Shown piece by piece: positions 1 through 64,000 of a stretch of DNA of 64,000 nt. How positions within the stretch are numbered: position 1 is the first letter of the stretch; each line of letters starts with the position of its first letter. This stretch comes from a virus, in the UHGV virus genome UHGV-1455077. One strand, 5' to 3'. The translations under genes were made by a program, and so were the position numbers. The notes under the pieces were generated by a model that worked only from the letters and a program-made list of their open reading frames with translations, searched no databases and was not told the DNA's origin.

Positions 1-2
1 AA

Positions 3-515
3 AATTATAAAGGGCCAAAAAGAATTTTATCTGGACACTTTCATTTACGGCAAGAAAAAAATAATATTACATATATTGGTAATTGTTTTTCACACGATTT
101 TTCTGATGTTAATGATTGGCATAATAAAGGATTTGCAATATTAGATACAAATAAAAATGAATTAGAGTATTTTGAATGGGAAAATGCTCCAAAATATTGT
201 ACAACCTCAATTAGTAAACTAAATTCTATTGAATTTAGTAATAATATGTATTTAAAATTGATTAATGATGTGCAAATGAAACAAATGGAAGTTAATCAAT
301 TAAAAGAAGAATTAGAAAATTTGCCTAACATTGTTGATTGTTTCATTTATCCAAATGAGTTAGAGTTAGCAAAATCAATCGTTGAAGATGAATCATTGGA
401 ACATATTTCTAACATTGAAGATTTAATTGTTTCATTGCTAAATGAATTGACAATGGAAAATATTAATAATTCAAAATTAATTGAAATATATAAGAATTTA
501 GAAATAAATTCTTGA
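3..515 (+). CDS. SbcD/Mre11-like nuclease (T4 gp47-like), C-terminal part; the ORF runs off the window start
   Basis: Frame 3 is open from nt 3 into listed ORF 246..515. The translation contains SGHFH (phosphoesterase motif V, GHxH) then ITYIGNCFSHDFSD, resembling the SbcD C-terminal region. Confidence 0.45.
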   Translation, partial: NYKGPKRILSGHFHLRQEKNNITYIGNCFSHDFSDVNDWHNKGFAILDTNKNELEYFEWENAPKYCTTSISKLNSIEFSNNMYLKLINDVQMKQMEVNQLKEELENLPNIVDCFIYPNELELAKSIVEDESLEHISNIEDLIVSLLNELTMENINNSKLIEIYKNLEINS

Positions 516-540
516 CATTGATAGTAATAGCTTTTATAGA
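512..540 (+). promoter_or_regulatory. sigma70-like promoter TTGACA-N17-TATAGA
   Basis: TTGACA 512-517, 17-nt spacer, TATAGA 535-540, upstream of ORF 578. Confidence 0.4.
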
Positions 541-577
541 ATGTGTTAATAATTATTTTAAGGATTAAAAAAGATTT

Positions 578-1102
578 ATGTATATTAATAAAAAGGATTA
601 TACGGGAGAATCCGCAAGAATGGGGCAAACTGCCGAAGATTTGTTTGAAAATTGGCTTAAAGAACACCAACGAAAGTATCGTAAAGCAACATTATCTGAA
701 CAATATAAACATATTGATTTTATCATTAATAGTGAAAAGCTCAATAAAGATATTAAAATAGATGTAAAGGCTTCCAAAAAAGTTAATAGAAATGATACAT
801 CAACAAATAATGATATATTATGGGTTGAATTTAAAAATGTTCAAGGAAAAAATGGTTGGCTATATGGAGAAAATGATTATATAGCTTTTCATAAATCAGA
901 TGAAAATTGTTTTTATTTAGTAGAAACACAAGAATTAGCAAAGGTTTGTGAAAATATTTGCAATCAAGGAATTGCATTATATTCTAAAGATGCATTATAT
1001 CATAGATATACACGAAAAGGCAGAAAAGATGAATTATCAATGATATATTTTGATGATTTGAAAAAATGTAATTATACAATTATAAAATTAGGAGAAAATT
1101 AA
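578..1102 (+). CDS. hypothetical protein, possible PD-(D/E)xK-type nuclease
   Basis: HIDFII ... ILWVEFK gives a D...ExK spacing like the restriction-endonuclease fold. Stop overlaps the start of the next gene. Confidence 0.3.
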   Translation: MYINKKDYTGESARMGQTAEDLFENWLKEHQRKYRKATLSEQYKHIDFIINSEKLNKDIKIDVKASKKVNRNDTSTNNDILWVEFKNVQGKNGWLYGENDYIAFHKSDENCFYLVETQELAKVCENICNQGIALYSKDALYHRYTRKGRKDELSMIYFDDLKKCNYTIIKLGEN

Positions 1103-2238
1103 TGACTCAAATAAGAGATAGTGTGGAATTGGATTTTTGTGATGTATTGTTTAGACCTAAACGAACAACATTAAATTCACGTAGTGAAGCGGATATAATT
1201 AGAGAATATAAATTTAAATACTATCCAAAAACAATTAAATCTTGTGGAATTATGGCGGCAAATATGGCAACCACAGGAACTTTTAAAATGAATGATGTTT
1301 TGCAAAAATATAAAGCATTTACTTGTTTGCATAAACATTACAAAGAAACAGAATTGCGTTCATATATGGCAACTAATTATATGGATGATGATTCAGAATA
1401 TAATTCTTTTACTTTTATTTCTACTGGATTAAAAGATGATAAAGAAAAGGTGTTTAGTTATTTAGAATCTGGAACACAAATTGATAAAATTTGTATTGAT
1501 ATTGCTAATGGTTATATACCAAAATTAATTGAATTTGTTCGTGAAGTTAGAAATAAATTTCCAAGTTCATTAATTATGGTTGGTAATGTTGTTACTGGTG
1601 ATATGACACAAGATTTAATTCTTAATGGTGCAGATATTGTTAAAGTTGGAATTGGGCCTGGTTCAGTTTGTACCACACGTAAATTAACAGGTGTTGGAAG
1701 ACCGCAGTTATCTGCAATTTTAGAATGTGCTGATGCCGCACACGGTGTAGGTGGATTAATTTGTGCTGACGGTGGTTGTACTTGTGCTGGTGATGTTGCA
1801 AAAGCATTTGGTGCTGGTGCAGATTTTGTAATGATTGGTGGAATGTTTGCAGGTACAGATGAATCTGCTGGAGAATTAATTACTAAATGTTATAAATCTA
1901 ATGAAATACTTCCATCAGGTTATGATGAATATGATGAACCTATTTTTGATGAACCAAGATATAAATTTGAAATTAAACAATTTAAACAATTTTATGGTAT
2001 GTCATCTCAATTAGCACAAGAAAAACATTGGGGTGGAATGGCAAAATACAGAGCTTCTGAAGGTAAAGTTGTTGAAGTTCCGTATAAAGGTTCAGTTGAA
2101 AATGTTATTCAGGAAATTCAAGGCGGCTTGAGAAGTACAATGTCTTATATTGGAGCTAAAAGATTAAAAGACATTCCGAAGTGTACTACTTTTTACCGAG
2201 TAAGCAGACAATTGAATGAAGTATTTGGAAAAAGTTAG
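1102..2238 (+). CDS. guaC: GMP reductase
   Basis: Near-colinear with E. coli GuaC: LFRPKRTTLNSRSEADI, ANGY, GNVVTGDM, GADIVKVGIGPGSVCTTR (active-site Cys loop), ECADAAHG, DGGC...GDVAKAFGAGADFVMIGG, YGMSS, YRASEGK. No CBS domains, so GMPR rather than IMPDH. About 30 aa inserted (SNEILPSGYDEYDEPIFDEPRYKFEIKQFKQ). Confidence 0.85.
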   Translation: MTQIRDSVELDFCDVLFRPKRTTLNSRSEADIIREYKFKYYPKTIKSCGIMAANMATTGTFKMNDVLQKYKAFTCLHKHYKETELRSYMATNYMDDDSEYNSFTFISTGLKDDKEKVFSYLESGTQIDKICIDIANGYIPKLIEFVREVRNKFPSSLIMVGNVVTGDMTQDLILNGADIVKVGIGPGSVCTTRKLTGVGRPQLSAILECADAAHGVGGLICADGGCTCAGDVAKAFGAGADFVMIGGMFAGTDESAGELITKCYKSNEILPSGYDEYDEPIFDEPRYKFEIKQFKQFYGMSSQLAQEKHWGGMAKYRASEGKVVEVPYKGSVENVIQEIQGGLRSTMSYIGAKRLKDIPKCTTFYRVSRQLNEVFGKS

Positions 2239-2248
2239 GAGATGAAAA

Positions 2249-2521
2249 ATGGAACAAATAATTAATATGGTTAAAGAACTTCTTAATAGTGAAATAAAAG
2301 AAGAATTTAAAAATCCATATATTGTAATGCTTATAAATTCCAAAACTCAACAATTAATACATTTGGTATGTTTTGAATCTCAACCACGTACACAAGATAT
2401 ATTATTTCTAGGTGCAGAATTAGCAACTGATAAAGAATTAAATGTTGATTTATCATTAATTGATGACATATATATTGTACAGTATGATGAATTATTAAAA
2501 GAATGGGAAAAATATAATTAA
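2249..2521 (+). CDS. hypothetical protein
   Basis: ORF with RBS-like GGAGATGAAAAATGG upstream; no recognisable motif. Confidence 0.4.
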   Translation: MEQIINMVKELLNSEIKEEFKNPYIVMLINSKTQQLIHLVCFESQPRTQDILFLGAELATDKELNVDLSLIDDIYIVQYDELLKEWEKYN

Positions 2522-2602
2522 TAAAGTTTAAAATTTAAGATTTATATAATGATTTTTTAACAGATTTTAATTATAATATAGAAAATATAAGAGGTATAAC
2601 AT

Positions 2603-4723
2603 ATGAATTTAGAATTTAAATCTATTATTTTAAGAAATTTTTTATCATTTGGAAATGTTGAAGAAACAATTCCTTTAAATAAAGAATTATACCAAGTTAT
2701 TGTTGGTATGAATAGAGATAAATCTGATTCATCAACAGACCGTAATGGTGTTGGTAAATCTACCATTTTTGAAGCATTGCATTATGCGATGTTTGGAAAA
2801 TCAATTGGTAATAAAATTACTTTAGGTGATTTAATTAACAATATTAATAAAAAAAATATGGTTGTTACTCTTGTATTTGAAAAAAATGGAATAGAATATA
2901 CTATTCAAAGAGGTCGTTCGCCAAATTTTTTAAAATTTTTTAAAAATGGTGACCAAGTTGTTTCAGATGAATCTCAAGGAGATTCAAGGGAAACGCAAAA
3001 AGAAATAGAAAAAGTTTTAGGAATGAATGAAGATATTTACAATCAAATTGTATGTTTATCTTGTAAAGTTCCTATCTTTACTGACCAAACAACTGCTAAT
3101 CAAAAGAATATTATCGAGCATATTTTAGGAATTAATATTATTTCTGAAAAGATTGAGTGTTTAAAGGCTCTTATTAAAGAAACAAAAAATTCACTTAATA
3201 ATGAACAGTTTAAATATAATACTATTAAAACTCAAAATGATAGTTTGTTAATGTCAATTAATAAGCAAATTTCAGATATGAATGTTGCAAAAGAAAAATG
3301 GGAATTAGGAATTTCACAACAAATTAAAATTGCTGAAGAACAAATTTTTCAAATGAAAAAGATTGATATTGATGAAGAACTTAAAAACTTTCAGTTGCTT
3401 GAAAATTATTTAAAGCAAGAGGGGGTGAACCAACAAAATCAGCAACTGAAAGATTCTTTAAATAAGCAAATTTCTGAAAAAGAAATTTTTATAAAAAATT
3501 ATCAAATTAGAATTAATGATTTGCTAAAATATGATTTTGTAACTGAAAAACAAAATATTTTGCATAATGAAATTGAAAATGCAGAACAGATAAAATATAG
3601 TATTGAAGAAAATCAATATAAAACAAGAAAGACATTTAAAGAGCAAAATCTTGATTATAATTTTCATAGAATTGCTAAAGAAATTGAAAAAAAAGAAACG
3701 GAGTTAGCAAATATTAAAGAAGATATTTGTCCAACTTGCGGGCATCCAATGTCTGTTGAAGCTGTTAATAAATTAAGAGAAGAAAAGAAAGATGAACTGG
3801 ATAAATTAAGAAATGAATATCATAAAATTGATATGGAGATTTTAGAAACAAATCATTTTTTAAATTCGTTTGTTCCAAGAACTTTTGAATTTAAACCAGT
3901 ATCTTTTAATAATATGAATAGCTTATTAGAAAAAGAAAACGAATTAAATCAATTAAAAATTAAATTGGAAGAAACTGCAAAAGAATATACTGAATTAAAA
4001 GAGCAAGAGAAAAAAATTGTTATTGTTGATTTAGGAATTAAGCCTGTTACTCATTATTCTAATATTCAAGAAGCGTTACAGCATCAGGCAAAATTAGAAT
4101 CATTGAATGTTACAATTAATAGTTTAAAAAATCAATTATTAACAAATCCATTTGAACAACAAGAAAAATCAATTGAAGAATTAAAAAATAATTTACAAGT
4201 ATTAGATGATACTAATTTAAAAAATATTCAAGATGATTTAATGCATCAAGAAGTATTGCTTAAATTATTAAACAGTCCATCATCATTTATTAGAACCACA
4301 ATTTTAGAAAAGTCTTTGGAATTTTTAAATTCTAAAATTATGCAATATCTTGAACAACTCGGTTCTTTACACGTTATTTCTTTTAATAGTGATATGTCAA
4401 TTACAATTGAATATATGGGTATTAAATATGGTTATGTATCAACTGGAGAAATGGGCAGAATAACATTAGCTTTAACATTGGCTTTTAGAGATGTTTGGGA
4501 AACTTTAAATAATTGCAAAATTAATTTATTTGCAATGGATGAAGTGATTGACCGTATAGGTTTAGATACATCTGGAGTTGAGATGACTGTTAATGCTTTA
4601 CAGCGTAAAAATGATAAAAATATTATGTTAGTAACGCATAATGATACTTTAATTAATCAAGCTCCTAAATTGTTAACATTAATTAAAGAAAATGGATTTA
4701 CAGAAATTATTGGAAATGAGTAA
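2603..4723 (+). CDS. SbcC/Rad50-like recombination ATPase (T4 gp46-like)
   Basis: N-terminal Walker A NGVGKST, long heptad coiled coils, central zinc hook ICPTCGHP, C-terminal signature STGEMGR, Walker B LFAMDEV, H-loop LVTHN. Confidence 0.75.
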   Translation: MNLEFKSIILRNFLSFGNVEETIPLNKELYQVIVGMNRDKSDSSTDRNGVGKSTIFEALHYAMFGKSIGNKITLGDLINNINKKNMVVTLVFEKNGIEYTIQRGRSPNFLKFFKNGDQVVSDESQGDSRETQKEIEKVLGMNEDIYNQIVCLSCKVPIFTDQTTANQKNIIEHILGINIISEKIECLKALIKETKNSLNNEQFKYNTIKTQNDSLLMSINKQISDMNVAKEKWELGISQQIKIAEEQIFQMKKIDIDEELKNFQLLENYLKQEGVNQQNQQLKDSLNKQISEKEIFIKNYQIRINDLLKYDFVTEKQNILHNEIENAEQIKYSIEENQYKTRKTFKEQNLDYNFHRIAKEIEKKETELANIKEDICPTCGHPMSVEAVNKLREEKKDELDKLRNEYHKIDMEILETNHFLNSFVPRTFEFKPVSFNNMNSLLEKENELNQLKIKLEETAKEYTELKEQEKKIVIVDLGIKPVTHYSNIQEALQHQAKLESLNVTINSLKNQLLTNPFEQQEKSIEELKNNLQVLDDTNLKNIQDDLMHQEVLLKLLNSPSSFIRTTILEKSLEFLNSKIMQYLEQLGSLHVISFNSDMSITIEYMGIKYGYVSTGEMGRITLALTLAFRDVWETLNNCKINLFAMDEVIDRIGLDTSGVEMTVNALQRKNDKNIMLVTHNDTLINQAPKLLTLIKENGFTEIIGNE

Positions 4724-5465
4724 TATTGAATTAATAAATGATAATTGTTTATCTATTTTAGATGACTTTATTTTAAAAAATCGTAGGGTTGATTGTATTA
4801 TTACATCTCCACCTTACAATATGAATTTAAGAATTATGAAAGGAAAATATATTTCTCGGTGTAATAATAAAAACCATAAAATAGAATTTTCGACAAAGTA
4901 TGAAAATTATAATGATGACCTTTCAATGGAAGATTATTTTAATTTTCAAAAAGAATTTATTGAAAAGGCATTAAAAGTTTCTGATTTGATATTTTATAAT
5001 ATACAAATGATAACAGGTAATAAAATAGCATTATTTCAATTAATGGGTTATTTTGCTGATAAAATTAAAGAGATTATTATTTGGGATAAAGGTTATAGTC
5101 AGCCTGCAATGCAAGTTGGTATGTTAAATAGTCAATTTGAATTTATCATTGTATTTGATAATAATAAACCATATAATAGAGCATTTGATTGTGCAAAATT
5201 TACCAGAGGGACTGAATCAAATGTTTGGGAAATTAAACGTGAAAGAAATAAATTTATTAAAGCGGGTTTTCCAAAATCATTAATTGAAAAAATTTTAATA
5301 AATTTTACAAATGAAAATGATACAATTCTTGACCCTTTTATGGGAAGTGGAACTTGTGGTATTGTTTGCAAAGAAATGGATAGAAATTTTATTGGTATTG
5401 AATTAGATGAAAATTATTTTAATATCGCTAAGGAGAGAATTGAAAATATAAATAATGACAAATAG
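4692..5465 (+). CDS. DNA N6-adenine/N4-cytosine methyltransferase, beta-class
   Basis: Motif IV ITSPPY precedes motif I DPFMGSGT (order IV then I). Overlaps the upstream gene. Confidence 0.7.
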   Translation: MDLQKLLEMSNIELINDNCLSILDDFILKNRRVDCIITSPPYNMNLRIMKGKYISRCNNKNHKIEFSTKYENYNDDLSMEDYFNFQKEFIEKALKVSDLIFYNIQMITGNKIALFQLMGYFADKIKEIIIWDKGYSQPAMQVGMLNSQFEFIIVFDNNKPYNRAFDCAKFTRGTESNVWEIKRERNKFIKAGFPKSLIEKILINFTNENDTILDPFMGSGTCGIVCKEMDRNFIGIELDENYFNIAKERIENINNDK

Positions 5466-5474
5466 GATTTTGAT

Positions 5475-6125
5475 ATGAAAGTTTCAACATTATACTTAGC
5501 AGATATTTCTGAATATGATAATTTTATTGAAAAGCTATTCAATGAAATTAATAAAAAGTTTGTTGGAAAAAAAATAAATTCCATTTTGATTAGTCGTTTT
5601 ATTTCTTATTTAAGAAAAGAATTTTCGGCATATGCTTCAATTAAGTTAAATAAAAAAATTAATGTATTAGTATATATTCCAAGAATATCAACAAATGTTA
5701 TTGAATCAAATATATGTAATGATATTAATAAGATTAAAATTCGTATTAATTATGATAAATTAAATGAAATTTTAGAAGGTAAATGTGAGAATTTAGAAGA
5801 TTATATTAATGAATTAGTAAGTCAATTTAATGATTATGTTTTAGAAAAACCAACTTATAATTTTTCAAATTATTTAAGTTTACAAATTGATAATTTAGTT
5901 GATATATGTTATAATGAATTAATTTGTACATATCAGCCAATGATATTGTTTAATAAAATTATGAAAAATAAAGGATGGCTAACATTATCCAGAAAATCAT
6001 CTATATTTAATGATTATTATAAATTATTTCAACAAAATAAGATTGAAAATAAAAACATTTTTCATAAATTTTTATATAAATTAATTTTAAAAATTAAGGA
6101 AACATTAAATGAAATCACCAATTAA
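5475..6125 (+). CDS. hypothetical protein between two methyltransferase genes
   Basis: ORF translationally coupled on both sides; no recognisable motif. Confidence 0.45.
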   Translation: MKVSTLYLADISEYDNFIEKLFNEINKKFVGKKINSILISRFISYLRKEFSAYASIKLNKKINVLVYIPRISTNVIESNICNDINKIKIRINYDKLNEILEGKCENLEDYINELVSQFNDYVLEKPTYNFSNYLSLQIDNLVDICYNELICTYQPMILFNKIMKNKGWLTLSRKSSIFNDYYKLFQQNKIENKNIFHKFLYKLILKIKETLNEITN

Positions 6126-6885
6126 ATATTATGGGGGAAAATCATATATGACAAATATTATTATTAATCATTTTCCAAAAGAGTATGATATTTATGTAGA
6201 AGGTTTTGGTGGTGGAGCATCTGTTTTATTTCAAAAAGATAAAACAGCTCTTGAAGTTTATAATGATTTAGGAGAAAATGTTTATTCTTTATTTAAAGTT
6301 CTTTCAGATAAAGAAATGTTTCTTAAATTAAAAGAAAGAATGGACTTGGCAGTATATTCTGCACAATTACGAGAAGAATATAAAAAAGATTTAAAAACAA
6401 ATTTAAGTTTAGAAGATAGAGCTTATAAATTTTTATATGTAAATAGGTCATCTTTTAACGGTGTCGGTGGTTTTTCTACAACAATGATAGTTAGAAGAAA
6501 TATGAGTAAATCGACATCTGATTTTCTGGCAATGATTGATAAATTGCCAGAAATACATAATCGTTTATCTTCAGTTATCATTGAACATAGAGATATTTTT
6601 GATTTATTAGACAAATATAATAAAGAAAATGTGTTTATGTATTTAGACCCACCATATGTTAAAGAAACAAGATTATCAAATCAGTTGTATGAATGTGAGA
6701 TGACCGATGAACAGCATTTACAACTGTGTGAAAAGTTATTAACATTTAAAGGTAAAATATTATTATCAGGATATGATAATGAAATATATAAAATTTTAGA
6801 TTCTAAATTTAAAAAAGTATCTTTTGAAAGTCCAAATTCAGGCTCAACAGCCATTGAAACATTATGGATGAATTATGATTGTTGA
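6109..6885 (+). CDS. dam: Dam-family (alpha-class) DNA adenine methyltransferase
   Basis: N-terminal IKYYGGK, motif I EGFGGGASV, motif IV YLDPPYV. Confidence 0.8.
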   Translation: MKSPIKYYGGKSYMTNIIINHFPKEYDIYVEGFGGGASVLFQKDKTALEVYNDLGENVYSLFKVLSDKEMFLKLKERMDLAVYSAQLREEYKKDLKTNLSLEDRAYKFLYVNRSSFNGVGGFSTTMIVRRNMSKSTSDFLAMIDKLPEIHNRLSSVIIEHRDIFDLLDKYNKENVFMYLDPPYVKETRLSNQLYECEMTDEQHLQLCEKLLTFKGKILLSGYDNEIYKILDSKFKKVSFESPNSGSTAIETLWMNYDC

Positions 6886-6989
6886 ATTTAAATTTATTCT
6901 GGGTTTATTATTAATATGTTCATTTATGATGTTTTGTATATATAAATCAATTAATGATGACAAATGGAGACCTTAAGTAAAATAAATCC

Positions 6990-7018
6990 TTGACATTTAT
7001 TTGTTTAACGATTATATT
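6990..7018 (+). promoter_or_regulatory. sigma70-like promoter TTGACA-N17-TATATT
   Basis: TTGACA 6990-6995, TATATT 7013-7018; RBS AAGAGG upstream of ATG 7043. Confidence 0.45.
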
Positions 7019-7042
7019 AAAATAATAAAAAGAGGTTAAAAA

Positions 7043-7285
7043 ATGGATAAAGAAAAATTACTTGATTTTATTCAAAAATATAATATTGTTCCACAGAAGT
7101 ATTATATTTTTGAAGAAGGAAAATTAAAAGTTAAATATACACTTATGAATGGTTCTTATGAATGTGAAAGAATTATGGAACAAGTTCAAAAAGAATTTGA
7201 TGTTGATTTTTATACATTTGCATATGAAGCTTTTTGCTTGTTGAATATTAAATATTCACAAGAAAATGAATTTTTTATTGATTAA
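7043..7285 (+). CDS. hypothetical protein
   Basis: ORF with strong RBS, downstream of a promoter. Confidence 0.45.
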   Translation: MDKEKLLDFIQKYNIVPQKYYIFEEGKLKVKYTLMNGSYECERIMEQVQKEFDVDFYTFAYEAFCLLNIKYSQENEFFID

Positions 7286-7301
7286 AATTAGGAGAAAATA
7301 A

Positions 7302-7931
7302 ATGAAAGAAAATAAAAATGCATTCAATGATGACGTTACAACTATTGTTTTGCACGTTCCATTGTTGCTTGATGATATGCTAGAAGATGTACAGAATAAT
7401 GATGAATCAAAATGTCATTGTGGATGTTCTTGTTGCGTTGATAGTAATGAAGATGATGTTAATATAGATGACTTGATTGGTGATTTAACTTCTTTTGATG
7501 AATTGCTTAATTCACTTTTAAATGATGAACATAATAAGCCATCTGAAAAAAATGAAGAATATAAGCCATCTAAAAAAGAGAAAAAGATGCTGGTTGATTC
7601 TCCTGTTAATGTTACCAAAAATAATAAATGTTATGAAAGTAAAATTATTACGGCTTCTGAATTAAGGAAAAAACAAAAATCAAATACTAATATTAATAGA
7701 GCTATTGATGAAATTATTAAATGTATTGATACACAATTAGTATATGTTGCAGTACATACTAACGAAAATAAATTAGTTGTATGGCTTGATTCAATTAATT
7801 TTCCATCAGTATTTATGTTGACAAATAAAGAACTTAATGAAGTTATTGTTAAAGTTGTTGACCAGTTAAATAAAGTTGGATATGAAACTGAAATTGAAAA
7901 AGATAAGAAAATAATTACTATCAAATGGTAA
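7302..7931 (+). CDS. hypothetical protein with Cys cluster CHCGCSCC and an acidic region
   Basis: ORF with RBS AGGAGAAAATAAATG; Cys-rich N-terminal motif. Confidence 0.45.
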   Translation: MKENKNAFNDDVTTIVLHVPLLLDDMLEDVQNNDESKCHCGCSCCVDSNEDDVNIDDLIGDLTSFDELLNSLLNDEHNKPSEKNEEYKPSKKEKKMLVDSPVNVTKNNKCYESKIITASELRKKQKSNTNINRAIDEIIKCIDTQLVYVAVHTNENKLVVWLDSINFPSVFMLTNKELNEVIVKVVDQLNKVGYETEIEKDKKIITIKW

Positions 7932-7938
7932 AAAGTTC

Positions 7939-7981
7939 TTGACAATAAAAATAAATGCTCTATATTTTGTGTATAGAGCAT
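7939..7981 (+). promoter_or_regulatory. promoter TTGACA-N16-TATATT overlapping a hairpin terminator
   Basis: TTGACA 7939-7944, TATATT 7961-7966. Inverted repeat AAATGCTCTATA/TATAGAGCATTT at 7951-7981 followed by a T run. Confidence 0.45.
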
Positions 7982-8008
7982 TTTTTATTACTGAAAGGAA
8001 TTTATTAA

Positions 8009-8706
8009 TGGCTGAAATTGAAATTGCTCAATTGATTACAAAGAAAAAAGGGAGAGAGTTAATAAAAACAATACCTCTTGAGAAATTGGATGTACTGGCA
8101 ACAAGGTCTTTAAATTCATTGTCTTCAAGTAAAAATGATAAACGGCATTTAGTATCTATTATGAACAATAGTATGATTGTAAATGTTATGACACAAATTT
8201 CATTACTTTCACTTTTTAATGATACTTGCCCAGAATGTGGTAGAACATTTACACATTATGCATTAATTGATTCATTATCAAAAATTAACGATAAACCAAT
8301 TTATATTTTACTTCCGTGCGTTTCTGATAATGATAATTTTAAGTTTTTTAATAAAGACCATATTATTCCTCGTTCGTGTAATGGCTCTAATACAATGAAT
8401 AATTTGCAATTTATGTGTTTTGATTGTAATAGAAAAAAAAGCTCTATTGTAACATCAAATGAATTAAAATATGGTTGTTATCGGCAAGGAATTTTTAAAA
8501 CAATTATGGATAATAATATTAAGAAAATTAAAATTAAGCAAACAAATACAAAGAGTTCACAAATAATTAACATAACAGAAATTGAACAAGTTAAAGGCGG
8601 ATTGTTTTATTTAATGAGTCCAAATTTTAATACTTATTTTGATTCAAATGGGATTAGTATTGATAAAAAATTTATGATAAGAGGAATATCAAATAATGAA
8701 TACTAA
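8009..8706 (+). CDS. HNH endonuclease (free-standing, homing-like)
   Basis: CPECGR ... DHIIPRSCNGSNTMNNLQFMCFDCNRKK (HNH His/Asn and Cys pairs). Start moved to MAEIEIAQ because the listed upstream part coincides with the promoter. Confidence 0.6.
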
Positions 8707-8980
8707 AATAAAATTTAAGAAATCAGGTATAATTATAAGTGTTCCAACATTTATAGATAAAGATAATGTTTTAAGATTTGAGAAATCATTTAATCCTAAG
8801 CCGTGGAATGAAAGAGAATGGAATGATTTATATCTTCAATGGTTAAGAGGAGAAATTTCCGATGAAGAATATATCATTGCAAGTATTGTTGACGGTGTAT
8901 CTGTTAATTTTATTGATGAAACATTTGGTTGGGAAGGGAATTTAGATATTATTGAAATATTGGGAGATAAAGATGAGTGA
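8696..8980 (+). CDS. hypothetical protein
   Basis: ORF overlapping its neighbours (coupled). Confidence 0.4.
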   Translation: MNTKIKFKKSGIIISVPTFIDKDNVLRFEKSFNPKPWNEREWNDLYLQWLRGEISDEEYIIASIVDGVSVNFIDETFGWEGNLDIIEILGDKDE

Positions 8981-9980
8981 TGAATTAGCAGTATTTTCGG
9001 CATTAAAACATCCATTAAAAATTGGAACGAAGTTGGATATTAATAAAAATATGCAACAAACAATAGAAATTGTGGATTGTAAATGGAATGAACAAGAAAA
9101 TATGTATGTTTATAAATGTTTAGTATTATCAGGAAAAAATAATAATACATATAAAACTTTATATTCTACTTCACCACATTATATTAGAAATTATAAAAAT
9201 TTAACAACTGAAATTGAGGAAAAAACGATGATTCAATATACTGTAAAAAGTGATGATATGCCTGCAATAACTAATGATTGCCCTGTATATAATGAAATTG
9301 AAAAAACACCAGAAGATTTTCTGGTAGACATTTATAATAGTTATTTGGAAAGTAATCATTTTAATAAAATGTATGCTAAATTAGAAGATTTGCAACATAT
9401 TTTATATATTGATAAAAATAAAAATTGTATTTTATCTTATGAAGCAAAATTATTTAAATATGATATGACTGTTACATATGGAGAATTTGGAAAAAGTTTA
9501 TGTTATATTCCACGTCAAGATAATTTAATTTTGAAAGATAAATTTATTTGTTATGCATATAAAGATTTTCTAAAAATTATTCAAGAACATTTTTATGAAT
9601 ATAATATGTATGATGAATATAAATTTATATTGGAAAATGATAAACATAAAAATCTTAAAATTGGCGATGAAGTTTATGTAATTCCTTTAGATTGGAAATA
9701 TGGCGTTTATCGTTTGGAAGAATTAACAGATAATTTGGAATTACAAGTAAAAAAATTAATTTATAAAAATGATTTAGAAAAACATTTAAAAAAATATCTT
9801 ATTTCTGAAATTAGTATATATAATAATATATTATGTTTTGGAGTGCAGAATAATACAGAAAATTTCAAAGTACCTTCAAATCTTATATATAGTGTTAATG
9901 AATTTACTGATAATAAAGATATTATTCTTGAAAAAATAATTAATGATGTAATTAAAAATAATCTTAAAAACTCAAAATAA
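8952..9980 (+). CDS. hypothetical protein
   Basis: Long ORF; no recognisable motif. Confidence 0.45.
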   Translation: MKYWEIKMSDELAVFSALKHPLKIGTKLDINKNMQQTIEIVDCKWNEQENMYVYKCLVLSGKNNNTYKTLYSTSPHYIRNYKNLTTEIEEKTMIQYTVKSDDMPAITNDCPVYNEIEKTPEDFLVDIYNSYLESNHFNKMYAKLEDLQHILYIDKNKNCILSYEAKLFKYDMTVTYGEFGKSLCYIPRQDNLILKDKFICYAYKDFLKIIQEHFYEYNMYDEYKFILENDKHKNLKIGDEVYVIPLDWKYGVYRLEELTDNLELQVKKLIYKNDLEKHLKKYLISEISIYNNILCFGVQNNTENFKVPSNLIYSVNEFTDNKDIILEKIINDVIKNNLKNSK

Positions 9981-10006
9981 TAATTAATATTTATGGAGAA
10001 AAATTT

Positions 10007-11242
10007 ATGGCAAATTTTGAATGTAAAATTGTTAAAATTGAAAAGAAAGCAAATCATCCTAACGCTGACCGTTTGACAATTTATAATATTGGTGGATATA
10101 ATTGTATTTCTAATAAATTGCCAGATGGTTCTGACCGTTATGATATTGGAGATTTGGTTGTCTATATTCCAGAAAATGCTTTGCTTCCTGAATGGTTGCT
10201 TAAGAAAATGGATTTTTGGAATGAAGAAAAAGGTAAGGGTATTCTTGCTGGTAAAGAAGGAAATAGAGTAAAACCATTGAAACTTCGTGGAATTTTTTCT
10301 GAAGGTGTTCTTTATCCTTGCTTGACAATGAGAGAATATGAAGAAGGATTTAGTGTTGATGAGGTTGTTAAATCTTATGGATATGATGAAAATACTAAAT
10401 TCGTATTTCAGGAAAAATCAGCAGAAGGATATGTTGGTTTTACGCCTGCTGTTGAAGGAATAGATGTTGCAGATTTTCTTGGAATTACAAAATATGAACC
10501 AATAATTCCTGCAAAAATGAGTGGTGAAATTTTTAATGGTGGAACTGAAATTGTTGTTCCTTATGATGTTGAACCTATTCAGAAGTATATGGATGCTTTT
10601 GTTGAAGGAGAAATGTTTGAAGCAACAGAAAAAATTCACGGAACTCAAACTCGTTTTATCTTTACTAAAGGTAATGTAAATGAAGAAACTTTTGGTGAAA
10701 ATAAAGATATTTATATTGCTTCAAAGGGTCAGGGAGATAAAGGTTTATTCTTTAAAAATAATCTTTCTAACTCAAATTCTTATTATGTTAGAGCATTTAA
10801 GCTTAATAATATTGAAGAAAAAGTTATTAATTCTGAATTGTATAAAAGTTCTGATATGTTGACTTTGTTTGGTGAAACATATGGTATGCAGGATTTGAAA
10901 TATGGTTTGGAAAATGGACACATTGGGTATCGTTTGTTTGATGTATATGTTGGCAAACCTCGTCAAGGTCGTTTTCTGAATTATGAAGAATGTAAATCAT
11001 TTGCTGAAGAACTTGGAATTGAACGTGTTCCTTCATTGTATATTGGTGAATATTCTTTTGATAAAGTTATGGAATTGACAAGTGGTAAAACAACTCTTGG
11101 TAAAAATAAAGACCAAATTAGAGAAGGTGTTGTTATCCGTCCTTTGAATGAAAGATATGTTGAAGAACTTGGTCGTGTATTTTTGAAATCAGTTTCAGAA
11201 GCATATAAACTTCGTAAAGGTGAAACAACTGAATATAATTAA
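10007..11242 (+). CDS. ATP-dependent RNA ligase (KxHG lysine motif, DraRnl/Rnl5-like) with an N-terminal tRNA-binding OB (Myf/Trbp111-like) domain
   Basis: N-terminus KIVKIEKKANHPNADRL ... KPLKLRGIFSEGVLY matches the tRNA_bind domain pattern; the nucleotidyltransferase motif I is KIHGTQ. Confidence 0.55.
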   Translation: MANFECKIVKIEKKANHPNADRLTIYNIGGYNCISNKLPDGSDRYDIGDLVVYIPENALLPEWLLKKMDFWNEEKGKGILAGKEGNRVKPLKLRGIFSEGVLYPCLTMREYEEGFSVDEVVKSYGYDENTKFVFQEKSAEGYVGFTPAVEGIDVADFLGITKYEPIIPAKMSGEIFNGGTEIVVPYDVEPIQKYMDAFVEGEMFEATEKIHGTQTRFIFTKGNVNEETFGENKDIYIASKGQGDKGLFFKNNLSNSNSYYVRAFKLNNIEEKVINSELYKSSDMLTLFGETYGMQDLKYGLENGHIGYRLFDVYVGKPRQGRFLNYEECKSFAEELGIERVPSLYIGEYSFDKVMELTSGKTTLGKNKDQIREGVVIRPLNERYVEELGRVFLKSVSEAYKLRKGETTEYN

Positions 11243-11252
11243 AGGTTAATTA

Positions 11253-11969
11253 ATGAGAAGTGATATTTTTGAACATCGTATGGTTTTAGGTACGGCTAGT
11301 ATTCCCTACCTAAAACCAGATTTAGAAGATATTAAAAACGTATGTTTTGATGTTATTCAAACAAATTCTGATGTAAAAAATAATGTATGGGGAAACCCAA
11401 CAATTAATTTTTGTGGTATCTGCTTTATATTGGTAAAATATCAATATAAATTTAATAGTTATGAAAGTGATAATCCTTATATGGAATACGAATATAAAGG
11501 AATGGGAATTGCATCTGATTTAACTTTATTTGCATCAGATAAAAAATTAAAATATATTGTTTCTAATTATGAAAATTTAAAATATCATCCAATATCATAT
11601 ACAAATACTGTTCAGACATTAAATGGATATAATGTATGGACGACAGAGCCAACTATTTGGGTAGATAAAACAGAAATTAAAGAAACTAAAAAAGAAGTTA
11701 AGTTTGAGAAATTATCAAATTCTGAAAAATTGTTAATTGATTTGGTTAAATCAATTATTGATAAAAATTTTTCAGATATATTTTATGCGATAAATGAATA
11801 TCGTATATCTCAATATAATAAAGGAAAATTAAAAAATACAAAATTTCCGTTTCATAAAATACATTTAGATGGGATTGATAATTTTTTAGAAAATATTAAG
11901 GAAAATTATCAAAATTTTTCAAATTTTAAAAAATATTGTGATTTTGTTTTCTTTTATCTTGACAAATGA
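11253..11969 (+). CDS. hypothetical protein immediately downstream of the RNA ligase
   Basis: ORF. Confidence 0.4.
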   Translation: MRSDIFEHRMVLGTASIPYLKPDLEDIKNVCFDVIQTNSDVKNNVWGNPTINFCGICFILVKYQYKFNSYESDNPYMEYEYKGMGIASDLTLFASDKKLKYIVSNYENLKYHPISYTNTVQTLNGYNVWTTEPTIWVDKTEIKETKKEVKFEKLSNSEKLLIDLVKSIIDKNFSDIFYAINEYRISQYNKGKLKNTKFPFHKIHLDGIDNFLENIKENYQNFSNFKKYCDFVFFYLDK

Positions 11970-12022
11970 TAAAATAATGTTATAAAAATATTGTATATAA
12001 TTTAATATTATGGAGAAAAATA

Positions 12023-12718
12023 ATGAATAAAATTAAAAGTTTGTTTAATCATATTTTGAATATTCTTGGAACTATTGTTTCATTGCTAACATTTGGAATT
12101 ATTAAACTTAATAAAACACTTCGGGCAGAATATCAAATTGAATTGTTGCAGAAGAAACAAGCAGATTTTGAAATGAAAAGAAAAGAAAATATGGATTCAT
12201 TGGTAGAGTATGTTGCCAATAGAGCCAGTTATAAAAATAAGTTGAAAAAATTGTCAACGGAACGAGAACAGATTTTAGATAATCTTGAAAAAGCTAAAGA
12301 TAAAAATGATAAAATTTTATTTGCTAAATATGCTATTCAATTAAATACAAATAAAGCAATTATGAATGATACAAATAGTTGTTTGAAAAATTGTGAAGAT
12401 ACTATTACAAGGTTTGAAAATCAGAATTTGCAGTATGATTTACTTATTGAAAAACAAAAAAGTGATATTGCTATTATCAAATCTAATAAAGATAGTGTTG
12501 AAATGAGAAAAGCAAGTAATAAATTAAATAGAGAATTGTATATGCCAGATGGAACTGATAATACATTTAATATTGATGAAATTAAAGAAAAATATCAGGA
12601 TGAGCTTATTAAAGAAGAAGCAAAATCTGAATTGATTGAAAAATTTGTACCATTGGTTGATGTTAATGAATTTTCTTCGTTGGAAGATATGGAAAAGTTT
12701 ATTGAAGAAAATAAATAA
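12023..12718 (+). CDS. membrane-anchored coiled-coil protein
   Basis: N-terminal hydrophobic segment ILNILGTIVSLLTFGII, then a coiled-coil-like sequence; RBS GGAGAAAAATAATG. Confidence 0.45.
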   Translation: MNKIKSLFNHILNILGTIVSLLTFGIIKLNKTLRAEYQIELLQKKQADFEMKRKENMDSLVEYVANRASYKNKLKKLSTEREQILDNLEKAKDKNDKILFAKYAIQLNTNKAIMNDTNSCLKNCEDTITRFENQNLQYDLLIEKQKSDIAIIKSNKDSVEMRKASNKLNRELYMPDGTDNTFNIDEIKEKYQDELIKEEAKSELIEKFVPLVDVNEFSSLEDMEKFIEENK

Positions 12719-12729
12719 TTAACTTTCTT

Positions 12730-12760
12730 TTAAGGGGGAACAACCCCCCTTAAAATTTCA
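12730..12760 (+). terminator. intrinsic-terminator-like GC hairpin
   Basis: TTAAGGGGG-AACAA-CCCCCCTTAA, a rare GC-rich stem in an AT-rich genome, just after the stop of ORF 12023..12718. Confidence 0.5.
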
Positions 12761-12773
12761 AAGGATAAAATTT

Positions 12774-13235
12774 ATGAATAAAGAACATAAAAAAATTGTT
12801 AACATTTTGATAAAAGATTTAAAAAATTGTGATTATGATGAGCAATATTTATATAATATGTTAATGAAATATAAAATGTCCTGTGTTGAAAAAATGGTTG
12901 ATGTTGAAGAAAATATCAGATATTATTTTAATAATTATGAAATTCGTTATTTAAAATCAATTTATCAATCAAAAAATAATACTGTTAAATTTAATGAATG
13001 GGTCGCAAAAATTTTTGGATTTGAATATAAAAAAAGAATAAACTGGCAGGGAAACATATTATCATATTTAATGTCGTTATTAATAATGTTGTGTGCTTTA
13101 ATACCGACAGTAATAATGATAATTTGTAATTTACCACCAGTATTATTGTTTATATTTTTACTTTTACAAGTATTTTTGCTGTATGTAACAAATGAAATAA
13201 TTACGGGAGATATATTTTACAATGAAAGAGTTTAA
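12774..13235 (+). CDS. membrane protein (C-terminal transmembrane helices)
   Basis: C-terminal hydrophobic stretches LSYLMSLLIMLCALIPTVIMIICNL and LLFIFLLLQVFLLYV. Confidence 0.45.
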   Translation: MNKEHKKIVNILIKDLKNCDYDEQYLYNMLMKYKMSCVEKMVDVEENIRYYFNNYEIRYLKSIYQSKNNTVKFNEWVAKIFGFEYKKRINWQGNILSYLMSLLIMLCALIPTVIMIICNLPPVLLFIFLLLQVFLLYVTNEIITGDIFYNERV

Positions 13236-13593
13236 TATAAATGAGTTATTTGATAACGCAAAACAAGATAATAAATTTAATAAAGAAAAAAGTTTAAAAG
13301 AAACATTAATTTATTGTATTACATCAATGCAAGAACATTCAAATTATATGGATGGAATTAATAAAGCTTTAAAGTGTTGTGATTTAATAGGTATTGATGA
13401 TAAATTGTATTCAGTTATTGGGGCATTAATGGAAAAATTGGTTACACCAGAAGGTTATGATTTAATAACTTGGTGGTTATATGAAGATGTTGACCATAAA
13501 TTATATTCAGTAAAGACAGATGAGGTGCTTGCTGATTTGAATAAAATAGAAGATTTGGTTGAATATATCATAGAAAATTATATTAATAAATAA
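13222..13593 (+). CDS. hypothetical protein
   Basis: ORF, coupled to the gene upstream. Confidence 0.4.
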   Translation: MKEFNINELFDNAKQDNKFNKEKSLKETLIYCITSMQEHSNYMDGINKALKCCDLIGIDDKLYSVIGALMEKLVTPEGYDLITWWLYEDVDHKLYSVKTDEVLADLNKIEDLVEYIIENYINK

Positions 13594-13612
13594 AAAATCC
13601 CTTGACAAATAA

Positions 13613-13650
13613 AATCCTTATGTTAAATTATGAACATAAGGATTTTTAAT
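13613..13650 (+). terminator. hairpin terminator AATCCTTATGTT / AACATAAGGATT plus T run
   Basis: 12-bp inverted repeat followed by TTTTTAATTT. A TTGACA lies at 13602-13607 just upstream. Confidence 0.5.
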
Positions 13651-13652
13651 TT

Positions 13653-13937
13653 ATGGAGATGCTTATGAAAAGATTAAAAGTTAAAATTAAAGAAATTGAT
13701 TTAAACGATGTTAATATTGGAGATACTGTTTTTGATGGTGTTAAACATATGAAAGTAAGATTGATTGATAAAATCAATGACAATATGTTTTCATTAAGTG
13801 TTTCTCCAGTAACTTATGCTGGAGAAAAGTATTGGGTAAAAAGAACTTACAATGTTGAAGGTAAGATTCTTAATGAAGGATATGAAAATAACATTATTGA
13901 AATTAGGAAGGATAAAAGAAATGTTAGAAAAAATTAA
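13653..13937 (+). CDS. hypothetical protein
   Basis: ORF with RBS ATGGAGATGCTTATG. Confidence 0.4.
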   Translation: MEMLMKRLKVKIKEIDLNDVNIGDTVFDGVKHMKVRLIDKINDNMFSLSVSPVTYAGEKYWVKRTYNVEGKILNEGYENNIIEIRKDKRNVRKN

Positions 13938-14148
13938 AAGTTTGGTTGCTAATTTTGGATTGAAATGTGGAGATGCATTTCACAGAATGATGACTTATCC
14001 AGATGAAGCAAAGAAATGGGCAATGATTGGTGTTGATATTTACATTGTTATTGTTGTTTTGATGTTCTTTGCTGAAATTTTAAAAGTTGCTCTATTGGGT
14101 GGATTGATTTATTTCTTGATTTGGTTTATTAAAAAACATTCTTTGTAA
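13921..14148 (+). CDS. small membrane protein (two predicted transmembrane segments), holin-like by size only
   Basis: Start chosen at MLEKIKS, which has an AGGAAGG RBS. Hydrophobic MIGVDIYIVIVVLMFFAEIL and LLGGLIYFLIWFI. Confidence 0.3.
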   Translation: MLEKIKSLVANFGLKCGDAFHRMMTYPDEAKKWAMIGVDIYIVIVVLMFFAEILKVALLGGLIYFLIWFIKKHSL

Positions 14149-14156
14149 ACATTTAA

Positions 14157-14498
14157 GTGGATGAAAAAATGGTAAAATGTGTAAGATTTTATTCAAGAAG
14201 ATATGCAGATAATTGTCGTATTGAAATTGCTAAATCTGAAACTGGTAACTGGTTTACTCGACAATGGGAATGGACAAAATATGGATATTCTTGTTCTACT
14301 TGGAGTAAATTAGGAAATCTTGTTAAGGTAAATCGTGTAAAATTAAAATGGGAAAATCTCAATGGTAACGAATTAAAAGAACACATACTAGAATTTTATT
14401 TTAAAAATGAAGAAAGCCGTTTTAACCCTACCAAAGTTTTAAGTTTTCATTTACAAGATAAAAGCCAAGGCAAATTAAATTATCGTTTACCATATTAA
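14157..14498 (+). CDS. hypothetical protein
   Basis: ORF. Confidence 0.4.
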   Translation: MDEKMVKCVRFYSRRYADNCRIEIAKSETGNWFTRQWEWTKYGYSCSTWSKLGNLVKVNRVKLKWENLNGNELKEHILEFYFKNEESRFNPTKVLSFHLQDKSQGKLNYRLPY

Positions 14499-14512
14499 AA
14501 AGGAAAATTAAA

Positions 14513-15214
14513 ATGTTAATAGTTGATAATTTTGATAAAGTTAAAAATGTTGTTCAATGGAAGCCTGAACAAACTTATTATAAATTTGTTGCTTTAATAA
14601 GAGCAAAGGATTATAAAGATGGTGAATTTCCTGTTTTTCTTGATAAAGAAAAACAAGAATGTTTTGTTCGTCAATGGCTTGTTGATAATGAAGAATATTT
14701 TGAGCGTGTAAAGGAAGATATGAAAACTGTTGTTGAAATGTTTAAGTGTCGTTTATATATGACACTTGATAGAAAATCAACAATGAAAACATTAATAGCC
14801 GCTCGTGATGTTATAAATCGTCAATTAGATTCTTATTTAGGCGTTAAAGAACCACAAGTTTCGGTTAAAATGTTTAATAAACTTGTTCCATCTGTAACTC
14901 AATTAGCTGAATCTTCTGACCGAGATGGTCGTAGATGGATGTTTGATGTTGATACAAAAGATGTTAATGTATTAAATGTTGTCAAGAAATTATGTGGTGA
15001 ATTTTATCTTGAAACTTTTGAAACTAAAAATGGTTATCACGTTGTTGCAGATAAAAAATTTGATGCAAATGCCAGACTTCAATGTGTTAAACATAGAGGT
15101 AAATTAAGAGATTTTGATATGTCATTATATAGTAATGAAGAAAGTGAATTGCTTGAAAATTCAGAAGTTGAAGTAAAAGCTAATTCATTAATTCTTGTTG
15201 CAATGGGAAAATAA
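14513..15214 (+). CDS. hypothetical protein
   Basis: ORF with RBS AAGGAAAATTAAAATG. Confidence 0.45.
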   Translation: MLIVDNFDKVKNVVQWKPEQTYYKFVALIRAKDYKDGEFPVFLDKEKQECFVRQWLVDNEEYFERVKEDMKTVVEMFKCRLYMTLDRKSTMKTLIAARDVINRQLDSYLGVKEPQVSVKMFNKLVPSVTQLAESSDRDGRRWMFDVDTKDVNVLNVVKKLCGEFYLETFETKNGYHVVADKKFDANARLQCVKHRGKLRDFDMSLYSNEESELLENSEVEVKANSLILVAMGK

Positions 15215-15216
15215 AA

Positions 15217-15531
15217 ATGAAATTTTATCATCCTTTTATTAAACAATTTCATATTAAATTTGATTTAACGATATGGGAAAATGAAAAACTGGTATGGTTA
15301 AATAATTTTATAATTCCAGAAAAATATTGTAGAAATAGAATTGGTACAGTAATTATGGAAGAATTTTGTAAATGGCTTGATGAAAATAAAATGAATAGCA
15401 AACTTTTAATTTCAAACTGTTATGGAACACCAGAAGATATTTTAATTAAATTTTATTCACGATTTAATTATAATATTGAAGAAAAGAAAACAAAAAATAT
15501 TTATATGATAAGGAATTTTACAAATGCTTAG
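15217..15531 (+). CDS. hypothetical protein, weak GNAT-like motif
   Basis: RNRIGTVIMEEF resembles the GNAT motif A (R/Q-x-x-G-x-G/A). Confidence 0.25.
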   Translation: MKFYHPFIKQFHIKFDLTIWENEKLVWLNNFIIPEKYCRNRIGTVIMEEFCKWLDENKMNSKLLISNCYGTPEDILIKFYSRFNYNIEEKKTKNIYMIRNFTNA

Positions 15532-15949
15532 AGAAAAGCCTGTTAAATTTAGATTTTATGATTCTAAAGAGAAACAATTATTGTATCCTGAAAATACCTC
15601 AACAGCCAATGATATTTATTATATGGTTGATGGAGAACAAAGAACAATTGGTTATTTGTTTTCACATTCTGAAAGATTTGAACCAAATCAGCTTGTATAT
15701 GAAGATGGTGCTTTAGCTGTTTTTGAAAATGATTTTATTGTTTATATTGATGAAAATGGTAATGATACTGACTTTGAATCTATTGTAAGAGAATTTGGTG
15801 AAGTTGAATTATTGGAAGGATATGCAGATTTTGATTTGACTTCAATCAAATATATTAATGAGTTAGGTTTGGATTTTTATATTGGTGGTAATGTATACGA
15901 GGATGAAAAATATAAAGAATTTGAAAATATTGAGGTGAATAATGAATAA
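15524..15949 (+). CDS. hypothetical highly acidic protein
   Basis: Runs of D/E, for example DENGNDTDFES and GNVYEDEKYKEFENIEVNNE. Confidence 0.4.
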   Translation: MLREKPVKFRFYDSKEKQLLYPENTSTANDIYYMVDGEQRTIGYLFSHSERFEPNQLVYEDGALAVFENDFIVYIDENGNDTDFESIVREFGEVELLEGYADFDLTSIKYINELGLDFYIGGNVYEDEKYKEFENIEVNNE

Positions 15950-16289
15950 TAAAGAATGGAAAGAATATCTTGATAATAAAAATAAAGTATGTAAATATTA
16001 TGGCGAATTTGCTGAATATATACAACAAAATTTTGACCCATATTTTGGAACTGGTATTGCCGATGGAGAGGAATATAATTTACCACAATTTTCTGTTGAA
16101 CTAAGTGCAGTTAGAAGGGGTAACTGTACTGGATACTTAAATATTCACGCTAAAGATGAAGAACAAGTTCGTAATATTATTAGACAGCAAAAATATGATT
16201 ATGATGATATTGATTGGTGTGAGGAAGATTGTTGGGATTATGAGGATATTAAAATAGAATCTATTTCATTATTGACGGATTTGGAGTAA
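15942..16289 (+). CDS. hypothetical acidic protein
   Basis: C-terminal DYDDIDWCEEDCWDYEDIKIE. Confidence 0.4.
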   Translation: MNNKEWKEYLDNKNKVCKYYGEFAEYIQQNFDPYFGTGIADGEEYNLPQFSVELSAVRRGNCTGYLNIHAKDEEQVRNIIRQQKYDYDDIDWCEEDCWDYEDIKIESISLLTDLE

Positions 16290-16294
16290 AAAAT

Positions 16295-16630
16295 ATGTAT
16301 GAAGTTAAAATTGCTAAAATAAATATGTTTGCTGAAGAATCTATCAATGAAATGTTTTCACAATTAGGAGAAATTCCACAATTAAATGTTACAATTGATT
16401 TTCATAATGAGCAAATATATAAGATATTTGTATTAAAAACTATTTCAACTTATATTGAACAAGTAATGCCAAATGTTTTAAATAGTTATGTTGCTTATTT
16501 AATTTATGAAAAATTGTTAGAAAAACATCCAGAATTAAAAGACGAAATAGTTAAAATTATGGAAAGTTTAGACAGTAATAAAGTACAAACGGAATTTAAG
16601 AAAAATATTTTACCATTGCCAAAGGATTAA
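16295..16630 (+). CDS. hypothetical protein
   Basis: ORF. Confidence 0.4.
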   Translation: MYEVKIAKINMFAEESINEMFSQLGEIPQLNVTIDFHNEQIYKIFVLKTISTYIEQVMPNVLNSYVAYLIYEKLLEKHPELKDEIVKIMESLDSNKVQTEFKKNILPLPKD

Positions 16631-16719
16631 AAAATATTAAAAAGATGTGATAATAATATTGCATCTTTTTTTCTTTTACCTCATAATAAATTTACTTATT
16701 ATGAAAAAGGAAAAAGAGA

Positions 16720-17223
16720 ATGGATAAGGATGTAGTAAAAGAAAAATATAATTGGGATAATAAGTTTAGTACACGATTTAAACTTGGAAATGAACAGACT
16801 TTACAAGTCATTCCTGATAATATTTTTATGGTGGAGTTGCCTGATTTGACAGTTGAGAATTATGCTGATATGATGAATGAAAACTGGTCTGCATCAGATA
16901 AAATATTAATATTGACTTTAAGAAGTACGAAAGATGGTTCAGTAGAAAGAGAGTTGTATGATGTATTGATGAGAACATCATTTGATTTTGAATTATCTTT
17001 ATCAAACCCAAATCAATGTCATTCAATTTATAAGGGATGTAGCGTTGAAAAAGTTAAATTTTCACCATTGTTAAATCGTCCAAACAAAGCAAATCCATTT
17101 AATTTAATTGTTTATATTAATGTGGAAGAAATTAAATATTGTGCGGCATCAGATACATTAATTTTTGGTAAAGTATCTAACAATGCATTAATTTCAGATA
17201 ATGAAGGGAATGCTAATGGTTAG
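16720..17223 (+). CDS. hypothetical protein
   Basis: ORF with RBS GGAAAAAGAGAATGG. Confidence 0.4.
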   Translation: MDKDVVKEKYNWDNKFSTRFKLGNEQTLQVIPDNIFMVELPDLTVENYADMMNENWSASDKILILTLRSTKDGSVERELYDVLMRTSFDFELSLSNPNQCHSIYKGCSVEKVKFSPLLNRPNKANPFNLIVYINVEEIKYCAASDTLIFGKVSNNALISDNEGNANG

Positions 17224-17728
17224 TAAATACAAAATATTAATTAATGATGATAAAAATACTATTATTATTCAATTAGAAGATAAAGAATTTTCACAAGTTA
17301 TAGCAAAAGTTGGAAATATTGCTTTTAATGCTAATAAAGAATTAGAATTTGATATGGAATTACCTAAAGGTATGGAAAGTTATTATGATAGTGATTCTTT
17401 TTGTGAAAAAATTCAAGAAGTTGTTGGTGATATTGTAATGAAATCAGTTAATTATGAATGGTCAACTGCTGAAAAAGCAGTCTTAATGGATTTAGAATCT
17501 AAAGTTCGCCAAGCATTTAAACCTTATAACTTTGAACCAGAAGAAAATTCTTCATTTATTGAAATGTTTGGTAAAAAAGGATTTGTTATTTCAGAAGATG
17601 ATAATGACCGTTTGACAGCAATAAAAATCAAAGATAATAAAACTTATTATTTTGATATGCCTGAACAGTTAGCATATTTGAAAAAAGAATTAACAGGCAA
17701 AGGTATTATTTTACTTGGAGATAAGTAA
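17201..17728 (+). CDS. hypothetical protein
   Basis: ORF, coupled to the gene upstream. Confidence 0.4.
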   Translation: MKGMLMVSKYKILINDDKNTIIIQLEDKEFSQVIAKVGNIAFNANKELEFDMELPKGMESYYDSDSFCEKIQEVVGDIVMKSVNYEWSTAEKAVLMDLESKVRQAFKPYNFEPEENSSFIEMFGKKGFVISEDDNDRLTAIKIKDNKTYYFDMPEQLAYLKKELTGKGIILLGDK

Positions 17729-17767
17729 TATATATTTTTGTTAATTTTTACAACAACTAAATTTAAG

Positions 17768-17797
17768 AATCTCCTTGGATTTTTCAAGGAGATTTTT
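17768..17797 (+). terminator. hairpin terminator ATCTCCTTG / CAAGGAGAT plus T run
   Basis: 9-bp stem, loop GATTTTT, then TTTTTAAG. Confidence 0.55.
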
Positions 17798-17855
17798 AAG
17801 TAAATGAATAAAAATAATATAATAAATACTTTTATATTAAAGATAAGGAACAATA

Positions 17856-18365
17856 ATGAATTTATTTTTGTTACAGCAATATCAATTTATTAATGATATA
17901 TATAAAAATGAAAATTATTTAGATGTTTTAATGAATATTGATGATTTTTTTGATATTTTAAATGTATATGCTTTTCCTAATTGGTTTGATGCCGAAGTTA
18001 TTGAAGTAAAATTTTTAAGACATTTTACTAATATTATATTAAAAACTCCTCGTGATAAAAAACCTGATATTAAAGGAAGTGTGTTATTATCAAAATATGA
18101 TTGTTTAGTTAAATATAAAGAATCATATGAATATCTTCCTAAAGAATATAAGACAGAAAAAGATATTAAATATAATACTCGTACAGGAAAATATGAACCA
18201 ATTATGGAGAAAAAAGATATATGGTTAATTGATATTTTGATTCCAAATAAACACATTATTAATGATAATGTTTATGATTTAGATGCCATTCAAAAGAAAT
18301 TGGATGATGAAGATGATAATGATGAAAATATTGAATCAGTTGTATCAAATGGTGATGAAATTTAA
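17856..18365 (+). CDS. hypothetical protein with acidic C-terminus
   Basis: ORF; ends DDEDDNDENIESVVSNGDEI. Confidence 0.4.
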   Translation: MNLFLLQQYQFINDIYKNENYLDVLMNIDDFFDILNVYAFPNWFDAEVIEVKFLRHFTNIILKTPRDKKPDIKGSVLLSKYDCLVKYKESYEYLPKEYKTEKDIKYNTRTGKYEPIMEKKDIWLIDILIPNKHIINDNVYDLDAIQKKLDDEDDNDENIESVVSNGDEI

Positions 18366-18374
18366 GGATAGTAA

Positions 18375-19064
18375 ATGAAATTATGTGAAGATTTAAGAGA
18401 AAAAGATTTAGCCAATTTAATTTCTTCTTATGTAAGTGTTGATGAATATACTTCAAAAATTGATGAAGATAATATTACTGTTGCTTTTTTTGTTAATGAA
18501 TTAGATGCCGCTGAAGAATTAGAAGATTTTATTGAGAAATTTTATTATATTGAAATTAGAGATATTGAAATTTCAGATTCTTTAACTGATGATAACAAAT
18601 ATATTATTTTTGTTGAATTAGAAAGAAATGATAGTTTTCCTAAAATATTTTTAGATATGATTGATACAATAAATTATGTAGCTGATAATAAAGATTGGAA
18701 TTTTTCTACCTATCAAATGAATAAGCCTGTTGAATTATCATTAGCTAATATTAGAAAATATGTTCGTTTAAGTAAATTAAGAGATACAGCGAATGTAGAG
18801 GAAAAAGAAAATAATCAAGAAGAAGTACAAGAAAGTTATCAACCATTTTTAGTTAATGATAATGGTTGGATAAGAAAATATACTCCAAAACGTTATATTA
18901 CAGAAGATGAATTAGAAAAAATTATTGAAAGTTCTGAAACATTAAATAGTCGTGATGATGGAGAGGTATCTTTATTAGAAAATGCATTTCCTGGTTATGA
19001 AGTTATTACAACAGATAACAATGTATTTTTAATTAAACATAATAAAATTTTAATGATGGAATAA
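18375..19064 (+). CDS. hypothetical acidic protein
   Basis: ORF rich in D/E. Confidence 0.4.
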   Translation: MKLCEDLREKDLANLISSYVSVDEYTSKIDEDNITVAFFVNELDAAEELEDFIEKFYYIEIRDIEISDSLTDDNKYIIFVELERNDSFPKIFLDMIDTINYVADNKDWNFSTYQMNKPVELSLANIRKYVRLSKLRDTANVEEKENNQEEVQESYQPFLVNDNGWIRKYTPKRYITEDELEKIIESSETLNSRDDGEVSLLENAFPGYEVITTDNNVFLIKHNKILMME

Positions 19065-19067
19065 AAA

Positions 19068-21182
19068 ATGAAATTATATAGAGGTTATAATAAAGATTAT
19101 CCAAATTGGGGAATTAGACCAAATCAAAATTATATTTGGACGACTGATGATATTGATTATGCATTAGAGTATACTAAATTATTTGATAATGGCGGTTTAG
19201 TTGAATTTGATGTAGATGTAAATCAATTAAATTTAGCAGATGATTATGATGGTGAAGAATTATTTGGCGATGAATGGTATGATTTTGGTGGTTTGATTGA
19301 TGCTGATAATGATATGATTCAAGTTTTTATAGATAATGGTTTTAATTCAGCATTATTAGATAATAGTGGGATTGATTGTTATTTATTATTTGATAAAAAA
19401 TTAATTAAATCCGCAAAAGAATTACCATTAAATAATATTGAAAATAAATTAAATGAATCTTATCAATTATTTAAAAATATATATTTAAAAGAACATACAG
19501 GATTTATCGTAAGAGAAACACCAGCATCATATCTAACATATATAAAAAATTACATACAAAAAGTTCTTGATTATGAGCCAAATGCAAACAATTATCCCTT
19601 TATTACAGAAGATAAAAAATATTATTGGGATAGAATTGCAGGATATTATAATGTAGATACTAAAGAATTCATTTATATTTCACCCGATGAAACACATCAA
19701 AATGAAGAAGAATTTTATGAAAAAAATTATGTAAGATTTTTTATAGCAGATATAAAACATAGAGCATTATATGTTTCACATATTGATTATAATATTGCCT
19801 ATAAAGGCTATAAAGCTATAAAAGAAAAATATAAAGATTTTGGAATTGAATATTCTGTTGTTGAATGGTATGAAAACAATGATTGGAAAGAAATAACTTT
19901 TGATGATAAAGGACATAAAGTTAAAATAACTCAAATTTATGAAGAATTTAAAAAATATGTAATGCCATTATATGAACAACATTTTAATAAAGAAATTAAT
20001 GAAGTTTTAAGAATTGCTGGGGTTCAACGATTAAATGAATCTTGGACGGATAGTAATAATTTATATAATATATATGAAAATTATACACCATATAATGTTT
20101 TAGTGGCATTTAAAGAAGGTGAAAAAAACATTTGGTTTCCATTGATTAAACCAACAGAATATAAACAAGCGTTATTGGAATTTATGAAAATGGGTGAATT
20201 AGTAAGATTTCCAAAAGATAAAGTATTTAAATGGTTAGAAATAATTATGAAAAATACTTGTATTTTAAGCTCTAATACTTTTTTAGCAGGTCACGAAATG
20301 TATTTTCCATTTGACGATATTATAGATGCTTATCCAGAAGCAGAAAATCTTGAACAAGATTATTATGTTTTTTCTAAATTTTTAGAAGATAAAGGTTTTT
20401 ATAATTGGTGTAAATTGCCAGATGGTTCACCTGCTTGGAGTGATTATGGATTAAAACCATTATGGAATATATTAGATGAATATAAAGAAGATATGACTAT
20501 TGAACAAGTTCTTGTATTGGTTAATAGATGTTTAGATGTTTATCATCAACAAGGAGATTTAGCATCAGCATTTATTGAAGGTGGTTCATCATCATTAACA
20601 AAAATTTCTAATGAATGTGTTAAAAATAATGGTAATATAATTAATGAATCATATTTGAAAACAGATAATGGGATAATTTATTATACAAAATCAGAAAATG
20701 TTTTTATTAATACTATAAATGCAAGATTTAAGAATATACCTGTTAGAGTAATTTATGATTTAAAAAATAGATTATATGTATTTGGTGATGCTAATAAATT
20801 TGTTCATACACAAATGATGAATTATATTCTTATTAACACAAAATTATATTCTACAAAAGGGTGGAATCAAAGTTATTTTAATGAAGATGGTAATTATTGG
20901 CGAGATGGATATATAGAGGATAATTTATTTAATGCACAATGTGCTTTATTTCAAATAATTTGGGATGATGATATTGAAAAATATACAAAATATGATGGAT
21001 ATGATACAGGATATTTTACCACAATAGATAATAAAATGTATGTTGTTTGTAGACAGAATGAATTAAAATATTGTGAAAAAGTACCTTTATTATGGAATAA
21101 TCATTGGTTTTCACAAAAATATGATAATATGAAAGATTTTCAATTAAATGAATCTATATTTGGAGAAACACTTGGTTATTAA
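19068..21182 (+). CDS. large protein with an N-terminal ADP-ribosyltransferase-like domain (R variant of the H/R-G-S...FYxT motif family)
   Basis: KLYRGYN ... YIWTTDDIDYALEY ... VEFDVD. Parallels YHGS...YFTSDKDAALDYS in the other paralogous domains. Confidence 0.4.
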   Translation: MKLYRGYNKDYPNWGIRPNQNYIWTTDDIDYALEYTKLFDNGGLVEFDVDVNQLNLADDYDGEELFGDEWYDFGGLIDADNDMIQVFIDNGFNSALLDNSGIDCYLLFDKKLIKSAKELPLNNIENKLNESYQLFKNIYLKEHTGFIVRETPASYLTYIKNYIQKVLDYEPNANNYPFITEDKKYYWDRIAGYYNVDTKEFIYISPDETHQNEEEFYEKNYVRFFIADIKHRALYVSHIDYNIAYKGYKAIKEKYKDFGIEYSVVEWYENNDWKEITFDDKGHKVKITQIYEEFKKYVMPLYEQHFNKEINEVLRIAGVQRLNESWTDSNNLYNIYENYTPYNVLVAFKEGEKNIWFPLIKPTEYKQALLEFMKMGELVRFPKDKVFKWLEIIMKNTCILSSNTFLAGHEMYFPFDDIIDAYPEAENLEQDYYVFSKFLEDKGFYNWCKLPDGSPAWSDYGLKPLWNILDEYKEDMTIEQVLVLVNRCLDVYHQQGDLASAFIEGGSSSLTKISNECVKNNGNIINESYLKTDNGIIYYTKSENVFINTINARFKNIPVRVIYDLKNRLYVFGDANKFVHTQMMNYILINTKLYSTKGWNQSYFNEDGNYWRDGYIEDNLFNAQCALFQIIWDDDIEKYTKYDGYDTGYFTTIDNKMYVVCRQNELKYCEKVPLLWNNHWFSQKYDNMKDFQLNESIFGETLGY

Positions 21183-21191
21183 GGATTAATT

Positions 21192-21572
21192 ATGAAAATA
21201 TTTTTAAAACTTTTACCATATTTAATAATTATTGCTTTAGGTTTTGGAATTTATGGCGGATTTAAATATATGTCAGATGAAGTATCTAAAGCTAAGGAAC
21301 AGGTTCAAACTCTTTTAATTCAAAAATCTGAATTAGAAAATAAAGTTGATACTTTAAATACAATTAAAGATATTTCTATTGAACAACAAGTTCAACTTCA
21401 ACATAATGAAAAAGAATCTATTAAATATATTAATGATTTCAATAATAAAGTTAATGAATTGACATTTAATGAGGATAAAGACATTATACTTATGAAAATT
21501 AATAACTATGAAGTATGTATGGCAAAAAATTCATTAAATCCTGAAATTAAATGTGAATTAAATTTAAAATAA
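21192..21572 (+). CDS. small membrane-anchored coiled-coil protein
   Basis: N-terminal transmembrane segment LLPYLIIIALGFGIYGGF, then coiled coil. Confidence 0.4.
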   Translation: MKIFLKLLPYLIIIALGFGIYGGFKYMSDEVSKAKEQVQTLLIQKSELENKVDTLNTIKDISIEQQVQLQHNEKESIKYINDFNNKVNELTFNEDKDIILMKINNYEVCMAKNSLNPEIKCELNLK

Positions 21573-21585
21573 TTGATTTTTCCTA

Positions 21586-21613
21586 TTGACAAGTAATTTT
21601 TATATGTTATATT
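21586..21613 (+). promoter_or_regulatory. sigma70-like promoter TTGACA-N16-TATATT (32-bp element repeated exactly at 41781)
   Basis: CCTATTGACAAGTAATTTTTATATGTTATATT at 21582-21613. Confidence 0.5.
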
Positions 21614-21648
21614 AACCTTATCAAAAACAACAATGAAAGGTTAATAAA

Positions 21649-22020
21649 ATGAAAACTTCTGATGAATTGAATGAACTGATGGCTTATGCTACTGGAACTG
21701 AAAATTATTATCGTTTCGGTTTGATTAATCCAATTCTTATTACCGATGGAGTTGAAACATTTGCAAAAAATGCTGAAACTGTTTGGTTTTTGAATGACTT
21801 TTGCATTTTTATGAATAAATGGATTAATAAAAATGCTGATGAGTATTTGTTTTCTGTTGAATTAATTTCTAAAAATGACAAAGGAAAAATGGTCATTAAA
21901 GATGGTGAAGGCAATAGATTGTATTCAAAAAATTATGATTATACTGACTGCCCAGAAGGAAATTGGAAATTCTTTTATGATAAAGAATCAAGAGTGTTGA
22001 TGTGGCACGGTGAATATTAA
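21649..22020 (+). CDS. hypothetical protein
   Basis: ORF downstream of a promoter. Confidence 0.45.
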   Translation: MKTSDELNELMAYATGTENYYRFGLINPILITDGVETFAKNAETVWFLNDFCIFMNKWINKNADEYLFSVELISKNDKGKMVIKDGEGNRLYSKNYDYTDCPEGNWKFFYDKESRVLMWHGEY

Positions 22021-22028
22021 AAAATATA

Positions 22029-22065
22029 AAAATCCCTGTAATAAATATCATTATAGGGATTTTTA
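22029..22065 (+). terminator. hairpin terminator AAATCCCT...AGGGATTT plus T run
   Basis: Inverted repeat followed by TTTAGG. Confidence 0.45.
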
Positions 22066-22075
22066 GGATATAAAT

Positions 22076-22774
22076 ATGGAAATATCAAAATTTATGAAGA
22101 CTGTTTTAGAAATGGCTGGCGTTGAAGAACCGTTAGAAGAAATGGCTTATCCAATAAATTTTAATTTAGAAGAATTTTCTCGTATTCCAACATTTAGTGG
22201 AAGAAAAAAATATTGTGATGAGCGTTTGCAAAAAATAGGTACAGGTTCTTCCAGAATTGTTTACAGAGTTGATGATGAAAAGGCGTTAAAAATAGCTAAA
22301 AATAAAAAAGGTATTGCTCAAAATGAACACGAAGCTGATTGGGGTAGAAATAATTATGATATTTTTGCAAAAATTTATGAAGCTGATGAGAATAATTATA
22401 CTTGGATTGAAATGGAATTGGCATCAAAAATTAAACCATCTGATTTTAAAAGATTAGTTGGTGTTTCTTGGGCAGAAGTATGTTTAACAATAGAATATAT
22501 TTATGATATATATAAACCTAATAAAAATCCATATTATGTTAAAAGATATAATAGTGATTTAATGGAAAAATTTATGAATGAAGAAGTTTATTCAGAAAAA
22601 AATGAATTTCTTTTTAATTTATATGGATATATGACAGATTATCAACCAATGATGATTAATGATTGGACAAGAATCGCAAACTGGGGGATAGTTGAACGTA
22701 ATGGGCAGGAATTACCTGTTATTATTGATGATGGATTGGATGAATTAATTTATAAAACTTATTATGGATGGTAG
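22076..22774 (+). CDS. protein-kinase-like / aminoglycoside-phosphotransferase-like phosphotransferase (putative)
   Basis: GTGSSRIVYRV (Gly-rich loop, compare APH GQSGATVYRL), ALKIAK (Lys), NDWTRIAN (catalytic D..N-like), VIIDDG (compare APH IDVG). Confidence 0.35.
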   Translation: MEISKFMKTVLEMAGVEEPLEEMAYPINFNLEEFSRIPTFSGRKKYCDERLQKIGTGSSRIVYRVDDEKALKIAKNKKGIAQNEHEADWGRNNYDIFAKIYEADENNYTWIEMELASKIKPSDFKRLVGVSWAEVCLTIEYIYDIYKPNKNPYYVKRYNSDLMEKFMNEEVYSEKNEFLFNLYGYMTDYQPMMINDWTRIANWGIVERNGQELPVIIDDGLDELIYKTYYGW

Positions 22775-22777
22775 AAA

Positions 22778-24175
22778 ATGAAAATAATTGCATATCACGG
22801 AAGTCAAACAAGTAAATTGAAAATGTATAATGGTTCTGCTTTGTATTTTACAACAAGTTATGAACAAGCTAAATCATATGCTAAACGTGAATGGGATGAA
22901 GGGCTAATTGAGGGAGAAATTCCTGTTGTATATAAAGCTGAATTAACTTTTAATAATCCTTACAAAATTGAAAATTATGATGATTTTCAAATGGAATTTA
23001 CAGATAGTAATATGAATGAATATTTTAGAGAAGAATTAATTGAAAAAGGATATGATTCTGCTATTTATAATGATAGAAAATCAACTTTGATATGTATTTT
23101 TTATCCTTCACAATATAAAATTTTAGATATAGAAAAACTTCCACCTTCATTAGACTATTATTATAATGGAGAACTTAATGATGAAGATGATGATATAAAT
23201 GACTATTATTATGAAAACGACTATGAAGATGAATTAAATGAAGTATTAAAATTATCTAATATTAAACTTATTAATGAGCAAAAAGATTTTACAACATTTC
23301 AATTACCTAAAAATATACCAAGTAATTTTTTTAAAATAACTAATTCATTAAAAGATATAAAAAATTGGAAAGCGAGAATTTTAGAAAATAATAGTGGCGG
23401 TGAAGAATTAAAAGTTGGTGATTATGATGAAGTTGGATATGTAATGATTTCATTAAAAGATAATACTATTATTCCAATTGCTCATTCCGATGAACATCAT
23501 CGTGGATATGATATTATGTATGAAATATATGAATCAAAATATAAAATTCATCCGAGTAATTTTTATAGCGTTTATTGCTTACCAAATTCTGCCAATTATC
23601 CATATAGTAAAGAAGAAGCTGATAAATTAAAAGATGCTTTAATTAAATGTGATGAATATGGAATGGATTTGGATACATCTAAAGTTTATTTAAAATATAT
23701 TGATAGTCTTTATAAAAATAAATCATATGATGAATCTTTAATTTCTGCCAGAGATTTTATTTCTGGAAAATATGGGTTGGCATCATTTGGAGAAACTGTT
23801 TCTCTTATTGGTGAGAAGTTGGTAGATGCATTTAAAAATTTATCAAATACATTTGAAAATACAAATGTTCGTGGAGATATTCCAATAACACAATTAAAAA
23901 TGGCTGTTAAAAAATTATATACAGTTGGTAGTCGTATTCAACTTCCAGATAAATTTAAGTTAATCAATCCATTAGATTTAGAAGAAATGATGGATATTAT
24001 TGAACAATATAAATCTAAATATATTGATATACAAAAATTATATAAATTATTTTTTGGATTTAATGGATTTAGAAATATTTTTCATCAAAGACTAAGAAAA
24101 AATATTGGCAATGAAGATTTAAATAAACAATTAGGTTCAGTTAAAGTTGTCATTGAAATGATAGGGGCAATATAA
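22778..24175 (+). CDS. protein with an N-terminal diphtheria-toxin-like (H-Y-E) ADP-ribosyltransferase-like domain and an unknown C-terminal domain
   Basis: AYHGSQ ... GSALYFTTSYEQAKSYA ... YKIENY. An acidic linker, then the ELNEVLKLSNIKLINE motif shared with ORF 24175. Confidence 0.45.
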   Translation: MKIIAYHGSQTSKLKMYNGSALYFTTSYEQAKSYAKREWDEGLIEGEIPVVYKAELTFNNPYKIENYDDFQMEFTDSNMNEYFREELIEKGYDSAIYNDRKSTLICIFYPSQYKILDIEKLPPSLDYYYNGELNDEDDDINDYYYENDYEDELNEVLKLSNIKLINEQKDFTTFQLPKNIPSNFFKITNSLKDIKNWKARILENNSGGEELKVGDYDEVGYVMISLKDNTIIPIAHSDEHHRGYDIMYEIYESKYKIHPSNFYSVYCLPNSANYPYSKEEADKLKDALIKCDEYGMDLDTSKVYLKYIDSLYKNKSYDESLISARDFISGKYGLASFGETVSLIGEKLVDAFKNLSNTFENTNVRGDIPITQLKMAVKKLYTVGSRIQLPDKFKLINPLDLEEMMDIIEQYKSKYIDIQKLYKLFFGFNGFRNIFHQRLRKNIGNEDLNKQLGSVKVVIEMIGAI

Positions 24176-24957
24176 TGTTTGAAAAAGAAATTAATGAAAT
24201 ATTAAAATTATCAGGTATAGATATTTTAAATGAAATATCCTTATCTGGTTATTTGGAACGTTCACGTAATTTAAAAAATATGTTATTTCACGGAACATCA
24301 TTATTTAATGCTTATAAAATTTTTGAATCAGACCTTATAATAGGTTATACAGAAACAACACCTGTGAATGGTAAATCTTATACTGGTGTATCAACATCAA
24401 GAAATTTTGATTATTCAGCAAAGTTCGCTTTACAATATTCAGATGATTACCATTTTAAAAATTATTATTTAGATAATATATTTAATCCTGTTGTTGTTTT
24501 TTGTTTTAATAAAGATAATTTAAAATCAAAATATAAAATAGTTCCATATGATTATAATAGTACAAATGATAGTTTTTATAGTAAAAGAACCGAACAAGAA
24601 GAAGTTATTGTTGGAAATATTAAAAATATTAAAAATATAACAGAAAAAGTTGTTATGAATAAAGATGCTTTAACTCTTTTTCAATATGGTGCTATAGGTG
24701 AATTTTTAATTAAAAGATATTATTTCTTTAATAATAAAGAAGAAGAATTTTATGATGATATATTTGATATAGCCATAGAAGAAAATTTAACTTATGACGA
24801 AGATAAAGATGTATATATAACATCTGCGGGTGAAACATTATATCCTGATGATATTTATAATATTGGTTTAGAAAAAATGATTCAAAAAATGTTTCCTAAA
24901 ATGAATGAATTTTATGAATTTTTAAAAGATAAAAAATTCGAAATATATAATAATTAA
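24175..24957 (+). CDS. ADP-ribosyltransferase-like protein (H-G-T ... PVNGKSYTGVSTS, PARP/DT-like)
   Basis: LFHGTSLFNAYKIFESDLIIGY ... TPVNGKSYTGVSTSRNFDYSAKFA parallels PARP HGS...PVTGYMFGKGIYFA. N-terminal EINEILKLSGIDILNE motif. Confidence 0.45.
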   Translation: MFEKEINEILKLSGIDILNEISLSGYLERSRNLKNMLFHGTSLFNAYKIFESDLIIGYTETTPVNGKSYTGVSTSRNFDYSAKFALQYSDDYHFKNYYLDNIFNPVVVFCFNKDNLKSKYKIVPYDYNSTNDSFYSKRTEQEEVIVGNIKNIKNITEKVVMNKDALTLFQYGAIGEFLIKRYYFFNNKEEEFYDDIFDIAIEENLTYDEDKDVYITSAGETLYPDDIYNIGLEKMIQKMFPKMNEFYEFLKDKKFEIYNN

Positions 24958-24966
24958 AGGTTTATT

Positions 24967-25296
24967 ATGAAAAAAATATTAATTATTTTATTAGCTATTT
25001 TATTATGTGCCTGTACAACCGTTAAAACTGAATATGTTTATCAAACTGTTTATCCAGAATTACCACAGCTTGAATCTCCATTAATTTTAGCAAATATTCC
25101 TTGTACATTTATAATGCCTGAAAACCCTGATGAAAAAATTTTTATTGGATTTGATAAAGAAAATTATAAATGTTATTTAAAAAATCAAGAAATAAATCGT
25201 GAACAGAAACTTCTTTTTGAAAAATTTGTATCAGAAATTAACAAAGAAAGAAAAAATTGGAATTTTAAAAACAAAAAGATTGACAATAAAAAATAA
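24967..25296 (+). CDS. lipoprotein
   Basis: Signal peptide with lipobox ILLCAC. Confidence 0.55.
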   Translation: MKKILIILLAILLCACTTVKTEYVYQTVYPELPQLESPLILANIPCTFIMPENPDEKIFIGFDKENYKCYLKNQEINREQKLLFEKFVSEINKERKNWNFKNKKIDNKK

Positions 25297-25331
25297 ATGA
25301 TTTAAGATGACCTCAAAATAGAGGTATAAGT

Positions 25332-26009
25332 ATGTCATTTTTTAATTTAAAAAAAATAAAATCCCTGACAAAATTAAATAAAATTTATAGATTACTAAGT
25401 AAAACATATCATCCAGATAATAAAGTAACAGGTAATGCAGAGCAATTTATAGAATTGAAAGAAGAATATGATAATGCTAAAAAAATAGTATCATCATTGC
25501 CAACTTCAATTGTTATCAATATAACTACAACTCAAGCTTTTAAGGGAAAAGAGGTAATTTATAATTCTAAAAATGGCGAAACTGCCATAATTAAAATACC
25601 ACCAAAATTTTATAAACAAGATAATGTATTAATTAAAGATAATAATGGTAACAAGTATATTGTTTCTGTAAATATTAAACCAGACGAAGATGAAAATATT
25701 ACTTATTCTCGGAATGGCGATATAATTATTACAAAATATATTGATGTTACTCCTCTTGATTTGTTAACAGAAAATATCAAAACATTTAAATTATTTGGTG
25801 AAGAAAAGAAAATTCAAATAACTAAAAATTTAATTAATAATATTCAACAACCTTTTATGTTGTTAAATATTGGTTATCCATTGAAAAAAGATAGAAAAAA
25901 ACGTGGAAATGTTAAGATTAAATTTAGAATTAAATCTATTACATTAGATGATAATGATAAAAAAGATATTGTTAGAATGAAGGAAAAATATAAATGTCAA
26001 TTGAATTAA
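25332..26009 (+). CDS. J-domain (DnaJ-like) protein
   Basis: YRLLSKTYHPDNK carries the HPD tripeptide in a J-domain-like setting. Confidence 0.55.
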   Translation: MSFFNLKKIKSLTKLNKIYRLLSKTYHPDNKVTGNAEQFIELKEEYDNAKKIVSSLPTSIVINITTTQAFKGKEVIYNSKNGETAIIKIPPKFYKQDNVLIKDNNGNKYIVSVNIKPDEDENITYSRNGDIIITKYIDVTPLDLLTENIKTFKLFGEEKKIQITKNLINNIQQPFMLLNIGYPLKKDRKKRGNVKIKFRIKSITLDDNDKKDIVRMKEKYKCQLN

Positions 26010-28270
26010 ATGAACAAAGTATGTTAACTGAAATAGGGTTACAAGCTACCGAATTTCTTAAAAAATCTAAGGCTAAAACATTATTACCTGTGCATTTTTT
26101 AGCGGCTTTGTTACAATTTGATTATATTAAAAATCTTCTAAATAATAAAAAACCAGAAGAATATAAAAAATTGGTTGAAGAAGTTAATGATTTCATTTTT
26201 AATTCAGATAAAATTGAAAAGTTAACTGATGAAGATGACCCAAATGAAATGGAAATTAGTCCTTTAATAAGTGCTTACATTTCATATGTGAGTGTATGCA
26301 GTAAAGGAAGTGCTGATATTATAAAAGTTATTCCTGAACTACATTGGATTGATTTATTAGGAGCATTTTTATTTTTAAAGACTGATATTTCAACAATTAT
26401 TTTAACAAAATATGGAATTAATTTAGAGTTTATTGATGAAGTTTTTGAAGAACTGACCGCTGATATTATTATTGAAGAAAGAATCAAACCAATTATCAAT
26501 AATCAAACCAATGAAAATAATGCGGAAGAAGAATATTTGAAATCTTTTACAATAAATTTAACTGAAAAAGTTAAATCTACTGATTGGATTCCTATTGTTG
26601 GAAGAACAGACGATTTAGATTTAATAAAACAAATTTTATTAAGAAAAGACAAACCTAATGTTTTATTGGTTGGATATTCAGGTGTAGGTAAAACAAAATT
26701 AGTTGAAGGTTTGGCTTATGATTATTTAACATATGATAAGAATACAACATTTTTACAATTAGATACATTATCTTTAATGTCAAATATTGGTATTAAAGGT
26801 GAGTTAGAAAATCGTATTAAAAATTTGTATAGAATTATGATGAAAAAAGAAAATATTATATTATTCATTGATGAAATTCATACAGTATGTAATTCATCTC
26901 CTAATTCTGGGCAAATTGATATATCTAATTTATTAAAACCATTACTAACTGATGGAAAATTAAAACTTATAGGGGCAACAACATTTGAAGAATATAGAAA
27001 ATATATGGAAGATGATGAAGCTTTTACCAGAAGATTTTATAAATTAGTTATTAATGAGCCAACATTTGAAGAAACACAAAAAATTCTTGCTCAAATTTCA
27101 TCAAAATATGAATATTTTTATAAAATAAAATATTTAAAAAGAGCAAGAGATTCAATTTTGGATTTAACAAAAAAATATATGTTTGAAAAACATTTTCCTG
27201 AAAAAGCTATTGATGTACTGGATATGGCAGGAGCATATTGTAAGCATATTAATGAATGTGTATGTGATGTTCCACAAATTCAACAAACAATTGCTAGAAT
27301 GTTAAATCTTCCATTATCAACTGTTTCCCAGACTGAAGAAAATATGTATCAGCATATTGAAGAAAACCTTAAAAAAGAAATCATTGGTCAAGATGAAGCT
27401 GTTAAACAAGTAAGTGATGCTGTAATCATTTCTCGGTCTGGCTTACGAGAATCAAATAAAACAGCATCTTCGCTGATGTTTAAGGGTTCTTCTGGTGTGG
27501 GTAAAACAGAATTATGTAAAGTATTAGCTAAATCAATGAATATACCATTGATACGTTTTGATATGTCAGAATATATGGAAGAACATTCTGTACCAAAATT
27601 AATTGGTGCCCCTCCAGGATATAAAGATGCAGGCAATGGTAAAGCAGGAAATGGATTATTAATTAATGCAATTGATGAAAATCCATATTGCATATTATTA
27701 CTTGATGAGATAGAAAAAGCTCATCCGAAAATTCATAATTTACTTTTACAAGTAATGGATAATGGTAAATTAACATCGTCAATGGGTAAAAGTGTATCTT
27801 TTGAAAATGTATTTTTAATTATGACTTCAAATGTTGGGTCATATAATAGTCATAAAATTCGTATTGGATTTGGTAATACTGATGAAAGTCCATCTGATAA
27901 GGATTTTGAAGATAGCTTTTTGCCTGAATTTAGAAATCGTATTGATTCAGTAATTACATTTAATGATTTACCATTAAATGTGTTAAAAGAAATTTGTAAA
28001 AAATTTCTTAATGAATTAAAAGAAATGTTAAAGCAAAAAAAGATTGATTTTGTTTTTAATGATGATATTATAGAGTATATCATTTCAAAGGTTAAATCAT
28101 CTAAAGATGGTGCAAGACCGATGAAGCACGTTATTACTAATGAAATCAAAAATGAAATAGCAAAAAATATTGTATTTGGAAAATACAATAAAAATGATAA
28201 AATAAAATTATCAATTAAAAACAATATTATTAATTTTGAGGTTGTGAAAAAATGTTTGAAAGAAGATTAA
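25994..28270 (+). CDS. ClpA/ClpB-family double AAA+ ATPase (unfoldase) with Clp N-domain
   Basis: D1 Walker A GYSGVGKT and Walker B ILFIDEIH. D2 GSSGVGKTELCKVLA ... IRFDMSEYMEEHSVPKLIGAPPGY ... LLLDEIEKAHPKIHNLLLQVMDNGKLT ... EFRNRID. IGF tripeptide in the position of the ClpA IGL ClpP-docking loop. Confidence 0.8.
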   Translation: MSIELNEQSMLTEIGLQATEFLKKSKAKTLLPVHFLAALLQFDYIKNLLNNKKPEEYKKLVEEVNDFIFNSDKIEKLTDEDDPNEMEISPLISAYISYVSVCSKGSADIIKVIPELHWIDLLGAFLFLKTDISTIILTKYGINLEFIDEVFEELTADIIIEERIKPIINNQTNENNAEEEYLKSFTINLTEKVKSTDWIPIVGRTDDLDLIKQILLRKDKPNVLLVGYSGVGKTKLVEGLAYDYLTYDKNTTFLQLDTLSLMSNIGIKGELENRIKNLYRIMMKKENIILFIDEIHTVCNSSPNSGQIDISNLLKPLLTDGKLKLIGATTFEEYRKYMEDDEAFTRRFYKLVINEPTFEETQKILAQISSKYEYFYKIKYLKRARDSILDLTKKYMFEKHFPEKAIDVLDMAGAYCKHINECVCDVPQIQQTIARMLNLPLSTVSQTEENMYQHIEENLKKEIIGQDEAVKQVSDAVIISRSGLRESNKTASSLMFKGSSGVGKTELCKVLAKSMNIPLIRFDMSEYMEEHSVPKLIGAPPGYKDAGNGKAGNGLLINAIDENPYCILLLDEIEKAHPKIHNLLLQVMDNGKLTSSMGKSVSFENVFLIMTSNVGSYNSHKIRIGFGNTDESPSDKDFEDSFLPEFRNRIDSVITFNDLPLNVLKEICKKFLNELKEMLKQKKIDFVFNDDIIEYIISKVKSSKDGARPMKHVITNEIKNEIAKNIVFGKYNKNDKIKLSIKNNIINFEVVKKCLKED

Positions 28271-28770
28271 GTTATGAGGAAACTTTAAAACTCATTGAAA
28301 GGGGTATTTTACAAGTAAATAATGTTCATATTTGTTTAGATAATTTATCTAAACATTCAACAGATGAATGGATAATTGAATCCATTAACATTGATAAAGA
28401 TAAACAAGAGATTATATTTGGTGTTCAGCCGTTGTTCTTTCCAATTACCAGTAGTCAAGAACCAATTCCAGTTCCATATAAAATGATTAAAGAAGTTAGC
28501 AATATGCCTATTGAATGCCTGTTAGAAGCATATGATATGGCAGAAGCAAAAAGAGTTATTGAAGTTTATTTAGAAACTGATATTGAAACTGATGTTATTG
28601 GAAAAGAAGATGTTGAATTCGAAGGATATGAGTTGTATGATGGATTACAATTTATATTACATAATGATAAAACTGCCAAATATAATGATAAGATATTAAC
28701 TGTTAAAGGGGTTGGAGAAGCAATAAGATTTGTTGCAAATAGAGGACGACCTCGTAAAAAAAGAAATTAA
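28252..28770 (+). CDS. hypothetical protein with C-terminal AT-hook-like GRPRKKR
   Basis: ORF; basic tail RGRPRKKRN. Confidence 0.4.
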   Translation: MFERRLSYEETLKLIERGILQVNNVHICLDNLSKHSTDEWIIESINIDKDKQEIIFGVQPLFFPITSSQEPIPVPYKMIKEVSNMPIECLLEAYDMAEAKRVIEVYLETDIETDVIGKEDVEFEGYELYDGLQFILHNDKTAKYNDKILTVKGVGEAIRFVANRGRPRKKRN

Positions 28771-28788
28771 ACGAATAAAATGGTTAAA

Positions 28789-28828
28789 GAAAATCCTTAT
28801 AAATATAATTATAGTTATAAGGATTTTT
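28789..28828 (+). terminator. hairpin terminator AATCCTTATAA / TTATAAGGATT plus T run; contains a TATAAATA box
   Basis: 11-bp stem followed by TTTTTAATGG. TATAAATA at 28797-28804 lies about 26 nt upstream of ORF 28830. Confidence 0.45.
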
Positions 28829-28829
28829 A

Positions 28830-30143
28830 ATGGTTTATTATAGATATGAAAATATTGGATATTGTCAAATAGATAAAAATGTCAGTTGTGACCAAATAGC
28901 TTCAACTAAAAAGCAAGCTATTAACTCAACTCGTAAAAAACCGAGTACCAAAACAACACCAACTCCATTAATACCAGTACAGCCAACAAAACCTCGTTAT
29001 ACTGGAGCAAATCATAGTCATTATGAAAGTTCAGTTACAGATAAACGAGTATATTTAAATGTATCTCCATTAGCAAAAAATAATGAAGAATATATTGATA
29101 GAATTAGATATGTTTTAGGAAGTGAAACTAGAACTTATAATGGTTCAAATATTTATGGCTTTTTATATAAATGTCTAAAGCCAACTGTTGGTATTGTATT
29201 TCCATATACGCCAAGAATATCAATTAATCACCAAGTTAATTATGAACGAACAGAAATTATTCATTCAAATTTAGCGGTGAGCCATTATAAAAATACTCCA
29301 CCACCAACTTATAGCATTGATGCTGTTTTTACTGCTGATTCAAAAGAAATGGCAAGACATATGTTATCTGCTATTTGGTTTCTTCGTGCAGTAACAAAAT
29401 GTGATTTTGGCGAAACAGCAAATAATCGTGGAGATAATAGTGTTGCTGGTATGCCACCACCAATTTTATATTTAAACGGTTGGAATAATTTATTAGATAA
29501 TATACCAGTTGTTGTTAAATCTTTTAGTTATACATTACCTGATGACCAAGATTATGTTGGATTAGGATTAAATTTAAATTTATCAACATTTGAGAGTATT
29601 AATCAATTATATACTGATTCAGTAACGGGAGAATTTTATGATACTGGATATGGTGATAAAATTAATATGAATAATACATCTGAAACAAGATATATTAATG
29701 GTATTCCTGTTAATACTTCAAAAATTATAACTCAACCAACCGCAACAGGTGTTAATAAAAATGATAGATTCTATTTAAAGAATTGGTTACCAGTTGAATT
29801 ACAAATGCATATTGAATTAGAAGTTCAACCAAATTTACAAAAATACAAAAAACGTTTTGATTTAGATTATTATAAAATGGGCGTTATGTATTTAGATAAT
29901 TATAAAGGCGGAACAACTATTTTAGTTCCCGATTCTGTTTTAAATTGTGTACAAAAAGTTGCATATAATGATGATGGAACAAGAAATGATGAATTAACAC
30001 AGAATTTAAAAAATATGTCAGTAAGTTCAATTCAAAAAGACGTTGAAAGTAATTCAAATGTATATGCAGATGATTCCGTTTCAGCAGGATTTGCAATGAC
30101 ACCCCGAAAATATAGTTTTGATAGAGCTGGTTGGACTTGGTAA
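28830..30143 (+). CDS. hypothetical protein, probable virion/baseplate structural protein (by context)
   Basis: First gene of a tightly coupled block ending in the gp5-like spike; late-promoter-like box upstream. Confidence 0.35.
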   Translation: MVYYRYENIGYCQIDKNVSCDQIASTKKQAINSTRKKPSTKTTPTPLIPVQPTKPRYTGANHSHYESSVTDKRVYLNVSPLAKNNEEYIDRIRYVLGSETRTYNGSNIYGFLYKCLKPTVGIVFPYTPRISINHQVNYERTEIIHSNLAVSHYKNTPPPTYSIDAVFTADSKEMARHMLSAIWFLRAVTKCDFGETANNRGDNSVAGMPPPILYLNGWNNLLDNIPVVVKSFSYTLPDDQDYVGLGLNLNLSTFESINQLYTDSVTGEFYDTGYGDKINMNNTSETRYINGIPVNTSKIITQPTATGVNKNDRFYLKNWLPVELQMHIELEVQPNLQKYKKRFDLDYYKMGVMYLDNYKGGTTILVPDSVLNCVQKVAYNDDGTRNDELTQNLKNMSVSSIQKDVESNSNVYADDSVSAGFAMTPRKYSFDRAGWTW

Positions 30144-30152
30144 GGATAAAAA

Positions 30153-30446
30153 ATGGTAGAATTTAGTGATTATAGTTTATATACAAATACACCTGTTAAT
30201 CAATTTTATCGTGGTTATTATCAACCTATTGATATTCCACAAGATTCAAGTGATATGTTTATGTTAATTCCAAGTGATTATCAATATAAACCAGGTGGTT
30301 TAGCATATTTATTATATGGTTCAGCCAGATTAAGTTGGATATTCTCATATTTTAATAGAGAAAAGATTTCAGACCCAATATTTGATTTTAAAGAAGGTTT
30401 AATTATTCGTTGTCCAACAAAAGAAAGATTAATGACCTATTTTTAA
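30153..30446 (+). CDS. hypothetical small structural-module protein
   Basis: ORF coupled within the structural block. Confidence 0.35.
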   Translation: MVEFSDYSLYTNTPVNQFYRGYYQPIDIPQDSSDMFMLIPSDYQYKPGGLAYLLYGSARLSWIFSYFNREKISDPIFDFKEGLIIRCPTKERLMTYF

Positions 30447-30459
30447 AGGATAAAAATTT

Positions 30460-32610
30460 ATGGCTTTTTATGATGAGCAAGTTGATAAAGAATTAAAAAA
30501 ATGGAATTACCAACCTAATTTGTTACAATTTTATGATAATGTAACTTATAATATTCGTTGGTATATGGTACCTCACGATATTCAAGATTATATTATTGAA
30601 CAAAATAAAACAGGTTCTAATTCGGTTTATGTTCCTGATAGCTCTAAAATTATTATAATGGAAACAGGAGTAAGTTCAAACTATTCTTTAGATAGTTTTA
30701 CAATGAAAAATGCATTTGGTGTTGTTGGCTCTGATAATTCAATTAATATTAATATGAATATGACAGTTAAAGAAATTAACGGTTGTTCATTATTTAATAA
30801 AATTACAGCAATTTCTAAATTATTAGGATATGAAAATCCTATGCAAATTCCATTTTTTATTGATATTTGGTTTACTGGTTATGAACCACCAAAAAATAAT
30901 CCTATTAATCCTATTGGTGGATTAATTACTTATAGTACAATTGTAACAAGTTGTGAATCAGATGTCGTGGATTCAGGAACAACTTGGCAAATAAAAATGG
31001 TTGGAACATCAATGGGTATTGTTTCAAAAGATATAAGTTTGTTAAATAATATTGCACCAATAAAAGCAGTAACTGTTGAAGATTTTAAAAAGAATTTAGA
31101 AGAACAAATTAATTTACAATATTTTAATTTACATCCAGAATTAAAAAAATTTTTTCCTTCTGGCGATTTTGTAACTATTAATTTATATTCATCAGAAGAA
31201 TTTTTAGAAGATACTACTCAATATCAAGATAATCAATCAACAATTAATAATGAAAAGGATTTAACTTCAACATACGGATATGAGTGGACATATAAAAATA
31301 CAAAAAATGGGCAGTTATCAAATAATGGAACTTTATATTCAATGACTGAAAATGGAAAATATATTCCTATTGGTTCAGCATTACCAAAATCTACATCTCA
31401 AAAAAGTAAACAATATACTCCTTTTAATAATTTTAAAGATTGTATTTTTGATAAAGTTGGAGAAAATATTGATACTGCGAATAAAGGACAAATAGTTTAT
31501 AAAGTTAATAATAATGATTTATTAGAAAATGTTTTTCAAGAAGTATGTCATCTTTCACCGCAATTAAGAGATAGAATTGCAAAAGTTATTTTTAATGCAA
31601 CACCATTAATTAATCGTGAAGGTCGTGAAGTTTATAAATTAACGATGAATGTATTTTTTAAAAAAAATTATTTTTTAAAATGGTTTATTGAAACAAGTAA
31701 GCAATTTGCATATGAAAATAATCCAAATGATACATCATCTATGGCAATTGATGCATATAATAAAACAATTCAACAAATGCAACTTGATTCATTAAATGAT
31801 ATGAAAATAACTAATGGATTAAAAAAGAGATATAAGTATTTGTTTAATGGAGAAGATACAAGTGTATTAGAATTAAATACAAAAATTGATAAATTATGGT
31901 ATTTAAATTCATCACAAAATTATTTAGCTGATACTGTTGCTAATACACCAAACATAACTACTTCTCTTGAAAATGCCAAACGAGTTCAAGATTTAATTGA
32001 TATTAAAAAGAATGAAAATGAAAAATTATCTAATCAAGAAGCATTTAAAAAAGTTCTTGATGAATATTCATCTTACCAAAATTTAAGAAATGTTAGATAT
32101 TTGGCTTCAGATAAAAGATTATATATGGATGATATATATCATTGCTTGAGTAATAAAGAAAAGATGAAGTTATTAGGTACACGAAACATTACTGTAATGA
32201 ATGACCCATTTGGTACAGCTACAACAGCTTCAAAAACAGGTTCAATTGATTATAACTGTGCAAAAGCAGGTTTTGCAAATTTATATAATACAGGAAATTT
32301 AATTCAACTTAAAATTAAAATTTTAGGAGACCCATATTGGTTAGATTTATTTTCTGAAAAAAACATTAATGGTGATATTAAAACAATGATGAATTTGTCA
32401 AATGCTAAATATTTTGTATTTGATATGAAAACAGCCGTTGAACAAAATTCTAATGGAAATGGTTTATATGATTTAGAAAATGCTGTTGATATTTCTGGAA
32501 TATATCAAGTTTTATATGTAACAAGTTATTTTGAAAATGGTAAATTTACTCAAACTATTGAAGGTGCAATACACGCATCATTTATGCATAGTAATTTTAT
32601 GAAGGTTTAA
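30460..32610 (+). CDS. hypothetical large structural (baseplate-associated?) protein
   Basis: 716-aa ORF immediately upstream of the spike gene. Confidence 0.35.
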   Translation: MAFYDEQVDKELKKWNYQPNLLQFYDNVTYNIRWYMVPHDIQDYIIEQNKTGSNSVYVPDSSKIIIMETGVSSNYSLDSFTMKNAFGVVGSDNSININMNMTVKEINGCSLFNKITAISKLLGYENPMQIPFFIDIWFTGYEPPKNNPINPIGGLITYSTIVTSCESDVVDSGTTWQIKMVGTSMGIVSKDISLLNNIAPIKAVTVEDFKKNLEEQINLQYFNLHPELKKFFPSGDFVTINLYSSEEFLEDTTQYQDNQSTINNEKDLTSTYGYEWTYKNTKNGQLSNNGTLYSMTENGKYIPIGSALPKSTSQKSKQYTPFNNFKDCIFDKVGENIDTANKGQIVYKVNNNDLLENVFQEVCHLSPQLRDRIAKVIFNATPLINREGREVYKLTMNVFFKKNYFLKWFIETSKQFAYENNPNDTSSMAIDAYNKTIQQMQLDSLNDMKITNGLKKRYKYLFNGEDTSVLELNTKIDKLWYLNSSQNYLADTVANTPNITTSLENAKRVQDLIDIKKNENEKLSNQEAFKKVLDEYSSYQNLRNVRYLASDKRLYMDDIYHCLSNKEKMKLLGTRNITVMNDPFGTATTASKTGSIDYNCAKAGFANLYNTGNLIQLKIKILGDPYWLDLFSEKNINGDIKTMMNLSNAKYFVFDMKTAVEQNSNGNGLYDLENAVDISGIYQVLYVTSYFENGKFTQTIEGAIHASFMHSNFMKV

Positions 32611-32612
32611 TA

Positions 32613-34577
32613 ATGGCAAGATTAGATACTCATTTAACACAATCTGAAAAACAATCTCGTGATAGAACTTTTGATAAAAGTCGTATTTATATGGCAGAAG
32701 TTATGGATACACGTTCTATTTTACGAGGTGGAGAAATTAAAGTATGGATTTTAAGTTCTAATAATGATAAAACAAATCCAACAAATTGGATTACAGCATA
32801 TTATGCTTCTCCTTCATATGGAACAACGCCTGTTAGACCAAATCAAACAAATATTGATGCTCCAGTTAGTTTTGGTTGGTGGAATCCAATGCCATATGTT
32901 GGTAACTATGTTTTTATTTTTTATGCTTGTATTTCTGGTGAAAACTCAAATCCTTATTGGTTTTCTTGTCCAGTTAATCCTAATATGAATTTTATGTTAC
33001 CAGGTATTCCAGGTGCATACACTTCTGATAATCACGATGCATTATGTGAAGTAAATATGAAATCAACCAATCCTGATGTTAATTCAGATGTTTTAGCATA
33101 TAGAAAAGAACAATATCAAGCACCTTATAAACCAATAATTGATGCGTTAAAAAGACAAGGATTAGATAAAGATAAATTAAGAGGTATCTCAACAGCAGGT
33201 TCAAAACGTGAATCTCCAAGTATGTGTTCTGGATATACATCTCCAACAGGACATTCATTTGTTATTGATGATGGCTGGCTGGAAACAGATAATAAAACAA
33301 ATTGGCTTACTGAAACAACTGACCCAAATATTTTGGGATTAAAAGGAGATAATGGTAAAGACCCATCTCATATTGAAAATTCTTATAGATATGATTCTGG
33401 ATTTCGTTTTAGAACAAGAAATGGAACTCAAATATTAATATTAGACAATGGTAATATCTATATGATTAATAGAGATGGAACTGCTTGGGTAGAATTATCA
33501 GATGATGGTTATATTGATTGTTATTCTAAACGAGGAATTTCAGCTAATACAGATGGAGATATAAATTTTCATTCTGGTGGAAGAATAAAAATGGAAGCTA
33601 AACAAGGTTTTACTTTTAAAACAGATGGTGATATATCAGTAGAATCTGCGGGTAATATAAATGTATCTGCTCCACGCATTGATACCGATAGTATTATTAC
33701 TGCTCCTGAAATAGATACAAATATTGGTAATATTGAATCATTTATATCTGCATCTGCACAAATTAATGGTACATTTTCTGGTACATTACAAGGTATTGCT
33801 GAATATGCAACTAATGCTGGTATAACTCCTGCACCACAACCTATACCTTTAACACCTTCACCAGAAGTTCCTTACCCTGTTATTGAGCAACCACAAGAAC
33901 AAGTTGGAAAAATTGGTGAAACAATTAGTACAATTGTTTCAAGAATACCTACTGCTGAACCTTATGGTGGACACGATAGAAATAATACAATACCTGAATT
34001 AGATACTTCATTTAAAGTACCGACAACAGAATATTATACATCTACACCAACTATTATTTCAAATCAAATTGAAACAACACCATTACCAACTGTATCAACA
34101 GAAAATTCACCAATTCCATCATTGCAATTATCTGAACATTTTACATTGCAAGATTTATGTTACTCATCAACTGCATCTAAATTAGGTATAAATAATACAC
34201 CACCAAGTGATATTATTGAAAAATTAAGATATTTAGCAATTAATGGTTTAGAGCCTATTTATAAACAATTTGGTAAATTAACAATTAATAGTGGATATAG
34301 AGGAACAGCTCTAAATGTTGCTGTTGGTGGAGCAAGTACAAGTCAGCATTGTAAAGGTGAAGCGGCAGATATTGAGGTTTTAGGTGTAAATAATTATGAT
34401 TTAGCTGTTTGGATTAGAGATAATTTAGAATTTGACCAGTTAATTCTTGAATTTGCAACTAATTTATCTTCTGACCCAAATAGTGGCTGGGTTCATTTAA
34501 GTTTGAAATCAGCAAATAATAGACATCAATTATTAACAATTGATAGTTCTGGAACAAAATCAGGATTATTAAAATAA
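32613..34577 (+). CDS. baseplate central spike/hub protein (T4 gp5-like N-terminal OB domain) with a C-terminal M15 (VanY/Peptidase_M15_3-like) peptidoglycan peptidase
   Basis: N-terminus AEVMDTRSILRGGEIKVWI resembles gp5 VVEDVMDPEKRGRIKVRV. Mid-region beta-helix-like repeats (DGDINFHSGGRIKMEAKQGFTFKTDGDISVESAGNINVSAP). C-terminus LQDLCYS ... SGYRGTALN ... SQHCKGEAADIEV matches the zinc D,D-peptidase fold. Confidence 0.6.
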   Translation: MARLDTHLTQSEKQSRDRTFDKSRIYMAEVMDTRSILRGGEIKVWILSSNNDKTNPTNWITAYYASPSYGTTPVRPNQTNIDAPVSFGWWNPMPYVGNYVFIFYACISGENSNPYWFSCPVNPNMNFMLPGIPGAYTSDNHDALCEVNMKSTNPDVNSDVLAYRKEQYQAPYKPIIDALKRQGLDKDKLRGISTAGSKRESPSMCSGYTSPTGHSFVIDDGWLETDNKTNWLTETTDPNILGLKGDNGKDPSHIENSYRYDSGFRFRTRNGTQILILDNGNIYMINRDGTAWVELSDDGYIDCYSKRGISANTDGDINFHSGGRIKMEAKQGFTFKTDGDISVESAGNINVSAPRIDTDSIITAPEIDTNIGNIESFISASAQINGTFSGTLQGIAEYATNAGITPAPQPIPLTPSPEVPYPVIEQPQEQVGKIGETISTIVSRIPTAEPYGGHDRNNTIPELDTSFKVPTTEYYTSTPTIISNQIETTPLPTVSTENSPIPSLQLSEHFTLQDLCYSSTASKLGINNTPPSDIIEKLRYLAINGLEPIYKQFGKLTINSGYRGTALNVAVGGASTSQHCKGEAADIEVLGVNNYDLAVWIRDNLEFDQLILEFATNLSSDPNSGWVHLSLKSANNRHQLLTIDSSGTKSGLLK

Positions 34578-34587
34578 GGATTTAAAA

Positions 34588-35526
34588 ATGGCAAATGGAG
34601 ATGATTCATTAATTTTTGAAGAAGGAAATGAAAAAGATACTGATACATTTAGTGATATTCAACTAATTGATAAGTCGGTATATGATAATTTTGATGATTC
34701 TGAAAAGCCAAATTGGGTAAGATATTCACCTTCATTGCAAAGTCAAGCCTATGCTCAATGGATTGCGGCTCAAAATCAAATGATAAAATTATTTGGAGAA
34801 TTAGGGCCAGTATTTGATAAATTAATGCCATTTACAAAAGGTGGAATGACACTTCAACCAATCCCTTTAACTTCTTTAATTAATTCTATAAAAACGGTAA
34901 CATCAGTTGCAGAAACAATGGGAGACGTTGTTAATACAATTGCAAGTACAGCAATTGTAAATATTGTTGCTGAACCATTAAAAAATTTATTTGGCTTAAT
35001 TGGAGCATTGGGTGGACTAATTTATGCATTATATATGAATCCTTATCAATTTATTGAACCTTATACATCCGCTATTAAAGCAGTTGATTTAACAAATTTA
35101 AAAGAACAATTTAATGCTGAAACAACTCCTAATTTAGATTTATATACAACTAAAGTTGAAGAAATTCCAATTCCAGACCCAGATATTAAAGGAGAAATTG
35201 AAACTGCTAAAAATCAAATAAAAAATTTAAAGCCAACTGCTGAAGATATGCTTGCAACTGCTGATGCATTAAATGAAACAGCAAAAACGTTAGAAGGAAT
35301 TCCTGAAACTTTACAAGCTGTATCTACAATGGGTTGTTCTTGGGCATTTAATGCCGCATTAGATGAATTTAATATTAAATTTGACCAAACAAAATTGCCA
35401 AATGTTGACCCTAATAATCAAGCTAAACAATGGGCGGAAAACGTTAATAATTTAGTTAACAAATTACCAGTTAAATATATTAAAGTTTCAGATTTAGAAA
35501 AATTAAAACAACTTGACAAATCTTAA
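34588..35526 (+). CDS. hypothetical protein (structural module)
   Basis: ORF coupled to the spike gene. Confidence 0.35.
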   Translation: MANGDDSLIFEEGNEKDTDTFSDIQLIDKSVYDNFDDSEKPNWVRYSPSLQSQAYAQWIAAQNQMIKLFGELGPVFDKLMPFTKGGMTLQPIPLTSLINSIKTVTSVAETMGDVVNTIASTAIVNIVAEPLKNLFGLIGALGGLIYALYMNPYQFIEPYTSAIKAVDLTNLKEQFNAETTPNLDLYTTKVEEIPIPDPDIKGEIETAKNQIKNLKPTAEDMLATADALNETAKTLEGIPETLQAVSTMGCSWAFNAALDEFNIKFDQTKLPNVDPNNQAKQWAENVNNLVNKLPVKYIKVSDLEKLKQLDKS

Positions 35527-35541
35527 AATATATTATAATAT
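35513..35541 (+). promoter_or_regulatory. sigma70-like promoter TTGACA-N17-TAATAT
   Basis: TTGACA 35513-35518, upstream of ORF 35569. Confidence 0.4.
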
Positions 35542-35568
35542 AAGCATAAATGTTTATAGAGTAATGCA

Positions 35569-36009
35569 ATGGTAAAAGAATACAAAAATAATATTTTTGA
35601 TGTAATTAAACAAATTGATAAAAAGAATTATCAATATTTTGATTCTTTAAATGAAGAACAAAAAAAAGAAATTCAACCATACACATTAGCAAGATGGATG
35701 TCAACAGTTGCTGATGAGTATGACCATAAGAAATATAATATGGATATTAATAATAATGTGAATATGTATTTCTGGAATTTATCAAAATATAAAGATTTAC
35801 AATTTAAATTATTATGTACTTGTGGTCAAACAGGTTTTAATAAACATCAATGGATTCCTATTTCTAAATCATCAACAGATAAAATTTTAAATTCAATTAA
35901 AGATTATTTTTTTGGATTAACTGAAAAAGAAATTCAAATGAAATATGGAAGAATGACAAAAGAAGAAATTAAAAATATTCAAAATTTTTTAGGTTCAACT
36001 ATAAAATAA
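35569..36009 (+). CDS. hypothetical protein
   Basis: ORF. Confidence 0.4.
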   Translation: MVKEYKNNIFDVIKQIDKKNYQYFDSLNEEQKKEIQPYTLARWMSTVADEYDHKKYNMDINNNVNMYFWNLSKYKDLQFKLLCTCGQTGFNKHQWIPISKSSTDKILNSIKDYFFGLTEKEIQMKYGRMTKEEIKNIQNFLGSTIK

Positions 36010-36038
36010 ATACTTATATATAATACAAAGGACTTATT

Positions 36039-36539
36039 ATGGAAATATTCACCGATGGTAGTCACTCTTTAAAACCAAGGATGAGTGGAGTCGGTGCGGT
36101 TATTTTGAATAATGGTCACGAGCATCAAATAGGTGCATATACTGATAAATGTGTGGATAATAATGTGGCAGAAGTTGTAGCAATAGCTTTTGCCATTAAA
36201 TATATTAAAGACCATAAAATTATTGATAATTCAAAAGATAAAAATTTAATAATTTATTCTGATTCTGCCAATGCTTTAAGAAAAATTCGTCAATTATCAC
36301 CAGGTAAAGATGAATTTGAACAAACTGCGTTAGATTTTATTCAAGATTTTTTACAAACAACATCAAAAAAAGTTACATTTTTTCAAATTAAAGGTCACGT
36401 TCACGATGGAACAAAATTATCTCACTATAATAATATAGCTGATAGTTTAGCATCTGATTATCGTTATCTTGGTTTAGTTAAATTACAAAATAGATTATAT
36501 AATCAATCTTTAAAACATAAAAAATCTAAATATAGATAA
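36039..36539 (+). CDS. rnhA: ribonuclease HI
   Basis: RNase H fold motifs FTDGS, AEVVAI, IYSDS, H..NN.ADSLA. Confidence 0.7.
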   Translation: MEIFTDGSHSLKPRMSGVGAVILNNGHEHQIGAYTDKCVDNNVAEVVAIAFAIKYIKDHKIIDNSKDKNLIIYSDSANALRKIRQLSPGKDEFEQTALDFIQDFLQTTSKKVTFFQIKGHVHDGTKLSHYNNIADSLASDYRYLGLVKLQNRLYNQSLKHKKSKYR

Positions 36540-36545
36540 AAACTA

Positions 36546-36573
36546 TTGACATTTATTTTTATTCTGTTATATT
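36546..36573 (+). promoter_or_regulatory. sigma70-like promoter TTGACA-N16-TATATT
   Basis: TTGACA 36546-36551, TATATT 36568-36573, upstream of ORF 36604. Confidence 0.45.
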
Positions 36574-36603
36574 GTTGCTAACATATATCATAAGGAAAAA
36601 TAA

Positions 36604-37092
36604 ATGTTAAAAATGATTTTATATATTTTAATGAGAAATGATTTGCCATCAATGAATGTTGGTAAAGCAATAGCACAGGCATCCCACGCTTCTGCACAAT
36701 TTGTAGAAAATTGTTCTAATAATTCAAATAAAGCATTTGATATTTGGAAAAATGAAGGTATTGGGTTTGGAACAACTATTGTATTAGAAGGTTCAAAAGA
36801 TTCAATTGATAAACTTATTGATAATGTTAAAACTAAACATTATTGTTTTTATAATGGAGTAATTGTAGATTTTACATATCCATTTAAAGCACAGAAAGAG
36901 TTACTTGATATTGCATCTTTTGAAGCAAAGTATAATATTCAAATTGTTGATGATACAATTGATAAATTTGGTATGGTTTCTTGTACAAGAAACGAACATA
37001 CTTGTTCATATATATTCTTGTCAATAACAGATGAAGAACAAGAAGAATTTAAAAAATTGTGTGAAGAATATAATATATATCTTCATAGATAA
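36604..37092 (+). CDS. Pth2-family peptidyl-tRNA hydrolase-like protein
   Basis: MILYILMRNDLPSMNVGKAIAQASHAS parallels the Pth2 segment [24 protein letters not shown]. Confidence 0.45.
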   Translation: MLKMILYILMRNDLPSMNVGKAIAQASHASAQFVENCSNNSNKAFDIWKNEGIGFGTTIVLEGSKDSIDKLIDNVKTKHYCFYNGVIVDFTYPFKAQKELLDIASFEAKYNIQIVDDTIDKFGMVSCTRNEHTCSYIFLSITDEEQEEFKKLCEEYNIYLHR

Positions 37093-37106
37093 GAGGAGAA
37101 ATAAAA

Positions 37107-37544
37107 ATGTCCAATATAACAATTGAAGATTTTAAAATTTTTAATTATTTATATGAAAAATTTGATAAAAAAATTGATTTGCTTTGGGAAATATTTTATC
37201 ATCCACATATTGATGAAGATGGTGAAGAAAAAGATGATGAATTTGAATATTGGTATCCAGTTTGTAATATTAATAAACATATTAATTCAGATGGAACTTT
37301 AACAGATACAATTGAAATTACAGGAAGTGCTGAAGATGGTTGGCACGATACTTATTATCACTCTATCTATTTGCCTTCGGAGTACATATTTAAAAATGAG
37401 CAAGAATTAAGAGATATTCGTCAAAAACAAATTGAAGAATATAATAAAAGAAAAGAAAAAGAAGAACAAAAATTAGAAAAAGAACAATTAACTAAAGAGT
37501 ATGAAGAATATATCAAGTTAAAAAATAAATTTGAAAAGGAATAG
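37107..37544 (+). CDS. hypothetical protein with charged coiled-coil C-terminus
   Basis: ORF with RBS AAGAGGAGAAATAAAAATG. Confidence 0.4.
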   Translation: MSNITIEDFKIFNYLYEKFDKKIDLLWEIFYHPHIDEDGEEKDDEFEYWYPVCNINKHINSDGTLTDTIEITGSAEDGWHDTYYHSIYLPSEYIFKNEQELRDIRQKQIEEYNKRKEKEEQKLEKEQLTKEYEEYIKLKNKFEKE

Positions 37545-37863
37545 TATGAAAAATATAGCTGATTTAAGAGAAATATATAATAATCATACTGATTTAAATC
37601 ATAAAGTGGAACAAATTTATGAGATATTTAAAAATTGTTCTCATTTTTATGTAGGAATAAGTCAGCCTATTAAAACAGAAAAGCATACATTTGCATTTTT
37701 TGAAATTGCACCAATTGCACCTTTGTTACATATATGGGTTAATTATATAGATGATAAAGGTGAATTAAATTGTTCACCTTTATTAAGAGTGCCATTGGAT
37801 TTTTTATTAAAAAGTAAAGAAGATTTATTAAAAATTAAGGAAGAAAATGAAAGACAAATATGA
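37531..37863 (+). CDS. hypothetical protein
   Basis: ORF, coupled. Confidence 0.35.
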   Translation: MKRNSMKNIADLREIYNNHTDLNHKVEQIYEIFKNCSHFYVGISQPIKTEKHTFAFFEIAPIAPLLHIWVNYIDDKGELNCSPLLRVPLDFLLKSKEDLLKIKEENERQI

Positions 37864-38035
37864 ATATGAAGAAGTTGAAGAATTTCAAGATGAAATTTTA
37901 AAAAAGCAAAAAGGAGAGTTTGATTTAAAACAAGAAAGACTTAATGCAATTTATAAAAATAAGGAGCAATATAAAAGTTTAAAAATTGCTGAAAGATTAA
38001 GACAGGAAGTATTAAGAGAGAAATCAAGAAAATGA
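37847..38035 (+). CDS. hypothetical small charged protein
   Basis: ORF, coupled. Confidence 0.3.
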   Translation: MKDKYEYEEVEEFQDEILKKQKGEFDLKQERLNAIYKNKEQYKSLKIAERLRQEVLREKSRK

Positions 38036-38241
38036 CGAGATATGATGAAAATAAAAAAATAGTTTCAAAAATTTCTGAATTTATTGAACGATGTCCAGAT
38101 ATGAGGTTTATTCAACTTTTATGGGCATTAGGAATTGTAAATTCAGAAGATAGATTTTATGAAGAATCTGAAACAACGTACAAAATTGTGGAAAAATATT
38201 GTAATAAAGTAATTGGAATTGATGAAGATGCAAATATATAA
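38032..38241 (+). CDS. hypothetical small protein
   Basis: ORF, coupled. Confidence 0.3.
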   Translation: MTRYDENKKIVSKISEFIERCPDMRFIQLLWALGIVNSEDRFYEESETTYKIVEKYCNKVIGIDEDANI

Positions 38242-38521
38242 ATGTATGAAAAATCGTTACATTGATAAACACGGAAGTATCAGGGAATATGTTAGTTTTA
38301 TTCATCAAAAGAAAATGTCAACAAATGAGAAAGAAGATTGCTTTTTTAATGTTAATGATTTAATTGAAAAAACAAATGGTGGGCAATATATTCAATTACC
38401 TGAAAATCAAAAACAATATCAATATTATAAATTGGTATATGATTTGATTAAAGTTTCGGAAGATGGGTTAACAGTATATGAAGTACCAATTAATTTACGT
38501 TTAGAGGAATATAGTGAATAA
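38213..38521 (+). CDS. hypothetical protein
   Basis: ORF, coupled. Confidence 0.35.
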   Translation: MELMKMQIYKCMKNRYIDKHGSIREYVSFIHQKKMSTNEKEDCFFNVNDLIEKTNGGQYIQLPENQKQYQYYKLVYDLIKVSEDGLTVYEVPINLRLEEYSE

Positions 38522-38960
38522 TAGATTTAAATATAGATTATGGGATGAACTTGAACAGAAATTTAATTATTATGATTTATTAAATTCTGAAAGTGTATTC
38601 AATTTTGGATATGATATTGAAGAAGATATGATTAATTATAATGGAAGAGTTTCTCTTAAAGATACTGATAAAAGCTTTGTTCGTTTAGAACAAGGTTGTT
38701 CACTTATTGATGAGGATAATAAAAATCTTTATGAAGGCGATATTGTAAGTGTAACAAGATATATCAATGAATGGTCGGATGAAAAAACAGAATATATTGG
38801 TATTATTAAATATTTTTCTGATTTTAATTCATTAGGAATTGAAACTATTGATAAACAATTTAATACAGCATTTGCCATTGATAAATTAATAACAAATATT
38901 AAATTACTGGGAGATATTCATCAAAATAAAGATATTTTAAAGGATTATAATTATGAGTAA
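38514..38960 (+). CDS. YopX-like phage protein (tentative)
   Basis: C-terminal IKLLGDIHQNKDIL resembles the YopX family ending (v)iGNIyENpeLL. Confidence 0.3.
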   Translation: MNNRFKYRLWDELEQKFNYYDLLNSESVFNFGYDIEEDMINYNGRVSLKDTDKSFVRLEQGCSLIDEDNKNLYEGDIVSVTRYINEWSDEKTEYIGIIKYFSDFNSLGIETIDKQFNTAFAIDKLITNIKLLGDIHQNKDILKDYNYE

Positions 38961-39660
38961 TGAATATAAAGATTGGTTATATGATATTCAATACGATGAA
39001 GCATTTGAATATGCTTATTTTAAGCATTTAAACCAACGAAGAAAATATACAGATGAAAATTATATTAATCATCCAATCAGAGTACAACAAATTTTTTATG
39101 ACCATATGAATACTGCTGAAACTTATGGATATTTTGACCGTAGTGAAGAATTAGCATTATCTTGTGCCTGTATTTTACACGATGTGGTTGAAGATACAGA
39201 TGCAACATTTGTTGAAATTGAAGAAAAATTTGGAATATATGTTAGAAATTTGGTATATTGGTTAACAAATGTTTCAACACCAGAAATGGGTAATAGAGCA
39301 TATAGGAAAAAAATTGATTTACAACATACTTTACAAGCTCCAATTGAAGCAATTTGTATTAAGTTAGCAGATGTTATTGATAATTGCTCAAATATTGTCG
39401 AATCTGAACGATTTTATAATGATAACTTACGATTGGTAACAGAACTTCCTTCAAATTTTGCTGAAAAATATCTTAATGAAAAGAAAACATTTTTAAAAGC
39501 ATTATGGAAACTTAAAAAAGATAAATTTGATAAAATACCATCTACTATTGATTCTAATAGTATGTTTTATTGGAATAGATGGCTAATAGTATTTGAAAAA
39601 TTATATAATGATTGCTATAAAATTATTGAAGAACAATTAAAATTATTAAATAATTCGTAA
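38953..39660 (+). CDS. HD-domain (p)ppGpp hydrolase-like protein (small alarmone hydrolase, SpoT/Mesh1-type)
   Basis: HPIRVQQIF ... ACILHDVVEDTDATFVEIEEKFG ... LVYWLTNVS matches the RelA/SpoT hydrolase HD motif HPL.VA...AALLHDVIEDT..T.E.I...FG. Confidence 0.65.
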   Translation: MSNEYKDWLYDIQYDEAFEYAYFKHLNQRRKYTDENYINHPIRVQQIFYDHMNTAETYGYFDRSEELALSCACILHDVVEDTDATFVEIEEKFGIYVRNLVYWLTNVSTPEMGNRAYRKKIDLQHTLQAPIEAICIKLADVIDNCSNIVESERFYNDNLRLVTELPSNFAEKYLNEKKTFLKALWKLKKDKFDKIPSTIDSNSMFYWNRWLIVFEKLYNDCYKIIEEQLKLLNNS

Positions 39661-39963
39661 ACCGTTTTTCCAATAAAATTCTAAATCATCATCTGAATCA
39701 TACCGAATTTTAGCAAATTGTAAATGGGATATTGCATCTTGTGGAGATATATTAAACCATTCGCCACAAGATTTTTTATCTTTTAAATCTCTATGAATTA
39801 AATGTTCAATAATTCTTACTTTAGAATCTTGAACTTCTTCTTTATAAAATAATTGTAACTTATTCATATTTCCTGTTTGTAGTTGTTTTAATCTTTTTTC
39901 AGGAGTTTTTGAAAAGCCAATTTTAACTTGATTTTCTGTGCCGATTACATATATATAACTCAT
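39646..39963 (-). CDS. T5orf172 / GIY-YIG-like domain protein (free-standing, homing-endonuclease-like)
   Basis: YIYVIGTENQVKIGFSKTPEKRLKQLQTGN follows the T5orf172 pattern. Lone minus-strand gene overlapping the 3' end of the HD-hydrolase gene. Confidence 0.5.
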   Translation of the reverse strand: MSYIYVIGTENQVKIGFSKTPEKRLKQLQTGNMNKLQLFYKEEVQDSKVRIIEHLIHRDLKDKKSCGEWFNISPQDAISHLQFAKIRYDSDDDLEFYWKNGLRII

Positions 39964-40000
39964 AAAAATATTTATTTTTGTATTTTTTGTAAAAAAGGTA

Positions 40001-40029
40001 TTGACAAATGATTTTATATATAATATAAA
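40001..40029 (+). promoter_or_regulatory. sigma70-like promoter TTGACA-N17-TATAAA
   Basis: TTGACA 40001-40006, in the divergent region next to the T5orf172 gene. Confidence 0.4.
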
Positions 40030-40190
40030 TATGATTGTAAAGAGGTTATGGAAAAGAGTTCGCTTGATAGACGATTATTTGTATTTTTCAATTTTTAAAG
40101 CAAATAATACAAGAGGAGATTAAAATTGATGTTCATAACAGGGTGTTAATAAATCCCTAATGCCAGAGGACATAGCGTCTGGATATTTTT

Positions 40191-40226
40191 AAAGGAGATG
40201 ATTACCTTTCGTCATCTCCTTTTTCT
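40191..40226 (+). terminator. strong hairpin AAAGGAGATGA / TCATCTCCTTT plus T run, with no long ORF upstream of it
   Basis: 10-11-bp stem, loop TTACCTTTCG, then TTTTCTT. Confidence 0.45.
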
Positions 40227-40239
40227 TATAAATAATAAT

Positions 40240-40734
40240 ATGAAATTGAATGAACTTATACATAATACTTTATTAGATTTTTTATTGGAAGCAGAACGAA
40301 GCCATCCGAAAACTTCGTTTGATACTTATAAACAGTTACAAACTTTAAAACGTTATGGTTTTGATTTAAGTAAAGATATTCTCCAAAACCAAATGGATAA
40401 TGATTATGTTGCTCGTGTATATCAAATCATTCATAATCATTGTAAACTACTTAATATTGAAATATATAATTGGTTAAAACAAAACTATCATTTTAGAAAA
40501 ATAAGTTGGCAAGAATCTAAAACAACTATTTCACAATATATTCATATTATTTTAATGAATGGAAAACATATTGATATTCGTATATCTGACCATCGTGGTC
40601 AATTAAATGATAGTAGTAGAATTAATACATTAAACATTTATTATAATACACCATTTAATGATATTCTTAAAAATAAAATTAAATATTTTATTGAAACACA
40701 CTCTGAAAAATCCAAATTTCAAAAAACTGCTTGA
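40240..40734 (+). CDS. hypothetical protein
   Basis: Start moved to MKLNELIHN because the listed upstream part coincides with the terminator hairpin. Confidence 0.4.
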   Translation: MKLNELIHNTLLDFLLEAERSHPKTSFDTYKQLQTLKRYGFDLSKDILQNQMDNDYVARVYQIIHNHCKLLNIEIYNWLKQNYHFRKISWQESKTTISQYIHIILMNGKHIDIRISDHRGQLNDSSRINTLNIYYNTPFNDILKNKIKYFIETHSEKSKFQKTA

Positions 40735-40758
40735 CAAATAATTTATCTGTTTTAATAT
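40730..40758 (+). promoter_or_regulatory. sigma70-like promoter TTGACA-N17-AATATA (weaker -10)
   Basis: TTGACA 40730-40735. Confidence 0.3.
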
Positions 40759-40776
40759 ACGATTAGTATTAACTTT

Positions 40777-41505
40777 ATGAAAGAAAAAATTATGTATATT
40801 AAAACAGTTTATGATTTGATTGAGTATTCTAAAAATCATCCAAATTATGAATATACCTATTATGATGGCGATTGGATTGTTTATGATGATAAAGATAATT
40901 TGATTGATGAAAAAGAAGTTAAACTGAACAGTATAATGATGCGACAACTTGCAGATATGAATGTTATATCTTTTAAAGGTTATGTTATTTCACATAGAGC
41001 CGTTAGAAGGTATTGTGTTGATGAAAGTTTTGAAGAAAAAATTGCAATTATCAAAAAAATGCTAACCGATATTATTGTTACTGTTAAAGATGTTAAAATT
41101 AAATCATTAAAACACATTTCACAAATATTTGAAGATAGATATAAAATTTTTGCCGATACTGAAACAGAAGAAGGTTCTTATTGGGGTGGTTGCTATGAAG
41201 TTAGAAAACTTCATTTTTGTAATGATTTAAAATTTTGGGGCAGTAAAGTTGTATGGGAATATACTTACTATGTGGCTGGCAATTGCTTGGGGTCAAAGTT
41301 TTATAAAAATATGATTAATTTGTATTCTCAAGTATTTGGTGGTTGGGATGTATCCAGTAAAAATTATAAAAGATATATTGATGATAAACATAATTCATTT
41401 GTTACTGATGATGAATGGTTTAAACTAAGAGATGAAGCATTTGAAAAATCATATATTGAATGTTTAGAATATGTAAAAGGACATAAAAATGACACAAACG
41501 ATTAA
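40777..41505 (+). CDS. hypothetical protein
   Basis: ORF. Confidence 0.4.
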   Translation: MKEKIMYIKTVYDLIEYSKNHPNYEYTYYDGDWIVYDDKDNLIDEKEVKLNSIMMRQLADMNVISFKGYVISHRAVRRYCVDESFEEKIAIIKKMLTDIIVTVKDVKIKSLKHISQIFEDRYKIFADTETEEGSYWGGCYEVRKLHFCNDLKFWGSKVVWEYTYYVAGNCLGSKFYKNMINLYSQVFGGWDVSSKNYKRYIDDKHNSFVTDDEWFKLRDEAFEKSYIECLEYVKGHKNDTND

Positions 41506-41788
41506 TACATTTACTTGGAAAACAGCATCAGGAGAAATTTATACTCTTGACGAACTTAGTACAGAACATATTTTGAATATTATTAAATTTTTGGAAAAAA
41601 GAATGACTATTCATAAAGAAAAATATATTGAAAAGTATGGTTTTACAGAACGTTCGTTAATACGAATGACTATTTCAGCAATTAGAGTTTTTGAAGATGA
41701 ATTATTTGATAGAGGAGTTGATTATTTAACTATACGAAATCACATTGAAGATACATCTTTTTTAAAAAATGTTAAAAATGCCTATTGA
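41489..41788 (+). CDS. hypothetical protein
   Basis: ORF, coupled. Confidence 0.35.
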   Translation: MTQTINTFTWKTASGEIYTLDELSTEHILNIIKFLEKRMTIHKEKYIEKYGFTERSLIRMTISAIRVFEDELFDRGVDYLTIRNHIEDTSFLKNVKNAY

Positions 41789-41812
41789 CAAGTAATTTTT
41801 ATATGTTATATT
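41785..41812 (+). promoter_or_regulatory. sigma70-like promoter, second copy of the 32-bp element CCTATTGACAAGTAATTTTTATATGTTATATT
   Basis: Exact 32-bp repeat of 21582-21613, at 41781-41812. Confidence 0.5.
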
Positions 41813-41843
41813 CATAATAGTTTTAATTTATTGGAGAAAATTA

Positions 41844-42053
41844 ATGCTTAATAATCATAATGAATATAACGAAAAATTAACAGAGTTATTTTGGAATGGA
41901 TTATTAGAAGATGGATTATATGAATGTAATCTAACCAATGGAACAACAGATGTATATATTTTACGAGATGGAAGTTTTTATAAAACTTCTATTTCTAGTG
42001 GTGAACCTATTGACTTATTTGAAATTATGTCAATTATAAGACAGTTTGATTAG
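41844..42053 (+). CDS. hypothetical small protein
   Basis: ORF with RBS TGGAGAAAATTAATG. Confidence 0.35.
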   Translation: MLNNHNEYNEKLTELFWNGLLEDGLYECNLTNGTTDVYILRDGSFYKTSISSGEPIDLFEIMSIIRQFD

Positions 42054-42063
42054 GAGAAATAAA

Positions 42064-42180
42064 ATGAAAAAGAAATTTGTTGTATGGAAAAACCAAGATT
42101 CATTGTGGAAACATATTCGCAAGGCTCGTAAAAAACAGTTTTGGAAAAAAGTTCGTCAATTTCTTAAAACTACTAATTAA
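42064..42180 (+). CDS. unlisted small basic ORF (38 aa, MKKKFVVWKNQDSLWKHIRKARKKQFWKKVRQFLKTTN)
   Basis: RBS TTAGGAGAAATAAAATG and tight packing between neighbours; below the size cut-off of the ORF track. Confidence 0.3.
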   Translation: MKKKFVVWKNQDSLWKHIRKARKKQFWKKVRQFLKTTN

Positions 42181-42192
42181 TGGAGAAAAATT

Positions 42193-42375
42193 ATGAGTAA
42201 TGAAAAGATTTTTGATTTATTAGTTTTAGAAGATGGTTGCAATTTTCAATTACCATATTCAATTTTAATTGAAGAAAAATCTAAAAATTTCATTAAAAAA
42301 TTAGATGAATTAGAAGTTTTTGAAAAAATTATGGATGAATCCAATCCATATTTAGAAATTAGACGTATTAAATAA
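42193..42375 (+). CDS. hypothetical small protein
   Basis: ORF with RBS TGGAGAAAAATTATG. Confidence 0.35.
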   Translation: MSNEKIFDLLVLEDGCNFQLPYSILIEEKSKNFIKKLDELEVFEKIMDESNPYLEIRRIK

Positions 42376-42394
42376 TTAAAAAGGAAATAATATT

Positions 42395-42814
42395 ATGGCA
42401 TTACATACTGATTATATTCATATAGTTTCTAATTCTGATAAAACTAAAGATGTATATTTTTTTGATGATAAATTAAAAGGAAAACAAAAAAATAATTGGC
42501 AAATATATTTTAATAAAGATTTTTTGAAATCTAAAAATATTGCAACTTTTAAAGTTGAAAATGAAAAATTATTTGCAAAATTTCATACAATTGTTAAAAT
42601 TGAAGAATGGCAAGAAATTGGTGATGCCATTACAAAAGAAAGTATTAAAGAACATCATTATATGAAAATTGAAAACGAAAAAACCAAAGAGGGAAAGGAT
42701 TTATTAAGCCAAAAAATTGCAGATGAAAAAAATGCTTATGATGTTATAATGTATGCTTATTGGAAATTTAAAGAACAATATCCTGAATTTGTAAGAATTA
42801 CTATGCAAGAATAA
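42395..42814 (+). CDS. hypothetical protein
   Basis: ORF. Confidence 0.4.
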   Translation: MALHTDYIHIVSNSDKTKDVYFFDDKLKGKQKNNWQIYFNKDFLKSKNIATFKVENEKLFAKFHTIVKIEEWQEIGDAITKESIKEHHYMKIENEKTKEGKDLLSQKIADEKNAYDVIMYAYWKFKEQYPEFVRITMQE

Positions 42815-42845
42815 TAAAAATTGTTTAAAATATAAGAGGAAACAA

Positions 42846-44111
42846 ATGAGAACTTATTTAGTTGGCGGAGCAGTAAGAGATATGCTACTTGGAAAAGAAC
42901 CACACGATAAAGATTATGTGGTTGTAGAATCATCAGTAGATGAAATGTTATCATTAGGTTATCAACAAGTAGGTAAAGATTTTCCTGTTTTTCTTCATCC
43001 AATAACAGGTGAAGAATATGCACTTGCAAGAACTGAAAGAAAAACTGGAAATAAACATACTGATTTTGAATTTTTTGCTGATTATGCTGTTACCTTATTT
43101 GAAGATTTAGGTCGCCGTGATTTTACTATGAATGCTATTGCTTTTAATATTGAAAATGAAAGTTGTTGGAGTTGTTGCTTAAATGACCCTTTTAAAGGCG
43201 TAAATGATATTAGAAATAAAATTATTCGTCATATTAGTGATTCATTTAAAGAAGACCCACTTCGTGTTTTACGAGCTTGTAGATTTTCAGCACAACTTGG
43301 ATTTGAAATTGCTTCTGAAACTATGGAATTAATGTCAAATATGGTAAATGATGGAATGTTAAATCATTTAACTGTTGAAAGAGTTTGGAAAGAAACTGAA
43401 AAAGCATTATCTTCTGGCTATGATTCTGAAAAATATTTTGAAACTCTTAATCAATGTGGTGCATTGAAAGTATTGTTTCCAGAAATATATAGACTTGTTA
43501 ATACACCTGAACAAGTAAAATATCATCCTTCTGGAAATACTTTTAAACATACAATGATTGCTTTATCAAGAGTTAAAAATGAAAATTCTTTAACAAAATT
43601 TGCCGTTGTTTGCCACGATTTAGGAAAAGGTACAACTCCTGTTGATATTTTACCTAAGCATAGCGGACACGATGAAAGAGGATTAACAGAAATTGATTCT
43701 TTGTGTGATAGACTAAAAGTTCCAAATAATTATAGAAATTGTGCAAAAACATTTTGTAAAAATCATATGCGTATGGCTCGTTTTAATGAAATGAATGTTA
43801 AAAAACAATATGATATGATTAAAGAATTATCAAATAATTTTAAAGAACAAATGCTTTTGGAATTATATATTGATTGTTTTTATGCTGATTGGACAGGTGA
43901 AAATGAACAAACAGCTTGGAATAATTTAGATGAAGCAGATGCAATTACGACAAAAATGAGAAAAATATTTTCTTTAATGGAAAGAATTACTTTAAAAGAT
44001 TTACCAGAAAAAACACAAGAAGATTTAAGTAAACAAAAAGGTGAAAAATTTGGTAAACTTTATCGTGATGCAATGATAAGTTATTTAAAATATAAATTGA
44101 AAAATTCTTAA
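42846..44111 (+). CDS. cca: tRNA nucleotidyltransferase (CCA-adding enzyme) with HD domain
   Basis: YLVGGAVRDMLLG ... HDKDYVV (Pol-beta NT motifs), GRRDFTMNAIA, HD-domain VCHDLGKG. Confidence 0.7.
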   Translation: MRTYLVGGAVRDMLLGKEPHDKDYVVVESSVDEMLSLGYQQVGKDFPVFLHPITGEEYALARTERKTGNKHTDFEFFADYAVTLFEDLGRRDFTMNAIAFNIENESCWSCCLNDPFKGVNDIRNKIIRHISDSFKEDPLRVLRACRFSAQLGFEIASETMELMSNMVNDGMLNHLTVERVWKETEKALSSGYDSEKYFETLNQCGALKVLFPEIYRLVNTPEQVKYHPSGNTFKHTMIALSRVKNENSLTKFAVVCHDLGKGTTPVDILPKHSGHDERGLTEIDSLCDRLKVPNNYRNCAKTFCKNHMRMARFNEMNVKKQYDMIKELSNNFKEQMLLELYIDCFYADWTGENEQTAWNNLDEADAITTKMRKIFSLMERITLKDLPEKTQEDLSKQKGEKFGKLYRDAMISYLKYKLKNS

Positions 44112-44126
44112 AAATGTGCAATAAAT

Positions 44127-44165
44127 AGTTCTTGTAAGGATGCCTTATGGGTCTTTACAAGAACT
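44127..44165 (+). terminator. hairpin AGTTCTTGTAA / TTACAAGAACT with a GC-rich 17-nt loop
   Basis: 11-bp stem after the cca stop; the T run is slightly displaced (low-confidence terminator). Confidence 0.35.
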
Positions 44166-44192
44166 TAACTTGCTTTTTATAAGGAGATAAAA

Positions 44193-44684
44193 ATGACAAA
44201 TAATTTAATGTCAATTTATGATAATTTTTTTAATAACAAAAATTCTTTTGTTGGTTTCAATGATTTTTTTAAAGATTTAAATATGTTTGATTTAATGCTT
44301 GATGAAAGAGGTATTAAAGATTCTTTCCCTGCATATAATGTTTATACAAAGGCAATTAATGTTGCCGCAGAAAATGAAGACCCAATTCTCATTGACCATA
44401 CATTTATTGAAGTTGCCTGTGCTGGATATGGAAAAGATAATTTAGAACTTAATTATGATGAAGATTTCCATATTTTAACAATTGAAGGTAATAAAGTTGC
44501 AAATGATTCAAAAGAACAGAATTATAATTATAAAGGAATTGCAACTCGTTCATTTAAACGTATGTGGAAATTAAATGAAAAATTGAAATTTGTTAAAGCT
44601 AAATATGAAGATGGTATTTTAACAATTGAATTTGAACCAGAAATAAAAGCAACAAGTGAAATTAAATCACTTCCAATTGAATAA
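44193..44684 (+). CDS. small heat-shock protein (Hsp20/alpha-crystallin family)
   Basis: PAYNVY ... LELNYDEDFHILTIEG ... IATRSFKRMWKL ... AKYEDGILTIEFEPE follows the alpha-crystallin domain pattern. Confidence 0.5.
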   Translation: MTNNLMSIYDNFFNNKNSFVGFNDFFKDLNMFDLMLDERGIKDSFPAYNVYTKAINVAAENEDPILIDHTFIEVACAGYGKDNLELNYDEDFHILTIEGNKVANDSKEQNYNYKGIATRSFKRMWKLNEKLKFVKAKYEDGILTIEFEPEIKATSEIKSLPIE

Positions 44685-44685
44685 A

Positions 44686-44709
44686 AAAGAGGAGCATTTG
44701 CTCCTCTTT
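44686..44709. terminator. bidirectional hairpin between convergent genes
   Basis: AAAGAGGAGC-ATTT-GCTCCTCTTT. Confidence 0.55.
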
Positions 44710-47700
44710 CTAATCATTCGCACCCCATTTAATTGTATCAATATTTCCATAAATTTCTTTTAAAAACCAACCAAATTTTTCTTTTGTAATTTCTATTGCA
44801 TCATCAATATCGTCATCTTCTGAAATATAGGGCCAAACTAAAACTTCATTGTTATCTCCTAATGTACCAACAATATCACCATCAACATCAGCATATTCCA
44901 TAACTGCACCGTGCATAGCAACGCCAGCATCCCATACATATAATGTTTTTGATTGAGAATTATATACAAATCTAAAAGCTCCATATTCTGTTTTACTAAA
45001 AGTATTTCTTATCCATTCTGCCGAAGGATTTTTCCAAACTTTTAATTGAATATAATTTTCACTATATTCATCATAAACTTCTTCATTAAAATATAATGAT
45101 TCATTTAAATTAAATCTTTTAACATCCAGAACTTGAACATCTTTAGGATTAAATATAACAAAACATCTTCCATCTTGTTCACCAACATAAGTAATACCTT
45201 TAATACCATATTTTAGTAATACCATAGATGCTTTTTTAGAAGTTTCAAAAGCGTAAACCATTTTAGAATAAATTTCTTGACCTGTATCTGTATCTTCAAA
45301 TTCTAAATTAAATATGTTATTAATTTTATACAATTTATCTTTGATAGATGGAAATTGTTGATTTAAAGTTCTGTCTTCATATAAGTACCCATTTTCAGGT
45401 ATATCGCAAGTATAAACATAAGAAGGTTCTTGTTTAATATAATCTAATAATTTTAATTGAATTTTCTTTTGTTTAATTCTTTTTTTGATATTCTCAAGCA
45501 TTTGTGAGTTATTGTTACCCATAGAATTCCAATGTTTTAAACTTAATTCGTAATCTTTTATTAAATAATTCAATTCTTCTCTATAATCTGGAATAGTATA
45601 AGATGTAACATTAGCAAAAAAATTATATAATGTTTCATTATCTTTTTGATTTATTTTTTTATTTCCAAGATAAACACCAGTATCATTCCATTTTATTAAT
45701 TGACCTTTAAAATATGTTTTTTTGTTTACAGAAAATGTTTTAGCATATTTTTCGCCAATTTTTCTATCTAATGCATAATATAATCCCCAACCGTGTGCTT
45801 GATTTCCTTCGCCTGAACCAATAGCAATCAAAGAAGGTTTTTCATACTGTGTTGGAGAACCAGCATAAACTCTCATTTCATTAATTTGATGTTTGCCATT
45901 ATATTTTTCAATAAGAAGTTTATATAATTTTGTATCTAAAAAGTCATCAGTTCTATAATAAACAACAAAATTTTTACAAATAATCATATCATCAAAATAA
46001 TCATTTTTTCTATCAAAAGAAAAATAATCATTTTCATCAATTAAAATAGCAGGAAGATTTTCCCAATATTCATCTTTTTCACGTTGATTTTTAAAATTAT
46101 AATAACCTGCTTGAATAGCATAATCAAATAATTGATTATGTATATTAAATAAAGAATTGCCAATAATATATAAATTTTTATTTGTATCAATTAAAACTCT
46201 CATAGAAGGAATTTTATTAGTTAATTTAATAACATCGTAAACATTATTTGTAATATAAATTGGTGTATGAATAGTTTCAATTGTTTGTAATGATTCTTTT
46301 ATAGTATTATTTGAATCCCACATTTTATGCAATGTATCGTAAATAACTTGTATTTGATGCTCATCAAATTTCCATAATTTACCAATGTTTTCATCAGCCC
46401 ATTCAAAAGGTGTATTTCCGTAATATTCTGACATAGCACACCAATCTGCACACATTTCATATAATGCTTCATCGGGCATTTTACCTCTTACATCTGGTGC
46501 TTTAAAATAACTATTTTTATCCCAATGTTGAGAATGATGAGCATTATTACGATAATGTAATTCTTGAGCTACTTTAAATGATTTCCATTCCTCATCAGTA
46601 CAATTCATTTTACCCCAAATAAAACCTTTAATGTAAGGAATTAATAATTCTTTTGAAAATTTATCAGCATCGTGATTTGGATATTGTTTGTTTATTTTAG
46701 AAGCATATTTATTAACTAAATTTTTATGATTTTCATAATGTTGTTTAAATTCTTTTACATCTTCTTCAGATATTTTTTTATTTTCAACATTTTCATTTAA
46801 ACATTCATCAACATTTTCTGAATAAGGAGACCATAATCCTTTATTATAAACAGATTTAATTTGTGAAGGATTCCAAACAATATATTCATCTATAATATTA
46901 TTTGAACCACCCATTGGTGTACAATTATCAAGTACATTTTTAAAAATTACTCCATCAAATGATTCTTGCTGTATATATTCATCATTTTCTTCATCATAAG
47001 TTTCTAATTTATTAATAATATCATAATATAAATCTTCATCAAATAAATCATTGTTAAAATCAACATTACCTTGTAATGTTGCAATGATGGTATGACGAAC
47101 AGAATGGTTAAGCATACCCCCCTCAAAATCATAAATATAAGGATTTTCAATTTGAAGAAATGATGGGTTAATAGTTGGATTTTCTAATTTCTTTTCTCTA
47201 ATTTCTTCAGCATAAGCATACCAATCTTTTTCTTTGTCTATACCTTTATCATAAAATTCACTTTCTTTTGCTCTTACTTCAGCTTCACCTGAATAATCAA
47301 GAGCGGCATCTTTATCTGATGTGAAATAAAATGCACCTTCTTCATTATTACCTGTGTTTAAACTACAATAATTTTTATCAAATCTTTTAATATTAACATT
47401 GCTTCCGTGATAACAAATTAATGGATTACCATTCACATCAACAACTTTGGAATTACCAAACCATTTCCAGAAATTATCATTTAATAAATATTCTTGTTTT
47501 AATTCTTTTGAATTATTTGAATTAATCTTTTTATTTTCAAAATCAATGTCATCTCCAACATTTACTTTATTAAATGTTCCTTCTCCAAACCAGTTATCTA
47601 TAATTTTTTGATGATACCATTGTCCATCATCTAATTTGATTTGATTTTTATATTTGTCTTCAACAACTGATTCATCTAATAAACCTAAATCGTCATCGGC

Positions 47701-64000: not shown

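Follow-up and report, generated by a model that had tools for sequence, protein, structure and literature searches.

Six ART-fold domains of three lineages in four modular proteins, probably part of a jumbo-myovirus effector arsenal

ART-PolyVal is the commonest modifying enzyme of polyvalent proteins, a single one of which may hold as many as 12 copies, and it is predicted to be injected in the manner of T4 Alt (PMC5512222). More than 40% of jumbo phages encode ARTs, with at least 10 in phage G (PMC9503650). T4 Alt belongs to the R-S-E clade of ARTs, and is packaged in the head, processed by gp21 and injected. The gp21 protease cuts after L/I-X-E, Alt propeptides are removed at both ends, and head cargo is loaded by way of short capsid-targeting sequences (PMC9026906). 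In SPN3US head proteins, the propeptides measure 20-24 residues and Ser is preferred at P1' (PMC10052503).

We analyzed a window of 64,000 nucleotides from a virus genome (UHGV-1455077), in four ORFs of which a preliminary description had recognized ART-like domains. These ORFs, i.e., 19068-21182 (+), 22778-24175 (+), 24175-24957 (+) and 44710-49233 (-), and the motifs quoted from them were all present as described. We consider it probable that they are part of a jumbo-myovirus effector arsenal: four modular polyvalent proteins with six ART-fold domains of three lineages, which would be packaged and ejected. A 216.8 kb IMG/VR contig matches the window at 100%; contigs carrying the region range from 217 to 286 kb, with gene order conserved in the 286 kb contig. 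Genes for structural proteins of the virion, for a lysozyme-bearing baseplate hub and for tail fibres follow 4-10 kb downstream on the same strand. Divergent ART paralogs likewise lie near morphogenesis genes in other multi-ART jumbo phages such as Bacillus phage G (at least 10 ARTs; Iyer et al., 2022), but the phage studied here is of another lineage, distantly Rak2-like by its structural proteins, metagenome-only and with a GC content of 25%. As the published bS21-encoding freshwater phage clades have a GC content of 31-34%, membership of these is unlikely. Megablast of GenBank phages with the region as query gave no match, and NCBIfam and PADLOC searches yielded nothing meaningful. The features of the region are listed in Table 1.

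Table 1. Features of the effector region, in window coordinates. Catalytic-residue sets come only from alignment and predicted secondary structure; those of ORF 22778 and the giant-ORF copies are profile alignments with no structure behind them.
Feature	Position	Strand	Residues (aa)	Remarks
ORF 19068 module A	19068..19457	+	1-130	ART-fold, Arg-for-His relative of ART-PolyVal; R5/W24-T26/D103
ORF 19068 module B	19458..19988	+	131-307	between KLNE/S and linker
Linker copy 1 (ORF 19068)	19989..20042	+	308-325	KEINEVLRIAGVQRLNES
ORF 19068 module C	20043..20648	+	326-527	strongly conserved core
ORF 19068 'NP[TS]...Y...H' accessory module	20730..20924	+		iterative HMM 32.5 bits; A4 profile 22 bits
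ORF 22076	22076..22774	+		linker-like N-terminus (aa 1-22) MEISKFMKTVLEMAGVEEPLEE, then kinase-like domain GTGSSRIVY...ALKIAK
ORF 22778 ART-PolyVal domain	22778..23182	+	1-135	PF18760 31.0 bits; H7/Y23/T
Linker copy 2 (ORF 22778)	23228..23281	+	151-168	DELNEVLKLSNIKLINEQ
ORF 22778 C-terminal module	23282..24172	+	169-465	conserved motif IPIA.SDEHH.GYD
Linker copy 3 (ORF 24175 N-terminus)	24175..24234	+	1-20	MFEKEINEILKLSGIDILNE
ORF 24175 ART-fold domain	24235..24699	+	21-175	separate, unannotated family; H39/S73/E142-E143
Giant ORF accessory copy 3	44806..45054	-		iterative HMM 46.6 bits; A4 profile 66.8 bits
Giant ORF sixth ART-superfamily domain	45100..45882	-	1118-1378	weak seed-HMM match; A1124/Y1152/D1354
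Giant ORF accessory copy 2	46102..46224	-		weak, partial; iterative HMM 18.9 bits; A4 profile 10.4 bits
Giant ORF DUF5662 (PF18907)	46339..46755	-	827-965	E=3.8e-17
Giant ORF canonical ART-PolyVal copy	46807..47475	-	587-809	PF18760 best stretch 599-798; H609/Y636/D782-E783
Giant ORF 'NP[TS]...Y...H' accessory copy 1	47779..48039	-		iterative HMM 60.9 bits; A4 profile 73 bits
Giant ORF degenerate ART-PolyVal copy	48538..48981	-	85-232	H96/F112/N210

The proposed ART fold was borne out both by matches to ART-PolyVal profiles and by structure comparison, which recognized the split beta-sheet core. The domains fall into three lineages, i.e., ART-PolyVal proper (four copies), its Arg-variant sister, and an H-S-E family resembling Tpt1/DarT. 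Four window domains match ART-PolyVal (PF18760; the 'N4-like'/Tox-ART-HYD2 clade of Iyer et al., 2017), either directly or via their family. Relative to the Pfam gathering score of 31.2 bits, the giant ORF lies above (59.7 bits, two stretches) and ORF 22778 scores 31.0 bits; ORF 19068 module A, ORF 24175 and giant aa 1118-1378 have no direct PF18760 match. BLASTP comparison of the four proteins with one another and with all window ORFs returned only the 19-aa linker described below and no ART similarity. To speak of copies of one domain, as was done earlier, thus holds at the level of fold and superfamily, with similarity well beyond chance, but not for a single family, because ORF 24175 misses the ART-PolyVal profile and pairwise BLAST between the copies is empty. 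Their number was also corrected, from five to six, the addition being giant aa 1118-1378; the window holds no further ART copy. The domain identities and folds are thereby established, and the residue states as far as alignment and predicted secondary structure reach.

As polyvalent proteins are defined (Iyer et al., 2017), at least two unrelated effector-type domains share one phage polypeptide here. The ARTs are combined with further effector-type or unknown modules, among them DUF5662, a conserved core (module C), an accessory module of about 70 aa that recurs, and the kinase-like domain of the neighboring ORF 22076. Like other members of their family in phages or conjugative elements, the ART-PolyVal domains sit in polyvalent proteins of several domains, and homolog architectures are highly modular. 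Shared with described ART-PolyVal proteins are the large size, the presence of more than one such domain per protein, and the company of kinase-like, GNAT-type and other modules. The window proteins differ, however, in that they are partly 'disaggregated' into neighboring genes with a common linker, and in that they lack an MPTase or other peptidase domain, the proposed processor of polyvalent proteins.

The giant ORF encodes 1507 aa with three ARTs, DUF5662 and three accessory modules. Tested alone, its aa 59-232 matched PF18760 with 26.7 bits (E=1.1e-5) over profile positions 8-137 of 140. The copy at aa 587-809 carries an FWKWFGNS motif on its N-terminal side, and its tblastn matches include Pseudomonas phage F116 and Dickeya jumbo phages. 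The domain at aa 1118-1378 falls in a subfamily of ART-PolyVal that has a long helical insert, and 129 relatives of it occur in IMG/VR; PF18760 was matched by seven of the 11 aligned members of this family (best E=5e-8). Ala1124 takes the place of the His of most relatives, whereas Y1152 and D1354 are retained. In the ORF 22778 domain, which contains a conserved acidic insert (REWDEGLIEGE), Thr occupies the strand-5 acid position, and T, Q, K or D is found there within the subfamily. P0221, 99% identical to ORF 22778, is pre-annotated as PF18760.

The preliminary description had assigned the domains to the H-Y-E (DT/PARP-like) class. By alignment, giant aa 587-809 retains H-Y-D/E and, among the four Pfam-type copies and module A, is alone in keeping the H-Y-D active site (as in PMC5512222); catalytic residues are altered in the other three ART-PolyVal copies. 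The domains did not qualify as PARP catalytic domains (PF00644), judged by the gathering score of 26.7 bits together with a PARP as nearest structure. An alternative is that most or all of the ART-fold domains are pseudo-enzymes, which would serve an internal head, ejectosome or inner-body assembly as structural or binding modules and be kept for their fold or for NAD/nucleotide binding, not for catalysis. We regard this as unlikely given the intact copy at aa 587-809, the invariance of H, S, R and E-E in the ORF 24175 family across 61 diverse sequences, and that of R5, W24, T26 and D109 in module A. Moreover, loss of the Glu is no proof of inactivity, since human H-Y-I/L/T PARPs are active mono-ARTs.

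Module A forms the N-terminus of the 704-aa ORF 19068 protein, which had been noted as an R variant. This was upheld, with R5 in strand 1, I23-W24-T26 in strand 2 and D103 at the start of strand 5. Module A has no Pfam match even at E<=10. It nevertheless matched a seed HMM built from ART-PolyVal copies only and scored against 15 chunks (22.5 bits, E=9.5e-8), and hhalign aligned it with ART-PolyVal across 127 columns (E=8e-6). The strand-1 Arg and Thr-rich strand 2 resemble the R-S-E enzymes, including T4 Alt; no sequence or profile relationship to Alt or VIP2 was found, however, and the sequence of module A groups with ART-PolyVal. Its similarity to the RES toxins (MbcT, ParT, Res) is structural only, with no RES profile match and no Xre-type antitoxin, and module A is part of a large phage protein. 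A RES-like role, in which the domains would mainly consume NAD+ as NADases or NAD+ phosphorylases, instead of passing ADP-ribose to macromolecules, and so shut down host metabolism or interfere with NAD+-dependent defence, appears improbable to us.

ORF 24175, which has a lipoprotein gene and a DnaJ-like gene as neighbors, gave -9 bits, i.e., no match, with the same seed HMM. Its family comprises 443 unannotated representative clusters, all named 'hypothetical protein' at source, for which there is no Pfam, PHROG or NCBIfam model; PHROGs had nothing for the three smaller proteins (ORFs 19068, 22778 and 24175). Members are often 170-aa stand-alone proteins in T4-like phages, yet individual giant proteins can contain 7-8 of them, and fusions with ART-PolyVal and module A also occur. 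Invariant residues are H39, S73, R76, E142 and E143. A fold search of BFVD recovered Bacillus phage G paralogs (seven proteins for ORF 24175) and proteins of other jumbo phages; tblastn searches of phages, with ORF 24175 or the stand-alone member P0098 as query, were empty. The PF18760 label of one protein, P0072, says nothing on ORF 24175, because in this protein a deletion has fused ORF 22778 aa 1-255 to ORF 24175 aa 119-260 at the shared 'SKYKI'. Module A and the ORF 24175 family are thus two lineages without a database model.

The described enzymes closest to ORF 24175 are DarT, which ADP-ribosylates thymidine or guanosine in ssDNA, and the RNA 2'-phosphotransferase Tpt1/KptA. The profile match to DarT1 is marginal (E=0.007) and confined to the N-terminal half, with no Pfam DarT match. 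The alignment with Tpt1 covers 87 residues of the NAD lobe, and PDB profile matches have E=0.46 or weaker. An alternative, to which we give little credence, is that ORF 24175 is a KptA/Tpt1-type RNA-repair enzyme and not an offensive effector; in concert with the RNA ligase of the phage, it would remove 2'-phosphates and thereby counteract anticodon nucleases of the host. The N-terminal RNA lobe, which in Tpt1 carries most of the R-H-R-R tetrad, is absent, since the domain directly follows the 20-aa linker; an invariant strand-2 Ser replaces the second His of H-H-h, and strand 5 has an invariant E-E, as in transfer-type ARTs. The ligase is 13 kb away, while ORF 24175 sits within the effector cluster, and the repetition and fusions of its family likewise speak against repair. 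The H-S-R-EE set is peculiar to this family.

DarT and RES being classic toxin-antitoxin toxins, the fold matches might also point to a phage-borne toxin-antitoxin, superinfection-exclusion or defence module with the ARTs directed against competing phages, to which a weak PADLOC match of ORF 22778 (PDC-M13B, E=0.003) could be added. Nonetheless, we consider this very unlikely: no defence model was matched significantly, there is no adjacent small antitoxin, and neither a DarG-like macrodomain, an ARH nor any other ADP-ribose-processing partner was seen in the window. Large multi-domain fusions are in addition typical of polyvalent proteins, and synteny of the locus with the structural genes extends to related jumbo phages.

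A linker peptide had been reported after the ART domain of ORF 22778 and before that of ORF 24175. Both instances are real, but the window holds four copies rather than two, the others being in ORF 19068 and, found by regex, at the N-terminus of ORF 22076 (PHROG 4301), the kinase-like domain of which matches the SteC effector kinase (E=0.003, PDB phmmer). The consensus is (E/Q)INEVL(K/R)(L/N)(A/S)G(V/I)..[LI]xE(S). Conservation is at the peptide level; the coding DNA of the three clearest copies (ORFs 19068, 22778 and 24175) is just 53-62% identical, so a recombination site at the DNA level is improbable. The five [LI]NES motifs present among the window's 80 proteins all fall in these effector proteins, four of them in ORF 19068, where all are at module borders (0.03 expected).

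Breakpoints at the linker were found in the near-identical proteins P0222, P0006, P0002, P0226 and P0236; many homolog linkers are from close relatives and are thus not independent samples. Module B is missing in close homologs such as P0002. Module C has 29 invariant residues, among them those of LAGH..FP, LPDGSDAWSDYG and LDV.H.RGDLAS.FI.GG; in other proteins it is joined to GNAT, PF18823, PF14903 or ART-PolyVal (PF18760) in place of module A. Homologs of ORF 22778 have P-loop kinase or GNAT modules, and its C-terminal module is a stand-alone gene in other phages, with the linker at its start (P0226). Neither this module, module C nor the 'NP[TS]-Y-H' accessory module has a relative in Pfam or PDB profile searches. 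These comparisons demonstrate the modularity and breakpoints of the proteins and, as far as can be judged from sequence, that modules were gained, lost, swapped or split at the linker joint during evolution, in agreement with the domain shuffling proposed earlier.

With T4 Alt as our working model, and following that proposed for polyvalent proteins, we infer that the proteins of the arsenal would be produced late, loaded into the head and ejected along with the DNA, whereupon intact ARTs would use NAD+ to ADP-ribosylate host macromolecules. Targets of the ART-PolyVal-type copies would most likely be proteins, that of the Tpt1/DarT-like ORF 24175 may be nucleic acid, and degenerate copies may act as binding or scaffold modules. 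More speculatively, the [LI]-x-E end of the linker and the other module borders are candidate prohead-protease sites; no prohead protease was found in the window. If the borders were cleaved, multi-domain proteins would yield separate effectors, and the N-terminal linker copies (20-22 residues) would be removable targeting propeptides. It is conceivable, and we put it forward only tentatively, that the linker and [LI]NE/S borders constitute a portable head-targeting/prohead-protease cassette and that the ORF 24175 family serves the phage offensively by modifying host nucleic acid in the manner of DarT. Polyvalent proteins of jumbo phages would then be polyproteins cut into individual effectors by the capsid maturation protease, and a 20-residue tag, as in ORFs 24175 and 22076, would turn any module into ejectable cargo.

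The locus exemplifies, with many members, a strategy already known from phages and is not a new kind of system, and its value is incremental because the general phenomenon is already documented. If the inferred model is true, diverse NAD+-using enzymes would be delivered at the onset of infection, as candidate tools of host takeover or counter-defence. Module A and the ORF 24175 family could enter ART catalogues and are candidates for new targets, particularly nucleic acid, and the linker offers a testable handle on the evolutionary assembly of polyvalent proteins and possibly on capsid processing.

The four ORFs in which the preliminary description had placed a repeated ADP-ribosyltransferase (ART)-like domain were found in place. 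In profile searches, PF18760 (ART-PolyVal, Pfam) picked out two stretches of the giant ORF (59.7 bits) and, just under the cut-off of 31.2 bits, residues 4-114 of ORF 22778 (31.0 bits); when residues 59-232 of the giant ORF were searched alone, nearly the whole profile was covered (E=1.1e-5). ORF 19068 had no match in Pfam, PHROG or NCBIfam, and pairwise BLAST among the copies detected no domain similarity. The five copies described as the same domain thus do share a fold and superfamily, but they belong to three lineages. Their count must also be revised to six. Residues 1118-1378 of the giant ORF ('VYAGS...GEGNQAHGWGLYYA...QDGRCFVIFNPKDVQVL') scored weakly against a seed HMM built only from ART-PolyVal copies, and have 129 relatives in IMG/VR; PF18760 was matched by seven of the 11 aligned members of this family (best E 5e-8). 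The window's copy reads YAGS, whereas most relatives have (W/Y)HG(S/T). When all window ORFs were scanned with the profiles, no additional ART copy appeared.

Features of the ART cluster and other window loci, with residues at the catalytic positions of each ART copy (strands 1; 2; 5)
Feature	Coordinates	Strand	Residues	Catalytic positions
RNA ligase (probable position)	10007-11242			
ORF 19068	19068-21182	+	704 aa	
ORF 19068 module A (ART-fold)			aa 1-130	R5; I23/W24/T26; D103 (D109 invariant)
ORF 19068 linker			aa 308-325	
ORF 19068 module C	20043-20648	+	aa 326-527	
NP[TS]-Y-H module	20730-20924	+		
ORF 22076	22076-22774	+		
ORF 22076 linker			aa 1-22	
ORF 22778	22778-24175	+	465 aa	H7; Y23; T (close homologs T/Q/K/D)
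ORF 22778 linker			aa 151-168	
ORF 22778 C-terminal module	23282-24172	+		
P0072 junction region	23540-24530			
ORF 24175	24175-24957	+	260 aa	H39; S73; E142/E143
ORF 24175 linker			aa 1-20	
Lipoprotein-type ORF	24967-25296	+		
J-domain-like and ClpB/ClpA-type proteins	25332-28270	+		
CCA-adding-enzyme-like ORF	42846-44111			
Giant ORF	44710-49233	-	1507 aa	
Giant ORF ART			aa 85-232	H96; F112; N210
Giant ORF ART			aa 587-809	H609; Y636; D782/E783
Giant ORF ART			aa 1118-1378	A1124; Y1152; D1354
NP[TS]-Y-H module	47779-48039	-		
DUF5662 segment	46339-46755	-		
NP[TS]-Y-H module	46102-46224	-		
NP[TS]-Y-H module	44806-45054	-		
Putative bS21 ORF	61506-61727	+		

ART-PolyVal is defined by H-Y-D (PMC5512222). 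From the residue states of each copy, read from alignment to the profile, the earlier label 'H-Y-E' is a good description of one copy; the Tyr previously chosen in ORF 24175 is not conserved across its family. The subfamily of ORF 22778 has a conserved acidic insert, REWDEGLIEGE. Alternatively, the ART-fold domains might act as NADase or NAD+ phosphorylase in the fashion of RES toxins. ORF 24175 could also be read as a KptA-like RNA repair protein, partnered with the RNA ligase encoded in the window; however, it is without the RNA lobe, and its family has an invariant E-E and is found in multi-copy fusions, all of which argue against this reading.

The conserved peptide reported in ORFs 22778 and 24175 is present there, and was found in four cluster ORFs altogether. 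This linker, (E/Q)INEVL(K/R)(L/N)(A/S)G(V/I)..[LI]xE(S), was picked up by a strict pattern in 28 of 248 fetched relatives, in every case at a module junction or the extreme N-terminus. It is the peptide that is conserved, since the window copies share only 53-62% identity in their coding DNA. Five [LI]NES motifs occur among the window's 80 proteins, all within the cluster's modular proteins, with four in ORF 19068 (0.03 expected), one per module border. Among near-identical homologs, entire modules are gained, lost or exchanged at the linker: P0222 has an additional ART-PolyVal module inserted following 'ELNEVLKLA', everything past '...AGIQINES' is swapped in P0006, P0002 is without module B (residues 131-307 of ORF 19068), the C-terminal module of ORF 22778 is a separate gene with the linker at its start in P0226, and P0236 carries the linker at its end. 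In more distant homologs, GNAT, PF18823, PF14903 or P-loop kinase modules take the place of the ART. These differences support the domain shuffling proposed earlier. A related phage encodes P0072 (395 aa), in which ORFs 22778 and 24175 are fused at a pentapeptide common to both, 'SKYKI'; the deletion spans DNA from residue 255 of the former to residue 119 of the latter, so that the ART domain of ORF 24175 loses its N-terminal half.

No other part of these proteins is as conserved or as widely shared as module C, which looks enzymatic because of its 29 invariant residues, including LAGH..FP, LPDGSDAWSDYG and LDV.H.RGDLAS.FI.GG; no relative was found in Pfam, NCBIfam or PDB. A second multi-copy domain of 70-90 aa, 'ILKNP[TS]..E...R...D...Y.WDA....H', in which N-P, Y and H are nearly invariant, usually lies C-terminal to enzymatic modules. 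This NP[TS]-Y-H accessory module was matched 62 times in the fetched relatives, in ~33 different proteins that often have two copies each; neither Pfam nor PDB yielded a relative. In the C-terminal module of ORF 22778, a stand-alone gene in other phages, both a motif ('IPIA.SDEHH.GYD') and the tail ('FFGFNG.RN.FHQRLR') are conserved; no known relative was found. ORF 22076 is probably a further effector module of the cluster: it is kinase-like, with a linker-like 22-residue start, a protein-kinase-like glycine loop, an 'ALKIAK' motif, a PHROG 4301 match and a weak PDB match (E=0.003) to SteC, a secreted effector kinase. His/Asp-rich motifs (HYENH, NHDADKF, NNAHHSQHW) suggest that the DUF5662 segment may be a metal-dependent hydrolase. 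The ORF 24175 family also has a stand-alone member, P0098 (L005 3461-7132, a T4-like JGI 3300071334 contig). It is one of seven consecutive ORFs, 155-202 aa long, with T4-type baseplate/tail-tube genes on one side and a gp2-like gene on the other; its neighbours may be paralogs, or small internal proteins of another kind.

Among the products of the window (25% GC) are structural proteins of the virion, tail fibres and a lysozyme-bearing baseplate hub. It is matched at 100% by a 216.8 kb IMG/VR contig and its gene order recurs in a 286 kb metagenomic contig; the structural proteins have distant relatives in Rak2-like jumbo myoviruses. Taken together, these data identify the source as a jumbo phage, for which no close relative was found among deposited phages. 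The small ORF immediately 3' of ORF 24175 has a signal of lipoprotein type (MKKILIILLAILLCAC) and could be a spanin or exclusion lipoprotein. Directly downstream of the ART cluster and upstream of the virion genes are encoded a J-domain-like protein (YRLLSKTYHPDNK) and a 758-aa ClpB/ClpA-type double AAA+ protein, conceivably chaperones for large cargo proteins. For various positions in 1-45000, a batch Pfam scan, which names families and not the ORFs that carry them, returned two DNA methylases, an IMPDH/GMP-reductase-type enzyme, an RNA ligase whose OB domain is PHA02142, HD-domain proteins, RNase H, PTH2 and Hsp20; a CCA-adding-enzyme-like ORF was also noted. Ribosomal_S21 (Pfam) was matched by one window protein (E=2e-7), and the small ORF MKTYNPKKSG...LRHETAPLLKELKM, judged by its sequence, is likely the bS21 homolog, a protein known to be encoded by other large phages.

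The cluster proteins are most likely polyvalent proteins sensu Iyer et al. (2017), in which ART is the commonest modifying domain (one protein can have as many as 12 copies) and is predicted to be packaged and injected in the manner of T4 Alt (PMC5512222). A 2022 survey distinguished 16 viral ART families, N4-like among the most frequent, and found ARTs in >40% of jumbo phages (at least ten in Bacillus phage G), frequently linked to morphogenesis genes (PMC9503650). In the present cluster there are several ARTs, with virion and baseplate genes 4-10 kb downstream on the same strand; seven proteins of phage G were retrieved by a BFVD search. By analogy, the cluster proteins would be packaged in the virion, ejected, and use NAD+ on their targets. 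Against a reading of the cluster as a TA or defence module, there was no significant match to defence models, and no adjacent antitoxin or macrodomain was found.

For these putative polyvalent proteins, [LI]-x-E(S) at the linker end and module borders fits what is known of T4 gp21: this protease cuts on the C-terminal side of L/I-X-E and trims Alt at both ends; short N-terminal capsid-targeting sequences are also in use in T4 (PMC9026906). Head proteins of SPN3US have propeptides of 20-24 residues, with Ser preferred at P1' (PMC10052503). Because of this resemblance to gp21 sites and SPN3US propeptides, the cluster proteins are candidates for head-protease processing, and the analogy suggests that they may be cut into separate effectors. 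Candidate sites would include those following LNE at residues 130, 324, 527 and 695 of ORF 19068 and ILNE20 in ORF 24175. No protease gene was found in the 64-kb window.

While this kind of system is already known, the metagenomic jumbo-phage lineage is new, as are two ART lineages for which databases have no model, and a well-defined linker, the role of which is open to testing.

Follow-up and report, generated by a model that had tools for sequence, protein, structure and literature searches.

The jumbo phage genome analysed here (UHGV-1455077, of which we studied a stretch of 64,000 nucleotides, hereafter the window) encodes, between 35.5 and 44.7 kb, a Pth2-like hydrolase, a small alarmone hydrolase (SAH) and a CCA-adding enzyme, all three of which, judging from their sequences, look catalytically competent. 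On balance, we lean towards reading them as three independently acting enzymes that serve in the upkeep of tRNA acceptor ends and of the alarmone pool and belong to the known RNA-repair, ribosome-rescue and counter-alarmone complement of jumbo phages. This gene set has already been described in other jumbo phages, and a single coordinated system is not demonstrated. Iyer et al. (2021; PMC7824862) list a CCA-adding enzyme, PTH2, an HD-alarmone PDEase and Hsp20 among jumbo-phage features and offer the same rationale, an RNA-repair and ribosome-rescue complement; the proposal of a first-pass annotation of this DNA, namely joint maintenance of tRNAs, ribosomes and alarmones by the phage, or counter-defence, agrees with that comparative-genomic prediction. 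What is new here is a set of sharply bounded replaced alleles, which comprise the Pth2-like gene, ORF 40198 and the head domain of the CCA-adding enzyme.

Organization of the region

The complete genome is roughly 288 kb long with 25% GC, a size based on IMG/VR contigs of 203-282 kb and on contigs of the same cluster reaching 288.6 kb. The 35.5-44.7 kb region looks like a multi-promoter accessory block of what we infer to be the early type. It is not one operon, since it holds at least four predicted promoters and its gene order is changed in relatives. Sigma-70-like promoters on the plus strand were found at 35513..35541 (TTGACA-N17-TAATAT or, read differently, with a -10 of TATAAT that ends at 35539), some 30 nt ahead of ORF 35569, the ORF in front of the RNase H gene; at 36546..36573 (TTGACA-N16-TG-TATATT, an extended -10 site with 11 of 12 positions agreeing with the consensus), which lies 31 nt before the Pth2-like gene; at 40731..40758, 19 nt upstream of ORF 40777; and at 41785..41812 (likewise with an extended -10), 32 nt ahead of ORF 41844. 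The last of these, identical in sequence to a site at 21586, is predicted to start a unit that ends with the CCA and Hsp20 genes. Of the 11 plus-strand promoter-like sites in positions 1-44700, seven are followed by an ORF start after 19-36 nt, and the whole window contains 14 such sites on the plus strand and 5 on the minus strand, against 3.5 +/- 1.8 in shuffled sequences.

All the genes named by the first-pass annotation are present, each passing its Pfam gathering score with additional PHROG support. Five of them fall within the 8-kb interval ending at 44111 that had been assigned to the cluster, but the Hsp20 gene begins 82 nt beyond it, and the six-gene set including Hsp20 spans 8.65 kb. 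The claim that everything lies on one strand holds for the named genes and fails for a T5orf172/GIY-YIG ORF (39646-39963) on the minus strand; a shared strand is in any case uninformative, because between 578 and 44684 the plus strand carries nearly all ORFs of at least 90 aa. The named genes are 6 of about 21 ORFs and occupy ~45% of the span. The remaining 55% is taken up by some 14 ORFs without a family match, so that about half of the region consists of lineage-specific ORFs without assigned function. A PADLOC search gave no match for the enzymes of the region.

Three enzymes acting on tRNA and alarmones

The Pth2-like hydrolase (36604..37092, plus strand, 162 aa) matches PF01981 with 39.9 bits (cutoff 23) and phrog_1866. 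Its AlphaFold2 model has a pLDDT of 92.7; the top six PDB fold matches are all Pth2, and the best viral fold matches are annotated as peptidyl-tRNA hydrolases. In the family alignment R11, D13, G20 and D89 are invariant and position 21 is K or R; D89 aligns with D86 of 1xty, and the canonical R-x-D...GK...AQ..HA motif is kept together with the catalytic Asp. The protein is a member of a phage-specific subfamily with a divergent Pth2 fold: unlike canonical Pth2, it is ~40 residues longer and has extra sequence inserted after the D89 motif, ahead of the C-terminal strand. This insertion, and the failure to reach the NCBIfam Pth2 equivalog cutoffs (33 vs 126 bits), suggest that the substrate may differ. 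We therefore considered a Pth2-fold esterase acting not on peptidyl-tRNA but on another substrate, for example an acyl or nucleotide ester produced by host immunity. In its favour are also the confinement of the PF01981 match to the N-terminal two thirds, the extra invariant residues W48, Y92, E99, R129 and E131 (for W48 no counterpart was found in the aligned part of canonical Pth2, while the PDB alignments stop at about D89, before Y92-E131), and the Macro and NAD-salvage genes adjoining the Pth2-like gene in phages phiM12 and vB_EliS-L02. Retention of the canonical motif and catalytic Asp, however, and a recurring association with tRNA genes and tRNA enzymes, make a different substrate distinctly unlikely in our view.

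The SAH (38953..39660, plus strand, 235 aa) is a Mesh1/SpoT-type HD pyrophosphohydrolase without a synthetase domain (PF13328 HD_4, 33.8 bits vs 27.2; phrog_990, 1e-31). The strings INHPIRV and ILHDVVEDT, from which a SpoT-type HD hydrolase had been recognized, do occur in this ORF; the motif residues H40, H76-D77, E80-D81, D140 and N144 are present, and the best PDB matches are Mesh1 (3nqw, 8e-15) and human MESH1. Two non-phage SAH enzymes have been found to restore aminoacylation of pyrophosphorylated tRNA. The protein is 35% identical (7e-30) to gp099 of phage SSU5, which seems to be the SAH that Jimmy et al. (2020) assayed; in their study phage SAHs (SSU5, PVP-SE1) neutralised all five toxSAS tested (PMC7229694).

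The third enzyme (42846..44111, plus strand, 421 aa) is a class II CCA-adding tRNA nucleotidyltransferase with PolyA_pol and PolyA_pol_RNAbd domains (PF01743, 72 bits; PF12627, 42 bits; phrog_2244, 3e-119). As had been noted at first pass, it carries its own HD domain, located C-terminally as in the E. coli Cca type. Residues 1-365 score 416 bits against NF008137, 'multifunctional CCA addition/repair protein' (cutoff 451), and the motifs GGAVRD7, DKD21, RRD90, EDPLRVLRA136 and HDLGK257 are all recognizable.

If the three proteins have the activities that we infer from their folds and motifs, the SAH would be expected to degrade (p)ppGpp and (pp)pApp hydrolytically and could remove the 3'-pyrophosphate placed on tRNA CCA ends by toxSAS/CapRel-type effectors; the nucleotidyltransferase would rebuild shortened CCA ends, its HD domain possibly clearing 2',3'-cyclic or 3'-phosphate ends; and the Pth2-fold esterase would cleave peptidyl or N-acyl-aminoacyl esters and so release the tRNA. 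The most likely benefit would be that translation is kept running while the host, or abortive infection, attacks tRNA. As to particular adversaries, GNAT toxins, acceptor-end nucleases and alarmone-based abortive infection might, purely speculatively, be among them.

Neighbouring genes and the RNA ligase

The toolkit for tRNAs, ribosomes and the stringent response assembled by the first-pass annotation had also included RNase HI, the YopX-like protein, Hsp20 and a ligase at 10 kb. Only the Pth2-like protein, the SAH and the CCA enzyme can be retained in it: RNase HI is of the DNA-replication type, Hsp20 is a general chaperone and no function is known for YopX, and these three, like the ~14 ORFans, are neighbours rather than components. 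The type 1 RNase H (RNase HI; 36039..36539, plus strand, 166 aa; PF00075, 58 bits; phrog_531) has residues D6, E45, D74 and D134 aligned with those of RNase HI structures, is 99-100% identical at the aa level in close relatives and probably serves in replication or primer removal. Five small plus-strand ORFs follow the Pth2-like gene in 37107..38521 (37107-37544, 37531-37863, 37847-38035, 38032-38241 and 38213-38521); they matched no Pfam or PHROG family, and their conservation is limited to the close lineage. The YopX-family gene (38514..38960, plus strand, 148 aa; PF09643, 29.1 bits vs a cutoff of 22.4; phrog_98; TIGR01671, 37.6 bits, under the 41.3 cutoff) overlaps the SAH start by 8 nt at its 3' end.

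Convergent with the SAH gene, and overlapping its 3' end, is the T5orf172/MUG113 (GIY-YIG-like) homing-endonuclease-like ORF (39646..39963, minus strand, 105 aa; PF13455, 53 bits; PF10544, 47.6 bits), which also matched PHROG endonuclease families. It adjoins a hypervariable ORF (40198..40734, plus strand, 178 aa), for which Pfam/PHROG-type scans and PADLOC yielded no family match. Two lineage-specific plus-strand ORFs occupy 40777..41788: ORF 40777-41505 (242 aa), without a Pfam, NCBIfam or PADLOC match, is so rare that 5.8 billion proteins include only 5 homologues, and ORF 41489-41788 (99 aa), without a Pfam match, has only a weak PHROG match (phrog_16964, 1.8e-4). Of the four small plus-strand ORFs in 41844..42814 (41844-42053; 42046-42180, 44 aa; 42193-42375; 42395-42814), the three scanned (41844, 42193 and 42395) matched no family. 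The Hsp20/alpha-crystallin small heat-shock protein gene (44193..44684, plus strand, 163 aa; PF00011, 38.6 bits; phrog_432, 2.6e-21) stays adjacent to the CCA gene in relatives L003, L005 and L012-14. It converges with a gene for a 1507-aa polyvalent protein (44710..49233, minus strand; ART-PolyVal ADP-ribosyltransferase, PF18760, 59.7 bits; DUF5662, PF18907, 62.8 bits), an adjacency of CCA, Hsp20 and minus-strand ART-PolyVal genes that is retained in L005.

The ligase at 10 kb is indeed an RNA ligase (10007..11242, plus strand); it is DraRnl-like (DRB0094) and has an OB domain at its N terminus (PF09414, PF21189; TIGR02306, 159.8 vs 151.15). Its inclusion in the same toolkit did not hold up, as it lies 26 kb from the cluster and belongs to a nick-sealing type, and as neither a PNK/kinase nor a phosphoesterase partner was found in the ligase-neighbouring ORFs or the other larger ORFs scanned; the window thus offers no evidence of anticodon repair of the PrrC/RloC type.

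Replaced alleles between near-identical phages

Comparison with near-identical phages revealed abrupt local divergence. The Pth2-like protein shares 77% aa identity with its counterpart in L012, whereas the neighbouring genes share 97-100%. ORF 40198 is 63% identical at the nt level to the L012/L003 allele between flanks of ~99%, and it resembles the L013 allele more closely (1e-105 vs 3e-42), although L013 is the more distant phage. In the CCA enzyme, the head half is 73% and the HD half 95.5% identical (aa) to L012, the replaced stretch lying at about 42750-43350. In the 45 kb compared there are three large replaced alleles, the Pth2-like gene and the CCA head being two of them. The replacements could stem from co-conversion by homing endonucleases instead of host-immune selection. 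Divergence on a smaller scale was seen next to an HNH endonuclease gene and immediately upstream of Mtd_N tail-fibre-like genes; within the latter there is also an indel of ~800 bp.

Linkage across phages and competing explanations

In L005, whose Pth2-like protein is 55% identical, the same six genes occur within 17 kb in a changed order. Further afield, the Pth2-like gene lies 1.5-6.4 kb from a CCA gene in five other lineages (L007, L035, L052, L058 and L084; ~2.3 kb in L007, a T4-like jumbo contig), adjoins an SAH gene in L038, is near Thg1 in L009, and is contained in or adjoins tRNA arrays in 7 IMG/VR loci and phage RpAliso. Among 77 independent Pth2-like loci outside the lineage of the present phage, CCA, SAH, Thg1, RNA ligase or tRNA arrays stand beside the gene in ~15; in several cultured phages it lies near NAD-salvage/Macro genes or has no informative neighbour. 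The 1.24 Mb flanking these 77 loci contains 4 solid CCA matches, against 5-8 expected if every genome is assumed to have one CCA gene. Pth2-like genes are thus repeatedly, though loosely, linked to CCA, SAH or tRNA genes, at a frequency that cannot be shown to exceed chance.

Instead of countering host defence, the three enzymes might simply uphold translational capacity, which a very AT-rich jumbo phage may overload in its host. Under such housekeeping, the CCA enzyme would mature or maintain phage or host tRNAs, the Pth2-like protein would recycle peptidyl-tRNA that drops off when translation is heavy or meets rare codons, and ppGpp would be held low by the SAH so that rRNA/tRNA synthesis and translation go on. 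The 25% GC genome, the Pth2-like genes in or next to tRNA arrays and the frequency of CCA enzymes in large tRNA-bearing phages (homologues in 498 phage records) all fit this explanation, as does the limit that host Pth activity sets on the growth of lambda (seen with bar minigenes in pth(rap) hosts). Alarmone levels, moreover, can rise on phage infection (PMC7229694). Yet the 64-kb window and the available 10-kb flanks of relatives revealed no tRNA genes, the host already encodes Pth, Cca and SpoT, a duplication that needs explaining, and sharp allele replacement of the Pth2-like gene and CCA head is less expected of housekeeping functions; we regard it as possible but doubtful.

The preferred reading, of enzymes acting independently, must also be set against closer and looser forms of association. 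A single coordinated acceptor-end repair pathway, a module of its own with the Pth2-like protein, SAH and CCA/HD working sequentially on the same damaged tRNA, would accord with the location of the three genes within 7.5 kb (by our own estimate for these three genes, random placement in ~217 kb gives p ~0.004, uncorrected for post-hoc selection or modular genome structure), with their persistence together after rearrangement in L005 and with the Pth2-like/CCA proximity in the five lineages above. It is nonetheless very improbable: between the genes lie ORFans, at least three predicted promoters and the endonuclease gene of the other strand, gene order is unconserved, CCA or SAH is absent near most Pth2-like loci, the three chemistries are directed at different lesions and do not depend on one another, and neither fusion proteins nor conserved translational coupling link the three genes. 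Conversely, the 'cluster' might be an annotation artefact, plastic regions gathering accessory genes of any function. That only six ORFs could be named amid so many ORFans, that nothing connects RNase H, YopX or Hsp20 with tRNA, that Pth2-like neighbourhoods differ widely and that CCA linkage in their flanks does not clearly exceed random placement would all suit mere coincidence. We nevertheless judge coincidence rather unlikely, given that the set remains together in L005 despite its new order and that tRNA-related neighbours reappear in roughly one in five of the independent Pth2-like loci.

Genomic setting of the locus

GC content ranges from 21 to 30% per 2-kb bin across the 64-kb window (~25% overall), and nearly all ORFs of at least 90 aa between positions 578 and 44684 are encoded on the plus strand. 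Parts of the window are 97-99.7% identical at the nucleotide level to IMG/VR contig UViG_3300045988_152892 (216.8 kb), proteins of the window are also found on contigs of up to 288.6 kb, and related IMG/VR contigs measure 203-282 kb; the window is therefore part of a jumbo phage. Comparison of the 8-kb region of interest with 50,697 phage records (megablast) returned no match and thus no close cultured relative.

Genes in the wider context include those for an SbcC-like nuclease, two DNA methylases, an HNH endonuclease (7939-8706), an RNA ligase of the DraRnl type (10007-11242; TIGR02306), a ClpA/B-like ATPase whose nearest cultured relatives are those of PA5oct-like and other jumbo phages, virion and baseplate proteins (28.8-35.5 kb), and two tail-fibre-like proteins with the N-terminal domain of the major tropism determinant (Mtd_N). 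On the minus strand, convergent with the Hsp20 gene, lies a gene for a 1507-aa polyvalent protein (44710-49233) that combines an ART-PolyVal ADP-ribosyltransferase with DUF5662; sequence analysis has led to the proposal that polyvalent proteins of the ART-PolyVal type are injected along with the phage DNA. The CCA-Hsp20-ART-PolyVal adjacency persists in a relative whose locus is otherwise re-ordered (L005). ARAGORN detected no tRNA genes in the 64-kb window or in the 10-kb flanks of four related contigs, and no Rfam family reached its gathering threshold anywhere in the window. PNK, RlaP, Thg1 and RtcB were not found among the window ORFs scanned; a polynucleotide kinase (PNK)/phosphoesterase domain, in particular, was not detected in the neighbours of the ligase or in ~50 other scanned ORFs of the 64 kb, within a genome of ~288 kb.

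Gene content of the 35.5-44.7 kb region

All six genes named by the first-pass annotation (RNase HI, a Pth2-like peptidyl-tRNA hydrolase, a YopX-like protein, a small alarmone hydrolase (SAH), a CCA-adding enzyme and Hsp20) are genuine, each scoring above curated thresholds. The RNase HI (36039-36539) matches PF00075 with 58 bits against a threshold of 25.8, and its catalytic DEDD carboxylates (D6, E45, D74 and D134) are all recovered in the alignments. The Hsp20 gene does encode an alpha-crystallin protein, but begins 82 nt beyond the interval (36039-44111) to which the cluster had been assigned. Two features of the cluster had been overlooked, namely a minus-strand T5orf172/GIY-YIG-like ORF (39646-39963) and ~14 ORFs without detectable family, which occupy ~55% of the span. 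For the largest of the latter, ORF 40777, which has no annotation, a search of 5.8 billion proteins yielded just five homologues.

PADLOC produced no match for the Pth2-like protein, the SAH, the CCA enzyme, YopX or the family-less ORFs. A phage-borne defence or toxin-antitoxin module was considered and rejected, because the region contains no toxin-like or synthetase partner. The T5orf172/MUG113 ORF (105 aa) consists of the nuclease-like domain alone, is convergent with the SAH gene, whose last 15 nt it overlaps, and weakly matches the PADLOC candidate PDC-S57; it is 100% conserved in close relatives, next to the hypervariable ORF 40198.

A phage subfamily of Pth2-like proteins

The product of ORF 36604-37092 matches PF01981 with 39.9 bits (GA 23), residues 5-82 aligning to profile positions 2-76 of 115, so that the match covers just the N-terminal two thirds of the protein. 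Its 131 homologues (125-183 aa) are nearly all flagged PF01981, and many reside on contigs of 180-390 kb. In an alignment of 32 sequences, R11, D13, S16, G20, Q25, H28, W48 and F55-G56-T57 are invariant, as are D89, Y92, E99, R129, E131 and T133, and position 21 is either K or R across the family. The catalytic residues of Pth2 are the Lys of the GK motif and an Asp (D86 in Sulfolobus solfataricus numbering). In the profile alignment, D89 occupies the place of D86 in the S. solfataricus enzyme (1xty), and the two proteins have the motif R-x-D...GK..AQ..HA in common. The phage protein is therefore a member of the Pth2 superfamily that has retained the catalytic pair, and is predicted to hydrolyse peptidyl- or N-acyl-aminoacyl-tRNA. 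An AlphaFold (AF2) model built on the 32-sequence alignment reached a pLDDT of 92.7, and the top six matches of a Foldseek search of the PDB were all Pth2 structures (1rlk, 3erj, 1xty, 1q7s, 2zv3 and 1wn2; target-normalised TM 0.67-0.75). Among viral proteins, the best fold matches come from phages and giant viruses and carry the annotation peptidyl-tRNA hydrolase.

Thus the protein shares the fold, the N-terminal motif and the catalytic Asp with the Pth2 proteins of archaea and eukaryotes (PF01981; e.g. 1xty from S. solfataricus and 1q7s, human Bit1/PTRH2), but is only ~12-17% identical to them and is ~40 residues longer than canonical Pth2, with an insertion after the D89 motif that forms a long beta-hairpin region. 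It also misses the equivalog cutoffs for archaeal Pth2 (NF003314, 33.1 vs 126 bits; TIGR00283, 21.9 vs 82 bits). It belongs to a distinct phage subfamily (phrog_1866), which is confined to large phages. Among cultured phages, homologues occur in 27 records, all from large or jumbo alphaproteobacterial phages, where the usual annotation is aminoacyl- or peptidyl-tRNA hydrolase.

A predicted stand-alone alarmone hydrolase

The SAH (38953-39660; 235 aa) matches PF13328 (HD_4) with 33.8 bits against a threshold of 27.2 and has no RelA_SpoT synthetase match; this HD protein is a stand-alone hydrolase of the RelA/SpoT type, of predicted activity. Its closest solved structures are Drosophila Mesh1 (8e-15) and human MESH1 (1e-11), and the motifs INH40P, LH76D77VVE80D81TD and KLAD140VIDN144 align with those of Mesh1 to give a full hydrolase site; the inactive MESH1 variant 5vxa departs from the SAH motif at the ED position.

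SAH-like proteins were found in 194 phage records. Gp099 of Salmonella phage SSU5 is 35% identical to the protein of the window (E = 7e-30) and, judging from its annotation and a tblastn match, is apparently the SSU5 SAH tested by Jimmy et al. (2020). In that study two stand-alone SAHs, from Salmonella phages PVP-SE1 and SSU5, neutralised all five of the toxSAS toxins tested, and the authors suggested SAHs as a means by which incoming phages get around abortive infection that relies on alarmones (PMC7229694). The site pyrophosphorylated by toxSAS is a tRNA's 3'-CCA end (Kurata et al. 2021), and two non-phage SAHs, MESH1 and ATfaRel, strip the 3'-pyrophosphate from tRNA. In common with the SAHs of SSU5 (PaSpo) and PVP-SE1 (PbcSpo) and with the type IV antitoxin ATfaRel, the protein of the window is a stand-alone HD_4 domain with an intact HD...ED...D/N motif; unlike them, it is longer (235 aa), with internal and C-terminal extensions.

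The predicted CCA-adding enzyme

The product of ORF 42846-44111 combines a PolyA_pol head (PF01743, 72 bits) with an RNA-binding neck (PF12627, 42.4 bits) and carries the motifs GGAVRD (at residue 7), DKD (21), RRD (90) and EDPLRVLRA (136). The C-terminal half contains HDLGK at 257, where the Pfam HD match is below threshold (16.7 vs 22 bits). Among NCBIfam models it is matched best by NF008137, which describes the 'multifunctional CCA addition/repair protein' of the E. coli type (416.3 bits over residues 1-365, cutoff 451); this score far exceeds the 108 bits for PcnB poly(A) polymerase and the 68 bits for the A-adding enzyme. CCA enzymes are present in 498 phage records, the phage homologues being 38-42% identical to that of the window. 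The head and neck, followed by a putative HD domain, and all diagnostic motifs are as in E. coli multifunctional Cca and in phage homologues such as gp159 of PVP-SE1; the differences from the E. coli enzyme are that the enzyme of the window scores under the equivalog cutoff and that the gene is split in one close relative.

In this relative (L003; ENA contig k99_80908), the equivalent of the window gene (L003:16332-18513) consists of two ORFs, one of 246 aa for the nucleotidyltransferase (NTase; residues 1-242) and one of 176 aa for the HD part (residues 249-421). Inserted exactly at the domain boundary, on the minus strand, is a gene for a TnsA-like endonuclease of 276 aa. An additional 99-aa ORF is located just 5' of the CCA gene in L003 and in another close relative, L012, and is absent from the window.

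Predicted promoters and transcription units

Sites conforming to a strict TTGACA-N15-18-TANNNT pattern number 14 on the plus strand and five on the minus strand, compared with 3.5 +/- 1.8 in shuffled sequences. In the co-directional block (1-44700), seven of the 11 strict sites end 19-36 nt 5' of an ORF start, a zone that makes up ~3.5% of the sequence. Only the strict pattern is informative; a generic promoter scan displayed no overall enrichment (98 sites vs 91 +/- 8). Four strict sites fall within the region, ahead of ORFs 35569, 36604, 40777 and 41844, and a looser fifth match precedes ORF 40198. The positions of these sites therefore delimit the following predicted units: ORF 35569 with RNase H; the Pth2-like gene through YopX and the SAH; ORF 40198; ORFs 40777-41788; and ORF 41844 through the CCA enzyme and Hsp20. 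We infer that the locus looks like several early-type units under the control of the host RNA polymerase and not like a single operon.

A sigma-70-like motif, TTGACA-N16/17-[TG]-TATATT or TAATAT, occurs on the plus strand at 6990, 13602, 21586, 25280, 35513, 36546, 40731, 41785 and 55373, the 28-mers at 21586 and 41785 being identical. Most of these motifs lie 19-36 nt upstream of an ORF start, apparently including the unscored one at 55373; that at 6990 lies 284 nt upstream. The motif is absent between 25.3 and 35.5 kb, i.e. over the virion-gene block, and this gap suggests a partition into early and late genes. Two hairpins are found at 40140-40225, in and after the 234-nt intergenic gap 5' of ORF 40198, one of them a 12-bp stem (40191-40222) that contains the ribosome-binding site and ATG of this ORF. 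They could serve in transcription termination or in the control of translation, and ORF 40198 may in reality start at an internal Met, codon 15.

Replacement of alleles between near-identical phages

What is new here is a pattern of allele replacement between near-identical phages. The window was compared with the near-identical loci L095, L012, L001 and L175 across 298 bins of 150 nt each (44.7 kb) and, at the replaced cassettes, also with L003. These phages are otherwise 98-100% identical, and divergence is limited to a few patches with sharp edges. There are three large substitution cassettes, all of them within the region: the Pth2-like ORF (36604-37092; 82% nucleotide and 77% amino acid identity), ORF 40198 (40198-40734; ~63% nucleotide identity) and the head half of the CCA enzyme (42750-43350; 77% and 73%). 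All other proteins of the region, RNase H, YopX, SAH and Hsp20 among them, are 97-100% identical, and the HD half of the CCA enzyme is 95.5% identical. The three-cassette pattern suggests recombinational cassette exchange; for ORF 40198, whose allele resembles the one in L013, a more distant phage, more closely than the one in the near-twin, the sequence comparison indicates recombinational exchange of alleles.

The remaining patches are located at 7651-7800, just 5' of the HNH endonuclease gene (7939-8706); at 57.45-57.75 kb, in ORFs without Pfam match just 5' of the Mtd_N tail-fibre-like genes; at 59.1-60.0 kb, where an ~800-bp indel lies inside the two Mtd_N genes; and in a single bin on the margin of the compared stretch (53255-53404). 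Around the Mtd_N genes the intervals concerned are 57455-60004 and 58330-60146.

Two explanations fit the replacement of alleles. Host immunity might select for it, as it does with tail fibres, or the cassettes might be co-converted together with homing endonuclease genes. In favour of co-conversion, the T5orf172 ORF adjoins ORF 40198, a NUMOD3 ORF adjoins the CCA gene in the T4-like jumbo contig L007, and the TnsA-like gene of L003 separates precisely the NTase and HD halves of the CCA enzyme. The Pth2-like cassette has no flanking endonuclease gene.

Gene order and linkage in other phages

Gene order is unchanged in the close relatives (L003 and L012-L014). On a more distant 269-kb contig (L005), where the Pth2-like protein is 55% identical to that of the window, the order is RNase H, CCA, Hsp20, ART-PolyVal (minus strand), Pth2-like, HD_4 and YopX, all within 17 kb; the gene set is thus kept yet shuffled. 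The CCA gene of L007 follows the end of the Pth2-like gene by ~2.3 kb, a Thg1-like gene lies ~2.3 kb from the Pth2-like gene in L009, and in Ruegeria phage RpAliso the Pth2-like gene is embedded in an array of more than 20 tRNA genes. In Atu_ph07 it is surrounded by unannotated genes.

We screened 80 IMG/VR Pth2-like loci (1.30 Mb, of which 1.24 Mb lie outside the lineage of the window) with phmmer and ARAGORN. Outside this lineage, CCA genes near the Pth2-like gene were represented by four solid matches, at distances of 1.5-6.4 kb, and four weak ones; one locus had an SAH gene at a distance of 0.5 kb, three had RNA ligases and seven had tRNA arrays. One randomly placed CCA gene per genome would give 5-8 matches in 1.24 Mb. 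With four solid matches against this expectation we claim no enrichment, linkage between Pth2-like and CCA genes in these flanks being indistinguishable from chance as long as genome sizes and the prevalence of CCA genes are not known. Linkage of the Pth2-like gene to tRNA-related genes is recurrent but loose.

Possible roles of the locus

A survey of 224 jumbo phages (Iyer, Anantharaman, Krishnan, Burroughs & Aravind 2021, Viruses 13:63; PMC7824862) has described an RNA-repair, ribosome-rescue and counter-nucleotide complement that, as here, comprises a CCA-adding enzyme, PTH2, an HD-alarmone phosphodiesterase, RNA ligases, Hsp20 and ART-bearing polyvalent proteins, and has offered the same rationale. 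That inventory is drawn up at the level of genomes, whereas here three tRNA-related genes lie within 7.5 kb, with the ligase distant. Since both gene set and rationale have already been published for jumbo phages, the known picture is extended rather than changed, and the added interest is modest, lying in the allele-replacement pattern and in the relevance of immunity directed at the acceptor end. The first-pass annotation, which had read the cluster as a toolkit for tRNAs, ribosomes and the stringent response and perhaps as counter-defence, is partly borne out but largely repeated this genomic prediction, of which experiments back the phage SAHs only. It went too far in enlisting RNase HI, YopX and Hsp20, in tying the cluster to the RNA ligase, and in proposing PrrC and RloC as targets, since both are anticodon nucleases. 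The repair of anticodon loops by T4 Pnkp-Rnl1 against PrrC does share with the locus the concept of a phage mending tRNA damage inflicted by the host, and the window does encode an RNA ligase; this ligase, however, is of the DraRnl type (TIGR02306) and not Rnl1, has no PNK-phosphatase partner close by or among the other larger ORFs scanned, and the predicted site of the enzymes studied here is the acceptor end instead of the anticodon loop.

We lean towards viewing the locus as a set of loosely co-located, independently acting maintenance enzymes for the tRNA acceptor end and for alarmones, within an early block of accessory genes in a jumbo phage. The main rival is that the same enzymes serve as translation housekeeping; of these readings, that of a dedicated, coordinated module has the least support. 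It is unlikely, in our opinion, that the Pth2-like protein, the SAH and the CCA/HD enzyme jointly constitute a phage counter-measure aimed specifically at acceptor-end immunity, with the replaced cassettes as traces of an ongoing arms race. The immunity so countered would include 3'-pyrophosphorylation by toxSAS/CapRel, cleavage of the CCA tail by Cas12a3-type nucleases, acetylation of aminoacyl-tRNA by GNAT toxins and nucleotidylation of the MenT/AbiEii type. Acceptor-end immunity has recently become prominent through toxSAS/CapRel and Cas12a3 tail cleavage; as to how phages answer the latter, the Cas12a3 paper calls for 'yet unknown means of resistance' when tRNA tails are cleaved (PMC12851939), which a joint counter-measure, if true, would supply. 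Cas12a3 can take off the discriminator base as well. Three candidate enzymes, all intact, are thus available within one short region of early appearance, and natural alleles of two of them in near-isogenic phages provide a convenient test bed.

Other neighbours of Pth2-like and CCA genes

In two alphaproteobacterial phages, phiM12 (L010) and vB_EliS-L02 (L094), an NAD-reconstitution pair (NMN adenylyltransferase/Nudix and nicotinate/nicotinamide phosphoribosyltransferase) is encoded a few kb from the Pth2-like gene; in phiM12 the latter adjoins a Macro-domain gene, and an RNA ligase gene is found at 5 kb. In PVP-SE1 (L002, 8001-12143), CCA gene gp159 is followed within 3 kb, three genes on, by gp162, a 162-aa 'hydrolase'. 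As a second pairing of this kind gp162 was not accepted, its PF01981 match being sub-threshold (18.8 vs 23 bits) with an hhalign probability of 63%; with gp159 it may form a highly divergent Pth2-like/CCA pair. Also following gp159 is gp166, an RNA-repair nucleotidyltransferase of the RlaP family.
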